From positions 98,509-162,508 of the forward strand of contig JAKLFA010000003.1 of assembly GCA_022711395.1 (NCBI GenBank): 64,000 nt of DNA, written 5' to 3'. Made by a program: the position numbers and the translations under genes. This document shows, in pieces, positions 1 to 64,000 of the stretch. This DNA is from Candidatus Omnitrophota bacterium (lineage in GTDB: Bacteria > Omnitrophota > Gorgyraeia > Zapsychrales > JANLHA01). Numbering within the stretch: the stretch's first letter is position 1; every line of letters begins with the position of its first letter. Under the pieces are notes generated by a model that saw only the letters and a list, made by a program, of their open reading frames with translations, was not told the origin of the DNA and did not search any database.

Positions 1-3000
1 GCTGTTCTTGAGCTTTAGAAAATTCTTCGTTCAAAGACCGGACCTGCCCGATAAGACTATCCTTCTCATTTTTAAGGACCGCCGCCGCCTCGAACGATTC
101 TTTAATTTTATTCTGATAATCCAGGACCTCAGCTTCCAGCGGCTTGCGGGCCTCGGCAAGGCGTTGGGAAAGAAGCTGGTTTTCCTCCGCAAGCCTGGCT
201 TCCAGGCCGGCGATCTTAACAAGCAACGGCTCCTGGGCCTCTTTGATCTTGGCCGGGATCGAAGCCGTGATATTTTGTTTTTCTTCTTCGGCCCGTCGAA
301 CCTGCGCCTGGGCCTCACTACCGGCCTGCGCCACGGCCTGCAGCGACTGTTCTTTGGCCACCTGCAGCTGTTTGGTAAGGTCCGCGACCTGTTGTTCCAG
401 CGACGCCTTGGCCTGGGCGATCAGCTGTTGTTGCTGGTTCTTCTGCTGAACGCCTGCTTCCTTCAATTGCGCGATCTCGTCCTGCAAAGGCTTCTGGGCG
501 TCCGCGACCCTCAAAGCAATGGAGCCCTCCAGGTCTTTGTTCTTCTGCGCCAGATTTTTGTTCTCTTCCATCAAAAAGCTAAGCTGTGTTTTCTGTTCGC
601 TCAACTCCTTGGAAAGGTCCTGCTTTTGCTTTTCTGACCCCTCTGCCGCCGCCTTCAGTTGGCTGACCTGCATCTTAAGGCCGTCGATCTCATTGTTATA
701 AATACCGGCGTCTTTTTCCCACAGCGCTTTGGCCTCGGCGATCCGGGAGGCCGCAGAGCTCTCAGCGTCTTTGTTCTTCTGCGCCAGGTCATCCTTCTCT
801 TTCTTCAAAAGACCGAGCTGCGCTTCCTGCTCGCTCACCTTCCTGGAAAGGCCCTGCTTTTCCTGTTCCAGACCCTGCACGGACGCGCCCAAATCCGCCA
901 ACTGCTGCTTCAACCCGCCGATCTCGCTCTTGTATTGTTTCACCTCATTTTCAAGAGCGGCTCGCGCTGCGGCGACCTTCTCCGCTTCCTGGACCTTTTG
1001 CCGCGCGTTCTCCTCTTTGAACTTCGCGATCTCTTCCCGCAAAGGCTTTTCGGCATCGGCCACCCGCTGCAAAGCGCCGGCTTTTTCTTTCGCCAGGTCT
1101 TCTTTTAATTTCGCCACTTGCGTCTCAAGCGTCCCTTTCGCTTCAGCGACCCTGGCCGCAACGGAACCCTCAAGGCCCTTGTTCTTCTGCGCTAAATCAC
1201 TGTTCTCGCCTTTCAAACGGCTGAGCTGCGCTTCCTGCTCACCCACCTTTCTGGAAAGGTCCTGCTTTTCTTTTTCCAAATTCCCGACGGTCGTGTTCAA
1301 CTGAGCGGCCTGCGCTTTTAACCCTTCGATCTCGGCTTTATAAACGCCGGCCTCTTTTTCATATGGAGCCTTGGCCTGCGCGATCCGCTGCGCTTCCTGT
1401 TCCTTTGACCGGGCCGCCTCTTGTTTGAGCAAGGCGATCTCTTCCCGCAAAGGCTTTTCGGCATCAGCCACCTGCCGCAAAGCGCCGGCTTTCTCTTTCG
1501 CCAGGTCCTCGTTCAATTTCACGACCTGCGCCTCAAGCGGCTTCTTAGCCTCATTGACCTTTTGCGAAACGCTTAACTCAAGGGCGTCTTTTTCCTGAAT
1601 AAGGGCCTGGATCTTTTTCTCAAGGCCGGAACGGAGGCGGTCTGCTTCCGCGGCCGAAGAATCCTTCATGGCCTGCAGCTGATCAATGGTCTTTTTCTGC
1701 TCAACGATCTTTTGCTCTTGATCAGCGGCCCGTTTTTCCGCGGCCAGAACTTTTTCCTGCCAGGCCGTGTTGGCCCGGTCCAGCGTTTCAGGGATCGATG
1801 AACGGAGCGTGGCGATCTCTTTATTCAGCAGACCGATCTTGTCTTCCAACGGGCGGCGGGCTTCAGCGACGGACTGCTCTTGTTTCGCCGCCGCCGACCT
1901 CAGCTCTTCCTGATGTTTGGCCTTAAGTTGTTCCAAGGACGCATTGAGGCCGGCCGTGCTTTCCTGCTGAAGGCGAAGGGCCTCGGCCTTTTGTTTGTCC
2001 AGGTCCTGCTTTTGCGCTGACAGTCTCGATTCCAATTCGCGAACGGTCTTCTCCAAAGACGAACGGGCCTCCTGGACCTTCCTCTCCTGCTCATCCTGCT
2101 TCTTTTTAAGCTGCTCTTCCAACTCCCGGATGCGGGACTGTGACTGAGCCAGGAACTGCCGGTCTTTTTCAGAAGAGGCCTTTAGCGATGACGATTCTTT
2201 TTCCAACGCAGCAACCTGCTCAGCCTTCCGTCGCGAATCCTGCTCGACCCGGGCAAGTTCACGCGTCAATGACTCCACCTTATCAAGCAGCGGGGCCTGG
2301 ACGGATTGGGATTTTTTCTCCGCCCGCTCTTCCGCCATCGAAATCTCTCTGCTCAATTGTGACACCTTCGCGGTCAGCTGCTCACGCTCAGCGCGCATGG
2401 ATTCAACGTTCTTTTCCAACTCCGTCAATTGTTTGTCTTTATCCGCCAAAAGCGCGGTCTGAGTGGCGAAACGGCTTTCCACTTCATGATATTTTTTCTG
2501 CTGTTCGTCCAGCTTGACCTGCCATTCCCCTTCCCTGGCGTCTGTCTCCTCTTTTGCTCTGGCCTGCAGGATCTGTTTTTCCCGCTCCAACTGGGCCAGT
2601 TTTTCTTCCAACGGCTTCACGGCCCGTGAGACCTTGGCCTCTTCGGCGGATCTCAAAAGCTCGATCTCGGATGACATGTTCAAGACCCGCTGCTGCATTT
2701 TTTGACGGATGTCAGCGGCCTCCTGACGGGCCAGAACAAGCTCCTCTTCTCTGGCCTTGATCTGAGCCTCCAGGCCACGGAAAGCGTCTTCCTGTTTCTT
2801 GAGATCTCCCTGAAGCGCCGCCACGGCCGCCTTCTGTTCATTAAGCTGGCCGTCCCGCGAAGAGACCTCTTTTTTCAGCTGCTCGATCTCTTTGGCAAAA
2901 GATTGCCCGGTTTCTTCCACGCGCTGATCAGCAACCTTACGGGCCTTCTCCAGGTCCTTCTCCAATAAGGCGACCTGGTTGACCAGCGGCAGCTTCGCTT

Positions 3001-3469
3001 CCTGAACGCTCTGCTCGTTCTTCGACTGAAGCTTCCCGACCTCTTCCTCAAGGGCCTCGATCTTGTGTTCTAAAATGGTCCTGGCCTGGGAAGAAGACGA
3101 CTGATCGGCCAAAAGCTGACGGACCTGGTTTTCCAGCTCTTCCACGCGCTGCCGCTTGGTTTCGATCGCAGCGGCGATCTCTTCAGCGGCGGCGCTCTTC
3201 TGGCTGAGCTTCTGCTCGATCAGTCCCGCGTCCTTATTGATCTGCTCAAGCCTGAGCTCCGCGGCCTTTAATTTGTTCTGCGTCTCGATCAGGTCGCGCT
3301 CCAGAGCGGATTTTTCTTTGGAAAGCTTGTCATACTTTTCAAGAAGGGTGTCGATCTTCCGGGTCAGCTCTTTGTTCTGCGCCACCGTGTCGACCTGCTG
3401 GGCGAAGCCAAAAGACTGCAACGATAATAAAAGAATAGGAATAAAAATACTAAAACGGAAAGATAACAT
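1..3469 (-). CDS. Giant secreted coiled-coil repeat protein. The N-terminal 1156 codons lie in the window; the C-terminus runs off the window at coordinate 1.
   Basis: ATG at 3469 with a weak AGGT RBS. N-terminus MLSFRFSIFIPILLLSLQSFGFAQQ is signal-peptide-like. Manual translation of the minus strand is continuous to position 1, with heptad-like Ala/Glu/Lys/Gln-rich sequence and internal repeats (for example VAKLKEDLAKEKAGALQRVADAEKPLREEIA twice). The plus-strand ORFs in the track here are low-complexity mirror frames. Confidence 0.7.
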   Translation of the reverse strand, partial: MLSFRFSIFIPILLLSLQSFGFAQQVDTVAQNKELTRKIDTLLEKYDKLSKEKSALERDLIETQNKLKAAELRLEQINKDAGLIEQKLSQKSAAAEEIAAAIETKRQRVEELENQVRQLLADQSSSSQARTILEHKIEALEEEVGKLQSKNEQSVQEAKLPLVNQVALLEKDLEKARKVADQRVEETGQSFAKEIEQLKKEVSSRDGQLNEQKAAVAALQGDLKKQEDAFRGLEAQIKAREEELVLARQEAADIRQKMQQRVLNMSSEIELLRSAEEAKVSRAVKPLEEKLAQLEREKQILQARAKEETDAREGEWQVKLDEQQKKYHEVESRFATQTALLADKDKQLTELEKNVESMRAEREQLTAKVSQLSREISMAEERAEKKSQSVQAPLLDKVESLTRELARVEQDSRRKAEQVAALEKESSSLKASSEKDRQFLAQSQSRIRELEEQLKKKQDEQERKVQEARSSLEKTVRELESRLSAQKQDLDKQKAEALRLQQESTAGLNASLEQLKAKHQEELRSAAAKQEQSVAEARRPLEDKIGLLNKEIATLRSSIPETLDRANTAWQEKVLAAEKRAADQEQKIVEQKKTIDQLQAMKDSSAAEADRLRSGLEKKIQALIQEKDALELSVSQKVNEAKKPLEAQVVKLNEDLAKEKAGALRQVADAEKPLREEIALLKQEAARSKEQEAQRIAQAKAPYEKEAGVYKAEIEGLKAQAAQLNTTVGNLEKEKQDLSRKVGEQEAQLSRLKGENSDLAQKNKGLEGSVAARVAEAKGTLETQVAKLKEDLAKEKAGALQRVADAEKPLREEIAKFKEENARQKVQEAEKVAAARAALENEVKQYKSEIGGLKQQLADLGASVQGLEQEKQGLSRKVSEQEAQLGLLKKEKDDLAQKNKDAESSAASRIAEAKALWEKDAGIYNNEIDGLKMQVSQLKAAAEGSEKQKQDLSKELSEQKTQLSFLMEENKNLAQKNKDLEGSIALRVADAQKPLQDEIAQLKEAGVQQKNQQQQLIAQAKASLEQQVADLTKQLQVAKEQSLQAVAQAGSEAQAQVRRAEEEKQNITASIPAKIKEAQEPLLVKIAGLEARLAEENQLLSQRLAEARKPLEAEVLDYQNKIKESFEAAAVLKNEKDSLIGQVRSLNEEFSKAQEQ

Positions 3470-3574
3470 AATTTACCTTTCTATAGAATTTTTTGAAGAG
3501 TCTGTGTTATTATAATATGAATTTTTTTAGATAAAAATAAAAACCGTTTTTTATTCCGTAAAGGCCTCTCTGTC

Positions 3575-4261
3575 ATGAAAAAATTATGGGCTTCCCTCTT
3601 CGGAGGCGTCAGCATCTCGAACTACATCTCCAAAGAGCTCGAAGTGGGATTCTCCAACTACGGGCCCTCGCTGGGAATAGGCGGGGTCTTTTCCGTCAAG
3701 GACAAACATGAATTCGTCCACAAGATCACCCTTCATGTCGACACCGATGAGGGCCATGATCAGCATGACCTGGAATGGTTCGCCGTGCGGGAACATGATT
3801 TTATCGCCGGTGATTTTTCGGGGATGCACGCCAAATCCCCTTCCAAGTTCATGGTCGTGCCCTTGAACCCCTACACCTACGACCTTGTTTTCGTCGACAA
3901 CACCTGTTACGCGGAAATGAAGCCTTTTCTTCAGGAACTGCGGGCCTACTGGCACATGAGCCCGAAATTCGACCCAAAAATGACCTCCCTGCCGGAACAT
4001 TTCCTTAAAAGGGATGATGTCCTGGAATGTTTCAAGAACATTGAACTCCTCTGTTATTGGCGCCCCGGGCTCTACAATCTTTCCATGAAGGTCTCCGCCG
4101 GCGCGAAATTCGAGGAAGTGGTCTTCGATCACACCTTTGAGCTCAATGAAACGCAGATCCTCAGTTTGAAGGGTAATATCCCCAGGATCGCGGATGACGT
4201 CTGCTGCCGGGGAGCCATCAAATACTCGACCGCCAAGGTCCCTCTTCAACTCCCGGCGTGA
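3575..4261 (+). CDS. Hypothetical protein (228 aa)
   Basis: ORF track. It is transcribed divergently from the coiled-coil gene across an AT-rich promoter region at 3470-3574. Codon usage is GC3-rich like neighbouring genes. The competing antisense ORF 3584..4432 is judged spurious. Confidence 0.5.
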   Translation: MKKLWASLFGGVSISNYISKELEVGFSNYGPSLGIGGVFSVKDKHEFVHKITLHVDTDEGHDQHDLEWFAVREHDFIAGDFSGMHAKSPSKFMVVPLNPYTYDLVFVDNTCYAEMKPFLQELRAYWHMSPKFDPKMTSLPEHFLKRDDVLECFKNIELLCYWRPGLYNLSMKVSAGAKFEEVVFDHTFELNETQILSLKGNIPRIADDVCCRGAIKYSTAKVPLQLPA

Positions 4262-4290
4262 AGCCGCGAGCCTTTTCTGAAAAAAATTTT

Positions 4291-5721
4291 TTACGATTTC
4301 CGCGCTGATCGGGACCGGCCATAGAGGCGCTTGTTCCGGAAGCTGAAGACCGTCATCTGCCAAAGCGTCATTTTGTGGCATCGCATGTAGCGGTAGGCAA
4401 ACGTGACGAGAAAGATCCCGTGATAAAGCCACCTCAGCGGCAGGCGGATCAGGACCTTGACCAGCGGAAAAAGAAAAGGAGCCTTGACCGTCAGATAGAA
4501 CAATTTCTGAAGATTGATGATCTTGTCCATGTCCGGCTGATCGATCACGCTAGCCTCAAAGAACGTCCCCTTGAACTGGCAATCCTGCCCGTCCCCGCTT
4601 TGGGGGCATTTCTTGACATACTCCGCGATCCTGGTCTTGGGATACGGCTGCAGGATCGAACACCAGGGGTAATCCGTCTTGATGCGGATATTCAGCTCCA
4701 CGGTCGAATACGCCTCTTTCAAGGTCTCACCCGGAAGCCCGAGCATATTGTTCGTTAAAAGCCTGATCTTCCTTTCCCGCAAAAGCCGGGCGGCGCGGAT
4801 GATGCTCTCATCGGAAACGTTCTTGTTCAAGAGTTCCTTGCGGAGCCGTTCGTTCCCCGATTCGACGCCCATATTGACCCTGTAACAACCTGCCTCCGCG
4901 AGAAGCCGAGCGGTCTCCTCCGTCACGGTCGTCGCGAACACATTGCAGGCGAAGGGGACCTTGACCCTGGATCTGTATTCCGTCAGGAATTCCGCGAGCC
5001 ACTTTTTGTTGGCGGTAAAGGTGTCATCCTCAAAAACAACAAGCCCCAAAGGATAGCGCTCTTTGACTCGCAGGATCTCCTCGATACAATACGACGGGCT
5101 GTGATATCGCAGGACCCGCCCCTTTCCCTCATAAAGCTCTTTCCACTGGTGGTTATAGCAAAAGCTGCAGTCAAAAACGCATCCCCTGCCCGCCATGAAA
5201 TGTTTGACGGGATTGTCATGAATGAACGGATACTCATCATAATAGAGCGACCGGTCCGGCATCGGCAGCGCGTCCAGATCCTGCACCAGGGGCCGGATCA
5301 GAGCGCGGTCAAAGCGTTGGGACCGCGTAAAAATATTACGCACCCCTTCGCCGCTGCCGCCCTTTTCCAAATCCGAGGCGAGCTCCACCATCGCTTCTTC
5401 GCCTTCGCCGACGCAGATAAAATCAATGCTTTCTTCTTCGATGACATCCGGCATGTAGGTAGGATGCGGGCCTCCCATGACAACCGGGATCCCGTGATCC
5501 TTCTTGATCTGACGGGCGACCTCGATCGCCCAAAGGTGTTCCCCGCTCGTGCTGGAGAACGCGATCAGCCCCGGGCGGAATAAGCCGATGCGCTCCTTGA
5601 AGTCTTCAAAAGAGGACCCGATCCCCACGCTGGCCGTATGCCCCGCCGCTTTCAAGGCGCCGGAGAGGCACATCGTCCCCAGGTGTTCGTGCCAGAAATT
5701 CTGTAAAAAAAGGACGTTCAT
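4291..5721 (-). CDS. B12-binding domain radical SAM protein (class B radical SAM)
   Basis: N-terminal cobalamin-binding-like region (GIPVVMGGPHPT) followed by a radical SAM core with CVFDCSFCYN (CxxxCxxC-type cluster motif) and GVESGNERL. Confidence 0.85.
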   Translation of the reverse strand: MNVLFLQNFWHEHLGTMCLSGALKAAGHTASVGIGSSFEDFKERIGLFRPGLIAFSSTSGEHLWAIEVARQIKKDHGIPVVMGGPHPTYMPDVIEEESIDFICVGEGEEAMVELASDLEKGGSGEGVRNIFTRSQRFDRALIRPLVQDLDALPMPDRSLYYDEYPFIHDNPVKHFMAGRGCVFDCSFCYNHQWKELYEGKGRVLRYHSPSYCIEEILRVKERYPLGLVVFEDDTFTANKKWLAEFLTEYRSRVKVPFACNVFATTVTEETARLLAEAGCYRVNMGVESGNERLRKELLNKNVSDESIIRAARLLRERKIRLLTNNMLGLPGETLKEAYSTVELNIRIKTDYPWCSILQPYPKTRIAEYVKKCPQSGDGQDCQFKGTFFEASVIDQPDMDKIINLQKLFYLTVKAPFLFPLVKVLIRLPLRWLYHGIFLVTFAYRYMRCHKMTLWQMTVFSFRNKRLYGRSRSARKS

Positions 5722-6434
5722 ATCAGGTTTTTTCGTTTCATCTGCCGGAGCCGCAGCACCATCACCAGGGTCTCAAGGAGGGTTATGTAATCAAGCTTTG
5801 TCTTTCCCTGCCGGCGGTCAACGAACACGATCGGGACTTCCCGGATGGAAAATCCCCGCAGGTAGACCTTATAAAGGACCTCCAGAACGATCGAAGGCCC
5901 CGTTGAGATCATGTCATCTAAGTCCAGCGCCTCCAGGACCCTGCTTCGAAAACAGCGGTAACCGCTCGAAACATCCCGGATCCCGATCTTCAGGATACTC
6001 CTGACATAGATCCCGGCGAGCCTGGTGCAGATCTGGCGGTAGAGGCCGCGGTCCATGTCCTTGCCGCCTTTCACAAAACGGGAACCCAGGACCACGTCGC
6101 AGCGGCGGACCTCCTCCAGCAGGATGGGGATGTATTTCGGGTGATGCGAAAAATCCGCGTCCATCTCGATGATCACCTCCGCGCCCTGCGCCATGGCGTA
6201 TTTAAAGCCCTCGATTCCGGCGGAGCCTCTGCCCCTGCGCTTGGTCCGGTGAAGAAGATGCACGCGCGGGTCCGCCTTGGCCATCCGGCGGACGATCTCA
6301 TGGGTCCCGTCGGGTGAATTGTCATCCACCACCAAAACCGACAGCCCTTCGACCCCCAGGTCAAGGACCTCCCGGATCAGGCGTCCGATATTTTCATGTT
6401 CATTGAATGTCGGGACCACCACAAACGCCTTCAT
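5718..6434 (-). CDS. GT2 family glycosyltransferase, polyprenol-phosphate mannose/glucose synthase (Dpm1-like)
   Basis: VVVPTFNEHENI, VVDDNSPDGT and IIEMDADFSHHP are GT2 DXD-type motifs. It overlaps the upstream radical SAM gene by 4 nt (operon). Confidence 0.85.
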   Translation of the reverse strand: MKAFVVVPTFNEHENIGRLIREVLDLGVEGLSVLVVDDNSPDGTHEIVRRMAKADPRVHLLHRTKRRGRGSAGIEGFKYAMAQGAEVIIEMDADFSHHPKYIPILLEEVRRCDVVLGSRFVKGGKDMDRGLYRQICTRLAGIYVRSILKIGIRDVSSGYRCFRSRVLEALDLDDMISTGPSIVLEVLYKVYLRGFSIREVPIVFVDRRQGKTKLDYITLLETLVMVLRLRQMKRKNLI

Positions 6435-7573
6435 ACGCCGTCCCCGTTCTGTTTTAAAAGCGACTCGCAGGCATCATACACATCCCGCGGGGAGATCTCT
6501 TTCATGCAGCGCAGATCATCGCAGCTGGAACGGTAGCATGGAGCGCACGAAACATCCTTGGCCAGCTTGATCCCCCGCCCGTAAAGATCGACCTCGACCG
6601 CGGAGGTGGCCCCGAAAAGGGCCACGACCTTCCGCCTGCGGGCGATGGCGAGGTGCATGGCCAGCGTGTCAGCGGTCACCAGAACGCCGCAGCGGGCCAC
6701 GATCCCGCAAAACAGCCCGACGGGATTTTCCGTGCCGGTATCAACGGCCGCCCTGCCGAGCTTCTTCGCGATCATGGCGTTCAGTTCTTTTTCCTGCGGC
6801 CCGCCGAGGAGCAGGACCTTCGTCCTTTTTGTTCCGGACAAAAGTTTCACCAGTTCGATGAAGGATGCGGCCGGCCACTTTTTGGTCGCAAAGACCTTTC
6901 CGGCGCCGGTATTGATCCCCACGACGCGCTCCCCCGGCCTGATGCCCCATGCCATAAACAAACGGTCCGCTTCCTTCTCGGCCGCGGGGTCTTGTTCATA
7001 AATATACTCGCCGTAAGCTCCGCTAAACCCGCACATCTCAAAAATGATCCGCTGATAGGTCTTCTGGTTCTCCTTGAACTTCAGGGCGTTGTTGAATCCC
7101 AGGCTGAAGGCGTAGCCGCTTTCATCATTGAAATACCCCAGCGCGCCGTAACGGTTCATGCAGAAACCGATCCGCTTGCCGGCCTTCACCTTGTTGGCCA
7201 GCGCTATGGCGACCGGACCCTTATCCAGAGAATAGACCACGTCGAACTCTTCTTCCAGAAGGCAGAACAGCTCATCCGGTTCCGCCGATACCAGGCGGTC
7301 AATATAAGGATTTCTTTCAAGGATCTCGCGCGATTCAAACGAAACGACCCAGGTCACATGGCAGTCCGGATAAAGCTTTTTGATCTCCGGCAGCACGGGG
7401 GTCGTCCTTAACACATCCCCCATCGCGCCGAATTTAATGATCAGGACCCGGGGCCCGAACGTTCTATAATCCACGCACGCTTCCGCGGCGCAGTCAGGAT
7501 GAAATCTGCACGGCTTCTCGCCGATAAAATAACGGCACCCGATCGTCTTGCACTCCATGCTGACCCTCCTCAC
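6431..7573 (-). CDS. Glycosyltransferase family 9 (heptosyltransferase-like) with an N-terminal Cys-rich segment
   Basis: GT9 fold signatures: LIIKFGAMGDVLRTTPVL, and C-terminal VTADTLAMHLA...VALFGAT. It overlaps the downstream gene by 4 nt. Confidence 0.8.
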   Translation of the reverse strand: MRRVSMECKTIGCRYFIGEKPCRFHPDCAAEACVDYRTFGPRVLIIKFGAMGDVLRTTPVLPEIKKLYPDCHVTWVVSFESREILERNPYIDRLVSAEPDELFCLLEEEFDVVYSLDKGPVAIALANKVKAGKRIGFCMNRYGALGYFNDESGYAFSLGFNNALKFKENQKTYQRIIFEMCGFSGAYGEYIYEQDPAAEKEADRLFMAWGIRPGERVVGINTGAGKVFATKKWPAASFIELVKLLSGTKRTKVLLLGGPQEKELNAMIAKKLGRAAVDTGTENPVGLFCGIVARCGVLVTADTLAMHLAIARRRKVVALFGATSAVEVDLYGRGIKLAKDVSCAPCYRSSCDDLRCMKEISPRDVYDACESLLKQNGDGV

Positions 7574-7707
7574 CCATGCTTTATGAAATCCATCCCCATT
7601 GACCTTACCCTGGGGATCGATTTATCCCATATTCTAACAATCTTTCAGCCCAATTCACCAATAAATTTTTTTGAGTTTTAAAACCCTTTTTACCACGAGC
7701 GCCGTGA

Positions 7708-8667
7708 TCATGTCCAGGCGCCGCGGAAATAGTCCCGGTTCTCCAGAAGGATCGACAGGTAATCGCCTTCCAGCTCGATCATGTCCCGGTCCTTCTTGCG
7801 CAGCCATTCCGCCATCCAGCCGAAACGGTTGGCGATGATGAGCTCAATGAAATACCGCCAGCTCACGGGCTGATAAACGCCGGACTCCCGCAGGCGCCTT
7901 AAAAAGGCCCGCACGCATTCAGCGTCCAGCGAACGGGGGTCTTCCATGCCTAAGCATCCCACCATGTTCGCCGCGTCATACAGTTCCGGTTTGGCCCCGC
8001 AAAATTCCCAGTCGATCACCGCCTTGATCCCATCTTCCGACCAGATGATGTTGAGCGGATGATAATCCCCGTGACAAAAAGCCGCGGGCAGGCCGGGATA
8101 CGCGCCCATGAAATCCTCTTTCAAAAAACGAACGGCCGCTTCGACCCTGAACAGATGTTTTGGGTCATGCTCCCGCATGTCCCCGATGATCCCGCGGATG
8201 TAGGACGGCAAAGAGAACACCTCGCTGCCGGCCGCCTCTCCCGCGGCCTTGCCGCAACGATGAAGCGCGATCAAAAAATCCGCCATCACGCCTCCCCGCC
8301 ACTCTTCAAAAGCGTAATCCGGGCGTTTCAGCGCCGCGCCGGTGACGAAAGGCTGAAGCTGCCACCACTTCATCTGATGCTCAACAAGATGCCCGCCGCC
8401 GGCGGCCTTCCGGTACGGAAGGACCTCCTTCAATCCCTGCTCCGCCAAAAGGTCCAGAAATAGCGCGATTTCTTTTTTCCGCTGACAAACACGGGCGGGA
8501 ACGTTTTCCAAGAGATACCGCCTCCCGTCCCGCGCTTCGATGACGGTCCTGAACTCGCTGCGCTCGGGGCTTCCGGCGATCTCAATATCCGGACGCAGGA
8601 CTTTCAGGCCAAGGCCCCAGGACCGCGTCACAAAAGAAAACCGTTCTAAATCATCCATACGCATCAA
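7708..8667 (-). CDS. Phosphotransferase family protein (APH/choline-kinase-like kinase fold)
   Basis: Brenner-type catalytic motif HGDYHPLNIIW and a downstream IDWEF (DxE) motif. Confidence 0.75.
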   Translation of the reverse strand: MMRMDDLERFSFVTRSWGLGLKVLRPDIEIAGSPERSEFRTVIEARDGRRYLLENVPARVCQRKKEIALFLDLLAEQGLKEVLPYRKAAGGGHLVEHQMKWWQLQPFVTGAALKRPDYAFEEWRGGVMADFLIALHRCGKAAGEAAGSEVFSLPSYIRGIIGDMREHDPKHLFRVEAAVRFLKEDFMGAYPGLPAAFCHGDYHPLNIIWSEDGIKAVIDWEFCGAKPELYDAANMVGCLGMEDPRSLDAECVRAFLRRLRESGVYQPVSWRYFIELIIANRFGWMAEWLRKKDRDMIELEGDYLSILLENRDYFRGAWT

Positions 8668-8715
8668 AATTTTTTCCTGAAGGCCGGAAGATCTTTCCGC
8701 TGTGTTTTATCCGGT

Positions 8716-9429
8716 TCACGCGATCACGGAACCGGAAAGCAGTTCCCTCACGCCGTTTTTGTCCTGCACGTAGATCTCCGGCAGGAATTCGATCGACTTG
8801 GGGATCTGCTTTTCGATGACCGCTTTCAGGCGCTGCTGCTGCTGTTCATCCTGACCGTTGAACAGCGGTTCCTGACTGAGGTCGTTCAAGATCAGGATGC
8901 CCGGGTCATGCGCGAACTCAAAATTCTTGATCAGGGCCTTCACCAGAAGGTCCAGAAAGCAGGGTTTGTCCTTAAAAACATCCACCGCGCTCTTGACCGT
9001 GATCTTCCCCCAGTCGACGGCGTTCAAATTCTGCAGGATCCCGTAAACAGAGGAATATTTCACCAGCCGTTTCCCGCCGGGAGGGCACTTTCTGGCGTGG
9101 TTGACCAGGACGCCCGCGATCTCCTGATGGTTGAAGGTCTTGACCTCTTTGTGGATCTCCATCGTCAGAAGCTCGAAGGTGTAGACGCCCCGCACGGCCG
9201 CGGCCGCCTGCGCGACGCTGCGTTTGATCAGGTCCAGAAACGCGTCCCAGATCACCTCTTCGTCCTTACGGATCACGTCCAGCGCCAGGATCTGGCAGGG
9301 CTGGTCTTCATGCACGGCGCGGAATTTTTTGACCTTGTTCTCAAAGCTGCCCTGATAACTGATCTCATCGAACAGAGGCATATGAAGGAACATCCTGGAA
9401 TGCTGGATCCCGCCATCGATAAGGTTCAT
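8716..9429 (-). CDS. Hypothetical protein (237 aa)
   Basis: ORF track. No recognisable motif. Confidence 0.45.
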   Translation of the reverse strand: MNLIDGGIQHSRMFLHMPLFDEISYQGSFENKVKKFRAVHEDQPCQILALDVIRKDEEVIWDAFLDLIKRSVAQAAAAVRGVYTFELLTMEIHKEVKTFNHQEIAGVLVNHARKCPPGGKRLVKYSSVYGILQNLNAVDWGKITVKSAVDVFKDKPCFLDLLVKALIKNFEFAHDPGILILNDLSQEPLFNGQDEQQQQRLKAVIEKQIPKSIEFLPEIYVQDKNGVRELLSGSVIA

Positions 9430-9463
9430 GCTCTTGCCCCCAATGAATAAACACTTCGTTGAA

Positions 9464-9700
9464 TTATGATGATTGATTAAACAAGTTTCTCTGCGTATAC
9501 GCCCCGCCCCCCAGCGCGGCGTTGAGCGCGCGCACGATCTTTCCCTGGATATTGGGCGTGACGCGCTTTCCTTTGCGAGCCTTCTGCAACTGCTTGTGCG
9601 TCAGCTGTTCGCCGGAACATCGCACCAGGTCATCGTTCGTTAATGACCGGCGCTCCATCAGCTCATCAAGCGGCTGTCTTTCCAATCCATCGTTCATCAT
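9464..9700 (-). CDS. Small hypothetical protein (78 aa)
   Basis: ORF track only. No clear RBS. Confidence 0.3.
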   Translation of the reverse strand: MMNDGLERQPLDELMERRSLTNDDLVRCSGEQLTHKQLQKARKGKRVTPNIQGKIVRALNAALGGGAYTQRNLFNQSS

Positions 9701-9726
9701 GACCTAATTGAAAATCGTTGTTCTGT

Positions 9727-10080
9727 TTATTGGACGAGGATCGCTGACTGCGGAGCCACATCGAACGTCCTTTTTAGCGGTTCCTCTGCCGAGGGCGGAT
9801 CAGCGACCGCGCGAGGCTGTTTTCTCACAGGGGCCAGCGGATCGGATTCAAAACCTTCAGCCCGCATCGCCTGAGCCGTATCCACCGCCGGAATGGGCCC
9901 TGTTCTTTTAACTATCCCGTCGGCATGGACCGTCCTCTTGGGCCCGCTCGGGCCCTTGACCTGGCTGGAAATATGATAGTTCAAGAAACCGAACGCCGCC
10001 ATCACCGCGACCGTGACCGAACATGCCAGAACCACCAGACGACCGTTCTTGTTTTCCATCATCAGTCTCCCGCCTTCCAT
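9727..10080 (-). CDS. Small membrane-anchored protein at the distal end of the minor pilin cluster
   Basis: Single N-terminal TM helix (RLVVLACSVTVAVMAAFGFL). It overlaps the PilX-like gene end by 19 nt. Confidence 0.45.
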   Translation of the reverse strand: MEGGRLMMENKNGRLVVLACSVTVAVMAAFGFLNYHISSQVKGPSGPKRTVHADGIVKRTGPIPAVDTAQAMRAEGFESDPLAPVRKQPRAVADPPSAEEPLKRTFDVAPQSAILVQ

Positions 10081-11756
10081 ACCATTTTGTCCGTGATGTC
10101 GTTCGAAAAAGCGACGAACGTGTTCAACGTCGGAAAATAGGGCGGCGCTTCCCCAAACCGCATGCGTTCATCATAAACAAAGTTCCGCCCGTATCCGGAT
10201 GTCGGCTGTCCCGTGGTCCCGTTAAATTGGCCGAAAGCCCCATAGCTGTCCGTGATCGCTCCGCCCAAAAGGGTCGCCGTTCCGCGGGGGGCCCCGCTGT
10301 CATAATTGTCGACCTGAAAGACCCCGTTGGTCGCCAGGACCGTCCCGTGGACCTGGACATTGTTCGGGGCCGAGGTGCCGATCCGCACATCCCCCTGCCA
10401 GGAAATGACCCCCAGCAGGTTCTCGGTCCCCATCGCCGACGGCGCGGAATAATCCGTGTCCCCCGGGGTTCCGACCGCCGGAGTATGATCCTGATATGTC
10501 ACATTATTGGTGATCACAATATCATCGGCGCTGGCGACCGTGACCTTCGAGTTCGCCTGGACCTGGCCGCGAAAGCTCGTGATCTGCCCGTCTACATAGA
10601 CCAGCGTCCCCACGTCATCGACCCCGTCCGGAAGCCCTTCATAAACGCTCGACTGTCCCGTGGCGCTGTCAAAGACGGTCGTCTGGTTGCTGTTCTTGTC
10701 AACCGTGACCCGTTTAAACGCGCCCCCCTGGGTCACCGTGTAGACCGGACGGCTGCTGCCGTCAACGGACATTTCGACCGCCCCATTACCCTTGACGTAA
10801 ATCCCCCCGGTCAATTTTCCACCCTGGCTGGGAACATAGATCCCCTGATTATTGTATTTTTTCTTTCCGGTCGCCTGATCGACCATATTCGCCTGTTTGG
10901 TGGATGAATTCAGGCTGACCGCCGGCACATTCCGGTCGAAATCATCCTGTAAGATGGGGACGTCTTTCGTCCCATTGTGGTCGCTGTTAAGCAAGACCGG
11001 CGATCCATCATTGTAAAAACGCGCGGTTGTTTCCTTTTGGGAGATCGCCTGCTCGAAGGTGCCGCTGGGGTTGAGGGCGAAATTGAAGCGTCCGTTGGTG
11101 TGGACCGGGCCGGCAAAATTGGTCTTATCCGTGAACCACACATGCGTCCCCGAAGGCATGGTCTGCTCATTGGTAAAAAGGGCGTATTTGGCGAAATTGT
11201 CGCGCTGGACCCGGACCGTGAAATCCCCCCGCAGGGTGATCGAGGAGGAGAACGCTCCGGACGTGCCGCTGGCCGTGATCGTGTAGGTGTAGGGAAAATC
11301 CCAGCTGTCCACGCCCACGGAATACGGGTCTTGCTTTTCGGTCATCAGGATCTCGTATTGATACGGTTTGTTGCCGAAGGACCCCCCTCCGTAATACATG
11401 GCCTGCTCACCGTCCTGGGTCAGGACCCCCACATTATTTTCACGGACAGAATAGACCAGCCACCCCAGCCCGTCTTTGGAGGAGACCTTGCTCATGGAAA
11501 AGCTCAAAACCCCGCTGGGGGCGGCCATGGAGATCGTGTCCATCAAAAAATCATTGATCAGCGTGTCGACCTGTTTGAGGGCGACCTGCGCGGCGCCGTT
11601 GGCCGTATAAAAAGCCCTGGTCATTTCCCGGTCCAAAGTGGCCATGTTATTTTCATGCACCGCGGCCAGCAGAAAAAGCCCGGTCAGGCCGAAAACAAAG
11701 AGCAAAAAGAACAAGGCCATGATGATCGCCATTCCCCGTTCGCTGGAAAGTCTCAT
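10062..11756 (-). CDS. Type IV pilus assembly PilX-like protein (PilX_N domain, 564 aa)
   Basis: N-terminus MRLSSERGMAIIMALFFLLFVFGLTGLFLLAA matches the PilX N-terminal motif (RG followed by a hydrophobic helix). An AGGAGG RBS lies upstream. The large Thr/Gly/Asn-rich extracellular domain is adhesin-like. Position is immediately after the PilW-like gene. Confidence 0.7.
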   Translation of the reverse strand: MRLSSERGMAIIMALFFLLFVFGLTGLFLLAAVHENNMATLDREMTRAFYTANGAAQVALKQVDTLINDFLMDTISMAAPSGVLSFSMSKVSSKDGLGWLVYSVRENNVGVLTQDGEQAMYYGGGSFGNKPYQYEILMTEKQDPYSVGVDSWDFPYTYTITASGTSGAFSSSITLRGDFTVRVQRDNFAKYALFTNEQTMPSGTHVWFTDKTNFAGPVHTNGRFNFALNPSGTFEQAISQKETTARFYNDGSPVLLNSDHNGTKDVPILQDDFDRNVPAVSLNSSTKQANMVDQATGKKKYNNQGIYVPSQGGKLTGGIYVKGNGAVEMSVDGSSRPVYTVTQGGAFKRVTVDKNSNQTTVFDSATGQSSVYEGLPDGVDDVGTLVYVDGQITSFRGQVQANSKVTVASADDIVITNNVTYQDHTPAVGTPGDTDYSAPSAMGTENLLGVISWQGDVRIGTSAPNNVQVHGTVLATNGVFQVDNYDSGAPRGTATLLGGAITDSYGAFGQFNGTTGQPTSGYGRNFVYDERMRFGEAPPYFPTLNTFVAFSNDITDKMVWKAGD

Positions 11757-11769
11757 TTTCGCTCCTCCT

Positions 11770-12543
11770 TCAATTACGTAAGATCACATCCAGGCTGTGC
11801 GTCATGGTCACCTCCCGGCCCTGCGAAGCGGTCTGCGACAACTCCGCCGTTAAGCTCACCGAAGACGTGCCCGCGGCCTCCGCCTGAAAATCCTCTATCC
11901 CGTCGGCGACAACGTCCTGCGAGATCAAAGAAAGGTCCTGCCTCAGGACCCTGCGCACGAACGTCCCGCCCGTAACAATGCGGTATTCCACATAACGGTT
12001 CGTATAATCCTGCGGATCGCAGTCCTCACAGTCCCCGATCCAGTCCCCATGCGCCAAATGGCTCTTGACCGCGTTCTCGCTCACGTTGATGGTGTGGGCG
12101 TTCTCAGGATTACCCGGCGGCAAATGGCAGACATCCACTTTGCCGTTATGGTCCGTTGGATACTGCTGCGAACATCCGGATTGCCCCCACTGGAACGGTG
12201 CCCCCCAGGCGTAGACCTCCCCGTCTTCATCCATCGGCTGGACTCCGCAAGGGCAGATCGGGACCGAAAAACGCAAAATATCACTTCCGTTGATGCCGGC
12301 GCCATCCAAAACAAAGACCTGGAAGACCCCGTTTTCGTCGGTGCCGGATTCCTGAAGCTCAGCGGAAACGCGCTGCATCATGCGCCGGAGGCTCTCCTGC
12401 ATGCGGATATTGGAATCCATGACGGTCCAGATGGACTGTCCGGAAATAAAGACCATCGATCCCGCGGCCACGATCACCGAGAACAAAAGCGTCACGATCA
12501 TGACCTCCGCCAATGTAAAACCGCTTCTTGATCCCACCTTCAT
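11770..12543 (-). CDS. Type IV pilus minor pilin, PilW-like (prepilin-type N-terminal cleavage/methylation domain)
   Basis: N-terminus MKVGSRSGFTLAEVMIVTLLFSVIVAAG has the G-F-T-L-A-E prepilin peptidase signature. Confidence 0.75.
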   Translation of the reverse strand: MKVGSRSGFTLAEVMIVTLLFSVIVAAGSMVFISGQSIWTVMDSNIRMQESLRRMMQRVSAELQESGTDENGVFQVFVLDGAGINGSDILRFSVPICPCGVQPMDEDGEVYAWGAPFQWGQSGCSQQYPTDHNGKVDVCHLPPGNPENAHTINVSENAVKSHLAHGDWIGDCEDCDPQDYTNRYVEYRIVTGGTFVRRVLRQDLSLISQDVVADGIEDFQAEAAGTSSVSLTAELSQTASQGREVTMTHSLDVILRN

Positions 12544-12547
12544 CCTC

Positions 12548-13033
12548 CTAGAAATTGGAGACCCGCGTCACCACGGTCACCGGCGAATCCAGCATGCCAT
12601 TACTGTTGGCGTCTTCTCCGCCGTCGAGCTGTCCGTCCAGGTCCTTATCCTCACCCATCACGCGCCCGTTTTTTTCCTTCCAGCACAATGTCGCCGTCAC
12701 GGTCAGCATGTCCGGCTCCGTGTCATCAATATACGTAACGCCCATGGCGTTCAAGCCCGCGGGCGCAAAGGTCACATTGTGGAACGTGTTCTTGATCTGA
12801 TCGAACGGCGTGTTCTCGATCTGCGTGACCTTGCTTTTGATCTCCCGCACCGCTTCGGAAGAATGCCTCGCCAGCTCGCTCAGCTCCACGCATTTGATGA
12901 ACACGTAAATGGTCGCAACGCACACGGGGATCAGGATCAAGACCGCGATCAGGATCTCCGCCAGCGTAAAACCGGTTTTTGTCCGTAGCCTCATCAGACC
13001 TCCCGCCCTGTTGCCTGTTTTAATATCCTTCAT
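12548..13033 (-). CDS. Type IV pilus minor pilin, PilV-like (prepilin-type N-terminal domain)
   Basis: KTGFTLAEILIAVLILIPV prepilin motif. The likely true start is the internal Met at 12994 (MRLRTKTG|FTLAE), giving a short leader. Confidence 0.7.
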   Translation of the reverse strand: MKDIKTGNRAGGLMRLRTKTGFTLAEILIAVLILIPVCVATIYVFIKCVELSELARHSSEAVREIKSKVTQIENTPFDQIKNTFHNVTFAPAGLNAMGVTYIDDTEPDMLTVTATLCWKEKNGRVMGEDKDLDGQLDGGEDANSNGMLDSPVTVVTRVSNF

Positions 13034-13079
13034 AAAATAAAAAGCCCACCTGGATTATAATAAACCATTCCAGATGGGT
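13034..13079 (-). terminator. Intrinsic terminator on the minus strand
   Basis: Minus-strand hairpin CCCAUCUGGA-(loop)-UCCAGGUGGG (9 of 10 bp) followed by CUUUUUAUUUU. Confidence 0.6.
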
Positions 13080-13215
13080 CAAAGTAAAACCCACTTTTCC
13101 TTGGCTGTGGCAGCTGGCTGCCCAGCTCATCCTTCCGGATAAACCCGGGCCCTGTAGCTTTGTGCCCCATCCTTACGAATGGTTTACCTTTGTTCAACAG
13201 CTCGATATATTACTA
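13080..13215 (-). ncRNA. Candidate small structured RNA (possibly SRP/4.5S-like), or a structured 3' UTR of the CoA-binding gene
   Basis: No ORF. The minus-strand sequence contains UCCGGAAGGAUGAGC (GGAA tetraloop context) and AGCCAAGG, resembling the E. coli 4.5S domain IV UCCGGAAGGAAGCAGCCAAGG. It is followed directly by an intrinsic terminator. Confidence 0.3.
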
Positions 13216-13252
13216 AAAAATCCTTCGATTTAAGTATACCATATTTGATCCA

Positions 13253-13612
13253 TCAAAATCTGCCGGTCTTAAGCAGGACCAGGGTGCAGGCGTTGAGCGT
13301 CTCGATGCCTTCTCGCCGCGCCGCTTCTTCCAGCGCAAGGTTCTCGGCCCCGGGATTAAAGATGATCCGGCGAGGCCTTTTTGCAAGGATGCTTTCCGCC
13401 ATGGCATTGGAAATATCCGCGTTCACATAGAGCGTCACCGTGTCGATGGCATCCTGGATCTCTTCCAGAGAAGAAAAAACCGCGATCCCCTGTATGCCTT
13501 TCACTCTTCGATGAACAGGGTAGACCCTGTGGCCGGCGCCCTTTAAAAGCAGGACCGCCTGATAGGAATATCGTTCCGGTTTGTCTGAAGCCCCGATCAC
13601 AGCCACGTTCAT
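13253..13612 (-). CDS. CoA-binding domain protein (YccU-like)
   Basis: MNVAVIGASDKPERYSYQAV is the classic CoA-binding (Rossmann-like) N-terminus. Protein length 119 aa. Confidence 0.75.
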   Translation of the reverse strand: MNVAVIGASDKPERYSYQAVLLLKGAGHRVYPVHRRVKGIQGIAVFSSLEEIQDAIDTVTLYVNADISNAMAESILAKRPRRIIFNPGAENLALEEAARREGIETLNACTLVLLKTGRF

Positions 13613-13616
13613 CAGC

Positions 13617-14192
13617 CTAGTCCTTCAAACGGATCTTCCGTAAAGTCGCGCCTTCAAGACCTGAGCGCAGTTCATCCAAAGCTTTGCGCGCGGTCAAGAT
13701 CCTCGCGCTTTCGTCCGGCTCTTGAGCGACCTTTAAATAACTTTCAAAAAATTCGCGCGCCTGCCCGTCATGTCCGTCGCGGCAATACTGATACGCCAGC
13801 CAGTAATACGGCGGGGCATACGACGGGTTGGCTTCGACCGCCTTCTTGAGATATCCTTCGCCTTGAGGCTCCCCCAGATAGAACAGCGCCAGCCGGTACC
13901 ACGCCATAAAAAGGCCCGGATCCAGCGCGACCGCCTCTTTTAAATGATCGATGGCCCGCTCTTCCTCCCCGAATTCCGCGTAGGTCATTCCCATCGTCAT
14001 ATGGAATTCCGCCGTGCTTCTGCCTTCTTCCCGCATGCGCTGCCACAGGGCCCCTTCGATCTTGCTGAAATCCACCGTTTCCTCGGCGAACGACACCGTG
14101 CTGATCAATGCTCCGATCAGCGCCGCGATCACAAAAATCATCCTCATCGTCTTCACCGCTCTTCCTGGACAAGGGGCAGCGTCCCCCGTCAA
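13617..14192 (-). CDS. Secreted tetratricopeptide-repeat protein
   Basis: Signal peptide (MRMIFVIAALIGALISTVSFA; likely start near 14147). TPR-like W/Y/L-A-Y pattern (AWYRLALFY, YYWLAYQY). Confidence 0.65.
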   Translation of the reverse strand: MTGDAAPCPGRAVKTMRMIFVIAALIGALISTVSFAEETVDFSKIEGALWQRMREEGRSTAEFHMTMGMTYAEFGEEERAIDHLKEAVALDPGLFMAWYRLALFYLGEPQGEGYLKKAVEANPSYAPPYYWLAYQYCRDGHDGQAREFFESYLKVAQEPDESARILTARKALDELRSGLEGATLRKIRLKD

Positions 14193-14197
14193 GTTCC

Positions 14198-14578
14198 CTA
14201 TTTAAAATACGCCATGGCCTGAGCGCTTGCCAGCACGGCGCCCTCCTGATCGGTCACAACGATCCTGTATGTCCCCAGCTTTCTGCTTCTTGAAACAAGT
14301 TCTGCCTCGGCAAAAAGTTCATCCCCGGGCCGGCCGGCCTTGGTGAACTGAATGCCGGCATTGATCCCCAAACCCGGCGTTTCCCCGGAATTGGCGGCCA
14401 GCGCGAAGGCGTAATCCGCCAGTGAAAATATGACCCCGCCGTGAGCCAGGCCTGCGCCGTTTAAAAATTCCGGGCGGACTGCCAGCCGGACTTTCGCGTG
14501 ATCATCTTTTAAAGACACAACCTCGATGCCCAGATAACGGGCGAATGGGTCTTTCAAGGCGGGATTTTCGGCAGCCAT
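14198..14578 (-). CDS. PaaI-family hotdog-fold thioesterase
   Basis: LHGGVIFSLADYAFALAAN hotdog thioesterase core motif. Size 126 aa. Confidence 0.85.
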   Translation of the reverse strand: MAAENPALKDPFARYLGIEVVSLKDDHAKVRLAVRPEFLNGAGLAHGGVIFSLADYAFALAANSGETPGLGINAGIQFTKAGRPGDELFAEAELVSRSRKLGTYRIVVTDQEGAVLASAQAMAYFK

Positions 14579-14598
14579 CTCTCAGCGCTCCTTTGCGG

Positions 14599-15030
14599 TT
14601 ACAAACCCTGAACTTCCTTTTTCCCCAGGACGCGGATGCTGTTTTTGGTCAACACAGCGATCGCCCTGTCGGGATCATCGAAGCGGAAGACCACAATGGC
14701 CTTGTCCGCGTTCTTTTCGCTGAAGGCGTACATGTATTCCAGATTGATATCATTGTCATTCAAGACCTTCAGGACCGCCGCCAGCCCACCGGGCTGATCC
14801 GAGACTTCCACGGCGACAATATCGGTGATCGAAGCCACCAGGCCGTCTTTCTTTAAGGCCTCCAGCGCCTCATCGGGCTTGTTGACGACCATGCGCAGCA
14901 CGCCGAAATCCTCGCTCTCGGCGATCGTCAGGGCCTTAATATCGATCCCCGCGCTTCCCAGGACACGGGCCGCGTCGTAAAGCCGCCCTTTTTTATTTTC
15001 CAAAAACACCGAAAGCTGAGTGACCTTCAT
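14599..15030 (-). CDS. ACT domain-containing protein
   Basis: Two ACT-like halves. The likely start is an internal Met (MKVTQLSVFLENKKGRL) with a GGAG RBS. This protein is commonly encoded downstream of paaK. Confidence 0.7.
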   Translation of the reverse strand: MKVTQLSVFLENKKGRLYDAARVLGSAGIDIKALTIAESEDFGVLRMVVNKPDEALEALKKDGLVASITDIVAVEVSDQPGGLAAVLKVLNDNDINLEYMYAFSEKNADKAIVVFRFDDPDRAIAVLTKNSIRVLGKKEVQGL

Positions 15031-15040
15031 GATCTGCTCC

Positions 15041-16342
15041 TTAAATGGATCGTTTATCAATGACGCGTTTGGCCTTGCCTTCGCTGCGTTCAATGGTCTT
15101 GGGTTCCACCAGGCGGACCTTCACGCCGACGCCCAGGACGGTTTCGATCTCCTTGGCCACGTGCTGTTCAAAACTCTGCAGCTGTTTGACCTCGTCCGAA
15201 AAGAACGACGGCTCCAGTTCGACCAGGACCTCCAGCCGGTCCAGCCCGCTCTTTTCGCGGTCAATGACCAGCTGATAATGCGGCTGGGTGCCTTCAATGG
15301 CCAGAAGGACCTCTTCGATCTGCGACGGGAACACATTGATCCCGCGCACAATGATCATGTCGTCCGTCCTGCCTAAAACCTTACTGATGCGCGGGGACGT
15401 CCGTCCGCAGGCGCACGGAGCATGGTCGATGGTGACAATATCTCTCGTCCGGTAACGGATGAGCGGCATCCCGGCCTTGGTGATCGGGGTCAGGACCAGT
15501 TCCCCCGGGCATCCGCTCGCCAAGGGCTCGAGCGTCTTGGGATCGATCACCTCCGGATAAAAAACATCCGCCGGCACATGCAGCCCCTTTTTCAAATGGC
15601 ATTCACAGGCGACCCCGGGACCGATGATCTCGGAAAGCCCGTAAATATCGATCGCGCTGATGTTCCAGGCCTTCTCGATCTCTTTGCGCATCGCCTCGCT
15701 CCAGGGCTCGGCGCCGAAAATGCCGATCTGCCAGCTGCTTAAGCGGGGATCGACCCCCAGTTCCCTGGCGGTCTCAGCCATGTAGAGCGCATACGACGGC
15801 GTGCAGGCCAGGATCCTGGGTTTAAAATCGTTCATGATCTTCAGCTGCCGTTTGGTCTGGCCCGAGGAGCAGGGGATGACGGTCAGCCCCAGCTTCAAAC
15901 TCCCGTAATGCAGGCCCAGCCCGCCGGTAAAAAGCCCGTAACCGTAAGCGACCTGGATCATGTCCCCGGCTTCTGCCCCGGCGCAGCACAAAGAGCGCGC
16001 GATCACATCCGCCCACAGATCGATATCCTCCCGGGAATATCCGACGACCGTGGGGTTGCCGGTCGTGCCGCTCGACACATGGATCTCCTGGATGGCCTCC
16101 ATCGGTTCAATAAAAAGGCCGAACGGATAATGGTCGCGCAGGTCGTCCTTGACCGTGAACGGGAGCTTGACGATATCGTCGATCGTTTTGATATCAGACG
16201 GCGAAACGCCCGACTCCGCCATCTTCTTCTGATAGAACGGTGATTTCGCATGGATATTGGCGACAAAATTTTTAAGGCGTTCTCCCTGCAGCTCTTTGAG
16301 CTTTGCGTTTGGAAGGCATTCGATGCGTTCATTAAAGATCAT
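15041..16342 (-). CDS. paaK: Phenylacetate-CoA ligase
   Basis: AMP-binding SSGTTGNPT motif and PaaK-type N-terminus (MIFNERIECLPNAKLKELQGERLK). The ORF track extends to 16360, but the second Met fits PaaK homologs. Confidence 0.85.
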   Translation of the reverse strand: MIFNERIECLPNAKLKELQGERLKNFVANIHAKSPFYQKKMAESGVSPSDIKTIDDIVKLPFTVKDDLRDHYPFGLFIEPMEAIQEIHVSSGTTGNPTVVGYSREDIDLWADVIARSLCCAGAEAGDMIQVAYGYGLFTGGLGLHYGSLKLGLTVIPCSSGQTKRQLKIMNDFKPRILACTPSYALYMAETARELGVDPRLSSWQIGIFGAEPWSEAMRKEIEKAWNISAIDIYGLSEIIGPGVACECHLKKGLHVPADVFYPEVIDPKTLEPLASGCPGELVLTPITKAGMPLIRYRTRDIVTIDHAPCACGRTSPRISKVLGRTDDMIIVRGINVFPSQIEEVLLAIEGTQPHYQLVIDREKSGLDRLEVLVELEPSFFSDEVKQLQSFEQHVAKEIETVLGVGVKVRLVEPKTIERSEGKAKRVIDKRSI

Positions 16343-16832
16343 GGCGTTGCCCCTCTTCACGTCCGCTTAAAAAGAATTTCCGGTTCTGCTGCTGCTCTTT
16401 TTTGAATTTTTGGTCCAGGGCCCAAAGCCAGCTTTCTTCCCGGATGTCCAGGAACGCAGACAGAACTCCCAGCATGTAAGTATTCAAAAATAATTTCTTC
16501 TCGCCGACGGCTTTCTGCGCCTTTTCAAGGTACGGAACAAGGTCTTTCCCCTTGGGCTTGACCTCATCTTTGAGCCGGGGATACTCCTGCTTGTGCAGGC
16601 AGACGATCACATCACAGTCGTTCGATAAGGGCAAGGGCGAATGCACCCGTTCGCCGAACCGGACGTAGGACTCGACCGACCCGCCGCGCTGGGCCATGCC
16701 TTTGACCTCGGATTTCTTGACATGATATCCGTCGATCATGGCCGCCAGCGCGCAGACCTCCGCCGCTGTCAGCACCCCCTGTCCGCCGATCCCGTAAAAC
16801 AGAACATTGGTCGTCTTGCGTGTCTTTTTCAT
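16332..16832 (-). CDS. iorB: Indolepyruvate ferredoxin oxidoreductase beta subunit
   Basis: 166 aa. YGIGGQGVLTAAEV is the pyruvate/ketoisovalerate oxidoreductase gamma-like domain. It sits immediately after iorA. Confidence 0.8.
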   Translation of the reverse strand: MKKTRKTTNVLFYGIGGQGVLTAAEVCALAAMIDGYHVKKSEVKGMAQRGGSVESYVRFGERVHSPLPLSNDCDVIVCLHKQEYPRLKDEVKPKGKDLVPYLEKAQKAVGEKKLFLNTYMLGVLSAFLDIREESWLWALDQKFKKEQQQNRKFFLSGREEGQRHDL

Positions 16833-18586
16833 CAGCTCCGGTCCTGCTTTTTCTTTAAGGAGATCGCGTCAAATTTGCAGACCTGTTTGCACAGCCCGCA
16901 TCCGACGCAAAGCGCTTCATTGATCGTGATCATGCCGTCCACCCCTTCAAGGATCGCCGGGCAGTCCAGCATCAGGCATTGGCGGCATTTCTTGCATTTC
17001 TGAGCGTCGATCTCAAAGACCGCGCTGCGCGAGCGGTCCACCATTTTGCAGGGCGCGCGCACAATGATCACCGAAAGCTTGTCCTCAGCCAGCCGCGTTT
17101 TCAGCAAGGCCTGAAACCCGTCCATCTCGTAAGGGTTCAGAACATCGACCTGGTCCGCGCCGGCCGCTCCGCAGAGCTTTTCGATCGAAACCCGCCGTGT
17201 TTCTTTGCCCTGCAGGGTCACCCCTGTCCCGGGGTTCTGCTGCCCGCCGGTCATGGCCGTGATCGCGTTGTCCATGATCACGATGACACCCTTCGCGCCG
17301 TTATACGCGGCGCTGATCAGTCCGTTGATGCCCGTGTGGATGAACGTCGAATCCCCGATCACCGCCACCGCCTTCTCGCCGTCCTGCATCTTGCCCATGC
17401 CTTCAAAAAACGGAATGCTCGCCCCCATGCAGATCTGCGTGTGGAGCGCCGCCAGCGGTTCCAAAGCGCCCAGCGTGTAGCAGCCGATATCGCCGGTGAC
17501 GTAGACCCCGGCTTTTTTGAGCGTGCGGAACGCCGGGCGGTGCGGGCAACCCGGGCACAAAAGCGGGCGCCGGGCCTTGGCCGCCGCGGCCTCGCGCTCC
17601 TTGCCCTTCACGATCGCCTTGACCGCTTGCGGGCTCAGCTCTCCGCAGCGCCAGGACGGCTTTTTCCCGACGGCACGAATGCCTTCCTGTTTGAGTTTCT
17701 CTTCAATGAACGGCTCCAGCTCCTCGATGACATACAGCTTTTCGACCTTGCCCGCGAATGTCTTCATCAGCTTGACCGGGAACGGAAACGGCATGCCCAG
17801 CGTCAAAAAAGACGCGTTGGGAAAAGCCTCTTTGGCATACAGCGCTGCCACCCCGCTGACGATAAACCCGACTTTACGGTCATTGAGTTCTATTCTGTTC
17901 AAAGGCGTCTTCTCGGAAAGATCCTGCAAGGCCATCAGCCGCCGCTCGAGGTCCACATGCCTGGGACGGGCGTGGCCGGGGATCATGACATATTTTTTCG
18001 GGTCTTTTTGAACGGACTTTTTAAGGTTCTCCCGCTTCAAGACGGCGTCAAACGATTCCTTGGTGTGCGAGATGCGCGTGGTCACGCGAAAAAGGACCGG
18101 CACATCGAACTGCTCGCTGATCTTAAACGCCTCGCCGATGAAGGCATAGGCCTCCGATGGGCTCGACGGTTCCAGCAGCGGGACCTTGGCATACGGCGCG
18201 ACACGGCGCGTGTCCTGCTCATTTTGGGAAGAATGCATGCCCGGATCATCCGCCACGACCGCCACAAACCCCGCGTTGACCCCGCTGTAGGCGGTGGTCA
18301 TCAACGGGTCCATCGCCACATTGAGCCCGACGTGTTTGCAGGCTGTCAGGGCCCTGCGGCCCGCGATGCAGGCGCCGAAAGCCGCTTCATAAGCTACTTT
18401 CTCGTTGACGGCCCACTGGGCCTCCAGTTCCGGAAAGGCCCCCATGGTCTCTAAAATTTCAGTCGAAGGCGTGCCCGGATAGGCCGAGGCAAAACAGACC
18501 CCTGCCGCCCTGGCACCCCAGGCCACGGCTTCATTGCCGGACAACAAGACTTTTTGCTGCGTTAATGGCTTATTCATGCGGTTCAA
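16832..18586 (-). CDS. iorA: Indolepyruvate ferredoxin oxidoreductase alpha subunit
   Basis: TPP-binding domains and two 4Fe-4S ferredoxin motifs (CKKCRQCLMLDCP, CVGCGLCKQVC). Length 584 aa. Confidence 0.85.
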   Translation of the reverse strand: MNRMNKPLTQQKVLLSGNEAVAWGARAAGVCFASAYPGTPSTEILETMGAFPELEAQWAVNEKVAYEAAFGACIAGRRALTACKHVGLNVAMDPLMTTAYSGVNAGFVAVVADDPGMHSSQNEQDTRRVAPYAKVPLLEPSSPSEAYAFIGEAFKISEQFDVPVLFRVTTRISHTKESFDAVLKRENLKKSVQKDPKKYVMIPGHARPRHVDLERRLMALQDLSEKTPLNRIELNDRKVGFIVSGVAALYAKEAFPNASFLTLGMPFPFPVKLMKTFAGKVEKLYVIEELEPFIEEKLKQEGIRAVGKKPSWRCGELSPQAVKAIVKGKEREAAAAKARRPLLCPGCPHRPAFRTLKKAGVYVTGDIGCYTLGALEPLAALHTQICMGASIPFFEGMGKMQDGEKAVAVIGDSTFIHTGINGLISAAYNGAKGVIVIMDNAITAMTGGQQNPGTGVTLQGKETRRVSIEKLCGAAGADQVDVLNPYEMDGFQALLKTRLAEDKLSVIIVRAPCKMVDRSRSAVFEIDAQKCKKCRQCLMLDCPAILEGVDGMITINEALCVGCGLCKQVCKFDAISLKKKQDRS

Positions 18587-18652
18587 CTCTTGAAATGCGA
18601 ATTGAATGTTTATTATATCGATTTATCCGCAAAGGACAACTAAAAGATTGTC

Positions 18653-21600
18653 CTAAACAGCCTTCAGGTCCGCGTGATACTCCTGAAGCGCTTTGGGTCC
18701 GATCTTGCCCTTCTTCATGGCTTCGATCCCGGCTACGCTGGCCTGAGCGGCAGCAAGGGACGTCACATACGGCACCTTTTGCTGGATCGCGGTCATGCGG
18801 ATGTAGCTGTCATCCTCTTTGCTTTCTTTGCCCAGCGGCGTGTTAATGACCAGATGGAGTTCGCCGTTTTTGATCGCGTCGGCGATGTTGGGCCGGCCTT
18901 CGCATAATTTTTTGATGCGGGTATTTTTGATCCCGTGCTCATCCAAGAATTGTCCCGTCCCTTCGGTCGCGAAAATATTCAACCCCAAAACGGCGATCTT
19001 TTTGGCGATCGGCAGAAGATGCTTGCGGTCCTTGGGCGCCACGGTCACCAGGACGTTTCCTTCCGTCGGAAGCTTGTAACCGGCGGATTCCTGCGCCTTG
19101 TAGAACGCCCGCCCGAAATCATCCGCCATCCCCATCACCTCTCCGGTCGCCCGCATCTCAGGCCCAAGGACCGGATCGACCTCCGGGAACATATTGAAAG
19201 GAAAGACCGCCTCTTTCACGCCGACATAGGGGATCTTCTTTTTCTTCAGTTCAGGAAAATCCGGCAGCTTTTTCCCCAGCATGATCTCGGTGGCGATCCG
19301 CGCCAACGAAATGCCGGCCACCTTGGAAATGATCGGCACGGTCCTTGAGGCCCGTGGGTTCGCCTCCAGGATATAGACCTTATCGTCGCAGATCGCGAAC
19401 TGAATGTTAATGAGCCCCACAACTTTCAATTCCTTGGCGATGGCCTTGGTGTAGGATTCGATCAGATCGAGATTTTTTTGTGAAATGGTGCGGCTGGGGA
19501 TCGAGCATGCCGAATCTCCGGAATGAACGCCGGCCAGCTCAATGTGCTCCATCACGGAAGCCACAAAGACATCTTCCCCATCGGCGACCGCGTCGACCTC
19601 GGTCTCAATGGCCATGTCCAGAAAACGGTCAATGAGCATCGGATGCTCCGGGCTCACGTTGATCGCCTCCAGCGCGTATTTGGTCAGCGACTCATCGTCA
19701 TAAATGATCTCCATCCCCCGCCCGCCCAGAACATACGACGGACGGACGATCAAAGGGTAGCCGATCCTGCGCGCGATGGCCAGGGCCTGTTCAAGAGAGC
19801 GGGCCGTGTCGCTTTCGGGCTGCGGGATCTTCAGCTCGATCATCTTTTTGCGGAACTGCTCTCTGTCCTCGGCAAAATCAATGCTCTGCGGAGATGTCCC
19901 TATGATCGGAACGCCGTTATTGTGCAGTTCCTGCGCCAAATTGAGCGGCGTCTGCCCGCCGAACTGAACGATCACGCCGTCCGGTTTTTCCTTGTCATAA
20001 ATGTTTAAAACATCCTCGAGCGTCAACGGTTCAAAATACAGTTTGTCCGACGTGTCATAATCCGTCGAAACGGTTTCAGGATTACAGTTGACCATGATCG
20101 ACTCATAACCCAGATCCCTTAAAGCAAACGCCGCATGAACGCAGGTGTAATCGAATTCGATCCCCTGGCCGATGCGGTTGGGGCCGCCGCCTAAGATCAT
20201 GATCTTTTTTCTGGAAGAAACCGGGACCTCATCCGCGATCGTCTTGTAGGTGGAATAATAATAGGCCTTGTCCTTTACGCCGCTTACCGGGACCGCTTCA
20301 TAACGGGCGGTGATCCCCGCGGAAATTCTCCGTTCCCGGACGCCTTTCTCGGTCACGTTAAAAAGCGAGGCCAGATAACGGTCCGAAAAACCGTCCACCT
20401 TGGCCTGAGCGAGTTTCTTGTCCGACAGCTTGGCCCATCCCGTCTTGATCAGATCCTCTTCAAAGTCAACCAGCTCTTTCATCTGCCCGATGAACCATTT
20501 GCCGATAAAGGTCATCGCGTGCAGCTCTTCGATGGACATGCCTTTGCGCAGGGCCTCATACATCAAAAAGATCCGTTCGCTGGAGGGAAACATCAGCCGT
20601 TTCTTAAGCTCCTCCAGCGGAAGCTCCTTAAAGTTCCTGGCGCCCCCCACTCCGTAGCGCTTGGTCTCCAAAGAGCGGATCGACTTGTGAAAGGATTCCT
20701 TGAACGTCTTTCCGATGCTCATGACCTCCCCGACGGCCTTCATCTGGGTCCCCAAAATATCCTTGGCCTGGGCGAACTTTTCAAAAGCCCAGCGCGCGAA
20801 CTTGATGACCACATAATCCCCGCTGGGGGCGTATTTTTCGAGCGTCCCTTCCTTCCAATACGGCATCTCATCCATCGTCCTTCCGGCAGCCAGCTTTGTC
20901 GAAATGCGCGCGATCGGAAATCCCGTGGCCTTCGAAGCCAGCGCGGATGAACGCGACGTGCGCGGGTTGATCTCAATGACGATCAGCCGGTCTGTCTTGG
21001 GATCATGGGCGAACTGGACGTTTGTTCCGCCTACCACGCCGATCGCGTCCACGATCTTGTAAGAAGCTTCCTGCATGCGTTCCTGAAGCTTCTTGGGAAC
21101 GGTCAGCATCGGGGCCGCGCAGAAACTGTCTCCAGTGTGGACGCCCATCGCGTCGATATTCTCGATAAAGCAGACCGTGATCTTCTGGTTTTTTTCATCG
21201 CGCACCACTTCCAGTTCCAGCTCTTCCCATCCGAACACCGACTCTTCCACCAAGACCTGATGAACGAGGCTCGCGGCAAGCCCGCGCTGAACGATCGCGC
21301 GAAGTTCCTCCACATTATAGGCGATCCCGCCGCCTGTCCCGCCCATGGTGTAGGCCGGGCGCAAAACGACCGGATAGCCTAACCGTTCGGCGATGGCTTC
21401 AGCCTCCGCCACCGAGTGCGAAGGCTCGGAGCGGGCCATCTCAATGCCGATCTTGTCCATCGTCGCTTTGAACTCGATCCTGTCCTCGCCGCGCTCGATC
21501 GCGTCCGCCTTGACGCCGATGATCTCAACGCCGTATTTCTGCAATGCCCCGCTTTTATGCAAAGACGAGGTCAGATTCAGCCCCGTCTGCCCGCCGAGGT

Positions 21601-21865
21601 TCGGCAGAACGGCGTCAGGCCGTTCTTTTTCAATGATCGCCGTCACGCTCTCGACGGTCAACGGTTCAATATAAGTCTTATCAGCCGTGCCGGGATCGGT
21701 CATGATCGTGGCCGGATTGGAGTTGACTAAAACGACCTCGTAGCCTTCTTCTTTCAAGGCCCTGCAGGCCTGTGTGCCCGAATAATCGAATTCGCACGCC
21801 TGTCCGATGATGATCGGACCTGATCCGATGATCAGGATCTTGTGGATATCCTTACGTTTTGCCAT
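18653..21865 (-). CDS. carB: Carbamoyl-phosphate synthase large subunit
   Basis: 1070 aa. Duplicated ATP-grasp halves. N-terminus MAKRKDIHKILIIGSGPIIIGQACEFDYSG is canonical CarB. No carA is adjacent. Confidence 0.95.
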   Translation of the reverse strand: MAKRKDIHKILIIGSGPIIIGQACEFDYSGTQACRALKEEGYEVVLVNSNPATIMTDPGTADKTYIEPLTVESVTAIIEKERPDAVLPNLGGQTGLNLTSSLHKSGALQKYGVEIIGVKADAIERGEDRIEFKATMDKIGIEMARSEPSHSVAEAEAIAERLGYPVVLRPAYTMGGTGGGIAYNVEELRAIVQRGLAASLVHQVLVEESVFGWEELELEVVRDEKNQKITVCFIENIDAMGVHTGDSFCAAPMLTVPKKLQERMQEASYKIVDAIGVVGGTNVQFAHDPKTDRLIVIEINPRTSRSSALASKATGFPIARISTKLAAGRTMDEMPYWKEGTLEKYAPSGDYVVIKFARWAFEKFAQAKDILGTQMKAVGEVMSIGKTFKESFHKSIRSLETKRYGVGGARNFKELPLEELKKRLMFPSSERIFLMYEALRKGMSIEELHAMTFIGKWFIGQMKELVDFEEDLIKTGWAKLSDKKLAQAKVDGFSDRYLASLFNVTEKGVRERRISAGITARYEAVPVSGVKDKAYYYSTYKTIADEVPVSSRKKIMILGGGPNRIGQGIEFDYTCVHAAFALRDLGYESIMVNCNPETVSTDYDTSDKLYFEPLTLEDVLNIYDKEKPDGVIVQFGGQTPLNLAQELHNNGVPIIGTSPQSIDFAEDREQFRKKMIELKIPQPESDTARSLEQALAIARRIGYPLIVRPSYVLGGRGMEIIYDDESLTKYALEAINVSPEHPMLIDRFLDMAIETEVDAVADGEDVFVASVMEHIELAGVHSGDSACSIPSRTISQKNLDLIESYTKAIAKELKVVGLINIQFAICDDKVYILEANPRASRTVPIISKVAGISLARIATEIMLGKKLPDFPELKKKKIPYVGVKEAVFPFNMFPEVDPVLGPEMRATGEVMGMADDFGRAFYKAQESAGYKLPTEGNVLVTVAPKDRKHLLPIAKKIAVLGLNIFATEGTGQFLDEHGIKNTRIKKLCEGRPNIADAIKNGELHLVINTPLGKESKEDDSYIRMTAIQQKVPYVTSLAAAQASVAGIEAMKKGKIGPKALQEYHADLKAV

Positions 21866-21886
21866 ACACCCCCCTGTGTCTTTTGG

Positions 21887-22663
21887 TCATGGTCTGTTTG
21901 TTTTGATCTCCTTTTCCTTGCGCTTTGAGCTCTGCCTGCGGGCCACGCACATCCAGTCCCACGGGTAAGGTTCCCGCATCCAGCGAGGCGGGTTTTCATA
22001 TTCCGTGTCCCAGTCATAACGGATCTTCTGAACCTCTTCGACCTCAAAACCAACCAGCCGCAAGAACGAGATCAGCTCTTCCCTCAAATAATGTTTTGTC
22101 AAAACTCCGTCGATCGGAAGCACTCCGTGCCCCTTAAAGAGCGGCTCATGCCCGAAACGCAAAACGCCGCCCGCTCCCTCCCGCAATTTCCATTCGATCA
22201 ATTTATAGGACGCGTAATAATACGATTCCAAAGACGGAACGACCAGGACCAGCAGCCCGCCGGGCTTAAGATGCTCCCGGATGTTCTTAAGCATCTTCAT
22301 CCGCGTCTTCAGCGAAGGCGTGATGACCGAATTGATGGACACCGCGCAATCCGCGGCCGGCAAGGCTGAACTCCTCTTTGCGAGGTCCGCGGCGAAAAAC
22401 TTCACGTTGGCCAGCGACCCGTGACGCTCCTGAGCGACCGTCAGGCATTCTTTGGAAATATCGACCGCGTGCACGGACTTGAAATGTTTCGCGAGCGTCG
22501 CGATCCCGTGGCCGATCCCGCAGCCGCAATCAAGCACGGTCTGGGAACGGAACTCGCCGCGCTCAAAAAAAGACTTCAATGTCCCATCCCGGTCGCCTTC
22601 CCAGACGTTGAAGATCTCCTCTTCATACACACCGGCTTTCCCGTTCCAATACGCCGCGTCCAT
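21887..22663 (-). CDS. Class I SAM-dependent methyltransferase
   Basis: VLDCGCGIGHG motif I; length 258 aa. Confidence 0.8.
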   Translation of the reverse strand: MDAAYWNGKAGVYEEEIFNVWEGDRDGTLKSFFERGEFRSQTVLDCGCGIGHGIATLAKHFKSVHAVDISKECLTVAQERHGSLANVKFFAADLAKRSSALPAADCAVSINSVITPSLKTRMKMLKNIREHLKPGGLLVLVVPSLESYYYASYKLIEWKLREGAGGVLRFGHEPLFKGHGVLPIDGVLTKHYLREELISFLRLVGFEVEEVQKIRYDWDTEYENPPRWMREPYPWDWMCVARRQSSKRKEKEIKTNRP

Positions 22664-22815
22664 CCGCCTCCTCCTGGCATAAAACCCGCTTTAAAAGGAT
22701 ATTGTTATTTTAGCATCCTCATTTCGGGGGCAAAGAAGAATGATAAAAATCATTGTTTAGACCCTCCGGCCAAATTAAAATAAAGGCGGTTCATTGCAAA
22801 GCTGAAAGGATTTCC

Positions 22816-23778
22816 ATGAAGATCTCGATCGTGATCCCCGCTTTTAACGAAGAATCCTCGCTCCCCTTTTTAAAGGGCCGCTTGACAACAACGCTTGCCG
22901 GCCTGCCCATGGAGCGCGAGATCATTGTCGTCAACGACGGCAGCACCGACCGGACAGGCGAGATCGTCAAAGACTGGATCGAACAGGACGCTTCGGTCAT
23001 TCTGATCGAATTGTCCCGGAACTTCGGCCACCAGCAGGCCATCACCGCCGGACTGCATGAATCGACCGGGGACTGCGTGGTCATCCTGGACGCGGACCTG
23101 CAGGATCCGCCTGAAGAGATCCACGCAATGGTCCAAAAATGGAATGAAGGCTGTAAAGTCGTCTTTGCGGAGCGGACCGGCCGGATGGAGCCCATTCACC
23201 GGCGGCTCCTCTTCGCCGCGTTCTACAAATTCTTCCTGCTCCTTTCGGATCTTCCGGTCATCATCCAATCAGGGGTCTTCAGCCTCATGGACCGCGCGGT
23301 CGTCAACCACCTCCTGAACATGAAAGAACGCAACCGTTTCATCCCCGGCATGCAGGGATGGCTGGGATTCAAGACCGCGACCATTTATTATCAACGGCAG
23401 GACCGGTTGACGGGAAGACCGAAACAGAGCCTGAAAAGGCTGACCGCCTACGCGCTCGACGCGGTCTTCAGTTTCAGCTACAAACCTTTACGCTTAAGCT
23501 TTCTGGCCGGCATCATGACCACCGCGTTCTTTTTTGCCTACGGCACCGTGCTTGTCGTCATGCGCCTGCTGAACATCAACGTGGTGCGCGGATTCACGAC
23601 GCCGACAGTGGCGATCTTCTTTATCGGAGGGCTGATGCTCATCAGTAACGGCATCACCGGAGAATACGTGGCCCGCATTTATGATGAGGTCAAAAACCGG
23701 CCCTTGTTTATTCTGTCGCGCAAAGTCTACCGCAACCGCGAAGGAAAACTCATCGAGCAGGAACCGCCGGCGCTTTAA
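22816..23778 (+). CDS. GT2 polyprenyl-phosphate glycosyltransferase (ArnC/GtrB-like) with C-terminal TM helices
   Basis: MKISIVIPAFNEE start with an AAAGGA RBS. VVNDGSTDRT and ILDADLQDPPE motifs. Two C-terminal TM segments. Confidence 0.85.
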   Translation: MKISIVIPAFNEESSLPFLKGRLTTTLAGLPMEREIIVVNDGSTDRTGEIVKDWIEQDASVILIELSRNFGHQQAITAGLHESTGDCVVILDADLQDPPEEIHAMVQKWNEGCKVVFAERTGRMEPIHRRLLFAAFYKFFLLLSDLPVIIQSGVFSLMDRAVVNHLLNMKERNRFIPGMQGWLGFKTATIYYQRQDRLTGRPKQSLKRLTAYALDAVFSFSYKPLRLSFLAGIMTTAFFFAYGTVLVVMRLLNINVVRGFTTPTVAIFFIGGLMLISNGITGEYVARIYDEVKNRPLFILSRKVYRNREGKLIEQEPPAL

Positions 23779-23781
23779 CGT

Positions 23782-25338
23782 TTACGGACGGGCGTCTTCT
23801 TTCTGAAAGACCAGGGCGTTAGGGAACCCTTCTAACACGGCCCCATCGGAATATTGAGGAAAACGGCCAAACACGAACTCCGTTTCCCAGCGCGACCGCT
23901 GAGGAAAAATAATATATTTCATCTGCGCGGGAACAAAATTCGCGAAGTGCTCCGGCTCCGGCGCAAACCCCGCCTTCTTCCAGTCGTTCAGGCCAAAAAT
24001 ACAATGATACGCCTTTCCTTCCGCCAGGATCGTCGATAATGGATTGTTGGGAAAATACGCCCGGCCCGGATTTTTTCTGGCAAACTCATAGGCCAGCACG
24101 TGATCGCTTTGGGCCAGGTCCTGAAAAATTTCCTTAAAATTCCTGACTTCATGAAACCGGGTGATCAAAAGGCCAACGGTCAACAGGCACCACAAAAGCA
24201 CGGCCTTGCGTCTGACGGTGTCCGAATATTTCGTCAAGCCGGCACCGGCGCACTCGCTGAGATTTAAGCACAGCGCGATCGCTAAAAAATACAAAGTCGG
24301 GCTGAAGGCGTTAAGCGCCCCGCCCCACTTGACACGCGTCAAAACCGAGGCCGGGACCAAAAAGACCGCGGCGATCAAATACACCAGCCACGGATGGTCC
24401 TTTATCCATCGCTTCAAAGAAAAAGGCCCCTGCGTGAAACAGGCAGAGTCGTAACTGGCCACCAGCCAGCACCACAGCATCGAGATCCAGAGAAGAAAAG
24501 ATTTTTCAAGCAACTCCCCCGTCACCTCCCAGAGGGCCAGGCCCCGATCGGCCATGATCCAGGGCGTGCGCAGGGGGATCGACACAGTGTTCTGGATCAG
24601 GCCTTGAGAATCCACAAAGGTAACGGTCAGCGCCAACGCCAGGGCTAAAGCGCATAAGCTGCTCAATGCGTAACTCGCGGCCTTTTTAAACCCTTCCGCC
24701 AACCCAAGATAAAAAGGGACCGCAAAAAAAAGCGGCAAGAATGTTTGTTTGGCCATGATCGAAAGCGTCAGAAAAAACACCGAAGCAGCCAAAGACGCCG
24801 TCTGACCTCTTTGCTTTCGCGAACACACAAACCAGCAGGCCAGCGCGCCGAATCCCAACGCCGGAGCATCAGCATGGACGGCAAACGCGGAGTAGGACAG
24901 CGCCCTAGAACTCACGGTCACTAAACAAAAAAGCACAAAACAGCCCGGCGAAGTTAAGTTGAATTTTTTCAGGGCTCCCTTTCCTTGCGGCAAAAAAGGG
25001 AGCGCGGCAGGAAAAAAATACAGAACGGCGCTGATGAGCGCCCCGGCGATAATCACCTGATTGATCGACTCAAACACGAAAGCCGGTATATACACCAACG
25101 GCCCGACGGGTCCATACATCTGGGACAAAACCGGCCCGTCCTGAAAAGGATACATCGGCTCCCCCAGCAGGATCGATCCCGTCCACGCCAGCCGGATCGC
25201 GTTCCAGCAGCCCATCACAAAAAATTCCTTGTTCGGCGAAATCAAAAGCTCCTGAACAACGCACACGCCCACAAACACCGCCGAGTACGCCGCCAATAAA
25301 AAGTAAAAATATGGATCACGCCCGTTCTTCACCATCAT
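23782..25338 (-). CDS. Polytopic membrane protein, putative GT-C fold glycosyltransferase (ArnT/PMT-like)
   Basis: More than 10 predicted TM helices across 518 aa. It is convergent with the ArnC-like GT2 gene. Confidence 0.45.
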   Translation of the reverse strand: MMVKNGRDPYFYFLLAAYSAVFVGVCVVQELLISPNKEFFVMGCWNAIRLAWTGSILLGEPMYPFQDGPVLSQMYGPVGPLVYIPAFVFESINQVIIAGALISAVLYFFPAALPFLPQGKGALKKFNLTSPGCFVLFCLVTVSSRALSYSAFAVHADAPALGFGALACWFVCSRKQRGQTASLAASVFFLTLSIMAKQTFLPLFFAVPFYLGLAEGFKKAASYALSSLCALALALALTVTFVDSQGLIQNTVSIPLRTPWIMADRGLALWEVTGELLEKSFLLWISMLWCWLVASYDSACFTQGPFSLKRWIKDHPWLVYLIAAVFLVPASVLTRVKWGGALNAFSPTLYFLAIALCLNLSECAGAGLTKYSDTVRRKAVLLWCLLTVGLLITRFHEVRNFKEIFQDLAQSDHVLAYEFARKNPGRAYFPNNPLSTILAEGKAYHCIFGLNDWKKAGFAPEPEHFANFVPAQMKYIIFPQRSRWETEFVFGRFPQYSDGAVLEGFPNALVFQKEDARP

Positions 25339-25350
25339 CCAAACGCCCCG

Positions 25351-25788
25351 CTATTCTCCGATATCTTCATTCCACAGCCGGGGATTGCCCCGGATAAAAT
25401 CGTTCATCATCTTCCGGCAGGTCTCATCCTGCAGCACCTCAAGCTCGACCCCGCTGGCGCGCAGGATCTCTTCATCGCCCATGAAGGTCCGGTTCTCTCC
25501 GATCACGACTTTAGGGATCCCGTAAAGCCGTATGGCGCCGGCGCACATCGGGCACGGCGAGAGCGTCGTATACAGCACGCATTCTCTGTAGACCGAAGCC
25601 GGCTGGCGGCCCGCATTCTCAAACGCGGACATCTCCCCGTGCAGGATCACGCTTTCCTCCTGCACGCGCCGGTTGTGGCCGCGGCCGATGATCCTGCCCT
25701 TGTGCACGATCACCGAACCGATCGGGATGCCGCCTTCGGCCAACCCTTTCTTCGCCTCTTCGATCGCTGCCTGCAGATACTGGTCCAT
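25351..25788 (-). CDS. Nucleoside (cytosine/guanine-type) deaminase, CMP/dCMP deaminase zinc-binding family
   Basis: HGEMSA and SPCPMCAGA zinc-binding motifs (H-x-E ... PC-x-x-C). Confidence 0.85.
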   Translation of the reverse strand: MDQYLQAAIEEAKKGLAEGGIPIGSVIVHKGRIIGRGHNRRVQEESVILHGEMSAFENAGRQPASVYRECVLYTTLSPCPMCAGAIRLYGIPKVVIGENRTFMGDEEILRASGVELEVLQDETCRKMMNDFIRGNPRLWNEDIGE

Positions 25789-25825
25789 GTCCGTTTCCTC
25801 CCGAAAGCTTTAAAGGCCGCGCGTC

Positions 25826-26272
25826 TTATTGGATCGCGTGCGACGTGATGTTGTATCCGATCACGATCCCTTTTTTGTTGAAAAAGATATTCGTGATCCG
25901 GATGTCTTTGGAATAGACGTCCACCCCCAGGACCCGGATGGTCCGCTTCGTTTGGATCTCTTTTTCATCAAGCGGCTGAATATAGGTCCAGGCCACATGC
26001 GGCGCCGCGTCCGACCTGAAAGAGCTCGTCAGCCGGTCCAGGAGCGGGATGCTTGAAAGCTGATTTTCAAAACTGGAATCTTCATACCGGGAGATGATCT
26101 GCGGCTCGCCCAAAAGCCTTCTCACATCACCGTCGGAGCTCTTATTGATCTTAAGCCCTGACTCCAGTGCCTGCTTCATGTTCTGGGCTGAGAGGTCGTT
26201 TCTGATCGGCATCGGGGTCGTGCAGCCGGCCAGAACAAAACAGAACCACAGCGTTAAAAAGCGTTTAGTCAT
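25826..26272 (-). CDS. Lipoprotein, hypothetical
   Basis: Signal peptide with lipobox LAGC. Confidence 0.55.
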   Translation of the reverse strand: MTKRFLTLWFCFVLAGCTTPMPIRNDLSAQNMKQALESGLKINKSSDGDVRRLLGEPQIISRYEDSSFENQLSSIPLLDRLTSSFRSDAAPHVAWTYIQPLDEKEIQTKRTIRVLGVDVYSKDIRITNIFFNKKGIVIGYNITSHAIQ

Positions 26273-26660
26273 GGCCTCGCGTTTCCTTATCGTTCATGGA
26301 GGATCTGTTCCTCTTTCCGTTCTTTCGCTTTTCAGTGACCGCGAGCCAGAGCGTCTTTGCGCGCGGCGCGGTCCACTCGACGCGGTGAGAAGTTCCCGCC
26401 GGGATAAAAAAATGGTCCCCCGGCTTTAAGACAACAGGGCGCGCGCGGCCTTTGACCTTCAGCCGGCCCTCCCCTTTGAGCACCATCACCCACTCATCAG
26501 CGGGCTCCTTCAACCAGCGACCCCGCTCCGTCGCCTGCCCCCGCGAAACGATCCGTTCGACCTTGAACGCCGCGCCCTCGGTCAGAAGCTCAAAGACCTC
26601 CCCGTCTTTCGGGTCAGGGGCCTTCGAATAAAAATTTTTCGGGTCCGGTCTTTTTGCCAT
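26265..26660 (-). CDS. Cupin domain protein
   Basis: Cupin motifs (GDHFFIPAGTSHRVEW). Confidence 0.75.
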   Translation of the reverse strand: MAKRPDPKNFYSKAPDPKDGEVFELLTEGAAFKVERIVSRGQATERGRWLKEPADEWVMVLKGEGRLKVKGRARPVVLKPGDHFFIPAGTSHRVEWTAPRAKTLWLAVTEKRKNGKRNRSSMNDKETRGHD

Positions 26661-26771
26661 GGCATGGTCCGCCGTAAACGGTCGCTTCCGTCAAAGAAAA
26701 ACGCGCGCCGCGTTCATGTCTTTTCAAATTATATCTCAAGATCCAGAATAATCCTGCAGAAATTAAAATGA

Positions 26772-29453
26772 TTAGAAGCTGGTGGTATACGGGACGATCG
26801 AAAGAATATCAAAACTGAATCCGGCAAACGCCTCGCCCCCCAGGGTCGTGATCCCTTCTCCGTTTAAGAGCGGACCCGGGATAACGACGGGCTCATCCTG
26901 GCGTTGGATCACGGTCGTCGAACGGTATCCGGTAAAGTCCACACCACCGTATTGTTCGTCCGCCGCCGCGTCCGATGGGGCCTCAGAGGCCAGCACGCTG
27001 CTATTGACCTCTCCCTTGCCGTCCTGTTTCGAAAGGCCGATCCCCAGTTCAGAAGCGACCGCCTTGCGCATCGCGTTCTCAATGGCGACATTGACGGCCC
27101 GCAGCTCCTCGGTGATCAGATCGAGGTATTTCTCATCCACGCCGGACGGATCTTTGTTCTCAGCGATCTCCTTAATGTGCTGCTGCAGCGCCTTAAATTC
27201 CGGCAGGTCCCGGACGGCCTTGTTCTTTAAGGCCTCCGTGACACCGTTAAAGACCGGGATATCGTTGCTGGGCATGCTTAAGCCGAAATGGATGTCCATG
27301 TCCCGCAGGATCGAACGGATGATCCAGAAGCGCTGCTTGGAAGCCAGCTCCCCGCAGATCGTCACCTTTCGGCCCTCCCCGAGGGAAGCCTGCCCGATCA
27401 CGGAAACGACCGCCTGCAGGATCCTGGGATAAATGCTGTCAAAATATTTATTGGCCTTCGGATCGGACCGGTTGACCTGATACAGCTCCGAGGTCAGGTC
27501 ATTGGTCCCGATACTGAAGAACATCAGGTCTTTTTCCTGAAGAAAATCCCCCAAGTTCGTCAACGCTTTTTCGGTCTCGATCATGATGCCCCATTCGACC
27601 GGGAATTTTCCCTTAAGGTCCGCGAATTCCGCCTCCGCCAGCACTTCAGCGATGATGGCCTTGATCGCGCGGATGTCATCGGCGGTCTCCACCATCGGGA
27701 ACATAAAGCGGATATTTTCATACCCCTGATTGCGCAGGTCGATCAAAGCGCGCAGCTGTTCTTTGACGATCTCCCGGCCCATCGCGTCCTCAAGATACAT
27801 CTTGGCCCCTTTAAACGTCACATGAAAAAGCATCGTCGTCTTTTTATCGTCTTTCCAGTCAAAGGCGCGGATCGTCAGAGGCTTTCCGGAAAGCGCGCGC
27901 GCCATGGCGAGCCACCTCTCCCGGTAAAGCATGCGGCCTGGAATATCCGCGTCTTCCAGCTGATTTTCCGAACGGACCAGCCCCAGCCCGCGGGCGAAAT
28001 TCTCATCCGCTTTTTTGGATTCCTTTTCCGTGTCCGCGTTGGCCATGACATACGATCCCGGGTCCCCGCCGTAAACCTTGGCCATGTTGGTCTTTGAGAT
28101 CACATCATCCGGTTTGGTCTGGGCGATCACCGCTGTCGCGTCCACGATCTCGATCTCGGTCTTTCCCTTATCATTGAGCGTGACCGAGACCTCCTGGCCG
28201 TCCTTGATCTCTTTAGGCAGATCCGAGCGGTCCACGATCACCACACCGACCCCGTCGGATGAGGCCAAAAAGACATAATGGGAGGCGAGCGAGCCTTCGG
28301 TCGTGATGATATTGCGCAGGCGGCCCTTAAAATGGTTGTAAAGCGTCCTGTACTGCGACGGCGTCAAAATATTATGGACAAAGAGGTCCACGCCCTGCTC
28401 CACGTCCACGGATGGAAGCTCGATCTCGGCGGAGCGGATGATCGAATGCGCGATCTCCTGCAAAAGCGGCCGGTAGAGCTTGCGTTCGTCCTGGCTTTTC
28501 ATCTTCAATGTTTCGTCGATCGCCTGATTGATGATCCAGCGGTAGCTGTGGGTCGTGTTCTTCTGTCCCTGTTCAGCCGCGGTCTTCATGTTCTCCAACG
28601 CGTCACGGACCCTTGAAACGAACTGATACGAAATATCGGCGGTCATCCGCAGCTGGGATCCGGAAGGAAGGCTTGCCCAGTATTTTTCCGAGGCGGCGAT
28701 ATATTCGTCCGTCTTCGCCTTGGCCCGGGAGATCTCATCCTGCGTGTCGCGCGCGATGACCGAACGCAGCTGCGAAGTGTGCCAATGCCACAGCAAAAGC
28801 CCCTCGCGGTAGATCGTCAGGCTCATATCCTGAAGGTCGGTGAATGTCCGGACCATCTTTTCACCGGTCTTGCTCATCTTGGAAGGATCCATGTTCTCAT
28901 ATTTCTTAAGCTGGTCGACAAAGACCGAGACGAACGCGCTCATGTAGCCGTTTAAGGAAAGGTTCCCCTTGGTCTTCAAGGCCTTGGCCTTGGCCTCATC
29001 AAGCATCATCAGATACGGCATGAGGATCCCCTGCTCCTCCATGCTCGCCGTGTTCATCGAGGCCTCCATCGCCTGATAAAAAAGGTCGTATGTTTTCTCA
29101 AATTTTTCGCGCTGCTCATCCAGGGTCTTCTTGAATTCTTCTTCAGGGATCCCCGGGATGTTCGGCAGCATCTGCGGATTGGAAATGACCGCCTGCACCA
29201 GGTCGTAAACGGTCGTTCCGTCGACCGTTTCCTGCTTCAGCCAGTCCTTATCCTCCTCGCTTACGACGATCGAAAAATGCCCCTCCCCGGCCGGATGCTG
29301 GACGATCTCGCGCAGGGTCTTCTGAAGCTCAGCCTTTTGCGGGCTGTCCTCCTGAAGGCCTTTCATCTGCTGATAGAACTTTCCGATACGGGAATCAGGC
29401 GGAAATTTTTCAAAAAGGTCGAAGGTGAAATTCTCATGGCTGAACGAACGCAA
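26772..29453 (-). CDS. PEP-utilizing enzyme family protein (PtsI/PpsA-like C-terminal TIM barrel plus a divergent phospho-His domain), 893 aa
   Basis: TIM-barrel motifs line up with Enzyme I: LTIRAFDWKDDKK, IRFMFPMVETADDIRAIKAII, WGIMIETEKAL, FFSIGTNDLTSELY, ICGELASK. Upstream, a segment TEGSLASHYVFLASSDGVGVVIV resembles the mobile His domain (GGRTSHAAI...). The N-terminal 350 aa are unassigned. Confidence 0.65.
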   Translation of the reverse strand: MRSFSHENFTFDLFEKFPPDSRIGKFYQQMKGLQEDSPQKAELQKTLREIVQHPAGEGHFSIVVSEEDKDWLKQETVDGTTVYDLVQAVISNPQMLPNIPGIPEEEFKKTLDEQREKFEKTYDLFYQAMEASMNTASMEEQGILMPYLMMLDEAKAKALKTKGNLSLNGYMSAFVSVFVDQLKKYENMDPSKMSKTGEKMVRTFTDLQDMSLTIYREGLLLWHWHTSQLRSVIARDTQDEISRAKAKTDEYIAASEKYWASLPSGSQLRMTADISYQFVSRVRDALENMKTAAEQGQKNTTHSYRWIINQAIDETLKMKSQDERKLYRPLLQEIAHSIIRSAEIELPSVDVEQGVDLFVHNILTPSQYRTLYNHFKGRLRNIITTEGSLASHYVFLASSDGVGVVIVDRSDLPKEIKDGQEVSVTLNDKGKTEIEIVDATAVIAQTKPDDVISKTNMAKVYGGDPGSYVMANADTEKESKKADENFARGLGLVRSENQLEDADIPGRMLYRERWLAMARALSGKPLTIRAFDWKDDKKTTMLFHVTFKGAKMYLEDAMGREIVKEQLRALIDLRNQGYENIRFMFPMVETADDIRAIKAIIAEVLAEAEFADLKGKFPVEWGIMIETEKALTNLGDFLQEKDLMFFSIGTNDLTSELYQVNRSDPKANKYFDSIYPRILQAVVSVIGQASLGEGRKVTICGELASKQRFWIIRSILRDMDIHFGLSMPSNDIPVFNGVTEALKNKAVRDLPEFKALQQHIKEIAENKDPSGVDEKYLDLITEELRAVNVAIENAMRKAVASELGIGLSKQDGKGEVNSSVLASEAPSDAAADEQYGGVDFTGYRSTTVIQRQDEPVVIPGPLLNGEGITTLGGEAFAGFSFDILSIVPYTTSF

Positions 29454-29482
29454 AAGCTCGCAGTCCCGGTGAAGTTCACTGA

Positions 29483-30889
29483 TCAGAGAGCGGATCGCTC
29501 GCGCGCCGTCTTGTTCTCCCTCTTCATCTTGTCCAGGGCCCAGCGCCAGATCGACTCCTGAGCGTAAAGCTCATCGAACATTTCGACCAGATAATCCAGC
29601 CCCATGAGCCGCCCCATAATGTCGACCCGCTTGAGGTCAAAGGCGTCCTTCTGGATCGTGACCGCGGCCCCTGCCCCTAAGACGGGGTCCTTGGCCTCCC
29701 CTAAAATCGCCGCGTTCGTTGCCGAAGGATTTTTGACCGGAGAAAGGCGCACATCCCCCCGGACAGGCCTGCGTCCGGCCACAACGGTCCTGACCGCCGT
29801 GTTGAATTGCGTGAGGGGCATCTGCCGGTCAGCCCTGCTTTCAGACACATTACTGAACTGCGTCCCTCCGGAAAAATACTGACGCGGAATGACCTCGCCG
29901 GTCTCCTCGACCACGTCTTCCTTAATATAGTTATAGGCGCCTTTACGGTAAGATGTGAGATATTGATCATAGATCGCCTGAACCTCGTCCTCTTTTGAAA
30001 CGGCCTCGATCCCGGCGATCTTGCCTCTGTCTCCGTAAGCCTGGGCCACCGCGTTCATCTTCAGCCGGTCCTTGAACCAGCTCGAAAGGATCAGCGCGTG
30101 ATAGATCTGCCGAAGCGGCAGAAAATACGCCCCGTTGTTGACCTCCTCTTCCAAAAGCGGAACGATCACCTCGCGCATCGCCTCGTAAGAATCTTCCCCG
30201 TCGACCGGCACATCCTTGGCGGCTTCATGGTTCTTCCAGGCGAGATAATCCGATTCCAGCATGACCTTCAGACGGGCCTCCGCGATCACGGCACGGTCCT
30301 GTGTTTCATACACGACGGAGTGGTCCGGAACGATCCACACCTTGCTGAAGGTGTATTTGGGGATCTCCTGGCCGCCCATCTGTTCTTTGGCCCTTTTATA
30401 GATCTTGTCCCAGAATTTCTTTCCGACTTCCGTTTCCGGATAGGTCAACGACGCGCTGAGCTGTTTTAAAATATAATCCTGCTTGAGCATGTCCCGGCCC
30501 GTGTCGGTCTGTCCCAGGGTATCGGGAATAATGCGGTTCTGTTCATACGGAGATAAGTTGACCCACAGGTCTTGTTCCGGGATCGCCAGCCCGGCTAAAA
30601 AATAGCGGACCGCTTTTTGAAAGGAGGCGTTCAGATCATCCTGGCTCAGGCTCTCCGCCCCCTGGTCCAGAATAAAGGAAAATTTGAGCGGATCTTCCGG
30701 ATAGGTCTGCAGCCCGATCAGGGCCGGCCCCTGCAAAGGAGCCGAAAGGCTCATGAGCGTTCCGGGTGCGACCATGCCCGCGATATTGAGCGCCCGCGCT
30801 CCCGTTGGCATGGATGTCAGCAGAAAAATAGCTGCCAGAAAGCCATTAATCAGCTTAAAACTTCGATTTTTTGATGAAAAACGTGACAT
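29483..30889 (-). CDS. Secreted hypothetical protein (468 aa) co-transcribed with the PEP-utilizing protein
   Basis: Signal peptide (FLAAIFLLTSMPTGARA). 30-bp gap to the downstream gene. Confidence 0.5.
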   Translation of the reverse strand: MSRFSSKNRSFKLINGFLAAIFLLTSMPTGARALNIAGMVAPGTLMSLSAPLQGPALIGLQTYPEDPLKFSFILDQGAESLSQDDLNASFQKAVRYFLAGLAIPEQDLWVNLSPYEQNRIIPDTLGQTDTGRDMLKQDYILKQLSASLTYPETEVGKKFWDKIYKRAKEQMGGQEIPKYTFSKVWIVPDHSVVYETQDRAVIAEARLKVMLESDYLAWKNHEAAKDVPVDGEDSYEAMREVIVPLLEEEVNNGAYFLPLRQIYHALILSSWFKDRLKMNAVAQAYGDRGKIAGIEAVSKEDEVQAIYDQYLTSYRKGAYNYIKEDVVEETGEVIPRQYFSGGTQFSNVSESRADRQMPLTQFNTAVRTVVAGRRPVRGDVRLSPVKNPSATNAAILGEAKDPVLGAGAAVTIQKDAFDLKRVDIMGRLMGLDYLVEMFDELYAQESIWRWALDKMKRENKTARERSAL

Positions 30890-31035
30890 TTTTTGAATTA
30901 GGGAACGATCCCTTCCTTATAATATTACAAATATACCATATATGATATACAAAAAACAAATCCAAGTGCACAAATCCCAGGCAAACACAGACAACAATCA
31001 TAAAAAAATAATCCGCAAATTCCAAACAATACACA

Positions 31036-31058
31036 ATAAACAACCAACTCAGGGTTGT
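31036..31058 (-). terminator. Possible hairpin terminator after the pilin paralog
   Basis: AACAACC-N6-GGTTGTT inverted repeat immediately after the pilin stop, followed by a U-rich tract on the minus strand. Confidence 0.35.
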
Positions 31059-31511
31059 TTAATGATACTCTTCACATTCGGGAAGTTTGCCGACATACCG
31101 GCCCTGCCCGCACCAGATATAATCTTTGATACCTGACACGATCCAAAACTGGATCCCGTCTTCCGGCAATCCTCCGTCGAGAGTGTTGCGCTTGGCTAAA
31201 ATATATTCCGCCGAATCCGAGATCCAATATTCAAAATGCGCTCCAGGGGCCAGATCCGGATCCTCGATCCCTAAATATTCCCAATCGCTAGCCTGGCCCC
31301 AGCCTTGAGGGCGATCATAACCTCCGGTCATCAAATAATGCCGCTCCAGGGCAGAACGGATCGAGCTGATCTGGACCTGTGCCTCGACAATACGGCTTGT
31401 TTCGACCAGTTTGAAAAGCCTTGGCAGCGCAAGGCTCGTTAACACACCGACAATAACGATCACGATGATCAGCTCTAAAAGAGTGAATCCTTTGCTCCGG
31501 TCCCCTGTCAT
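31059..31511 (-). CDS. Prepilin-type pilin/pseudopilin (GspG-like), paralog 1
   Basis: KGFTLLELIIVIVIVGVLTSLALPRL is the canonical prepilin cleavage/methylation motif. Length 150 aa. Confidence 0.85.
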   Translation of the reverse strand: MTGDRSKGFTLLELIIVIVIVGVLTSLALPRLFKLVETSRIVEAQVQISSIRSALERHYLMTGGYDRPQGWGQASDWEYLGIEDPDLAPGAHFEYWISDSAEYILAKRNTLDGGLPEDGIQFWIVSGIKDYIWCGQGRYVGKLPECEEYH

Positions 31512-31548
31512 TCTGTTTTCTCCAGTCTCATGAGCGGACAGCTCCCTG

Positions 31549-32085
31549 TTAAGCCCCTCTTTCCTCCCACCGGTTCCAGAAAATGCGGGCTGGATCGAAC
31601 TTCTCCTGCGGCCGCTCTTCGCCGGTGGATTGCCCGATAGCGATCACGCAGAACGGAACGATATTGTCCGGCGTTCCCAAAACCCGGCGCACAAAGGCCA
31701 CGCGCTCGTCCCTGGGGCACACCCCGGTCCAGCAGGCGCCCAGGCCCATGGATTCGGCGGCGATCAAAATATTTTCAACAGCCGCGCTGCAGTCCTGGAT
31801 CCAGTAAGGCACTTCCGCCCCGCCGTGCGAAAGGTTGACATCCGCCAGCACAACGATCGCCTGCCCGGCAGAGGCCATCATCTGCGCGTTGGGAAGCCCT
31901 TTCAAAAGCCCGGCGATCACCGAAGCGTCGTCGATGACCACAAAATACCAGCAGCGCTTATTATACGAACACGGCGCGGCCATCCCGGCTCTGACCAGCT
32001 GGGTCAGGTCCTCACGGCTGACCGGCCTGCCCGTGTATTGACGCACGCTTTTGCGGTTTAGAATCGTTTCTATGACGGTGTTCAT
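31549..32085 (-). CDS. Nitroreductase family protein
   Basis: ILNRKSVRQY nitroreductase N-terminal motif. Start chosen at the Met preceded by a GGAGGAG RBS (the ORF track extends to 32100). Confidence 0.8.
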   Translation of the reverse strand: MNTVIETILNRKSVRQYTGRPVSREDLTQLVRAGMAAPCSYNKRCWYFVVIDDASVIAGLLKGLPNAQMMASAGQAIVVLADVNLSHGGAEVPYWIQDCSAAVENILIAAESMGLGACWTGVCPRDERVAFVRRVLGTPDNIVPFCVIAIGQSTGEERPQEKFDPARIFWNRWEERGA

Positions 32086-32148
32086 CGCATTCTCCTCCAT
32101 AATTTGGGGACAGCGCCCTGTTTCAGCAGATACGTCGCTGCCGCCCGT

Positions 32149-32799
32149 CTATTGCTCTCTATCGACTAATTTCGCGCCCAGTTCAAACGCTTTCTGGCAG
32201 TCTTTTGGAAAAATCTCGCGCCGCCGTTTTAATTTCGCCACCGGATCAAAACGCGGCGCGACGATCTTTGAATAATCCTTAAACTGGTAGGTATCAAACG
32301 ATGTCAGCGTCTCACTAAAGCCGAAGATCCTCGCCAGAAGCCCTTCCCTGGCGCCGAAACGCTGAGTGTAGCCGAACTCATCCACCTGATCCGGCGTGAT
32401 CCCCATCGCGTAAATAAATCCGGTCGGGATCTTCTTGGGAAAAAGTGTCGCCGGCGGGTCCGTGTAGGCCAGATACGGAAAAACCAGCCGCTCCAGGAAT
32501 GACTGCATCACTCCGCTGATGTTTCCCAGATAGACCGGCGAGCCCAAAACCAGCGCGTCCGCCTCCTCGATCCTTTTAAAAACGGCCTTGAGGTCATCAT
32601 TCACCACGCAGCGGCCGTAACTTTTGCCGTTTTTTTCCTTGCAGGCGAAACAGCTGGTGCATCCTTTGTAATACAGGTCCCAGAGATGAATAAATTCCGT
32701 TTCGGCCCCCCGGGACGCGGCCCCTTCAAGGGCCTTTTTCAAAAGCGTGGCCGTGTTCCATTCTTTTCTCGGGCTGCCGTTTATAGCGATCACTTTCAT
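32149..32799 (-). CDS. NAD(P)H-dependent FMN reductase / flavodoxin-like fold oxidoreductase
   Basis: MKVIAINGSPRKEWNTA followed by LVLGSPVY. The longer track ORF (to 33006) would overlap the upstream pilin gene, so the internal Met at 32799 was chosen. Confidence 0.75.
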   Translation of the reverse strand: MKVIAINGSPRKEWNTATLLKKALEGAASRGAETEFIHLWDLYYKGCTSCFACKEKNGKSYGRCVVNDDLKAVFKRIEEADALVLGSPVYLGNISGVMQSFLERLVFPYLAYTDPPATLFPKKIPTGFIYAMGITPDQVDEFGYTQRFGAREGLLARIFGFSETLTSFDTYQFKDYSKIVAPRFDPVAKLKRRREIFPKDCQKAFELGAKLVDREQ

Positions 32800-32830
32800 A
32801 AAATCTCTGCCTTTCGCATGTCCTTCTTGA

Positions 32831-33283
32831 TCAATGGTATTCTTCGCACTCCTTGAGCTTGCCGACATACCGGCCCTGCCCGCACCAGATATAATCTTTG
32901 ATGCCCGTCGTGATCCAAAACTGGATCCCGTCTTCCGGCAATCCTCCGTCACGCGCGTTGCGTCTGGCCAAAATATAATGCGCCGAATCATGGATCCAAT
33001 ACTCAAAATGCGCCCCCGGGGCCAGATCCGGATCTTCGATCCCTAAATATTGCCAATCGTTCTCCTGGCCCCAGCCTTGCGGGCGTTCATAACTTCCGGT
33101 CATCAAATAGTGCCGCTCCAGGGCGGAACGGATCGCGCTGATCTGGCCCTGCGCCTCGACAATACGACTTGTTTCGATCACCTTGAAAAGTTTTGGCAAC
33201 GCGATGCTCATTAACACGCCGACAATAACGATCACGATGACAAGCTCTAACAGCGTGAAGCCTTTGTTCAAATGTCTTTTCAT
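32831..33283 (-). CDS. Prepilin-type pilin/pseudopilin (GspG-like), paralog 2
   Basis: NKGFTLLELVIVIVIVGVLMSIALPKL. About 85% amino-acid identity to 31059..31511 across all 150 aa. Confidence 0.85.
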   Translation of the reverse strand: MKRHLNKGFTLLELVIVIVIVGVLMSIALPKLFKVIETSRIVEAQGQISAIRSALERHYLMTGSYERPQGWGQENDWQYLGIEDPDLAPGAHFEYWIHDSAHYILARRNARDGGLPEDGIQFWITTGIKDYIWCGQGRYVGKLKECEEYH

Positions 33284-33397
33284 TGCTCCCTCGTCTTTCC
33301 TCCGTTACTCAACCGCCAACCACACCGTTTTTGTCTTCGGCGAAGTCCTCTCCTCCCGGTGAGTGGGGCGCCCGCCTGAAACGGTCCGCTCGACCCT

Positions 33398-33793
33398 TTA
33401 TTTTTTTCGCATCAGAAAATATCCGACCGTCAAGGCCAGAACGATCGACGCGATCCCGATCAGCGTCAGGCTGTCCACCTCTTTCAAGTCCAGGATAATG
33501 ACCTTCCGCGCGATCGCGATGATCGCCACCGACAGGACCACCTCATAATGCGGATGGCCCTCGGTCAGGTAGGTTTTCATGGTCTCTAACAGTTCGATGC
33601 CGATCACCACCAGCATGATGAACCCGAAGATCTCCAAAAGCTCATTGATGCTCAGAAGCAGCACCGGCGGCTTGATAATGCTTTGAACGATCATCCACCC
33701 GAGGTCCACGGCGGCCAAAAACAAAACCACCGCCATCATGCCCATCAAAGCCATGATCATGACCTTCTCATACTTTTGAAGCAATGCGAACAT
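33398..33793 (-). CDS. Phosphate-starvation-inducible PsiE family membrane protein
   Basis: Four TM helices and a PsiE-like pattern across 131 aa. Confidence 0.65.
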   Translation of the reverse strand: MFALLQKYEKVMIMALMGMMAVVLFLAAVDLGWMIVQSIIKPPVLLLSINELLEIFGFIMLVVIGIELLETMKTYLTEGHPHYEVVLSVAIIAIARKVIILDLKEVDSLTLIGIASIVLALTVGYFLMRKK

Positions 33794-33832
33794 TGTTCTC
33801 CCCCCTCTTCTTATTGCGCTTTTTTGCGCGGA

Positions 33833-34717
33833 TCATCGCGGAACGCACCAGCGGTAACTGTCGATGCACTTCAGCGTGTCTGGCTTAAACCCCGGCGGGC
33901 ATGTTGTTGCCTCAAACGTCTCTCCGGTATCCAGCGCATACGGCCCCTTTTTCATGGCTTCGACTGATGCCAGGCAGCAGTTCACGCTCGCCCTGCTCTT
34001 GCATCCCTCGGCAAGGGCCTGGTAATCCGGCAGGGCCGTTTCATGATGCGCCTGCCCGGCGTCCTGTCCAGCCCCTTGCGCCCTGTCATAAACGCTCTTA
34101 AAAAACTCCGCGTGCTTTGTGTTCGGCTCGATCGAAAAGGGCCGCGCGTGACCCTCATGGATCATGCAGGCGTTTAAAAACCATTCAGCATACTTCCGGC
34201 CGTCCTCATAAACATCATAGATGACGCCGGGAACATGGAGCAGTTTATACTCCCTGACCGTGATATCTTCCCTGAAATACACATACGCCAGCAAACGCCC
34301 ATAATTGTCTTTTTCCTGCTCATCAAACTCGAGCCTCACCTCATCGCCGGGCTTGATCAGCCCCCGCAAGAATTCCGTCGCCTGCTTCGCCCGTTCTACG
34401 TCTTGCGCTGTCCGCTCCCACTTCTTGCCGGCGTTTAAATATGCCGCCTCATCTGCGGTGTAGTCATTCTCCGCGCAATCGATGCCCAAAAGCCGGACGC
34501 GCTCGCCGTTCTCAAGCTGGATCGTGTCGCCGGAGATGACACGCTTGACCTTGATCCTGTTGTGATCATACGCCTTGCCGAAAGGGATGGAGACCTTAAG
34601 CTCCGCGTCCGTGTAAACCTCACCGAAAGCAGGCCCCGCCGATGCCGCGGATATCAAAACCGCGCAGAACCCCATTAACAAAAATCCATAACGCGTTGCT
34701 CCTGACGCCCTGTGCAT
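33833..34717 (-). CDS. Secreted thermonuclease (SNase-like) with a C-terminal Cys-rich domain
   Basis: Signal peptide. VISGDTIQLENGERVRLLGIDCAE is a staphylococcal-nuclease-like motif. C-terminal tail carries about 8 Cys. Confidence 0.75.
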   Translation of the reverse strand: MHRASGATRYGFLLMGFCAVLISAASAGPAFGEVYTDAELKVSIPFGKAYDHNRIKVKRVISGDTIQLENGERVRLLGIDCAENDYTADEAAYLNAGKKWERTAQDVERAKQATEFLRGLIKPGDEVRLEFDEQEKDNYGRLLAYVYFREDITVREYKLLHVPGVIYDVYEDGRKYAEWFLNACMIHEGHARPFSIEPNTKHAEFFKSVYDRAQGAGQDAGQAHHETALPDYQALAEGCKSRASVNCCLASVEAMKKGPYALDTGETFEATTCPPGFKPDTLKCIDSYRWCVPR

Positions 34718-35230
34718 TTATTTCCCCTTTACGCTCTTCGCTTTACGCTTTACGCTGTCTTTAAGCCATTGCCGGTAATACTTTTCATTTTCCTCGGCGG
34801 AACGGCCCGACACATACTTGCGGTAATTCTTCTCCCCCAGTTCCCGGCGGATCGCCTCATCGGGATCGCGGCCGTCCCCGAAGTCGCGGTTCAAAATGAA
34901 CATCACCCGCAGGATCGCTCCGATGGGCCGCGAAAAAAGGTCGGGGTTTTTGCTGCGCGCGATCTCGACCTCATCGACATAAAACGCCGGATCCTTGCGC
35001 ATGATCACCCCGCGCTCTTCCTTAAACATCGCGATGACCCCGGCGACCATCTTGACCTTGTCGTCATAAGACAGCCCGTCCCACACTGCCTCATAGTTCT
35101 GAACGCCCCGCTGAGCATGCGGCTGTCCCGAGGCCGCCTTCGTGTTCTTCTTCGTCTTCGCCTGCGCATTCGCGTTCGTAACGCAGCAGCACATCATCGC
35201 TATCAAACAGATCAGCTTCTTCATATCCAT
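34718..35230 (-). CDS. Secreted hypothetical protein (170 aa)
   Basis: Signal peptide (LICLIAMMCCCVTNANA). Confidence 0.5.
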   Translation of the reverse strand: MDMKKLICLIAMMCCCVTNANAQAKTKKNTKAASGQPHAQRGVQNYEAVWDGLSYDDKVKMVAGVIAMFKEERGVIMRKDPAFYVDEVEIARSKNPDLFSRPIGAILRVMFILNRDFGDGRDPDEAIRRELGEKNYRKYVSGRSAEENEKYYRQWLKDSVKRKAKSVKGK

Positions 35231-35257
35231 CTCACAAATCTTTTAACAGGGCACCAT

Positions 35258-35447
35258 GACACTACGACACTAAAAACCTTAAAACAAGACACTGGGACAC
35301 TACGACACTGTGACACTAAAAACCTTAAAACCCTAGTCACTAAGTACCAATGTCTTAGTGTCTTAGTGCCTTAGTGCCTTAGTGTCTTAGTGCCTTAGTG
35401 CCTTAGTGCCTTAGTGCCTTAGTGCCTTAGTGCCTTAGTGCCTTATT
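35258..35447. repeat. Octamer-repeat palindromic element, copy A
   Basis: Left arm of phased GACACT(A/G)N octamers, then AAAACCTTAAAACC, then a central hairpin CACTAAG-TACCAATGT-CTTAGTG, then a right arm of about 11 CTTAGTG(C/T) octamers. About 70 bp are identical to copy C. Confidence 0.9.
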
Positions 35448-35601
35448 TTATGCCGATCGCCTTCAATATCATCCGCCCGAGCTTCCGCTCACGTCCGGAG
35501 GCGGTCAAAGGGACGCCGATCTTTCTGGAAATTTTTCCCTTCAGGCCCGATATTCCCAGCGCCCGTTTCCACGAAAATGAAAATCCGAAATTCTTTCCCA
35601 T
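35443..35601 (-). CDS. Small basic protein (52 aa), hypothetical
   Basis: Not in the ORF track because it is under 60 aa. ATG at 35601 is preceded by a strong GGAGGGG RBS. Manual translation: MGKNFGFSFSWKRALGISGLKGKISRKIGVPLTASGRERKLGRMILKAIGIK. The stop codon lies inside repeat copy A. Confidence 0.4.
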   Translation of the reverse strand: MGKNFGFSFSWKRALGISGLKGKISRKIGVPLTASGRERKLGRMILKAIGIK

Positions 35602-35611
35602 ATTCCCCTCC

Positions 35612-35785
35612 TAAATCCGAATATACAAATTCCAATACACAAATTCCAAACAATAAACAATTACCAAAAAACAAATCACAAACTTCAAACTGTTGTTGAT
35701 CGTGATGTGTGGTTTGCCTGGTGTTGGGGTGTTGTGTGTTGTTCCTTGCTTGGTATTTGAATTTTGTGTATTGTGATTTCCGCTC
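35612..35785. repeat. Long imperfect CA-rich/GT-rich palindrome (second repeat family)
   Basis: CA-rich arm (acaaattccaatacacaaattccaaacaataaacaa...) followed by a GT-rich near-complement. A related CA-rich segment recurs at 30990-31045. Confidence 0.7.
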
Positions 35786-35786
35786 T

Positions 35787-36230
35787 TTACCCTTTCCGCT
35801 TTAACTCCTCCAGACTTTTCAGTCGAAACCCCAGCTCCCAATACCGGCACTCCACGCGGCTGTTCTCGGTGATCTTAATTTCCGTCTCCGGCGACAGGCT
35901 GATCAGCCCGTGCCAGGTCCCTTTATAGAGAATGACCGGTTTGTCGAGCCGGAAACATTCGATCCGTTTGAAATCTTTTTCCGTCGACACAAAGATCAGC
36001 GCCTCACCCGCAACCGGCTCAAAGGTCTCATCAGAAGCCGGATGACTTTCCATGCGGCCGATGGTCTTGTCGCGCAGGACCAGATACGCCACGCGCCAGC
36101 CGTTTTTTTCAGCCACCGTATGAACGATCCGCCAAAGATTGCGCTTCGTTCCCTTCAGCTCTTTCGACGGGTATTCAATGATCTTGCCGTATTGTTTAAA
36201 ATTTTTTCTGCCCGGTGACTGGATCAGCAT
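35787..36230 (-). CDS. Ureidoglycolate lyase-like cupin protein
   Basis: FKQYGKIIEYPSK parallels the AllA N-terminal F-x-x-Y-G-x-x-I-E motif. The TWHGLISLS region parallels AllA's conserved W-H-H segment. Confidence 0.5.
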   Translation of the reverse strand: MLIQSPGRKNFKQYGKIIEYPSKELKGTKRNLWRIVHTVAEKNGWRVAYLVLRDKTIGRMESHPASDETFEPVAGEALIFVSTEKDFKRIECFRLDKPVILYKGTWHGLISLSPETEIKITENSRVECRYWELGFRLKSLEELKRKG

Positions 36231-36390
36231 CCAATTTTCTTTCCATGTGTCTTGTGCCGTGTGTCCGCTTTAATGTCTTAAAGACGTTGAATGCGGCGTA
36301 TCATTAATAGATCGCGCGAAACGTCCGATCCATCTTCCGCGTCCCAGTATACAATAAAGCGCTTTTGAGCAAAAGCTTTCCGTCTTCCGC

Positions 36391-38031
36391 CTATTTTCTT
36401 CCCTCGATCACGCAGATATGCGTATCTGAATCGGTGTAAACCGCCGAACACGCATCCGCCAGAGCATCCCGCATCGTTTCCCAGGTCGCTGGAAAAAGGA
36501 AGATCTTAACCCGGGCCTGCCCCTTCGGCAATTGCGCCGCCAGCTCCTCGGCCTCATGAAGCTCCGTGATCCTGTAGACCCGCTTCTGCGAATACGCCAG
36601 CGCCTCAGGCGGAAGGTCGGTGATCTCAAAATCGAACGATAAACACAGATCATGATACGCGGCGTTCCTTTTGACGAGCTCTCCCACCCTTTTATACTGA
36701 TCATCATCCTCCCCGAAAAACCGTTCGTAACAGAACGCTGTCCTGAAAAAAACTCCGCCCGAAAGAAGAACAAAAAAACTCAGCAGGAACGCCAGATCAA
36801 GCATCTTTCTCCGCCGCATTTCCGGGGCCCGTGTGAAATAAACGACCGGAAATATCCCGAAGGGGATCAAAGAAAAACTCAGGGCCCACTTGAGCGCCGC
36901 GAAGTCATGGATCATCGAATGCTGCTGAAAGACCAGCCCCTGAAGAACACAGGGCAGAACGGTCAGCAGGACCAGATAAACAGCTGTTCCTGCGAGGCCC
37001 CGTTCACGCGCCGGTGTTTTGCCGCGCCCCTTTTCAAACGCGCCATACAAAAACACCATCACCACCGCCGCCACCGTCGACAAGGTCAGGACCAGGCCGT
37101 AACCGTCCACGATGTGCCCGGCAAGATAGTGTTCCAAAAATCCGGGGAAGATGCCCTTCCATCCGACGCCGGACCTCCAGAAGAACGTCTTAAGCAGCCG
37201 GCCGAGGGCACCTGCGGAAAAAATCTGATACGCGTAAATCCCGATGCCCGCAAGAGCGGGGGCCACGAACGTTCGCGCGCTCACGGCGATCTGCCGGACA
37301 CGGCCGGATGCGTCCTTTGAAAAAAACAGCACCCTCAGGACAGCCGCGACCGCGATCACAAAAACAAACAGCCAATCCGTCAGCACGCCCAGGAAAACGG
37401 TCCCGCCCAGCAGGAGGCGGTCAGCGGACTTCAGCGTTCTGTTCAGATAATATTTCATTTCCAGATAAACAAAGATGACAAAAAACAGCATGACCGCCTG
37501 GTCCGCGAAAAAAACATTCTGATGCCAATACAATGTCGGAGGAGTGAACAGATACACCAGCGAAGGCGCCGCGGAAAAGGCAATATTGCCGGGGCTCACG
37601 GCCTTCACGCCGTCGATGATCATGAGCATCAAAGCAAACAGCATCCACGCGATCGCCAGGTGGTTTGCGAGGTTGTAGGCCTGATACAGCCTGATCAGGT
37701 CCTGGATGCCGAAGGCCTTCGCGATCAGGAACGCCGGGATGAACGCTCCGGGAGGATAAGAGACATACGGATCCCTCAGGGCAAGACCGCTGAATTCGAT
37801 CGAATCCGGGTTAAGGACATGCATGAACTTCAGCTTGAACGCGCCGTCGTTAAGCCAATTACGCGTCACGCACACAGAATGCGCCGTCAGCCATTCGTGA
37901 TGGGGCCCCAAAGGCCGGGCGAACCATTTCTGACGAAGAACAACGGAATACATGAAGCACACCCCGATCAGCACAAAGCACAGGGCGGTTATGGCCTTTT
38001 GCCGGTTTATCCCGGATGCGCGCTCTTGCAT
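36391..38031 (-). CDS. Polytopic membrane protein, putative GT-C-type glycosyltransferase
   Basis: More than 10 TM helices plus a C-terminal soluble domain. Sits directly upstream of the FAD-dependent Glf-like gene. Confidence 0.4.
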   Translation of the reverse strand: MQERASGINRQKAITALCFVLIGVCFMYSVVLRQKWFARPLGPHHEWLTAHSVCVTRNWLNDGAFKLKFMHVLNPDSIEFSGLALRDPYVSYPPGAFIPAFLIAKAFGIQDLIRLYQAYNLANHLAIAWMLFALMLMIIDGVKAVSPGNIAFSAAPSLVYLFTPPTLYWHQNVFFADQAVMLFFVIFVYLEMKYYLNRTLKSADRLLLGGTVFLGVLTDWLFVFVIAVAAVLRVLFFSKDASGRVRQIAVSARTFVAPALAGIGIYAYQIFSAGALGRLLKTFFWRSGVGWKGIFPGFLEHYLAGHIVDGYGLVLTLSTVAAVVMVFLYGAFEKGRGKTPARERGLAGTAVYLVLLTVLPCVLQGLVFQQHSMIHDFAALKWALSFSLIPFGIFPVVYFTRAPEMRRRKMLDLAFLLSFFVLLSGGVFFRTAFCYERFFGEDDDQYKRVGELVKRNAAYHDLCLSFDFEITDLPPEALAYSQKRVYRITELHEAEELAAQLPKGQARVKIFLFPATWETMRDALADACSAVYTDSDTHICVIEGRK

Positions 38032-38034
38032 GGT

Positions 38035-39471
38035 CTAGCTTTCTCCCTCCCGCATCTCATGATAAACATCGTCGGCGTTGACCTTCCACAGGTCATAGGG
38101 AGCGCCCGGGAGCCGCAGATAATTGCGCGCCGCCAGGATCCCCGTCATGATCGAATGGTCCTGATTGTTGTATTTGTGCATTCCGCCGCGGCCGATCGCT
38201 GAGAAGTTGGAAAATTCATCGATCCTGGACTTCAGCACGTCATAATGGCCTTCAAACCCGACATAGCTGGCCGGATACGCCTGCGCCTCCCGCACGACCC
38301 AGGACCGTTTGACCGACCGGCCCTGCACAAAGCCCAGCAGCTTTAACTCGTCGACCGCGAGCCTTTCCAGCGCCTCATCCGTCTCGTTCCAAAGGCCCTC
38401 GTTCTGGAAGACAAAATATTCCACGCCCAGCGCGCTCGTGCCGGGATGATCGACCATCGCTTTAGAAAAATTGCCGTAATTGACCAGCCGCGCCATGCGC
38501 ACGTCCGGAGAATGAATGTAGATCCACTGGTCCGGGAACAGGCCCTCCCCTTCCAGAAGCAGGTTCACCGTGATGTGATCACGGTATCGCAGCGCCTTCA
38601 CCGCTTCCTGCACGCGGGTCGGCTCTTGGGGGTCCAGCATGCTGAAAAAACCCTTCAGCGGAATGCTGCTGAAAAAATGCCGCGCGGTAATGTTCATGCG
38701 CTCTGAACCGTCGAGGCAGACATCGACGGACTTGATCGTTGCGCCCTCCCGGCGGATCCCGGTAACGGCCGCCTTCAGCAGAACCTCTGCGCCCCCGGAT
38801 TCGATCCTGCGGCGCAGCGCTTCATACATCTGACCCGACCCCAGGACCGGATAATGGAATTCTTCCACCAGGCTTCTGACATGGTTGTCTTTCTTTTTCA
38901 GGATGGCCTTTTTTAAGATCTGCAGCACGCTGAGATCTTTGATCCGCTGCTCGGCCCACTGCGCGCTGATCTGGTCACACGGCCGGCCCCAGACCTTCTC
39001 GGTATAGGTCTTGAAAAACGCGCTGTAAAGAGCGCGCCCGAACTTCTGGACCACCCAATCCTCGAAGGTGTCCGGCTTTTTTGGGGGGGCCAATTTCGAC
39101 GCGACGAAGGAAGCGATCACCTTCAGCGATTCAACCGGGCCGAGTTTCAGCAGGACGTCCACAGGTTTGATGGGGTAATGAAAAAATTTTTTGTTATACA
39201 AAATGCGCGTAAGACGTGAAACCGGAATGAAATCAGGCCCCAGGGTCTCTTTCCACAACGCCTCGATCTCGGGATTGCGGGTAAAAAAACGATGCGGCCC
39301 GATATCGAACCGCGCGCCTTCATGGACTTCGGTCCGGGCAAGGCCTCCGACGATGTGATTGCGGTCGACGATGATCGTGTCCTTCACGCCGTGTTTGGCC
39401 AGCTCCGCGGCCGCTCCCAGCCCCGCCGGTCCCGCGCCCAGGATACAACATTCGCAAGACTTAAAGATCAT
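38035..39471 (-). CDS. FAD-dependent oxidoreductase (UDP-galactopyranose mutase-like)
   Basis: ILGAGPAGLGAAAELAKHG dinucleotide-binding motif; length 478 aa. Confidence 0.8.
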   Translation of the reverse strand: MIFKSCECCILGAGPAGLGAAAELAKHGVKDTIIVDRNHIVGGLARTEVHEGARFDIGPHRFFTRNPEIEALWKETLGPDFIPVSRLTRILYNKKFFHYPIKPVDVLLKLGPVESLKVIASFVASKLAPPKKPDTFEDWVVQKFGRALYSAFFKTYTEKVWGRPCDQISAQWAEQRIKDLSVLQILKKAILKKKDNHVRSLVEEFHYPVLGSGQMYEALRRRIESGGAEVLLKAAVTGIRREGATIKSVDVCLDGSERMNITARHFFSSIPLKGFFSMLDPQEPTRVQEAVKALRYRDHITVNLLLEGEGLFPDQWIYIHSPDVRMARLVNYGNFSKAMVDHPGTSALGVEYFVFQNEGLWNETDEALERLAVDELKLLGFVQGRSVKRSWVVREAQAYPASYVGFEGHYDVLKSRIDEFSNFSAIGRGGMHKYNNQDHSIMTGILAARNYLRLPGAPYDLWKVNADDVYHEMREGES

Positions 39472-39517
39472 CCGACATTCTCCATTTTGATACAGGGGCC
39501 GATACAGGCCCGGCGCC

Positions 39518-39772
39518 CTATCTCTTCAACATTCCCTTTATGATCATGCTGATGGCAAAACAGATCAACGCAATGAATATCACGGCCGGCCACGCGAACG
39601 GGCTCAAGAACGCCCTGGCGATCCAATCCAGGACGGTGCACGAATAGGGCTCGCCAAAATGATTCACACATGTGCCGAAAAACATGAAACCATTTTTCGG
39701 TATCCACCACATCAATTGGATACCCGTTATAGCTGCCAATGTGAGAGCGGCTGTTAATACTAACACGAACAT
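39518..39772 (-). CDS. Small membrane protein (84 aa)
   Basis: Two TM helices. GGAGGG RBS upstream. Confidence 0.5.
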   Translation of the reverse strand: MFVLVLTAALTLAAITGIQLMWWIPKNGFMFFGTCVNHFGEPYSCTVLDWIARAFLSPFAWPAVIFIALICFAISMIIKGMLKR

Positions 39773-39824
39773 GCTCTACCCTCCGTCTTCCATTTTCCGT
39801 TTTCTATCTTTCCTCTTCCCTCTT

Positions 39825-40430
39825 CTATTTTTCCTTAAAAGATGTCATGTGCCTTATCAGCTGTATATCTTCCAAAACAAAATTCCCCAGGTCCGCCGCG
39901 AGGGTCGCGATGCCCATCGAATGCTGATCATAAAGCCGGTAGGCCTTGCCGATCTTCTGAAGATCTGTCCGGTAAATGACCTTCACCCTGACCGCCTGGA
40001 TCTTATGAACGCTCGGCCTGCCGTCAAAGTTGCAGAAAAAACAGGACCCCGTCGGGATCACAAACAGAAAAAAATCCTCATCCCCGTATTTTTTGGTGAA
40101 GAACTCGGCTTTTAATTTGATCTTCAAATCCGCCTGGTCTTTGGAGGCGGCGAGCGTATAACCGGCGTCCTGAAGTTGAGCGGGCAAGACCTCATTGAGG
40201 ATATCGCATTGCTCTTGTGCGGATTTAAACAACGGTCCGCCGCAGCCTTTGAGCTCCCAATAAACCGACCGGATGTCCTTAGACGATGCGATCGTGGCAT
40301 CCTTCCCGATGCGATCCTCGGCCTGGAATGTGTAGGTGGCGCAGCTGTTATAAACCAACAGGCTCATCATCGCCAGCACCAGCGGCGACCAGATCAAATA
40401 TTTTTTCACCTTCATCGCTTTACGCTCCAC
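39825..40430 (-). CDS. Lipoprotein, hypothetical
   Basis: Signal peptide plus lipobox (LLVYNSC). Confidence 0.55.
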   Translation of the reverse strand: MERKAMKVKKYLIWSPLVLAMMSLLVYNSCATYTFQAEDRIGKDATIASSKDIRSVYWELKGCGGPLFKSAQEQCDILNEVLPAQLQDAGYTLAASKDQADLKIKLKAEFFTKKYGDEDFFLFVIPTGSCFFCNFDGRPSVHKIQAVRVKVIYRTDLQKIGKAYRLYDQHSMGIATLAADLGNFVLEDIQLIRHMTSFKEK

Positions 40431-40445
40431 ATTTCCATTGTGTTT

Positions 40446-40622
40446 TAATAAGACACTACGACACTATGACACTGAGACACTAAAAACCTTTAAACAAGAC
40501 ACTGTGACACTACGACACTCAGACACTAAAACCCTTAAAACCAGGAAACCAAAAATCTTTTTTCTTTTCACTTTTCACGTTTTCACGTTCATAGTGCCTT
40601 AGTGTCACAGTGTCTTATTTTA
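40446..40622. repeat. Octamer-repeat palindromic element, copy B
   Basis: Terminal inverted repeats AATAAGACACT/AGTGTCTTATT. Two blocks of GACACTNN octamers, each followed by AAAACCTTTAAAC-like spacers, plus an internal TTTTCAC(G) x3 tandem. Confidence 0.85.
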
Positions 40623-40643
40623 ATTAGGCCGCTGCCCCCGATT

Positions 40644-41441
40644 TTATATAATATCAAGAATCCGTTGAATTTGAGGAACGCCGTACTCTGCCCTTCCAGT
40701 AACAACTTTTAAATTCGGCAGCACTTCACACTGACCAAAACTATGAGTATGGCCGCACAATACCGTCATCTCAATCATAGGATGTTTTTCCATAAAATTC
40801 TTCAAGACATTTCCGACAACTTTACAAGAAAAAAACGGCAACCAATCATCTCCTGAAATTTGACCTTCATGCCAAGTCGCTTCTTTAAATGGCGGGACAT
40901 GAGTCAAAACAATGATCCTGTTATGCTTCTTTACTGCAAGAGGAAGAACCCGTCTAAAATGTTCTGCCGCTTCATTAGCCAATTCCTGAATAGCACTTAA
41001 ACGCAGGGTCCGATCCCTCGTCTTCAATTCATCGATCAAATAAAAATCATTCAGTTCTACAGAACTACGGTAAAAATCTCCAAACCGTCCATCAGCCCAG
41101 GAATCATGCCCGATCAAAACCGTGTGAGTCGATAAGCTTACAGAGTCGACTGCATTTAACCAAATTAAATTCTCAGAATTTTTTACCAGATCAGCAACCA
41201 TTGATCGGGTTCCCTTGATCGATCCCTCATAATAATCATGGTTACCAAGAACAAAATAGATCGGTCGCTTTAAAACAGATTCCGCATGCTTAAGATAATC
41301 AATGATCTTATCGGCTTCGCCAATATCTCCCGAAACAAAAAAACAATCAACCGTTTCCTCAGATACCAGCAACAGGAACTCTTCCAGTTGATCGTGTTTT
41401 AAAAAATTCAAATGAATATCTGTTAACCAAGCCGCATTCAT
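40644..41441 (-). CDS. Metallophosphoesterase (calcineurin-like)
   Basis: DIHLN, GDIGE, GNHDYY and GHTH motifs. AT-rich codon usage marks it as part of the foreign island. Confidence 0.8.
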   Translation of the reverse strand: MNAAWLTDIHLNFLKHDQLEEFLLLVSEETVDCFFVSGDIGEADKIIDYLKHAESVLKRPIYFVLGNHDYYEGSIKGTRSMVADLVKNSENLIWLNAVDSVSLSTHTVLIGHDSWADGRFGDFYRSSVELNDFYLIDELKTRDRTLRLSAIQELANEAAEHFRRVLPLAVKKHNRIIVLTHVPPFKEATWHEGQISGDDWLPFFSCKVVGNVLKNFMEKHPMIEMTVLCGHTHSFGQCEVLPNLKVVTGRAEYGVPQIQRILDII

Positions 41442-41493
41442 TTTTATTAAAATCCCGCCCTCATGTACGTAAAAAGCTCTCCAGCCGTCTCTT

Positions 41494-42285
41494 CTATGTT
41501 AATTGTGCGATCAATTCTTGAAACCGTTCAAAAATATCCGTCCTTAAATCATCAATAAATACATCCGGTCCATTTTCTTTTTCAACCATCAAACAACCGG
41601 GGCTTGAATTACGCTTAAAATATTTTTTCAAATTCTTTGCCGCTTGCGGCAACTCACCCCTTTTATAATATTGATGAAACTCTTTCAAAATAACATCAAG
41701 GTCGGGAGCATAGCGCAATATAAAGTAGATATAAAAAAGATCTTTCGCTTGTTTTAATTCGTCCTCACGCTCAACAAACACCGCTGATTTATGATAAATA
41801 AAAGCTGAGGGTCTAGGACATAATAAAGAATGGGTTTTATCTCTTCGTGCATCTTTGACGCTGACTGGCGCTGAATGACTCAATAAGAAATCGAAGTCGG
41901 GAAGTTTGTTAAGGCTCATTTGAACCCCAACGAGTTTTTCGACATTCTCTACCGGAATATCCGTCGAACTGATAAAGTCAATGCGAACTTTCCCGCTCTT
42001 AAATAAAACAACCGGATACATCCGATTCATATCTAGATGGCGTTCAGTATAATCAAAGTCCGACAAAATCTGAAAGATGGTTTTCTTATGAACTCGCGGC
42101 TTCTTTGGGCTCACACCAAAATCAATATCCAATGTTGTAACCGGGTTAACAGTAAAATTTTTCCAGATAAAGCGGGGATAAACATACGCCAACCATCCCC
42201 CAACAAGCGTAAGCTCACCGAGATATTCATTCAAATCATCAAGCACACAAAAAAATAAATCTTCTGACTCCATATTATTGGCCAA
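41494..42285 (-). CDS. Nucleotidyltransferase-fold protein, AbiEii-like toxin candidate
   Basis: LTLVGGWLAYVY...R...TLDIDF is an NTase-fold G-G...D-x-D pattern. It overlaps the upstream partner gene by 11 nt. Confidence 0.45.
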   Translation of the reverse strand: MANNMESEDLFFCVLDDLNEYLGELTLVGGWLAYVYPRFIWKNFTVNPVTTLDIDFGVSPKKPRVHKKTIFQILSDFDYTERHLDMNRMYPVVLFKSGKVRIDFISSTDIPVENVEKLVGVQMSLNKLPDFDFLLSHSAPVSVKDARRDKTHSLLCPRPSAFIYHKSAVFVEREDELKQAKDLFYIYFILRYAPDLDVILKEFHQYYKRGELPQAAKNLKKYFKRNSSPGCLMVEKENGPDVFIDDLRTDIFERFQELIAQLT

Positions 42286-42958
42286 GGGTTTTTCCTTCCT
42301 GTTCCAGCTTTTCTTTTAAGAACTCCGACTGCTCTCTCCCCCTGGGCTGAAAATGATATAAATCTAAAAATAACTGCAAATTGGAAACAACAGAATATCC
42401 TTCGATCTTTTGACTGTTTGCAAAAGTGCTTGTTTTATAATACGGCTCAATAAAATGCACATTTCCCCCGGAAACAAGCTCTTTCAAATCAAGTTTCTGC
42501 CGGACATTAAGAATATCCTTATCCCAGTTATCCGTTCTCAAATAAATGTATACTTGATCTGTTTTCACATAAGACGTTAATAAATTAGCACCTGAATGAA
42601 GCGTCAGCGCATAGGTATGATTATTAAGAACGGCTTTCATTTTTTTCAATATATCTTGGTCGTGAGTGTAATACGTCTTGACTGTATTAAGCTCAAACTT
42701 ATAAAATTGCGTCCATTCTTTGATAAGCTTGTCAGGGTAAGTCAACACTGTATGACTCTCTGGTCCTTTTTTGATACGCTCCGCATATCCCTTTTGAGCG
42801 ATGATCTCTAAAACCTGCTGTGTTAATCCGAGACTAACCCCTTCAGGCCCGTTGAAATCTCGCACGACCCATTTGCGATCAGGCTCTTGAAGCATCTTCC
42901 TAAGAATTAATGTCGCCTTATCAGCAAATATGTTCTTTTTATATGTCTTTTTGTTCAT
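42275..42958 (-). CDS. wHTH regulator, AbiEi-like antitoxin candidate
   Basis: Likely start MNKKTYKK at 42958, with a wHTH-like N-terminus (ATLILRKMLQEPDRKWVVRDF...GVSLGLTQQVLEII). Nested operator palindromes lie immediately upstream. Confidence 0.4.
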   Translation of the reverse strand: MNKKTYKKNIFADKATLILRKMLQEPDRKWVVRDFNGPEGVSLGLTQQVLEIIAQKGYAERIKKGPESHTVLTYPDKLIKEWTQFYKFELNTVKTYYTHDQDILKKMKAVLNNHTYALTLHSGANLLTSYVKTDQVYIYLRTDNWDKDILNVRQKLDLKELVSGGNVHFIEPYYKTSTFANSQKIEGYSVVSNLQLFLDLYHFQPRGREQSEFLKEKLEQEGKTLGQ

Positions 42959-43018
42959 AATGTTCACCAATCTATCAATGTTCACTCTTTAGTGAACAAT
43001 ATATAATATATGAACATT
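42959..43018. promoter_or_regulatory. Operator-like nested inverted repeats
   Basis: Half-sites TGTTCAC at 42961 and 42979, and GTGAACA/TGAACAT at 42992 and 43011. TGTTCAC-TCTTTA-GTGAACA is a perfect 7-bp IR. TATAAT-like sequences fall between the sites. Confidence 0.55.
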
Positions 43019-43022
43019 AATG

Positions 43023-43184
43023 TCAAGCGCTCTGGACATACTCACCGTTCTGCTCTTCCTGCACGATGCGCCGGCCCGTTTCCCAGGCAAACCTGACCTG
43101 CGCCTCCCGCGCGTTGGTGTACAGAGCGGAAATATCCTCGACGAGTTTTTGGAACCTGTTTTTAGCTGGAAGGTTGGTGGGCAT
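43023..43184 (-). pseudogene. Truncated N-terminal remnant of a DUF1016 (YhcG-like PDDEXK nuclease) gene
   Basis: A GC-rich 162-bp segment inside the AT-rich island. It encodes MPTNLPAKNRFQKLVEDISALYTNAREAQVRFAWETGRRIVQEEQNGEYVQSA, matching the conserved DUF1016 N-terminus (..NxxLvxLYWxIGrxI..eq.G). It stops abruptly at the AT-rich operator sequence. Confidence 0.5.
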
Positions 43185-43201
43185 GGGCGGTCACCTGTTA
43201 T

Positions 43202-44404
43202 TTACGAATATGTTTCCTTTGTAAAACGCCAATCATATCCATAAGCTTTTTTACGATACCCATATCCTGTTGTACATGGTTTGCGCAAACAAACAGAACT
43301 AATTGATGAAACACAGTTCGTATTTTTAACTTTGCCTTTTTCTACTAGCCACTTTGCCGCCTCATGCTGGCTTGAAAATACTTTCAAAATATTCCCCGAC
43401 TGCAAATCAATCATACAAACTTCTTTACTTGTTTTCGCTGCAGCAGCTTTAGCTCTTTTTTGTGCATTTGCTTGCGCTTCTTGAGAATGTTTATTCTTCC
43501 ATTCTTTTAATGATGCTTTACGCTTTTCATTAGCTTTTTGGCTTGTACGCGAACTTATTAGCTTTTCCTGCCAAGCCTTATATTTTTCTGGGTTTTCTTT
43601 AGCCCACTTTTTAAAGCCAGCTTTTCGTTTTGCTTGGCATTCAAGAGTTTTAATTTTTTCGTGACTTTTCTTTTTTGCTTCAGCATATTCCTTGGGGTTT
43701 TCCTCTCTCCACCTTACAATACGCTTACTAAACATTTCACGATATTTTTCTGAGCTCATGACTTCTTTTATTCTTCGACTACGCGCGCGAAGTTCTGGTG
43801 TATCACCCGATCGAAAAGCTTTTTTGGATGCTTCAAGCATCGGTTTAAACTGCTCAGGATGATTTTTTATATACTCACGTTTCTTTTCGCTTGTTTCTGC
43901 GATGGATGGATGCTTAGTTGTTCCACCGCCGCCAGCAACAAGATTAAGGCATTTTTCATCAGACAAAAGGTCTTTATCGACAATAGTCGCTTCAAGTTGT
44001 TCTGCTTCCTCAGCGGTCTCACATTTTGCGATATAATAACGCGCAAATCGATCTTTATATTTTTTAAACTTATTTACAAATTTTAGTCCAGATCCTTGAT
44101 ATCGTTTTAATTGAGACCATGTGGGCCGATTAGCTTTACCAATATAATATTCGCCGCTTTCCCAGTTTATTTGAATATAAATTACTCTATAATAACCATC
44201 ACTTTCATTTCGTTTACGAACAAGTTCACTTGGGGTTAAAACATCAAACCAACGGTTTTTTATTGCAATACGCTGTTTATTGAAACCCCATTTTGCTGAA
44301 TTACGTTTTGAATCAAAAAAAGCGGACAGATTGTCATCCAAAGACAATTCAGCCGGATTAAATTCCTGCCAAACTCTGATATTTTCATTAATTGTTATTA
44401 TCAT
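43202..44404 (-). CDS. GIY-YIG homing-endonuclease-like protein with a C-terminal IENR1/NUMOD-like DNA-binding repeat
   Basis: N-terminal YYRVIYIQINWESGEYYIGKA (GIY...YIG). Lys/Glu-rich linker. C-terminal KVFSSQHEAAKWLVEKG...TTGYGYRKKAYGYDWRF matches the intron-encoded nuclease repeat pattern (F-x-S-x-x-EAA...G-Y-x-W-x-F). Confidence 0.6.
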   Translation of the reverse strand: MIITINENIRVWQEFNPAELSLDDNLSAFFDSKRNSAKWGFNKQRIAIKNRWFDVLTPSELVRKRNESDGYYRVIYIQINWESGEYYIGKANRPTWSQLKRYQGSGLKFVNKFKKYKDRFARYYIAKCETAEEAEQLEATIVDKDLLSDEKCLNLVAGGGGTTKHPSIAETSEKKREYIKNHPEQFKPMLEASKKAFRSGDTPELRARSRRIKEVMSSEKYREMFSKRIVRWREENPKEYAEAKKKSHEKIKTLECQAKRKAGFKKWAKENPEKYKAWQEKLISSRTSQKANEKRKASLKEWKNKHSQEAQANAQKRAKAAAAKTSKEVCMIDLQSGNILKVFSSQHEAAKWLVEKGKVKNTNCVSSISSVCLRKPCTTGYGYRKKAYGYDWRFTKETYS

Positions 44405-44574
44405 GCTTTAATTGAAATAAAAGTGACGCGCACATTTATTGACTCATTTAAAAAAGGTGTACGTCACGCGTCCCGTTTATTATTTATTCATTTTATCTCG
44501 TGGCTCCGGATTCTTCTGCATAAGCCCATTGAATTCGTCTGCAGTCTTACAGACCAATTTTTTTACCCTTCATT

Positions 44575-46239
44575 TTATTGCTTACACCAAGCGGCGATGG
44601 TATTAATATTCTTCTTTATTGCCGCAGAGATTTGATCATCGCCAAGCCCATCAATTTTAATTAAGACACTGCTTGCCTTATGATCAGCATTCCGAAAAAT
44701 TCCAAGTTCTTCTTCAAATGATTTATCGAATACCGCTAAAGCATCCTCCATAATCCAAGAACACGGTCTTTTGTTATCAGACTCGTCTTTCTTTCTACCA
44801 TCTAGGTCAAAAACGGTAAAATATGGTATTCCAAAGGCTTTGCATAATAGCTGGTAATATGGGATCTTCGACTTCCCATTTGCACTGATAATGGTCACGT
44901 CACAAAGACTTTTATTAATCTTATTAGCCAAAACCGGCATTCCATATTTCTCAGCGGGTCCTTCAACAATTAAACATTTACGGGCAAAGAATATTTGATT
45001 ATCCTCACGAAAGAATACTGTTTTATGCTGATGAAATTTTTTAATCTCATCGAGGTGCTCCGACACTTCCTTGTTTTCTATAACCTCATTCAGCTTTTCT
45101 GCCTCCGGCGTATTCTTAAAATCTCTGTTGAACCGACTTATTGAATCCCAATTGGCGATACTTATAAAACAATCCGATTGCGTTGTGTAAACTATTTGAG
45201 ATGATGATTTTTGAAATTCCTTGAACAATCTCGACTGCAATTGAGGATGCAAATGAAGTTCCGGCTCATCTATAAGAAATACTATTTCCCCTCTCGAAAG
45301 ACTACTAATAATCTCTAATAAAAAATAAGCCAATAAAATGGAGATACCGGAACCGAGGTTTTTCTGGTCAATTTGATTCGACCCATCGCGTAATGAGAAA
45401 AAAGATTTTAAAAACGGCTGTTCGATATCCAATAAACTCAGCTCTAGATTTTCGCACTCAATACCAACAAAATCTTTTAGCTTCTCTCCTAGCGGCCGCA
45501 TAATGCGGTCATTTTTTGGATCAATCACAGTGGCGATAACCTGGCTGTAAAAATCTTCCCACTTCTGCACGATATCCACCTGAACCCATTTATTCCTGTA
45601 TCGCCAGTTTAAATCCTTTATTATTTTACTCAAAAGCGTATTAAAACCGGTACTTGCTTCACTTTCTCTGTCACGATCAAAATAAAATATGTTTGGATAA
45701 TTTATGAATTCATTCTGCAGTGATAACCTTTGCTGTGTGAACTTAAAGACAGAGTTAGCTGTTTTACGCGGAGATTCATATCCTTGATCAGTCTTAAGCA
45801 CTTTATCTGGGATTTTGGTTGATAGCGCATCTAAATAAATGCACTGAAGCTCCTCTTTAGAGTTATACAAAATTGGTACAGCATATTTCTCTGTCACGAA
45901 CGGATCAGACAATGCTTTTCCTCCCGCGGCCTGTTTTCTTCTATGCGCTGAAAACACGACGCTTCGACACAAAATATCCTGAGTGGTATACCCATCGGGT
46001 ATCTTACACAAAAAGGGCTTATCGAAATATACTGTTATCCCCAAATCTCCTTCGTCGCTATTATTGAAATCTTGCTCAGTGATATATGCATATCCTGATG
46101 AAGTTGCTAAATTAATAGCTTCTAAAATCGTGGTTTTGCCACAACCGTTTTCTCCAATTAAGGCATGACATTTTTGAAAATCGACATCAACTTTCTTAAA
46201 ACATCGAAAATTATTTATTTCTATTCTAGATATTGCCAT
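44575..46239 (-). CDS. OLD-family ATP-dependent endonuclease (ABC ATPase plus Toprim), apparently stand-alone (class 1-like)
   Basis: Walker A GENGCGKTT. ABC signature and Walker B region (VFLIDEPELHLHP). C-terminal Toprim (LIVEGPAEKYG ... FTVFDLDGRKK). Confidence 0.8.
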   Translation of the reverse strand: MAISRIEINNFRCFKKVDVDFQKCHALIGENGCGKTTILEAINLATSSGYAYITEQDFNNSDEGDLGITVYFDKPFLCKIPDGYTTQDILCRSVVFSAHRRKQAAGGKALSDPFVTEKYAVPILYNSKEELQCIYLDALSTKIPDKVLKTDQGYESPRKTANSVFKFTQQRLSLQNEFINYPNIFYFDRDRESEASTGFNTLLSKIIKDLNWRYRNKWVQVDIVQKWEDFYSQVIATVIDPKNDRIMRPLGEKLKDFVGIECENLELSLLDIEQPFLKSFFSLRDGSNQIDQKNLGSGISILLAYFLLEIISSLSRGEIVFLIDEPELHLHPQLQSRLFKEFQKSSSQIVYTTQSDCFISIANWDSISRFNRDFKNTPEAEKLNEVIENKEVSEHLDEIKKFHQHKTVFFREDNQIFFARKCLIVEGPAEKYGMPVLANKINKSLCDVTIISANGKSKIPYYQLLCKAFGIPYFTVFDLDGRKKDESDNKRPCSWIMEDALAVFDKSFEEELGIFRNADHKASSVLIKIDGLGDDQISAAIKKNINTIAAWCKQ

Positions 46240-46301
46240 TACGCCCTCTTATTATTGAACTTATAAAAATAAAGGCAACGGACACATTTGCTACGTTCCC
46301 T

Positions 46302-46652
46302 TTATGGCCGCTTTTCCATCCTGCCTTTGACCAGCTTGGCCGGATACTTCCTGGCGTTCTTCTTTATCTTCCTGAGGACCGCCTTTTCCAGGTCGATCCC
46401 GTATAGGCCGCAAAACCCCATCAAATAAATGGCCACATCCGCGACCTCATCCTCGATCTCAAATTTTTTGCGTTTGTCTTTCAAGATCTGAGCCGCCTCT
46501 TCAGCCGAATTCGTCCACTGGAAATGCTCCATGAGCTCCGCCGCTTCGATAGACAGGGACATGCTCAAATTTTTTGGGGTATGGAATTTTTCCCAATCCC
46601 GTTCTTTAACGAATTTTTTTATTTTATCCTGGATCAAAGATATTTCATTCAT
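46302..46652 (-). CDS. MazG-like nucleotide pyrophosphohydrolase
   Basis: EAAELMEHFQW and EIEDEVADVAIYLM match the MazG EExxE/D motifs. Start taken at the Met with a GGGGGAA RBS (the track ORF extends to 46712). Confidence 0.8.
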   Translation of the reverse strand: MNEISLIQDKIKKFVKERDWEKFHTPKNLSMSLSIEAAELMEHFQWTNSAEEAAQILKDKRKKFEIEDEVADVAIYLMGFCGLYGIDLEKAVLRKIKKNARKYPAKLVKGRMEKRP

Positions 46653-46776
46653 GCAATTCCCCCGATCAGAAAATAATAAAGGCCAGGGAGCTCCTGGCCA
46701 CAATACAGTCATTACGTTTTTTATATCTCAACTTTAAAAAAGCGTCCGTCATGTTTTTTGTTTTTTCCTATTTTTT

Positions 46777-47916
46777 TTAGGAATCATATTCACTCTTAAA
46801 ACTCCCTAGAGAATGCGTATTAATTTTATAAACAGACTCTTCTATTTTATAAATAATAACATTATCAGAATTAAATTCCTGCAGATGGCTTAATGTTGCA
46901 ACCTGACCCGGAACCAATTGAAGTTTTTTTCTTAAAATCCAATTCCCCAATTCTTTATTGGGATCGCTCATTAAAGCTTTACATCCCTGCTGACAAACCT
47001 TTGCTGTCATTTCCCTCCCATCATCTGTAATAAGCTTAAACTTCTGGTCTTTCGGCGGGAAAAAGCCGGGCTTCACCTGATGGATAATCTGTGGAATCGG
47101 AATATAAACTTCATCCGGATGACGAGACCGTCCGCCCGCATTCCATTGGTTAAGGCCGGATTTCAATGAGACTTTTCCTGTTCTTGTACTGTAAAGAGGC
47201 AGAATCACATAATCTGTTTTCTTGATAAGACTGCGATCTACAGTATCCGGCTCACTAAGTTCATCAAGGGCTGCATTTAAAAGCGCCTTGTTTAAAAACC
47301 CGTTAATTTCTACAGCATCAAAATATTGCGCATAACTAAAATCCATAAGAAGAACACTCTTGGATATATTGAATGTATATTTAAAATACTTATCTTCAAA
47401 AGCCACTGACCCCCGTTTTTTTTCGATCCCTCTAATTGAAGGAAGATCAATAGGGATCATAGGACACTCTGCGATATATATTTTCCCTACATCCCGAACA
47501 ACATAATGATAAACGGTGTTTTTAAGGCCGTACGCCTTTACCGTTTCTTCTATCCGCTGATTCCTATATAAAGCAACCTGCTTTATTAAATGATCATCAT
47601 TTGTTAAATCTAATGGGAACTTCGCGCGGTTGTTAAACTCAGCCACTTTTTCTGTCCCGCGCATTGCTGGTTTTGCCAAAAAAGTTTTTACGCCTATCCC
47701 ATCTGTGATCTTAACAGCATCAACCGAAACATCTTTTCGGGTTTCGTCAGAGGCTTCAAAGGCTTTGCAGAAAATTTTTTCAACAACCCGATAAGGCAGA
47801 TACGGTTTTGTATTTCCGCTGAATATTGGACTAAGCTGAGCTGTGCCTAATATAAGCTGTTTGTATTTTTTTCTCTGAGGGGATGATTGTTTAGGATAAA
47901 AGGGGTCAAAAAACAT
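46777..47916 (-). CDS. Putative type II restriction endonuclease (partner of the adjacent C5-methyltransferase)
   Basis: 379 aa with no methyltransferase motifs. Position is immediately downstream of the dcm-like and vsr genes in the same orientation. AT-rich. Confidence 0.5.
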   Translation of the reverse strand: MFFDPFYPKQSSPQRKKYKQLILGTAQLSPIFSGNTKPYLPYRVVEKIFCKAFEASDETRKDVSVDAVKITDGIGVKTFLAKPAMRGTEKVAEFNNRAKFPLDLTNDDHLIKQVALYRNQRIEETVKAYGLKNTVYHYVVRDVGKIYIAECPMIPIDLPSIRGIEKKRGSVAFEDKYFKYTFNISKSVLLMDFSYAQYFDAVEINGFLNKALLNAALDELSEPDTVDRSLIKKTDYVILPLYSTRTGKVSLKSGLNQWNAGGRSRHPDEVYIPIPQIIHQVKPGFFPPKDQKFKLITDDGREMTAKVCQQGCKALMSDPNKELGNWILRKKLQLVPGQVATLSHLQEFNSDNVIIYKIEESVYKINTHSLGSFKSEYDS

Positions 47917-47950
47917 TATCCAGCTGTTCTTTCCATTAGAGCGTTCTGCT

Positions 47951-49012
47951 TCATCCTGCAGCCGGCTCTAATACATTTTGAACTCGATAGGATCCGGCAG
48001 CATTCTGATATTTCATATCTAAAGCAATCCTAATCTTTTCCGCGATACGGCGTATTACAGGAACACTCACAGAATTTCCCATCTGCTTATAAAGATGCGC
48101 TGAGGCTATATCGGGAAGACGAAAATCATCGTCAAACCCCTGCAGGCGGGCACATTCACGCGGAGTCAGCTTGCGAATGCCGTAATTATCACGGACAAGC
48201 GGAACATTATGGCCTCCGGTTCCCATATTTGCTGTCAAAGTCGGGCATACTCCGCTTTTATTCTCCCGAAGATAAACCCTCCGCCACTGATAAACAGTAT
48301 TCTTAGATTTCATCTGTTCATTCAGAACTTTATAAAAACCGCATTTCTCAGTATAGTAATATTTTCTGTCAACTTTCTTTTGTTCTAAAATGTCTCGACG
48401 GACCGTTTTTGTTAATTCACTCTTTTGAGGAAAAGAAAAATTATCAGAACAACTCCCGTCTCCTCTTACCCATGCAGATTCGTCTTGAAAACCGACAATA
48501 TAAATTCTTTCTCTGGTCTGCGGAATATTGCCGTACTCCATTGTATTAAGAACTTTCGGAATAAAAGAATAGCCCGTATCTTTAATTGTTTCTTCCATCA
48601 CGCGGAATGTTCTGCCGTTGTCATGGGCAATAAGATTTTTGACATTTTCTAAAAGAAATGCTTTCGGCTTAAGACTTGTAATTATTTTCATCGTTTCAAA
48701 AAACAAATTACCCCTGGAGTCTTCAAATCCCTTTCTGTAACCGGCAATAGAGAATGCCTGACATGGAAAACCGGAGGTAATAACATCCGTCTTATCAAGA
48801 AAGCTCATCTTCTGATTAACCAAATCATGAACATCGTCTGGAAAGAATTTATGGGAAAAATTGGATTCGTAAGTGATCTTTGCATTCTTATCAAATTCAT
48901 TTGCCCATAAAAGCTGAAAACCTGCCTGTTCAAAGCCTCGGCAGATCCCGCCTATTCCTGCAAATAAACTTCCGACCGTATACTTTGCTTTTTTTACCAT
49001 GTTATGATTCAT
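47951..49012 (-). CDS. dcm: DNA (cytosine-5)-methyltransferase
   Basis: Motif I FAGIGG, motif IV PCQAFS, motif VI ENV. Confidence 0.9.
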   Translation of the reverse strand: MNHNMVKKAKYTVGSLFAGIGGICRGFEQAGFQLLWANEFDKNAKITYESNFSHKFFPDDVHDLVNQKMSFLDKTDVITSGFPCQAFSIAGYRKGFEDSRGNLFFETMKIITSLKPKAFLLENVKNLIAHDNGRTFRVMEETIKDTGYSFIPKVLNTMEYGNIPQTRERIYIVGFQDESAWVRGDGSCSDNFSFPQKSELTKTVRRDILEQKKVDRKYYYTEKCGFYKVLNEQMKSKNTVYQWRRVYLRENKSGVCPTLTANMGTGGHNVPLVRDNYGIRKLTPRECARLQGFDDDFRLPDIASAHLYKQMGNSVSVPVIRRIAEKIRIALDMKYQNAAGSYRVQNVLEPAAG

Positions 49013-49070
49013 TTCAATCCTCCATTTTAAGGGGGAAATTTAAGGAATGAGGATTGAAGCATGTTACCAC

Positions 49071-49505
49071 TCATATGTGTGGAATGTCAATACTTTTCTT
49101 TTCTTCAAACAACGGCTTTAATTTAGAAAAAACTTTTAATTCCTTTTTTACTTCACACTCCCAAACTGTAATAATACGCCAACCATCTTTTTTTAACGCT
49201 CGTTTATTTATTTTATCGCGTTCTAAATTTCTTTCAAGTTTCGGAACCCAATATTTTTTATTTGTTTTTGGTACATTTGCCCGGCGGCATCCTTTATGGC
49301 AATGCCAAAAACATCCGTGAACAAAAACTACAGTTTTATATTTAGGAAGAACTATATCCGGCTTCCCGGGAAGACTTTTTACATGAAGCCCGAATCTAAA
49401 TCCCACCCTATGAAGAATACTTCTAACTATCTTTTCGGGCTTCGTATCCGCGGCCCGTATGCGGGACATATTCCAGCTTCTTTTTTCTCCGCTCAAATGG
49501 TCCAT
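49071..49505 (-). CDS. vsr: Very short patch repair endonuclease
   Basis: SWNMSRIRAADTKPE N-terminus. FVHGCFWHCH zinc motif. Length 144 aa. Confidence 0.9.
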   Translation of the reverse strand: MDHLSGEKRSWNMSRIRAADTKPEKIVRSILHRVGFRFGLHVKSLPGKPDIVLPKYKTVVFVHGCFWHCHKGCRRANVPKTNKKYWVPKLERNLERDKINKRALKKDGWRIITVWECEVKKELKVFSKLKPLFEEKKSIDIPHI

Positions 49506-49620
49506 ATGTCAGTTCATCACTAATATTTTCTGTATGATTATACCATTAACAAACTGCTGTAAAATCGTTTATTCTTTATTTCGAGATGTCTGCCATATTA
49601 AATTCATCAGATTTTTCCTG

Positions 49621-51207
49621 TCACCAATCAATCGGAAAGTAGTCTTTGAGGAATTTGCCGCACCAGTGTTTGCCCGTGAGGATGCCGCTAAAGAACGGAT
49701 CGCACACCCGCGCCGCGCCGTCCACAATGTCCAAGGGCGGCTGAAAATCATGCTGCTCCTGCTTAAACGCTGCCAGGGCGGCCGGATCTTCGTCCGTCAC
49801 CCAGCCGGTATCGACCGCGTTCATGTAGATGCCGTGCCCGGCCAACTCTGCCGCGGCCGTGTGCGTCAGCATGTTGAGCGCGGCCTTGGCCATGTTGGTG
49901 TGGGGATGGCGTTCGCTTTTTTTAAAACGCAAAAACTTCCCCTCCATGGCCGACACATTGACGATGTGTTTCTGCCCCGTCACGTCGCGCTTCATCATCG
50001 GGATGAGCCGGTTGCACAAGACAAACGGCGCGATCGCGTTCACCAGCTGAAGCTCGAGCATCTCAGCGGTCGGAACTTCGCCGAGCTTTAGCCGCCAGCT
50101 GTTGGTCGCACGCAAATCCACCTGCTGAAGATCCGCGTCGAGCTTTCCGCTGGGGAAAACTTCCTGAGTGTTCAGCGCATGATCATACGCGTAGGGGATC
50201 TGCGAGAGTGCGGCGGATGCGCGCAACCCTATCCCCGGCGTTCGGCCCGTCCAGCTGACCGGCAGGCCTTTCTCTGAGCTGAGGGCGTCTTTTGAAAAAG
50301 ACGCGAGCCTTTGCTTGCATTCTTCAAAATCATCCATCAACGAAAGCGCCTCGATCGGAATTTCAAAATGCGCCTTCGCTTCATTGGCCATCAGGTGTTT
50401 ATAAAACCCCGGCGGGCGCCTCACGGTCTGGGCCGCGTTGTTGATCAAAATATCCAGGCGGTCATATTTTTGTTCCACAAAAGAACAGAAGATCTCCACG
50501 CTCGGTGTATGCCGCAAGTCCAGCCCGTAGATGTGCAAACGGCTTTTCCAGTTTTCAAAATCCTCTTCTTTGGAATACCTGAGCGCCGAATCCACCGGAA
50601 AGCGTGTGGTGGCGATGACCCTCGCTCCGGCGCGCAGCATCATGAGCGTCGCCTGATATCCGATCTTTAAACGCGAGCCAGTGATGAGCGCGACCCGCCC
50701 CTCAAGAGAGGCGGTCTGAAAGCGTTTTTGATAATTCAACTCTGCGCACGACGGGCACATGGAGTCATAAAAAAAGTGGAGTTTGGTGTACTCGGCCTTG
50801 CAGACATAACAGTTGCGGGCGGATTTCAGCTCTGGTGGTGGCGCCTTCGGGGGCTGCGGCTCCTCCGGCGTTTGCGGGTCGTGGGCCTGCGCCTCTTCAA
50901 ACGCAATTTGTTTGGGCGCGCTGAACACTTTGGCCTCGCGCGCTTTGCGGATGCCTGTGTTGGCGCGGGCCATGCGTTCGTGCGTGCGGGTGCGCTGGCG
51001 TTTGGCTTTGCGGATCTCGCGTTTGCGCGCGACGATCTCATCGCCGTTGGGCTGCGCGAGCCTCCCTGCGGCTTTCAAAAGCTGGATGCGTTCTTTTTCA
51101 GATAATTGAGCGAGCTTGGAGCTGTCTTCAACTAAACCTTCAAGGATCGAAATGCATTCCGCGATTCGTTCAGGTGATGGAGTGATCGGATTTTTTGGGG
51201 TGGTCAT
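49621..51207 (-). CDS. SDR-family oxidoreductase with an N-terminal charged/zinc-ribbon extension
   Basis: [25 protein letters not shown] Rossmann motif and NNAAQ. N-terminal CYVCK...CPSC. Confidence 0.75.
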
Positions 51208-51239
51208 AGGGGAAGATTATAGCATGACTTTTAACAAAA

Positions 51240-51370
51240 GACACTAGGACACTACGGCACTACGACACTAAAAACCTTAAAACCCTAGTCACTAAGTACC
51301 AATGTCTTAGTGTCTTAGTGCCTTAGTGCCTTAGTGCCTTAGTGCCTTAGTGTCTTAGTGCCTTAGTGTA
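51240..51370. repeat. Octamer-repeat palindromic element, copy C
   Basis: AGACACTAGGACACTACGGCACTACGACACTAAAAACCTTAAAACC, then a hairpin with loop TACCAATGT, then 8 CTTAGTG(C/T) octamers. It overlaps the last codons of the STAS-like gene. Confidence 0.9.
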
Positions 51371-51716
51371 ACAGCCATTCCAACGCATCGGCCCGATCGC
51401 GAAAACTGTGGACGTTAGCGCCCCGGTTGACCGAGATGTTTTCAGCGAATCGCATATTTTGTTCAAGCGTGTCAAGGAAGGCGACTTTCAGATCGCCGAA
51501 ATGCGTCTTTGAATGGGACCCCAGCTCTGCCTTATCCAGTTCTGGGATGGAGCCTTTCAGATGTGTCAGATCAATGAGGATCTTATTTTTGCCGCGGGCG
51601 CGGGCCTCCTCCGCCGCGGTCTGCCCGCTTTCCAGAAACCGCTCAAAAGAATATTTGCCCTCCAAGATCACCTCTAAATAAAGTTCTTCCTCAATGGTTG
51701 TCACCTTGAAACTCAT
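51363..51716 (-). CDS. STAS/SpoIIAA-like domain protein (DUF4325-like), hypothetical
   Basis: 117 aa with a KILIDLTHL core. Bracketed by repeat copies C and D. Confidence 0.45.
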   Translation of the reverse strand: MSFKVTTIEEELYLEVILEGKYSFERFLESGQTAAEEARARGKNKILIDLTHLKGSIPELDKAELGSHSKTHFGDLKVAFLDTLEQNMRFAENISVNRGANVHSFRDRADALEWLLH

Positions 51717-51786
51717 AGAGCATGCCCCCTGTTGTTGGAATAGAAAATATTATAAAACATGAAGCGCGGAAGGTAAAGCATTTAAC

Positions 51787-51954
51787 TAAGACACTGAGAC
51801 ACTACGACACTGAAAACCTTCAAACAGGACACCCTGACAATACGGCACTAGGGCACTAAAATCTTAAAAACATTAAAACCAAACAGTCAAAAAAAAGGCA
51901 CCAAGAGCTTCCAATGTCTTGGTGCCTTAGTGCCTTAGTGTCACAGTGCCTTAA
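51787..51954. repeat. Octamer-repeat palindromic element, copy D (more diverged)
   Basis: TAAGACACTGAGACACTACGACACTGAAAACCTTCAAAC ..., a central perfect hairpin GGCACCAAG-AGCTTCCAATGT-CTTGGTGCC, then CTTAGTGC octamers. Confidence 0.85.
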
Positions 51955-51961
51955 TTAGCGC

Positions 51962-52516
51962 CTATTTATTTTTTTTCCGTAAAAACGCGCCGGCCAGTCC
52001 GGTCGAAAAAAGCAGCATCGTCGCCGGTTCGGGGACCGCGTTAGGAGCAGTAACATCTCCGATCGTGACCCGGTAACTGTTCAAAGAAAGAGCGCCTAAC
52101 AAACGCGTGTGATTGGGATCATCAACGCTCCAATAATTCAACTGAGGATCGGAATTGGATGTGTAAATACCATCCGGCAAAATGTCATATCCCGGCGCAT
52201 TGGCAAGACCAAGCCCCATAGGAATCAGGGTCGTTCCACTATAGACCCCCCAATAACTTCCCATGTTATAATCTATTCTTACAGCCGGAGAATATTCCCC
52301 GTTCAAAAGCGGATAACCATTCGATTGCCCCCCCGCCAACTCATCCCCGTCAGAAATAACCGTGAACGGAAGCCATACCCGGTAAGCCCCGGATTCAGCT
52401 ATATCCGTATAGGTCACATTCGGGTCCGTCCCCCAAAACCATGTCAGCGCAAAAGCATCGGACGCCAGGATAAGCGTCACAGTCAGAACTACGGTTAAAA
52501 TTATTCCTTTTTTCAT
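51962..52516 (-). CDS. PEP-CTERM sorting-domain protein
   Basis: Signal peptide. C-terminal VPEPATMLLFSTGLAGAFLRKKNK. Confidence 0.85.
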   Translation of the reverse strand: MKKGIILTVVLTVTLILASDAFALTWFWGTDPNVTYTDIAESGAYRVWLPFTVISDGDELAGGQSNGYPLLNGEYSPAVRIDYNMGSYWGVYSGTTLIPMGLGLANAPGYDILPDGIYTSNSDPQLNYWSVDDPNHTRLLGALSLNSYRVTIGDVTAPNAVPEPATMLLFSTGLAGAFLRKKNK

Positions 52517-52546
52517 TTTCCCCTCTTTCTATTTTTGACTTTCCCT

Positions 52547-53188
52547 CTACGCTTTACGCTTTCGCTTTTTTAGCGCCATACCCGTCAGCCCCGCGCCGAA
52601 CAAAAGCATCGTCGCCGGTTCCGGAACTGCCGATGTCCCGTCCCCCCGGACAGTAAGATCATCAATAAAAACTTCGCTTCTGCTCGTTATGTCGGACACC
52701 TTTAGACTTATTTTTGAAATAACACTATCGATATTAAAACTCAACTCCCGGTATGTGGAATCTGCCACCCCGGAATTGACAGGGTTTTTACTAAAAACAT
52801 ACCCCGCCGAAGGATCGGGATCAAAAGCAACTCCATCCAGATAGATAAATCCCTGCGATCCCCAGTTTCCGAATAATTCGATGTCTTTAAATGATAGCAT
52901 CGAGACATACGTCGGCTCATCGAAATCAATGTTCAAAATTGTTTCATAACTCGAAAAACAGCTTGCACCGCAGGTCGAACGGCCAAAACCAAACGCCTTG
53001 GTGCTGCCAAAAACAGTTTGATCAACGATGCCTGGATCAGAAGAAAAACTTCCCGCTGAAGAAAATGAAGCTCGTGGATCCAGAACACCATCTTCAAAAT
53101 TTTCAGAAAATATGACAAGCGCAAACGCATCGGACGCCAACATAAGCGTCACAGCCAGAACCGCAGTTAAAATTATGCCTTTTTTCAT
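52547..53188 (-). CDS. PEP-CTERM sorting-domain protein
   Basis: Signal peptide identical in style to its neighbour (MKKGIILTAVLAVTLMLASDAFA). C-terminal [26 protein letters not shown]. Confidence 0.85.
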   Translation of the reverse strand: MKKGIILTAVLAVTLMLASDAFALVIFSENFEDGVLDPRASFSSAGSFSSDPGIVDQTVFGSTKAFGFGRSTCGASCFSSYETILNIDFDEPTYVSMLSFKDIELFGNWGSQGFIYLDGVAFDPDPSAGYVFSKNPVNSGVADSTYRELSFNIDSVISKISLKVSDITSRSEVFIDDLTVRGDGTSAVPEPATMLLFGAGLTGMALKKRKRKA

Positions 53189-53248
53189 TTCGCCTCTCTT
53201 TCTATTTTTGACTTTCCCTCTACACTTTACGCTTTACCCTTCGCAAGC

Positions 53249-53830
53249 TCAGGACTCCCTGCGGTCGCTCTTTCTGAAAGCCATACCTGTTAATCCAACG
53301 CCAAAAAGCAGCATCGTCGCCGGCTCAGGGACCGCGTTGCTACCATTTCGGCTTTCGTATTCAACAATATAGCCGGAGACATTCCCGGGAGAATTGTAAT
53401 CTCCGATATCATTCCACCCTCCGCCCGCCGGATGAAACTGAAGATAATCTTCCGTAACGTTGCCGTAAGCGCCGTCATTGGGCTCTTCGCTCCTCCAAGC
53501 CGTATAATCCCATGTCTCTCCTGTTACCCATGTCCACACGCCTTCTGTTTCCATGTCTGTTCCGCCTAACAAATAACCATCAAGATTTCCAAAGGTTGTC
53601 TTCAGCCAGGTTTCTTCGGCAGAACTGGTTAACGTGGCAAGATGGCCTGAAAATCCAAGATACGTTGACTCCGACGCGGCTTTATTTGCATCGGTCCAAT
53701 AATAGAATCCGGACACGAGATCATAGTAATTCCCATTGCCCAGCCATTGTATCGGCATTGCGAATGAGGGCTTGGTCGCAACTAAACTCATGCAGATAAT
53801 GCTAAAGGTGATCGTTGCTATTTTTTTCAT
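53249..53830 (-). CDS. PEP-CTERM protein with a C-type lectin-like domain
   Basis: The WTDA...GHLATLTS...GGTDMETEGVWTW...EPND...WNDIGDY pattern parallels the CTLD fold. C-terminal VPEPATMLLFGVGLTGMAFRK. Confidence 0.7.
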   Translation of the reverse strand: MKKIATITFSIICMSLVATKPSFAMPIQWLGNGNYYDLVSGFYYWTDANKAASESTYLGFSGHLATLTSSAEETWLKTTFGNLDGYLLGGTDMETEGVWTWVTGETWDYTAWRSEEPNDGAYGNVTEDYLQFHPAGGGWNDIGDYNSPGNVSGYIVEYESRNGSNAVPEPATMLLFGVGLTGMAFRKSDRRES

Positions 53831-53863
53831 TCTTTTCCCTTTTTTAAATTAGGTAGTTATGAT

Positions 53864-54460
53864 TTAAACTTTTCGCCTTCTTAATGCTAATCCCGTCAAG
53901 CCTGCGCCAAAAAGCACCATCGTCGCCGGCTCAGGGACCGCGTTGGTCTGCGCGCCTGCTGCCGTGCCCCAAAGCTCGATCTCAGACATGCCGGACCAGT
54001 GCGAACCGCCGACAATCTCATGCTTGGCATATCGGATATCGATCCCCGCGATGCCGAAATCCAGAAAATACTGCGAATCAGTCGGATCCGCGGATTCATC
54101 CACAAAAATTCCCGATGCGCGCAGCGTCCAGTCGTTTCCGTTGGTTCCCGTATAAAAATTATAAATATTGGTATACCCGGCATACATCCCGTCATTGTCA
54201 TCCCAAAACCCGTAGATCTGATTGACGTTTTGGACCGATCCCAGATCCAGCATCACCCAATTCGGGCTTGTGGGAGATCCGTGGTCGCCAGCATTCCAGA
54301 TCGTTGAATAACTTCCATCGTTCACATTGGCAGGCACCATCGTGGAATACGAACTGTTGGCTGTCGCGCTTGCCGAAAGCGCCAAATTAGTCAATGCCTG
54401 CGCTTGAGCCGGCATCAGACAAAAAACCATCACCATCGCAACAAATAATTTCTTCAGCAT
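53864..54460 (-). CDS. PEP-CTERM protein with a discoidin/F5-8 type C-like domain
   Basis: Start at MLKKLF with an [22 protein letters not shown]...[13 protein letters not shown]...NWVMLDLG motif. C-terminal [24 protein letters not shown]. Confidence 0.7.
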
Positions 54461-54713
54461 GTTCCCCCCTCTTTTTAAAAAACAAACTGGCTGACAGCCC
54501 TCCAATCAGGCTGTCCCTGTTGATTAAAAACCGATTTGACACTTAGATTCTAATAAAGAAGCAATTTCCAAGCCAAAATTCATGGAAATTTAAAATATTT
54601 TATAAATTAAGCAACAGCGCCCTGATGATGAAAAAAACGGAAGAATTAGGAATCCTCCAGCAACAGGAACCCTGCTTATTGTATTCAAAAAAATTAACAT
54701 CCATGATGAAAAT

Positions 54714-54763
54714 AGGGGACAGCGACCTGATTCATTAATTCATTAATTAGGGCGCTGTCCCCT
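54714..54763. promoter_or_regulatory. 15-bp inverted repeat (operator or attenuator-like) upstream of the MFS transporter, with a TACAAT -10 box at 54773-54778
   Basis: AGGGGACAGCGACCT-N20 (AT-rich)-AGGGCGCTGTCCCCT. A third half-site-like copy ACAGCGCCCT lies at 54614-54623. Confidence 0.45.
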
Positions 54764-54816
54764 ATTTAGTGCTACAATATCCCTCCATATCCACCTCTTG
54801 GACAAGGTGTTAAATT

Positions 54817-56103
54817 ATGCATAATATCGGAAACATCTTTCGCGCGCTGCGCAACAAAAACTACCGCCTCTTCTTCTGCGGGCAGAGCGTCTCTTTGATC
54901 GGGACCTGGATGCAATCGATCGCCATCAGCTGGCTGGCCTACCGGATGAGCAATTCCATTTTTGTGCTGGGCCTTGTGGGCTTCGCCCTGCAGATCCCGA
55001 CGTTCGTGCTCTCGCCTTTGGCCGGGATCGCCGCCGACCGCCACGACCGTCACCGGCTGTTGATCGTGACCCAGGCGCTGTCGATGCTGCAGGCGCTCAT
55101 CCTCGCCGCCCTGGTCATGAGCAATGTCATCACCATCTGGCAGATCGTAGTCTTAAGTATCTTTTTAGGAACGGTCAACGCCTTTGATATCCCGATCCGG
55201 CAGGCTTTTCTTCTGGAAATGATCGACAACAAAGAGGACCTGGGCAATGCCGTGGCCCTCAATTCATCCATGGTCAACATGGCCCGGCTCATCGGCCCGT
55301 CGATCGCAGGGTTTCTGATCGCCATGGTCGGCGAAGGGGTCTGCTTTTTGATCAACGGCATCAGTTATGTGGCGGTCTTAAGCTCACTGTTTATGATGCG
55401 CGTCAAAAAACGCGAGCCCGCGGTCCACACCGCGGACATTTTGACCCGGATCAAAGAAGGGGTCGTCTACGCCTATAATTTTGTGCCGATCCGGATCCTG
55501 TTATCGACGCTGGGGCTGATCAGCCTGGTGGGCGGCGGGCTGCAGACACTGATGCCGGTCTTTGCCCGGGAAATTTTCCGCGGAGGGCCGCAGACCTTAG
55601 GGGTCCTCATGGCGGCGACTGGGCTGGGCGCTTTGAGCGGAGCGGTCTTTCTGGCGAGCCGTGACACGGTCTTAGGGATGGGGCGGCTGATCGGCAGGGT
55701 CACGATCGTTTTCGGCCTGTGCATCATCGCCTTCTCGGTCTCGAACATCCTCGCGCTGTCTCTGGTTCTGCTTTTTGTCGCCGGGTTCAGCATGATGGTG
55801 CATATGGCCTCCAGCAACACGCTTTTGCAGCTTATTACCGAAGAGGACAAGCGCGGGCGGGTGATGAGTTTTTATACCATGGCCTTCATGGGAACGGTCC
55901 CCATCGGAAGCATTGCCGCCGGAAGCCTCGCGGCGCGCTCCAACGTGCACATTGTGCTGTTCGGCTGCGGAATCCTCTGCCTCGTTGCCTCCGCGCTCTT
56001 TTGGAAAAAACTCCCGGTCCTTAGAGAACAGATCCGTCCGATCTACGCCGAAAAAGGCATCATTCCGCAGGTGGCCAAAGGGATCGGGCAAGTGACGACC
56101 TAG
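54817..56103 (+). CDS. MFS transporter (EntS/MFS_3-like exporter)
   Basis: 12 TM helices; length 428 aa. Confidence 0.85.
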   Translation: MHNIGNIFRALRNKNYRLFFCGQSVSLIGTWMQSIAISWLAYRMSNSIFVLGLVGFALQIPTFVLSPLAGIAADRHDRHRLLIVTQALSMLQALILAALVMSNVITIWQIVVLSIFLGTVNAFDIPIRQAFLLEMIDNKEDLGNAVALNSSMVNMARLIGPSIAGFLIAMVGEGVCFLINGISYVAVLSSLFMMRVKKREPAVHTADILTRIKEGVVYAYNFVPIRILLSTLGLISLVGGGLQTLMPVFAREIFRGGPQTLGVLMAATGLGALSGAVFLASRDTVLGMGRLIGRVTIVFGLCIIAFSVSNILALSLVLLFVAGFSMMVHMASSNTLLQLITEEDKRGRVMSFYTMAFMGTVPIGSIAAGSLAARSNVHIVLFGCGILCLVASALFWKKLPVLREQIRPIYAEKGIIPQVAKGIGQVTT

Positions 56104-59100
56104 CGCCTCAGTGCCGCGGCGATCCATTCCTTCGCCCGCAGCAAGACCCAAAAGACCACCGGCACGAACAAAAAGGTGAACAGGACCGAGGCCAACATCC
56201 CGCCGATCATGACCCCCGACATGGATTTTTTGTAGGGAACAAGGGTGAATAATTGCGGAACAACGCCCAGGATGATCGCGATCGACGTCATCAAAACCGC
56301 CTTGAACTTCACGCTTACGCCCAGCCAAAGCGCCTCTTTGATATCCACGCCTTCTTTCATCTTCTGGACCGTGTAATCCAGAACCAGGATCGCGTTGTTG
56401 ACGACCAGCCCCACCAGCATGACCATGCCCATCATGGCCATCATGTCGATGCTCATCCCCTGAAAGAATAAGACCACATACACCCCGACGAAGGACATCG
56501 CCACCGAAAAGATAATGGCCAGAGGTATCAAAAACGAATTCAGGATCGCCGCCAGCAGCATGTAGGTCAGGATAACGGCCAGGATAAAGGCCTTGCCGAT
56601 CTCAGCGCCGGACTCTTCCTGATGTTCGGAATCCCCGGAATAACGGTAGCCGTATCCTTCCGGAAGGTCCATTTTTTGTTTTACCAGCCTGTCGATCTCA
56701 GCGGCCGCGACACCCAAAGACCCTTTGGAAAGGTCCCCGTCCAGCGAAATGACCCGATCCCGGTCGCGGTGCTTGATCGCCGGCAGGGCGATGCTGTCTT
56801 TCAGCGTTCCGAACTGCGTGATGGGAAACATCCCCTTAAGCGTGATGATATCGATGGCGCGCACATCATCAAAATCCCGTTTGTATTCGTCGGCCAGTTC
56901 CACATTAATGTCATAATCCTCGCCGGACTCTTTATACGTGTTGGTGTCATCCCCGAAAACGGCGGTCCGCAGGATGTTGCCGACCCGCGCCGGCGAGACC
57001 CCGTAATTGTTGACCGCTTCCTGGTCAGGGATGAATTTCATTTCTTTCTTGGGCTTCTTATACGAGGAGACCACCGAGCGAAAATACCCGGTCTCTTCCA
57101 TGACCGCCTTCATCTGCTGCGAAAGCCGGATCATCTCATCATAATCTTTCCCGTAAAAATTGATCTGGACGTCCGCTTCAGCGTCCCACCCCCGGCTCAT
57201 GCGGACCTCCATGTCCGGGATCCGCGAGACGAACGGGATCAGCTCATTGATGATATCCATGTCGCTGCGCTTGCGCTTTTCGGCGTCGGTCAGGTTGATG
57301 GTCATGTCGATATTCTCAACGCCGTTGTTGCCGACGCGCGTCAGATAGGAGGATACCTCCGGGATCGCGGAGACGCGCCGCTCGATTTTTTTGGCCGCCT
57401 CCAGGCTGCGGTCGATGGTGGAGCCCTGAGGCAACGACGCCTTCACATAGATCTTGTCCGTGTCCGATTTGGGCATAAAATCCGACCCCAGATACGGAAT
57501 ATAGATACGCGACGACATAAACACCAGAAGCGCCGCCAGAAGCGTCCATTTCCAATATTTAAAAGTGGCCTCAAAGACATGGCCGTATTCCTTTTTGATG
57601 AATTCAAGGATGCGGTCGGTCTGTTCCACCAGCCAGTAGAACGGCCTTGAAAAACGATGGCGCCTGCCCTCGCCTTTCGCCGAGCCCAAAACCAGCGCGC
57701 AAAGCATCGGCGTGAGCGTGAAGGACGCCAGAAGCGAAAAGACCGTCGCGTAAATGACCGTCAGGCCGAACGGCCGGAAGAACTGCCCGACAATGCCGCC
57801 CATGGAGGCGATCGGCGTAAACACAACAAGGTTCGTTCCCGTCGAAGCCAAAACCGCGATCAGGACCTCTTCGGTCCCTTTGATCGCCGCGTTATGGGGC
57901 TCTTCGCCCTTTTTCAGGTGGACCAGGATGCTTTCGATAATGACGATGGCGTTAGCGATCAGCGTCCCCAGGGCTGTGGCCATGGCCAACAGCGTGATGA
58001 TATTGATCGTGAAGCCCGACATGCCCATCAAGGCGAAGGTCGAGACGATCGAGGTGGGGATGATCACCGCCGAAATGAAGGTGATGCGGAAATTTCCCGT
58101 GAACAAGAACAAAAGCGCGATCGTGTAAAGGATGCCGACGATGATGTTTTCCTGCGTGGACTTGACCTCATCGATGATGGAGGTCGTGTTGTCGCTTGCG
58201 ATCTGAAGCTCGACCCCTTGCGGCAAAAAACCCTGGAACTGCTTAAAGCGCTTCTTGAACTGCTTGAAAATATTGATCGCGTTGCCGTCGGAGACCTTCA
58301 TCACCGAAAGGCCGACCACGTTCTTTCCGTTAAAGCGGGCGATCGAATCCGCCTTTTTAAAGCTGTCGGTGACCGTGGCCACCTCGCTTAATTTCAGCGT
58401 CCGCCCGTCCGATGTCGTGATCTGCAGGTCCTTGATCTCATCCGCCTCCTCAAACTCCCCCACGAAACGGACGCTCAGCGAATTGTCCCCTTTTTCCAGA
58501 AGCCCGCCCGGGATGTTGGTGTTGCGGTTGCTGATGGCATCCACGATGTCCGTGATCGTCAGGTAATACTGTTTCATCAGCATGGGGTCGGCCTTGATGT
58601 TGATCTGGCGTTCTTTGCCGCCGTAGATATCCACATTGGCGACCCCTTCCAGCGAAGAAAGCCTCTGCCGGAACCTCTTGTCCGCGAACTCATACAGGTC
58701 GCGCTCGCTGACCGTGTCGCTGACAAGGACCAGTTCCATGACCGGCGTCAACAGGGGGTCGAACTTCTCAATGATCGGCTTTTCAATGTCCTGCGGAAGG
58801 TCGTTCAGGATCGCCTCGACCTTGTCCTTGACCTCGATGGATTTGACGTTCACGTCGGCCGAAAGCAGGAATTCAATGTAGACATATCCGAGATTGTCAT
58901 AGGATTCGCTGCGGATCTTCTTGATCTCCGAAAGCTCTGAGACCGCGTCCTCGATCTTGTCGATGACCAGGGTCTCCACCTCCAGAGGCGTGGCCCCCGG
59001 ATACTGGATGGTCACCGTGACGATCGGAAAGTCGACCGAAGGGAATTCTTCGATGTTAAGGGTAAAATAGGCCGCGATCCCCAAAACCACAAAGACCATG

Positions 59101-59147
59101 ACGAACATGATCGTGGTCACCGGATGCCTGACAAAAAAACGGATCAT
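56100..59147 (-). CDS. RND efflux transporter permease (AcrB/HAE1 family)
   Basis: 1015 aa with canonical 12-TM RND topology. N-terminus MIRFFVRHPVTTIMFVMVFVVLGIAAY. Confidence 0.9.
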   Translation of the reverse strand: MIRFFVRHPVTTIMFVMVFVVLGIAAYFTLNIEEFPSVDFPIVTVTIQYPGATPLEVETLVIDKIEDAVSELSEIKKIRSESYDNLGYVYIEFLLSADVNVKSIEVKDKVEAILNDLPQDIEKPIIEKFDPLLTPVMELVLVSDTVSERDLYEFADKRFRQRLSSLEGVANVDIYGGKERQINIKADPMLMKQYYLTITDIVDAISNRNTNIPGGLLEKGDNSLSVRFVGEFEEADEIKDLQITTSDGRTLKLSEVATVTDSFKKADSIARFNGKNVVGLSVMKVSDGNAINIFKQFKKRFKQFQGFLPQGVELQIASDNTTSIIDEVKSTQENIIVGILYTIALLFLFTGNFRITFISAVIIPTSIVSTFALMGMSGFTINIITLLAMATALGTLIANAIVIIESILVHLKKGEEPHNAAIKGTEEVLIAVLASTGTNLVVFTPIASMGGIVGQFFRPFGLTVIYATVFSLLASFTLTPMLCALVLGSAKGEGRRHRFSRPFYWLVEQTDRILEFIKKEYGHVFEATFKYWKWTLLAALLVFMSSRIYIPYLGSDFMPKSDTDKIYVKASLPQGSTIDRSLEAAKKIERRVSAIPEVSSYLTRVGNNGVENIDMTINLTDAEKRKRSDMDIINELIPFVSRIPDMEVRMSRGWDAEADVQINFYGKDYDEMIRLSQQMKAVMEETGYFRSVVSSYKKPKKEMKFIPDQEAVNNYGVSPARVGNILRTAVFGDDTNTYKESGEDYDINVELADEYKRDFDDVRAIDIITLKGMFPITQFGTLKDSIALPAIKHRDRDRVISLDGDLSKGSLGVAAAEIDRLVKQKMDLPEGYGYRYSGDSEHQEESGAEIGKAFILAVILTYMLLAAILNSFLIPLAIIFSVAMSFVGVYVVLFFQGMSIDMMAMMGMVMLVGLVVNNAILVLDYTVQKMKEGVDIKEALWLGVSVKFKAVLMTSIAIILGVVPQLFTLVPYKKSMSGVMIGGMLASVLFTFLFVPVVFWVLLRAKEWIAAALRR

Positions 59148-59150
59148 AGA

Positions 59151-59852
59151 TCATTCCTTATTTTGAACGATATTCACAGGGTCATTGTTTTTCAAGAAGG
59201 TCTGGCCGGCGGTCACAAAAAGGTCGCCCTCCTTGAGGCCTTCGGTCACGATCGCGCCGTAGCCGTTGCGCTGATCGACTGTGACCTCCACCTGCCGCGC
59301 ACGGCCGTTTTCGATGCGCCACCCGTAATAATGCTCCCCGGCCGCGTCCAGGCTTTCCACGGGGACATTGATGGCGCTTTTGATCGTCTCATAATGAACG
59401 CGGGCAACGGCCATCTTCGCCTCCTGCTCGATCGCGCGTTCGAATCTCACGCGGACCCGATACATCCCGTTGGCCATGTCCGGCTCTTCAGCGACCAAAA
59501 GCACCTTGCCCGGGACCGGATCCCCGGCCTCCAGCCGTCCGTCCTGGCGCACCCAATACAGGTCCTGCCCTTGCGATAATTTCTGCTGGACCGATTTTGA
59601 AACAAACCCCTCGTAGAGCAGATCCTCTCCGGTGGCGAGGACCGTGATCTTCAAATACTGTTTAACATCCCTGCGGGAAAGTTTCTGCGCCTCGACCGGT
59701 TTTCCCTGGCGCGCCCACTCATCGACCGTGCTGATGATGCTCGCCTGCCGGCGGGAGGTGATCAGCAGCTGCTGGATCTTGACCGCCAGCGCGTAGACGG
59801 CGATGATGAGGATGTAGCCCCAAAGACGTTTGGATCTCCATTGAATGTTCAT
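59151..59852 (-). CDS. RND efflux periplasmic adaptor (membrane fusion protein)
   Basis: Start MNIQWRSKRLW... Its ATG overlaps the TolC stop (ATGA). It lies between the TolC-like and RND genes. Confidence 0.75.
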   Translation of the reverse strand: MNIQWRSKRLWGYILIIAVYALAVKIQQLLITSRRQASIISTVDEWARQGKPVEAQKLSRRDVKQYLKITVLATGEDLLYEGFVSKSVQQKLSQGQDLYWVRQDGRLEAGDPVPGKVLLVAEEPDMANGMYRVRVRFERAIEQEAKMAVARVHYETIKSAINVPVESLDAAGEHYYGWRIENGRARQVEVTVDQRNGYGAIVTEGLKEGDLFVTAGQTFLKNNDPVNIVQNKE

Positions 59853-61177
59853 AACAGGTCTTTCCTGAGCGTTAACTGTTCGATCCTGGCGAGCATGACA
59901 CAAATATTATAAATGGTCCTCTCGCGGTTTAAGCGCTGCTGCGTGAGCTGAAGCTCCGCGTCATTTAAGTCCGTCAGGGTCGCCGATCCGGTCTTAAAAA
60001 AATCCTGCGTCAGATGAAAAGACTCCTCGGCAAGCCGGACCGCTTCATTGTTCGCCCCCAGCGTCTTGATCAGATCGTGGTATGAGGCGATCGCCTGGTC
60101 CAGTGCCAGGCCGAACTGCTCCTGCGCCTTGCGAAGGCCGAGCTCAGAATCCCTCTTCTGGATGCGCGCCGCCTGCAGATCGCCTTTTAAGAACCCTCCG
60201 GTCCAGATCGGGACGGAGACCTTGACCCCGACGGAGCCGTAATCATCCATGTTCGGCCCGTATGGATCCGGGTCCTGATCGTCCCCTTTATGGTTCCAGG
60301 TGGCGAAGCTTGAGACCTCCGGCAAGAACGAGGCCTTTTTCGCGTGAACAAGGTCCTCCCGAAGCTCCACCTCTTTGGACAGGGCCTTTAAAGCCGGCTC
60401 ATTGACGTTCATCGCCTCCAGCATCGCCGCCCCGTCGATCGCTTGATATTCCCTCTCAAATTCGTCGCTTAAAAGAACGTCCGCGGAAGACTCCATCCCG
60501 ATCATGACCTTGAATTCTTGATACGCCGTGTGCCGCGTCTTTTCGGCGTCATTGACCAAAGGCTGGCGCGCGGCCACGTCCGCGCTGGCTTTTAAGAAAT
60601 CCCGCCGGGACACCCGGCCTGAAGCGGAGCGGTCTTCCAGGATCCGCTTATTGTCTTCAGCGTTATGCAGCGACTTCAGCAGGATGTCATAACTGTGGTC
60701 GGCCAGTTTCACGCTGAAATAGCTGACCTTAGCGTTGTAGATCACCGCCTGCCTCATGGCCTCTTCGTTGAAGCGGGCGACATCCATATATTTGTCCTGC
60801 GCGTTGATCGCGGCGCGCACCTTGCCGAAGGACCACAAAAGCTGATCGAGCGAAACGCCCACGTCCGAAAAATAATCCTGCGTGCCCTGCGCCGCGCCCG
60901 GATATTCAAAATTGTGCGTGACCTTGCCGGTGCCCGTGATCTGCGGATAGAGCGCGGATTTTTCTTTCTTGTAATCCGCCCGGCTTTTCTCGACGCTATT
61001 GCGGCTGATCAAAAGGTCCTCGCTCGACTCCAGGGCCTTTTCAATGGCTGTGCTCAGATCGATCTTCACGGCCTCTTTCGCTGCGGCCTGCCCGGCGCGG
61101 ACCGGAAAACACGCGCTCAACAGCCCGAACAGTAAAAAAAACCCGCCGGCCCATATGTTCGAAGGCATTCTGTTCAT
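59849..61177 (-). CDS. TolC-family outer membrane efflux protein
   Basis: Signal peptide. Two coiled-coil/beta repeats typical of outer-membrane factor proteins. Length 442 aa. Confidence 0.85.
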   Translation of the reverse strand: MNRMPSNIWAGGFFLLFGLLSACFPVRAGQAAAKEAVKIDLSTAIEKALESSEDLLISRNSVEKSRADYKKEKSALYPQITGTGKVTHNFEYPGAAQGTQDYFSDVGVSLDQLLWSFGKVRAAINAQDKYMDVARFNEEAMRQAVIYNAKVSYFSVKLADHSYDILLKSLHNAEDNKRILEDRSASGRVSRRDFLKASADVAARQPLVNDAEKTRHTAYQEFKVMIGMESSADVLLSDEFEREYQAIDGAAMLEAMNVNEPALKALSKEVELREDLVHAKKASFLPEVSSFATWNHKGDDQDPDPYGPNMDDYGSVGVKVSVPIWTGGFLKGDLQAARIQKRDSELGLRKAQEQFGLALDQAIASYHDLIKTLGANNEAVRLAEESFHLTQDFFKTGSATLTDLNDAELQLTQQRLNRERTIYNICVMLARIEQLTLRKDLL

Positions 61178-61178
61178 A

Positions 61179-61838
61179 TCATTTCGCTCCTATGGCTTTA
61201 TATAAAAAGGACAGCTGCTCCTGATAACGGCCGTTGATGCTGGCGAAATCCTCGATCTTGATCGTTAAGGCGATGCCGATGGCGATCGACATCAAAGCGA
61301 ACATCACCTGTTCGACATCCAAAGCAGGATCGATCTCATGGCCGTTCTGGGCCTCCTTGATCAACGCCGCAAAAAGGTCCTCCAAAAGGCCGATCCCCAC
61401 GTCCCCGATCCCGGGGCAGTCCGGATAAGCGTATTCTTTTTCCAAAGGCGACAGGGCCAAGGCCTCAGGCCTGCGCTGCTCACCGGTAAAGATCGAGATC
61501 ATTTCATAGAACAGATACGGCGGCTGCAGCTCAACCGAGATCAGCTCAAAGACATATTGGATCAGCTACCAGGGGCTCAGCTCGCTTTTTTTCCGGTTGA
61601 TCTCCCAGGCGATCTTCACGCTGACCAGGCTTTTGTAATAATAAACGACATCCACCTTCTGGGGGAAATAATTGTAGAATGTCCCTTCCGAGACCTCCAC
61701 GCTTTCGCAGACTTCCTTAATAGAGATATTGGCAAACCGCGTTGTCTTGAGCCGGGACATAAAGGCCTGCATCAGAGAGACTTTGGTTTTGACGAATTTT
61801 TTTTCACGAAGGGAATAATCCTGTTCGGCTGGGATCAT
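61179..61838 (-). pseudogene. TetR/AcrR-family transcriptional regulator interrupted by an in-frame TAG (amber) codon at 61566-61568
   Basis: AGGAG RBS and an ATG at 61838. The N-terminal HTH (KTKVSLMQAFMSRLKTTRFANISIKEVCESVEVSEGTFYNYFPQK) is in ORF 61566..61985. The C-terminal ligand domain is in ORF 61179..61502. Both are in the SAME frame (66 nt between the TAG and the downstream ATG), so this is a nonsense codon, not a frameshift. Confidence 0.7.
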
Positions 61839-61971
61839 GACTTCTCCTTTAATGTTGCTCAAAGTATAGACCACTTTAATTCTATAGTCAACTATAAATT
61901 TGTCTCTAAAAAAGACATTCCCCAAAAAGTGTGCTAAACTAAAGGCCGGTTTTTTCAAAAGGAGGTCCCTT

Positions 61972-63015
61972 ATGCCTACAGTCAAAGCTTACGGAGTTTC
62001 TCATTCGACAGAACCCCTCAAACCATTAACGATCGAGCGCCGCGAAACCGGCGAGCATGATGTGACGATCGACATCGCCTATTGCGGCATCTGCCACAGC
62101 GACATCCATCAGGCCCGCAACGAATGGGGCAATTCGATCTATCCGATGGTCCCGGGCCACGAGATCGTCGGCACCGTTTCAGCCGTCGGAAAAAAGGTCA
62201 AGCGCTTGAAACCCGGCGACAAGGTCGGCGTGGGCTGCCTGGTCGATTCCTGCGGCGAATGCCCGGACTGCAAAGAAGGTTTAGAACAGTTCTGCGTGCG
62301 GCCGGTCTTTACCTACAACAGCATGGAGAAGGACGGCAAAACGATCGCCCACGGCGGTTATTCCAAAGCGATCGTGGTGCGCGAGGATTTTGTCCTGCGC
62401 ATCCCCAAGAACCTTCCCATGGAAGCGGCTGCCCCTCTTTTGTGCGCCGGCATCACGACCTATTCCCCTTTGCGCCACTGGGGCGCCGGCCCGGGCAAGA
62501 AGATCGCCGTCATCGGCCTGGGCGGCCTGGGGCACATGGCGGTCAAGCTTGCCAGCGCCATGAAAGCCGAGGTCACGGTCTTAAGCCGCACGCTAAAGAA
62601 AAAGGACGATGCCATCCGGCTGGGCGCCCATTATGTTTACGCCACCGGTGACCCCGCGACCTTTGAAAAATTGGGCCGCCATTTTGACCTGATCATCAAC
62701 ACCGTTTCGGCCAAGCTGGACTGGGGACAGTATCTGGGACTTCTTAAACGGGATGGCGCCATGGTCCTTCTGGGGGTCCCTCCCGAAGCGCCGCAGGTCC
62801 ACGCCTTCCCGCTGATCATGGGCCGCCGCAGCCTGGCCGGGTCTTTGATCGGCGGCATCGCAGAGACCCAGGAGATGCTGGACTTCTGCGGGAAGCACAA
62901 CATCGCGGCCGATATCGAGCTCATCCCGATCCAGAAGGTCAACGAGGCCTACGAACGGGTGATGAAGGCGGACGTCAAATACCGCTTTGTGATCGACATG
63001 AAATCATTGAGTTGA
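61972..63015 (+). CDS. NAD(P)-dependent zinc-type alcohol dehydrogenase (YahK/cinnamyl-ADH family)
   Basis: GGAGG RBS. GHEIVG and GICHSD zinc motifs. [10 protein letters not shown] cofactor motif. Confidence 0.9.
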
Positions 63016-63029
63016 AAAACAGAACAATA

Positions 63030-63066
63030 AAAAAGGCTTCTCAAAATATTTGAGAAGCCTTTTTAA
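63030..63066. terminator. Bidirectional intrinsic terminator
   Basis: GGCTTCTCA-aaatatt-TGAGAAGCC perfect 9-bp stem, flanked by an A-run upstream and a T-run downstream. It lies between the convergent ADH (+) and PEP-CTERM (-) genes. Confidence 0.8.
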
Positions 63067-63083
63067 ATCCTCTTTTTTTATCT

Positions 63084-63923
63084 TTATCTCTGGCTTTTTC
63101 GCTTTCTTAACGCCATGCCCGTCAACCCCGCACCGAACAAAGCGATCGTCGCCGGCTCCGGAACAGCATTGGCTGTTTCGCCGATCAGCGTTGGATACTG
63201 ACGCAGAACAAGCGAGTTATAAACCTCAAGCCGCGCCAACTCCTCTTCTGTAAATTCCAGATAATCCGGAACATCCAGAGCAAAGATCGCGTAGATCGGC
63301 TCTTCGGTCTCAGGGTCCATCGTGTATTCGAAACCCTCGAACAGGATATTATCGTCCGAATGCACGGACGCGCTGGCGATCTCTTCGATCCATGGCGGGG
63401 TCCACTCTTCTGATTCCTCATCCGCATAGGCCCATCGAAACAGCGTCGGCGTCATGTCCTGGTCCGGCGCGTCAAAATCCAGCCCCGGAAACAGGTCCGC
63501 CACCCCGCTGTCTGAAAGCGAAACATACCCCACGCCCTCACCCCACAATCCCAGCTCGATCTCATACCCGCGCCAGGTTTCATTGGAATAATTATAGATC
63601 TCTTCCACGAACAGATATTCGTTCGTTCCGCCGGATGGCTCAAGCCCGAAATAAATATCGATCGGGTCCATGGTCTCGAAATATTTTCCGATAGAGATCG
63701 CGTTATAGCTCTCGGGCACCACCTCTGACCCCAAAAACACATTCAAAGCCTGTTCGTTGGTCATGGGATCATTGTCATTGTTTTCACCATTGACGTAATC
63801 ATCGATATAATCGATCCCTCCGCTGGCATCCCACACAGAAAAATAACCCGCGAAGGACTCGGACGCGGTAAACATGATGACAAAAACCGGCAAAATCATG
63901 GCAATGGACAATCTTTTCAACAT
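63084..63923 (-). CDS. PEP-CTERM sorting-domain protein, acidic (279 aa)
   Basis: Signal peptide. C-terminal [26 protein letters not shown]. Confidence 0.85.
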   Translation of the reverse strand: MLKRLSIAMILPVFVIMFTASESFAGYFSVWDASGGIDYIDDYVNGENNDNDPMTNEQALNVFLGSEVVPESYNAISIGKYFETMDPIDIYFGLEPSGGTNEYLFVEEIYNYSNETWRGYEIELGLWGEGVGYVSLSDSGVADLFPGLDFDAPDQDMTPTLFRWAYADEESEEWTPPWIEEIASASVHSDDNILFEGFEYTMDPETEEPIYAIFALDVPDYLEFTEEELARLEVYNSLVLRQYPTLIGETANAVPEPATIALFGAGLTGMALRKRKSQR

Positions 63924-64000
63924 TTTCCCCTCTCCTTAAGCTGAATTGTAAAATTGTATTGGGAAAGTATAAACGATGTGCTCCGCCGGTGTCAATGGGA

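Follow-up and report, generated by a model that had tools for sequence, protein, structure and literature searches.

A DCTPP1-like pyrophosphohydrolase gene in an Omnitrophota defence island: probable accessory of a 5-methylcytosine restriction-modification cassette, separate from the adjacent OLD nuclease

Class 1 OLD nucleases include phage P2 Old, TsOLD of Thermus scotoductus, Vc OLD of Vibrio cholerae and YbjD of Escherichia coli. Vc OLD nicks DNA and blocks replication of the phage genome (PMC12392090), and Class 1 genes reportedly lie away from other defence genes (review PMC10568477). The same combination of ABC ATPase and Toprim chemistry is common to Gabija GajA (Class 2), which is accompanied by the UvrD/PcrA/Rep-like GajB; to the retron-associated OLD proteins (Class 3); and to PARIS (Class 4), in which the AriA ATPase and the AriB Toprim protein are separate. 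Restriction-modification (R-M) systems that produce 5-methylcytosine (m5C) are the second point of comparison: in Dcm-Vsr and other type II m5C cassettes, such as the EcoRII-C/methylase/Vsr cassettes of Burkholderia phages (PMC3483164), a methyltransferase, an endonuclease and Vsr are encoded together, and Vsr limits the mutagenic cost of 5-methylcytosine. The third is eukaryotic DCTPP1 (RS21-C6, XTP3TPA), an enzyme of all-alpha MazG-like fold that removes methylated and other C5-modified dCTPs, preventing their misincorporation (PMC13291643, PMC4491611). Its base pocket consists of a Trp47/Trp73 sandwich, His38, His51, Phe41, Phe50, Asp98, Ile101, Tyr102 and Tyr129, and His38 is one of two residues proposed to confer selectivity for cytosine (PMC13291643). 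E. coli-type MazG (PF03819) and phage MazG are further members of the all-alpha NTP pyrophosphohydrolase superfamily.

Genes resembling all three lie together in a Candidatus Omnitrophota bacterium (contig JAKLFA010000003.1 of assembly GCA_022711395.1). The window, which is the whole stretch of 64,000 nucleotides that was analysed, contains a low-GC island of ~9 kb (roughly 40.5-49.5 kb; GC about 0.38 vs about 0.55 in the flanks) that holds both an OLD gene and a MazG-like gene. The features of the island that concern us, all on the minus strand and given in the direction of transcription, are as follows.

49071..49505, minus strand: Vsr very-short-patch repair endonuclease, which opens the m5C cassette (Pfam Vsr 1.9e-29; PADLOC Vsr 8.3e-30).
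47951..49012, minus strand: C5-cytosine DNA methyltransferase of Dcm type (Pfam DNA_methylase 6.8e-89; PADLOC MTase_II 2.9e-115).
46777..47916, minus strand: NgoFVII-like type II restriction endonuclease (Pfam RE_NgoFVII_C 2.4e-18; PADLOC REase_II 3.5e-75, nearly full length).
46681..46699, minus strand: possible intrinsic terminator or attenuator between the endonuclease stop and the MazG-like start, a GC-rich hairpin (GGCCAGG-AGCTC-CCTGGCC) followed by a T-run, detected in a terminator scan.
46302..46652, minus strand: DCTPP1-like (MazG-like, PF12643) all-alpha predicted dNTP pyrophosphohydrolase, 116 aa (Pfam 4.6e-14).
46264..46305, minus strand: weak AU-rich hairpin and U-run overlapping the MazG-like stop codon (fold z = -1.3; suggestive only).
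44575..46239, minus strand: OLD family nuclease, Class-1-like, 554 aa, with an ABC ATPase carrying an inserted dimerisation region and a Toprim domain.
43202..44404, minus strand: GIY-YIG homing-endonuclease-like neighbour, 400 aa (Pfam GIY-YIG 5e-4, below the cut-off; PADLOC homing endonuclease 8.4e-6).

Vsr, the C5 methyltransferase and the endonuclease are contiguous on one strand and constitute a type II m5C R-M system with Vsr, arranged as in the described Dcm-Vsr cassettes, from which the window differs by an additional fourth gene, the DCTPP1-like pyrophosphatase. The window contains no tRNA genes that we could find, and within the island no integrase was identified and no flanking direct repeats were seen to mark the ends.

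The OLD gene lies where the preliminary description of this DNA had placed it, and its 554-aa product carries an ATPase domain, a Toprim domain and all the catalytic motifs. It matches Pfam AAA_15 (2.4e-28) and OLD-like_TOPRIM (7.4e-16), and its top PADLOC matches are the GajA and Old models, which score equally (about 1e-36). Across 37 homologues the Walker A motif GENGCGKT (residues 29-36, including K35), the Walker B motif and D-loop DEPELHLH (324-331, including D324/E325) and the Toprim residues E426, E430, D478, D480, S507 and E509 are invariant or nearly so; the acidic residues follow the two-metal-site pattern of TsOLD (E377, D381, D431, D433, S478, E480), an equivalence drawn from motif pattern and not from superposition. 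The best match in a phmmer search of the PDB is TsOLD (6p74, 2e-27), although identity is only about 20%; GajA is matched at 1e-5, in the P-loop region only. An AlphaFold2 model (pLDDT 81, pTM 0.82) likewise has 6p74 as its best Foldseek match (E 1.5e-26, TM 0.60), with the match to GajA (1.6e-16, TM 0.52) ten orders of magnitude weaker. Judged by these Foldseek and phmmer scores, the architecture resembles the Class 1 structure more than it does Class 2.

The neighbourhood points in the same direction. None of the nine island genes scanned with Pfam encodes a helicase, a reverse transcriptase or an AriB-like (DUF4435) protein. Unlike Gabija, the locus has no UvrD/PcrA/Rep-like GajB, the gene downstream of OLD being the 400-aa GIY-YIG-like one; unlike Class 3 loci, it has no adjacent reverse transcriptase among those nine genes and no msr/msd RNA found by Rfam between 39500 and 50500; and unlike PARIS, it has ATPase and Toprim fused in one 554-aa protein, with no DUF4435 gene nearby. 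The protein thus resembles a stand-alone Class-1-like OLD nuclease, in agreement with what had been claimed for it. OLD is a single gene in this respect across its orthologues also: its neighbours differ in all 9 contexts, the window counted. Two candidate partners were examined and rejected. The genes downstream of OLD in three contexts (400, 385 and 469 aa) have no mutual similarity; and the island's only Rfam hit matches a microRNA model below threshold, on an inverted repeat, with no hit between 39500 and 50500 reaching the gathering score; this leaves no retron or other RNA partner.

The MazG-like gene was also correctly located, as 116 codons from an ATG at 46652, the position from which 30 homologues align; the end at 46712 that the preliminary description gave to its interval is merely an upstream in-frame ATG of the mechanical open reading frame, and the GC-rich hairpin falls within the resulting extension (46653-46712). 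The protein matches PF12643 with 52.9 bits against a cut-off of 27 (4.6e-14), whereas its match to PF03819, the family of E. coli-type MazG, is 19.1 bits and under the cut-off of 22. E. coli MazG has tandem domains and is encoded downstream of mazEF; here there is one domain and no mazEF, and nothing suggests the ppGpp role that has been proposed for MazG of cyanophages. Its matches in the PDB are 4qgp (3.5e-27) and mouse and human DCTPP1 (1e-18 to 1e-15). The metal-ligand residues E36, E39, D68/E69 and D72 (ExxE, ExxD) are invariant in the 30 homologues, and in a phmmer alignment to mouse DCTPP1 nine of the ten base-pocket residues are conserved: F41, W47, F50, H51, W73, D98, I101, Y102 and Y129 of DCTPP1 correspond to F14, W20, F23, H24, W46, D72, I75, Y76 and Y103 of the window protein. 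The tenth, His38, lies outside the aligned block, and when the alignment is extrapolated without gaps its position falls on Ile11. The window protein differs from eukaryotic DCTPP1 in being bacterial, in having neither N- nor C-terminal extensions, in apparently not conserving His38 and in being encoded in R-M cassettes. It also lacks the near-invariant C-terminal tail KYTxY of its family, a short end that is common to its two closest relatives.

The genomic contexts of close relatives connect this enzyme with cytosine-C5 methylation. Among relatives of at least 50% identity, a C5 methyltransferase (PF00145) adjoins the MazG-like gene in 5 of the 6 independent contexts other than the window (loci L086, L087, L091-L094, L114-L116 and L095), four of them also with Vsr; this sample is small, and it is not random since all 12 look-ups were picked for long contigs. 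The sixth context (L118-L120) contains a close relative (67% identity) with no methyltransferase nearby. In the four Vsr cassettes the MazG-like gene comes last, overlapping Vsr by 32 nt in L086 and following at a gap of 10 nt in L087; in L095, where it is encoded by a virus beside an orphan C5 methyltransferase, it precedes the methyltransferase and overlaps it by 4 nt. The cassettes have different, unrelated endonucleases (NgoFVII-like, EcoO109I-like, MvaI/BcnI, NgoPII and one without an assigned type), and between the window and four of these cassettes the MazG-like proteins are 57-78% identical, as against 25-33% for the methyltransferases and 31-54% for Vsr. By rough statistics, Dcm adjacency in 5/6 close MazG contexts compares with 1/22 distant MazG loci (p = 3.5e-4) and 1/79 OLD-seeded loci (p = 1e-6). 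The association is bounded on two sides. Relatives of the MazG-like protein at 36-49% identity, from plasmids and viruses, have no link to Dcm. The plasmid and phage collections yielded relatives at 34-49% identity and no closer ones, with no annotated methyltransferase in the four plasmid contexts inspected, and so mark the limit of the association. Conversely, most Dcm-Vsr loci are without a MazG-like gene, and in viral Vsr loci it is at most a rare accessory, being found in none of 80 Vsr-seeded loci, 70 of them with Dcm. In the literature searched we came upon no link of Dcm, Vsr or R-M systems to genes of the MazG or DCTPP1 type, although one may already be published.

The reading that we favour as probable, and to which we hold as one joint proposition, is that the island is a mosaic of defence genes forming separate units, in which the MazG-like enzyme is an accessory of the m5C R-M cassette acting on 5-methyl-dCTP, and OLD is an autonomous unit apart from it. 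The first unit would be the type II 5-methylcytosine R-M system composed of Vsr, the C5 methyltransferase and the NgoFVII-like endonuclease, with the MazG-like gene as accessory fourth gene. The MazG-like enzyme would hydrolyse 5-methyl-dCTP, and perhaps further C5-modified dCTPs, yielding the monophosphate and pyrophosphate; methylated nucleotides originating from DNA turnover or restriction would thereby be kept from re-incorporation at random positions. In this capacity it would complement Vsr, which repairs the T:G mismatches that arise from deamination of 5-methylcytosine. The second unit would be OLD as a single-gene Class 1 nuclease, which, by analogy with characterised Class 1 proteins, may damage phage DNA during its replication as a Toprim nickase or exonuclease under ATP regulation. 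The two genes would be adjacent because defence genes pile up in islands and because this OLD clade favours the 3' end of R-M operons.

Extended beyond this locus, the reading becomes more tentative: it is possible, though we would not lean on it, that the DCTPP1-like clade as a whole is a dedicated C5-methylation accessory that clears 5-methyl-dCTP, both in Vsr cassettes and beside orphan viral methyltransferases, and, independently of this, that the OLD clade, like its AAA_15 sister clade, forms a second defensive line linked to R-M operons whatever their type. If so, mobile m5C cassettes would carry both of the maintenance functions of eukaryotic type, repair of mismatches from deaminated 5-methylcytosine and sanitation of methylated dNTPs. 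The enzyme would then join methyltransferase, endonuclease and Vsr or controller proteins as a fourth type of R-M component, and would represent a prokaryotic counterpart, possibly the evolutionary source, of eukaryotic DCTPP1 function. Should removal of 5-methyl-dCTP be its role, bacteria would be shown to pay a real price for DNA methylation through the recycling of methylated nucleotides. A smaller and testable remainder of the analysis is the presence of the same highly conserved DCTPP1-like enzyme in several unrelated cytosine-methylating restriction systems.

The alternative that survives best, although we regard it as unlikely, is that the MazG-like gene serves housecleaning on its own, tied to neither neighbour and possibly derived from the host, R-M and defence genes having been inserted beside it. 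Base composition argues for it: third-position GC (GC3) is 0.62 in the MazG-like gene, near that of the host flanks (0.68-0.70) and far from that of every other island gene, the R-M genes (0.30-0.36) and OLD (0.35) among them, implying that the gene has not long travelled with either of these. Consistent with independence, hairpins lie on both sides of it: a gap of 124 nt separates it from the endonuclease gene and contains the terminator-like hairpin, which forms when the intergenic RNA is folded to minimum free energy (z-score only -1.5), and the weaker hairpin covers its stop codon. The family is very large (>5,900 homologues), with many members alone or in unrelated contexts, and the gene is counted as terminal in every cassette, abutting a host gltB-like gene in L091/L092. 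Against an independent gene stand the five other contexts with C5 methyltransferases, which are only 25-33% identical to one another and are found in a virus, a defence island and mobile elements; the MazG-like gene overlaps a cassette gene, or lies no more than 10 nt from one, in three of these contexts. Moreover, all of the adjacent methyltransferases are of C5 type and none of N6 or N4 type, a selectivity not expected of a hot-spot for insertion.

Some phages make modified dCTP and replace their cytosine with it to escape restriction. A second alternative, which we consider still less probable than an independent housecleaning gene, retains the MazG-like enzyme as an R-M component but gives it an anti-phage role, the destruction of 5-methyl- or 5-hydroxymethyl-dCTP of the phage, which would restore sensitivity to restriction or block replication. 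Its synteny with m5C-type R-M genes and its DCTPP1-like pocket would suit this role equally, DCTPP1 being described as active on a range of C5-modified dCTP analogues (PMC13291643), and the presence of the gene in defence islands and mobile elements would be explained. The viral gene of L095 beside an orphan C5 methyltransferase, however, fits sanitation of the nucleotide pool of a methylating genome better than it fits host defence, and the gene is missing from the 80 viral Vsr loci. Accessory action on 5-methyl-dCTP as sanitation of the pool remains the reading that we prefer.

GajA is inhibited by NTPs, and depletion of NTPs relieves the inhibition. This gives some background to the proposal of the preliminary description, that OLD and the MazG-like gene might form a functional two-gene module. 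In such a defence module the pyrophosphohydrolase would deplete nucleotides, either as effector or to free OLD from inhibition by nucleotides. The two genes are on the same strand, 62 nt apart, within a defence island; MazG domains are among the predicted, unvalidated defence domains (PMC13092281); a MazG-like domain substitutes for the dNTP-degrading effector in some PUA-HAD systems (bioRxiv 10.64898/2026.01.15.699771); and nucleotide sensing is attributed to the Class 2 OLD protein GajA by the title of one report (PMC8136825). A check of gene neighbourhoods, made by HMM scans of six-frame open reading frames in 91 OLD-seeded loci (L001-L085, L121-L126) and 39 MazG-seeded loci, did not find the conserved co-occurrence that a module predicts: a MazG-like gene is present within about 6 kb in 0/91 of the OLD-seeded loci, among the matches listed, and OLD in 0/39 of the MazG-seeded loci, the MazG-like gene being found with C5 methyltransferase and Vsr instead. 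At the level of conservation the module is already refuted in the sample drawn, and it is very improbable given that even the closest OLD orthologues (93%, 82% and 61% identity) are without a MazG-like gene; that GC3 differs between the two genes (0.62 vs 0.35); that a hairpin with U-run lies between them together with a promoter-like site from a consensus scan (46278-46251; the ribosome-binding site AAGAGGG also precedes OLD, and these signals are suggestive only); that the MazG-like protein is a bare 116-aa enzyme of housecleaning type with no sensor domain; and that it matches no PADLOC model at E <= 0.01, the catalogued nucleotide-depletion defence proteins included. Of the earlier interpretation, the stand-alone Class-1-like OLD, with its TsOLD match and want of a partner, stands, and the pairing with MazG falls. 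Had it held, the pair would have made a new two-gene defence system; the case against it spares the cloning of the wrong pair.

The OLD clade has associations of its own. Orthologues at 45-93% identity occur in 8 independent contexts with other neighbours and no MazG-like gene. In contrast to the description of Class 1 genes in the review cited above (PMC10568477), the clade sits in defence islands and frequently follows R-M operons immediately, closing systems of type I, II and III at their 3' end; in L073 and L075 the orthologue overlaps R-M genes. The R-M systems adjoining the orthologues have N6/N4 methyltransferases and no MazG. This recurrent position at the end of operons may help to find the trigger of Class 1 OLD. 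When genomes and metagenomes were scanned with the OLD alignment, by way of generic P-loop/Walker B peptide patterns, at least 71 loci were obtained that serve as background only; among the matches listed, nearly all of the 71 are distant relatives, and only L028 is an orthologue. In a comparison made with phmmer, biased because its seeds were taken from orthologue loci and because phmmer misses divergent methyltransferases, an R-M system, with Dcm included in the count, adjoins OLD in 5 of 9 orthologue contexts and in 2 of 47 distant loci, a suggestive difference.

The OLD gene and the MazG-like gene lie in an island (~40.5-49.5 kb of the window) with a GC content of ~0.38, versus ~0.55 in the flanks, and with all nine of its genes on the minus strand. 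In transcription order these are:

49071-49505, minus strand: Vsr
47951-49012, minus strand: C5-cytosine methyltransferase (Dcm type)
46777-47916, minus strand: NgoFVII-like type II endonuclease
46302-46652, minus strand: MazG-like protein (PF12643)
44575-46239, minus strand: OLD (AAA_15 and OLD-like_TOPRIM)
43202-44404, minus strand: 400-aa GIY-YIG-like protein
42275-42985 and 41494-42285, minus strand: AbiEi_2/NTP_transf_8 pair, overlapping by 11 nt
40644-41441, minus strand: calcineurin-like metallophosphoesterase

The overlapping AbiEi_2 and NTP_transf_8 nucleotidyltransferase genes look like an AbiE-like toxin-antitoxin pair (region 40644-42985); PADLOC gave no significant match for the pair or for the metallophosphoesterase. 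In the protein encoded at 43202-44404, a weak GIY-YIG domain at the N-terminus is followed by a long lysine-rich middle in which NPExYK-like units are repeated, and by a C-terminal segment reminiscent, on reading, of homing-endonuclease DNA-binding modules; the gene resembles free-standing homing-endonuclease genes and is placed between OLD and the AbiE-like pair. At the left island edge (40447-40623), flanked by the metallophosphoesterase gene and one of 201 aa, are two arrays, each of four GACACTNN units at a spacing of 8 nt, with an inverted partial copy ~50 nt further on; the sole Rfam match there, to a microRNA, was sub-threshold and is taken as spurious.

Both the OLD gene (554 aa) and the MazG-like gene are real. 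The latter occupies 46302-46652, whereas the end at 46712 in the preliminary description is merely a mechanical ORF start: the alignment with 30 homologues starts at the ATG at 46652, so the protein has 116 aa. The proposal that the two genes constitute a two-gene defence module is not supported, and their proximity is a chance neighbourhood. When HMMs for OLD, MazG, Dcm and Vsr were run against six-frame ORFs of every fetched locus, a MazG-like gene was found within ~6 kb in 0/91 OLD-seeded loci and an OLD gene in 0/39 MazG-seeded loci; the MazG-like gene is also absent from all eight OLD orthologue contexts looked up (93, 82, 61, 60, 59, 57, 46 and 45% identity). In three contexts the genes lying 3' of OLD encode proteins of 400, 385 and 469 aa that share no relationship, and thus the OLD clade has no conserved partner. 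Within the window, a weak hairpin and U-run overlap the MazG-like stop codon and OLD is preceded by a promoter-like site and a good ribosome-binding site, none of these signals being statistically strong, and the genes differ sharply in composition, GC3 being 0.62 in the MazG-like gene versus 0.35 in OLD.

The MazG-like gene recurs instead beside C5-cytosine methyltransferases. The loci with 50-75% identical relatives (identity to the window protein in brackets) are:

L086 (75%): EcoO109I-like endonuclease, C5 methyltransferase, Vsr, then MazG overlapping Vsr
L087 (74%): methyltransferase, Vsr, MvaI/BcnI endonuclease, then MazG after 10 nt
L091-94 (72%): methyltransferase, 376-aa unknown, Vsr, then MazG
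L118-120 (67%): no methyltransferase nearby
L114-116 (59%): NgoPII endonuclease, Vsr, methyltransferase, then MazG
L095, viral (50%): MazG overlapping an orphan C5 methyltransferase by 4 nt

A methyltransferase, always of the C5 type, is linked to the clade in six of seven contexts, window included (relatives 50-75% identical). Among the window cassette and the four others that contain Vsr, identity is 25-33% for the methyltransferases, 31-54% for the Vsr proteins and 57-78% for the MazG-like proteins, and the endonucleases show no relationship; the MazG-bearing cassettes are different restriction-modification (R-M) systems. R-M systems adjoining OLD orthologues have N6/N4 methyltransferases and no MazG. 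Rough Fisher tests on a small, non-random sample gave p = 3.5e-4 for Dcm adjacency of close MazG relatives versus distant MazG loci, and p = 1e-6 versus OLD-seeded loci. In L114 (5533-10362), more genes of defence type lie 3' of the NgoPII-Vsr-Dcm-MazG cassette, namely one AbiJ-like, one DUF4145 and two ThsB/TIR genes; this is a further case of a MazG-bearing cassette within a defence island.

The association has limits. No methyltransferase was seen alongside MazG relatives at 34-49% identity, which are from plasmids and phages, and the MazG accessory is rare among 5-methylcytosine (m5C) cassettes of viral Vsr-seeded loci (0/80, 70 of them with Dcm). The endonuclease and MazG-like genes of the window are 124 nt apart, and the gap contains a GC-rich hairpin followed by a T-run. 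The GC3 of the MazG-like gene (0.62) is also unlike that of the m5C cassette, all other island genes lying at 0.25-0.41 and the host flanks at 0.68-0.70; a smaller MazG excess over neighbouring genes recurs in all other loci examined.

The MazG-like ORF matches PF12643 (4.6e-14), scores under the cut-off of the E. coli-type MazG model and matches no PADLOC defence model; MazG domains are among predicted, unvalidated defence domains (PMC13092281). Homologues of the window protein include an archaeal pyrophosphatase (4qgp; 3.5e-27) and, at 1e-18 to 1e-15, the dCTP pyrophosphatase 1 (DCTPP1) of mouse and human. Of the ten residues of the DCTPP1 nucleobase pocket (PMC13291643), nine are kept in the phmmer alignment, with His51 and the two stacking tryptophans among them; His38 falls just beyond the aligned block, where a gap-free extension places Ile11. 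The metal ligands are invariant among the 30 homologues, and neither the window protein nor the two relatives closest to it have the KYTxY tail that is near-invariant in the rest of the family. Beyond the observed homology, conserved pocket and synteny with C5 methylation, the enzyme is predicted to hydrolyse 5-methyl-dCTP and perhaps other C5-modified dCTPs, so that nucleotides freed from methylated DNA would not be re-incorporated at non-cognate positions, where Vsr would be unable to repair the results of their deamination. Alternatively, the same chemistry may starve phages whose DNA is built from modified dCTP. That cytosine-methylating systems repeatedly carry a DCTPP1-like enzyme is a lead of more interest than the OLD-MazG pair; a literature search of incomplete coverage found no DCTPP1-like or MazG-like gene described with Dcm/Vsr or R-M cassettes, and the link may therefore be known elsewhere, for example to restriction enzyme database curators.

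The OLD ORF matches AAA_15 (2.4e-28) and OLD-like_TOPRIM (7.4e-16), and Walker A, Walker B and six Toprim acidic/serine residues are invariant or nearly so among 37 homologues. No helicase, reverse transcriptase or AriB-like gene adjoins it and a retron RNA search was empty, which bears out its description as stand-alone. Its proposed class-1-like nature likewise holds: the closest solved relative by sequence is the Class 1 enzyme of Thermus scotoductus (TsOLD, PDB 6p74; 2e-27), the matches to GajA (Class 2) and PtuA being limited to the P-loop region; with an AlphaFold2 model from the 37-sequence alignment (pLDDT 81, pTM 0.82), Foldseek ranked TsOLD first (E 1.5e-26, TM 0.60) and GajA behind (1.6e-16); and E426, E430, D478, D480, S507 and E509 match the pattern of the TsOLD two-metal site (PMC7049728). 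Sequence and predicted fold together identify a Class-1-like single-gene OLD. Class 1 enzymes characterised so far are ATP-dependent nickases/exonucleases that hinder phage DNA replication (PMC12392090, PMC10568477), and by analogy the window OLD is predicted to act in the same way.

The window OLD clade often provides the last gene of R-M operons of varied type:

window 44575-49505: type II R-M, OLD at end
L073 3199-7662: type III R-M, OLD last, 3-nt gap
L075 4520-7659: type I R-M, OLD last, 4-nt overlap
L072 1-7665: type I region, OLD orthologue
L028 2874-12054: type III R-M, OLD first, 5' of methyltransferase

This position contrasts with the literature, in which Class 1 OLD genes are said to stand apart from other defence genes (PMC10568477); a crude and biased background test of OLD-R-M adjacency agrees. 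A sister clade (proteins of ~487 aa that share ~33% identity with the window OLD and match AAA_15 but not Toprim) is directly preceded by R-M methyltransferases in 3/3 loci examined (L001 5992-7455, L029 2564-4030, L030 5983-7350); in L029 its gene stands fourth, after Dcm, R.HinP1I and Vsr, in the slot held elsewhere by MazG. The two closest OLD contexts, L072 8272-10634 (93%) and L073 9786-10750 (82%), have the same DUF5659 and primase-polymerase/D5 backbone after OLD, with different R-M cargo 5' of it (type I versus type III), which suggests an OLD-carrying mobile element that swaps R-M modules. In L082-L085 a ubiquitin-like system (Multi_ubiq, Prok-E2 and a JAB + ThiF protein; 1981-4012) lies ~2 kb upstream of an OLD orthologue (60%), in a region that is phage-like or conjugative-element-like.

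Follow-up and report, generated by a model that had tools for sequence, protein, structure and literature searches.

In Gram-negative pathogens, TetR-family repressors such as AcrR of AcrAB and MtrR of MtrCDE adjoin RND operons, and loss of the regulator is a classic route to efflux up-regulation. AcrR, MtrR, and similar regulators are usually transcribed divergently from their pump genes. In Listeria monocytogenes, a premature stop truncates and inactivates the TetR-family repressor FepR of the fepRA operon, with >64-fold overexpression of fepA (PMC4154695). Here, we describe a locus of an uncultured Omnitrophota bacterium in which the first gene of an RND efflux operon encodes a TetR-family regulator and is interrupted by an in-frame amber codon. 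The locus was analyzed within a 64-kb stretch of DNA, the whole of which is referred to below as the window. The features of the window are collected in Table 1. A literature search for RND efflux in Omnitrophota returned nothing specific.

Table 1. Features of the window and helices predicted for the intact regulator (positions are those of the window; residues are counted from the tetR start)
Feature	Coordinates	Strand	Basis or remark
TetR/AcrR-family regulator gene (tetR), 219 codons, interrupted at codon 91	61179..61838	-	translation, Pfam, homologue alignment, family profile, AF2/Foldseek
In-frame amber codon TAG, codon 91	61566..61568	-	translation and orthologue comparison
Shine-Dalgarno AGGAG, 5 nt 5' of the tetR ATG (61838)	61844..61848	-	read from sequence
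90-codon product actually encoded, predicted helices 1-4 (HTH) plus two residues of helix 5	61569..61838	-	
Untranslated remnant, predicted helices 5-10 (ligand pocket, dimer interface)	61179..61565	-	frame open, no further lesion
Internal 107-codon ORF from Met113, separately called "hypothetical protein"	61179..61502	-	gene callers
σ70-like promoter TTGACT-17-TATACT, 10/12 matches	61863..61891	-	sequence scan
Candidate operator site 1, perfect palindrome TATAGT-TG-ACTATA over the -35 box	61883..61896	-	
Candidate operator site 2, weaker copy TAAAGTGGTCTATA over the -10 box, 18 bp from site 1	61865..61878	-	
TolC-like outer-membrane factor (OEP), match 7e-55	59849..61177	-	profile search
AGGAG of the OEP gene, within the 3' end of tetR	61187..61191	-	
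Short periplasmic adaptor, 233 aa	59151..59852	-	C-terminal half of the RND_mfp profile only
RND permease, 1015 aa, full-length ACR_tran match, ends in TAG	56100..59147	-	
Zn-dependent alcohol dehydrogenase gene, divergent from tetR	61963..63015		
279-aa ORF, adjoins the divergent alcohol dehydrogenase gene	63084..63923	-	JGI call: weak PEP-CTERM/exosortase match, PF07589
AbiEi_2 antitoxin and NTP_transf_8 nucleotidyltransferase	42985..41494		defence island
OLD-family AAA_15 and TOPRIM nuclease	46239..44575		defence island
MazG-like protein	46712..46302		defence island
NgoFVII-like restriction endonuclease	47916..46777		defence island
C5 cytosine methyltransferase	49012..47951		defence island
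Vsr	49505..49071		defence island
Helix 1	residues 10-30		AF2 model of intact allele
Helix 2	residues 40-47		AF2 model of intact allele
Helix 3	residues 51-57		AF2 model of intact allele
Helix 4	residues 61-83		AF2 model of intact allele
Helix 5	residues 89-103		AF2 model of intact allele
Helix 6	residues 107-120		AF2 model of intact allele
Helix 7	residues 131-137		AF2 model of intact allele
Helix 8	residues 152-165		AF2 model of intact allele
Helix 9	residues 175-192		AF2 model of intact allele
Helix 10	residues 195-216		AF2 model of intact allele

When the minus strand was translated from 61838 to 61179, 90 sense codons were found to be followed by TAG, by 128 codons in the same frame, and finally by TGA at 61181..61179, so that the translation runs MIPAEQ...SELSPW (stop) LIQYVFELISVELQ...KAIGAK (stop). 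Full-length homologues of 219 aa align over the TAG site without a gap, and the two halves are thus parts of one gene that was interrupted by a substitution and not by an indel. A preliminary description of the locus had reported this single in-frame TAG at 61566-61568, preceded by an AGGAG ribosome-binding site and unaccompanied by an indel; the translation and the alignment bear it out, and the AGGAG is present at 61848..61844. With a stop at a position where orthologues have a sense codon, and with a collinear remainder free of indels, tetR appears from its sequence to be a pseudogene created by nonsense mutation.

Assignment of the gene to the TetR family, which had also been claimed, is upheld by the family profile, the structural matches, and the homologues. 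As a single sequence, the product matches PF00440 (TetR_N) at residues 35-64 with a score of 23.6 bits, just below the 24-bit cut-off, and its second half matches TetR_C_13 weakly. The search for homologues returned 37 proteins, mostly of 217-224 aa and chiefly from Candidatus Omnitrophota MAGs; several of them carry the source names TetR/AcrR or AcrR, and some have a precomputed PF00440 match. A profile built from 35 homologues matched solved TetR proteins, Thermus thermophilus FadR among them, at E=3e-8, and MtrR aligned to the same 35-sequence profile over positions 11-184. The best matches to NCBIfam equivalogs, AcrR, MtrR, and similar models included, scored 20-27 bits against cut-offs of 129-280. 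Since no equivalog comes near its cut-off, none of the named regulators is an orthologue of the tetR product.

Structural context was obtained from an AlphaFold (AF2) monomer model of P0001, an intact allele that is 97% identical to the protein of the window. The model (pLDDT 92.2, pTM 0.87) consists of ten helices, and the 50 best matches listed in a Foldseek comparison with the PDB were TetR-family-type regulators, with a probability of 1.00 and TM values of up to 0.66. When mapped on the model, the stop at codon 91 falls at the start of helix 5, and helices 1-4, the predicted DNA-binding head, would be kept, while helices 5-10 would be lost. The proposed split between the HTH and the ligand domain thus agrees with the model of the intact allele. 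In TetR-family proteins, the ligand pocket and the dimer interface are built from the C-terminal helices (here, helices 5-10). A monomeric head composed of helices 1-4 would not be expected to have useful affinity for a palindromic operator, and the truncated product is very probably inactive, that is, a functional null.

This conclusion would not hold if the 90-aa HTH fragment and a 107-aa fragment starting at Met113, the first in-frame start past the TAG, reassembled into a working regulator. Gene callers do predict both ORFs, but residues 92-112, which make up helix 5 and half of helix 6 in the model, would be absent from both pieces, and functional reassembly is therefore unlikely. Moreover, the sequence upstream of the internal ATG contains no Shine-Dalgarno element, and the split arrangement was found in none of the 80 relatives examined. 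We consider a regulator in two pieces to be scarcely credible and retain the functional null as the preferred reading of the truncation.

More than 13 public contigs, drawn from JGI, ENA, Logan, and Omnitrophota MAGs in GenBank, carry an identical TAG allele. Some of these contigs may re-assemble the same reads, and their names point to SPAdes (metaSPAdes), MEGAHIT, and JGI pipelines. JGI contig Ga0116241_10000028 (538 kb, sample 3300010429) is 100% identical to the window over the 5.4 kb compared. The 660-nt TAG allele was also recovered from JGI samples 3300009776, 3300009838, 3300009771, and 3300025902, from contig Ga0179938_1194922, from ENA assemblies ERZ795054, ERZ795055, ERZ761563, ERZ27257480, and ERZ27257455, and from Logan assembly SRR5007150; over 1.2-3.7 kb, these JGI, ENA, and Logan contigs match the window with 100% identity. 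In two GenBank Omnitrophota MAGs, the locus is annotated as a 90-aa "TetR/AcrR family transcriptional regulator" CDS (HRZ39985.1, HSA30487.1) followed by a 107-aa "hypothetical protein" CDS (HRZ39986.1, HSA30488.1). Public MAG annotations of the locus should be merged to one gene and flagged as a pseudogene.

A sequencing error had been named as an alternative in the preliminary description; an assembly error would likewise hide a true base that gives a sense codon. Some of the contigs have low coverage (2.6-5.5x according to their SPAdes names). Yet the same base is present in all of the more than 13 contigs, which represent several samples and JGI, metaSPAdes, MEGAHIT, and Logan assemblies, and the TAG at 61566..61568 lies outside any homopolymer. 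Recovery of one TAG from several samples and by three kinds of assembly sets this alternative aside, and we regard an error as having a negligible probability. The TAG, which is reproducible across samples and assemblers, is almost certainly a true nonsense allele.

The ends of one of these contigs differ in their match to the window. In Ga0179938_1194922 (L015), nucleotides 1-123 do not align to the window, and the other 1152 nt are 100% identical to it. The unaligned part may be a chimeric contig end or may reflect a rearrangement within the OEP gene in that sample.

Comparison with orthologues, which had been suggested as a check, recovered the ancestral sense codon. A sister lineage represented by six contigs (94-97% nucleotide identity at the locus) encodes the intact 219-aa P0001, in which codon 91 is CAG (Gln). 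The same CAG is found in an outgroup (L010) whose protein is 88% identical. Because the sister lineage and the outgroup both have CAG, the TAG is derived on the branch of the window. According to these alignments, the change from CAG (Gln91) to TAG is a single, lineage-specific C-to-T transition (G-to-A on the plus strand, at 61568). Relative to the sister lineage and the outgroup, no second stop or frameshift was found in tetR of the window. The other differences between the window and the sister lineage in this gene are few and mostly synonymous, and, together with the lack of a second lesion, they fit a recent mutation. On the 3' side of the stop, there are three unpolarised non-synonymous changes and no lesion derived in the window, a number of differences too small for relaxed selection to be judged. 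Neither allele was matched when species-representative genomes were scanned for the exact pattern; the best TetR relatives in these genomes are ~50% identical.

In lacI of E. coli, 5-methylcytosine sites are amber-mutation hotspots by way of C-to-T changes. A C-to-T change turned CAG into TAG here as well. It struck the first C of a pentamer GCAGC (GCWGC; window 61564-61571, minus-strand GGCAGCTG in relatives), and genes for a C5-methyltransferase, Vsr, and an NgoFVII-like endonuclease are present in the window. GCWGC occurs 157 times in the window versus 210 expected (0.75), a mild depletion that is not decisive for methylase specificity. Unlike in the lacI case, methylation is no more than a lead here, and origin of the amber codon by deamination of 5-methylcytosine is put forward as a speculation.

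The possibility of local read-through or recoding was also raised in the preliminary description. Stop codon usage was counted in 62 ORFs of the window, chosen greedily so as not to overlap and each ≥90 aa long; TAA was found in 25 cases, TGA in 22, and TAG in 15, one of the latter being the truncated tetR ORF. TAG is thus a normal stop elsewhere in the window, as had been stated, and ends ca. 14 other ORFs. Among these is the RND gene, whose ACR_tran match spans positions 1-1020 of the 1021 in the model; other ORFs ending in TAG carry complete amine oxidase, FMN reductase, dCMP deaminase, and TPR domains. The genes that follow the other TAGs belong to unrelated families and have their own start codons, and a list of same-frame junctions with a single stop in the window showed that the other coding-strand TAG junctions separate unrelated adjacent genes. 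Genome-wide reassignment of TAG was rejected on the basis of stop codon usage and of the complete domains of the TAG-ended ORFs.

There remains decoding at this one site, by a suppressor tRNA, by pyrrolysine insertion, or by efficient read-through, any of which would allow a full-length functional repressor to be made. The 128 codons past the stop are indeed intact, but a recent mutation explains the intact downstream frame equally well. If tRNA-Gln read UAG as a near-cognate codon at a low level, exactly the ancestral Gln would be put back, and some repressor might still be made. No tRNA gene, a suppressor included, was found in the 64 kb that make up the window. Folding of the 135-nt segment that surrounds and follows the TAG was no more stable than that of shuffled sequences (MFE z = -0.16), and a full-text literature search gave no paper linking Omnitrophota with pyrrolysine use. 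Among the 80 relatives taken from species-representative genomes, not one carries an internal stop. These 80 proteins vary at the position that corresponds to residue 91 (A 22, D 12, P 9, E 9, K 6, Q 4, and others); in close relatives, the residue is Q or H, encoded by CAG or CAC-type codons. The TAG itself is not conserved. Since TAG ends ca. 14 other ORFs, relatives have no stop, the position is variable, and no unusual RNA structure is apparent, recoding is unsupported, and we consider decoding of the TAG to be very improbable. Termination at codon 91 is the reading followed below.

The gene had been placed directly upstream of, and in the same orientation as, genes for a TolC-like protein, an adaptor, and an RND pump, and the coordinates and profile matches agree with this arrangement. 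The tetR stop (61181..61179) is one base away from the ATG of the OEP gene, and the OEP, adaptor, and RND genes are all intact and of full length. With a permease, an adaptor, and an outer-membrane factor encoded together, the operon is predicted to specify a tripartite RND system. The adaptor is, judged by its profile match, atypical: it aligns to positions 178-321 of the 322 in TIGR01730 (RND_mfp), with a score of 65.9 bits versus a cut-off of 94.9. In typical adaptors, the N-terminal half of this profile covers the lipoyl and alpha-hairpin region; this half has no counterpart in the short adaptor. The short form (227-233 aa) is kept in the outgroup, in two other related loci (L011 and L013), and in ~50 further loci.

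The order tetR-OEP-short adaptor-RND is conserved around homologues that are 44-88% identical, and the same cassette was found in roughly 50 of the 80 related loci from species-representative genomes, mostly of Omnitrophota; the complete genome of Candidatus Velamenicoccus archaeovorus is among the loci with this order. The alcohol dehydrogenase gene on the other side of tetR adjoins it in the closest relatives only, with a different orientation in L010, and probably lies outside the tetR-pump unit.

Upstream of tetR, a near-consensus promoter overlaps two copies of a palindrome (Table 1). In 62 of the 80 related loci (L016-L095), a scan that allowed up to two mismatches revealed the palindrome TATAGT-NN-RCTATA in the 200 nt upstream of tetR, versus only 16 matches in the other 790 kb of these loci. 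Paired palindromes 18 bp apart are often seen in the related loci, as in the window. The 14-bp palindrome is thus an in silico candidate for a family-wide operator, although the motif overlaps the -35 and -10 hexamers and its conservation may in part be that of the promoter. From this arrangement, we infer that the palindrome is the site at which the regulator represses transcription.

The stop is real and derived, the protein is cut off past its HTH domain, and the promoter and the pump genes are intact. The sequence of events that we propose is as follows. The change of CAG (Gln91) to TAG would have been fixed in one clonal Omnitrophota genotype. Translation would stop at the start of helix 5, and only a monomeric DNA-binding head, devoid of the ligand pocket and of the dimerisation helices, would be made. 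In the intact system, a TetR dimer would bind the palindromes over the -35 and -10 boxes and occlude its own promoter until a ligand releases the dimer. In cells with the amber allele, which would have no functional dimer, the near-consensus promoter would fire constitutively, and the three intact pump genes would then be expressed all the time. The case for derepression, which the preliminary description had put forward as probable, is strengthened by the conserved operator-like palindrome over the promoter. On balance, net pump expression is more likely to be raised than not.

The nonsense mutation could be real and pump output nonetheless not raised, either because of polarity or because the operon is being lost, in which case the allele would be neutral or silencing. 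It is the leading gene of the operon that carries the stop, and 385 nt of untranslated mRNA separate the stop from the start codon of the OEP gene, a distance over which Rho-dependent polarity could offset derepression. However, this stretch contains 110 G and 94 C in the mRNA sense, and, not being C-rich and G-poor, it is unlike a Rho loading (rut) site. The only terminator-like match is weak and within chance expectation. The OEP gene has its own Shine-Dalgarno sequence, the three pump genes have stayed intact and of full length, and the allele persists unchanged in many datasets. We therefore consider the lack of any gain in pump output to be unlikely. Taken as a whole, the account of the locus that we favor with good confidence is that the null allele is real and that derepression most likely follows from it.

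A further step would be to regard the amber allele as adaptive: an efflux-repressor-null clone would have spread or persisted in many of the communities sampled because constitutive efflux was favored there, and the mutation may stem from deamination of a cytosine methylated by the C5-methyltransferase of the bacterium itself (47951-49012, in the defence island). We consider this extended scenario doubtful. If it were true, the locus would exemplify how, in nature, an uncultivated bacterium outside the clinic derepresses efflux through loss of a regulator.

Several other observations were made in the window. A low-GC island at 40600-49500 (GC 0.37-0.42 versus ~0.55 elsewhere) is a defence island, whose genes are listed in Table 1. 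Positions 1-2000 show a strong AT skew on the plus strand (-0.32) versus the rest of the window, and no tandem repeats were found at positions 1-4000.

The presence of a null allele in an uncultured Omnitrophota bacterium suggests that the repressor-loss route to efflux-mediated tolerance, a textbook one in pathogens, also operates in environmental bacteria of candidate phyla. With its natural pair of TAG and CAG lineages and its conserved palindrome, the cassette, which is found Omnitrophota-wide, is well suited to a test of its regulation.

Compared with the described systems, the locus is most like FepR/FepA in that a local TetR-family regulator, encoded just upstream of an efflux gene and in the same operon, is cut short by a premature stop. 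It differs in the transporter, which is of the MATE type in the case of FepA and a tripartite RND system here, and in the lesion, since the Listeria stop arose via a frameshift, whereas here it results from a direct nonsense substitution. In addition, the effect of FepR loss was established by experiments on a cultured pathogen exposed to drug selection, whereas here the steps beyond the genotype are deduced. The likeness to AcrR and MtrR consists in a TetR-family regulator beside an RND efflux operon. In contrast to those systems, the regulator gene is here the first gene of the operon and is followed by the OEP, adaptor, and RND genes, and the adaptor is only ~230 aa long. Loss of a repressor as a route to efflux is an already known mechanism, and, the different host aside, there is little in it to surprise a specialist. 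What is new is the host, an uncultured Omnitrophota clone; the layout of the operon, in which the regulator leads and the adaptor is unusually short; and the occurrence of the null allele, without any change, in many metagenomes.
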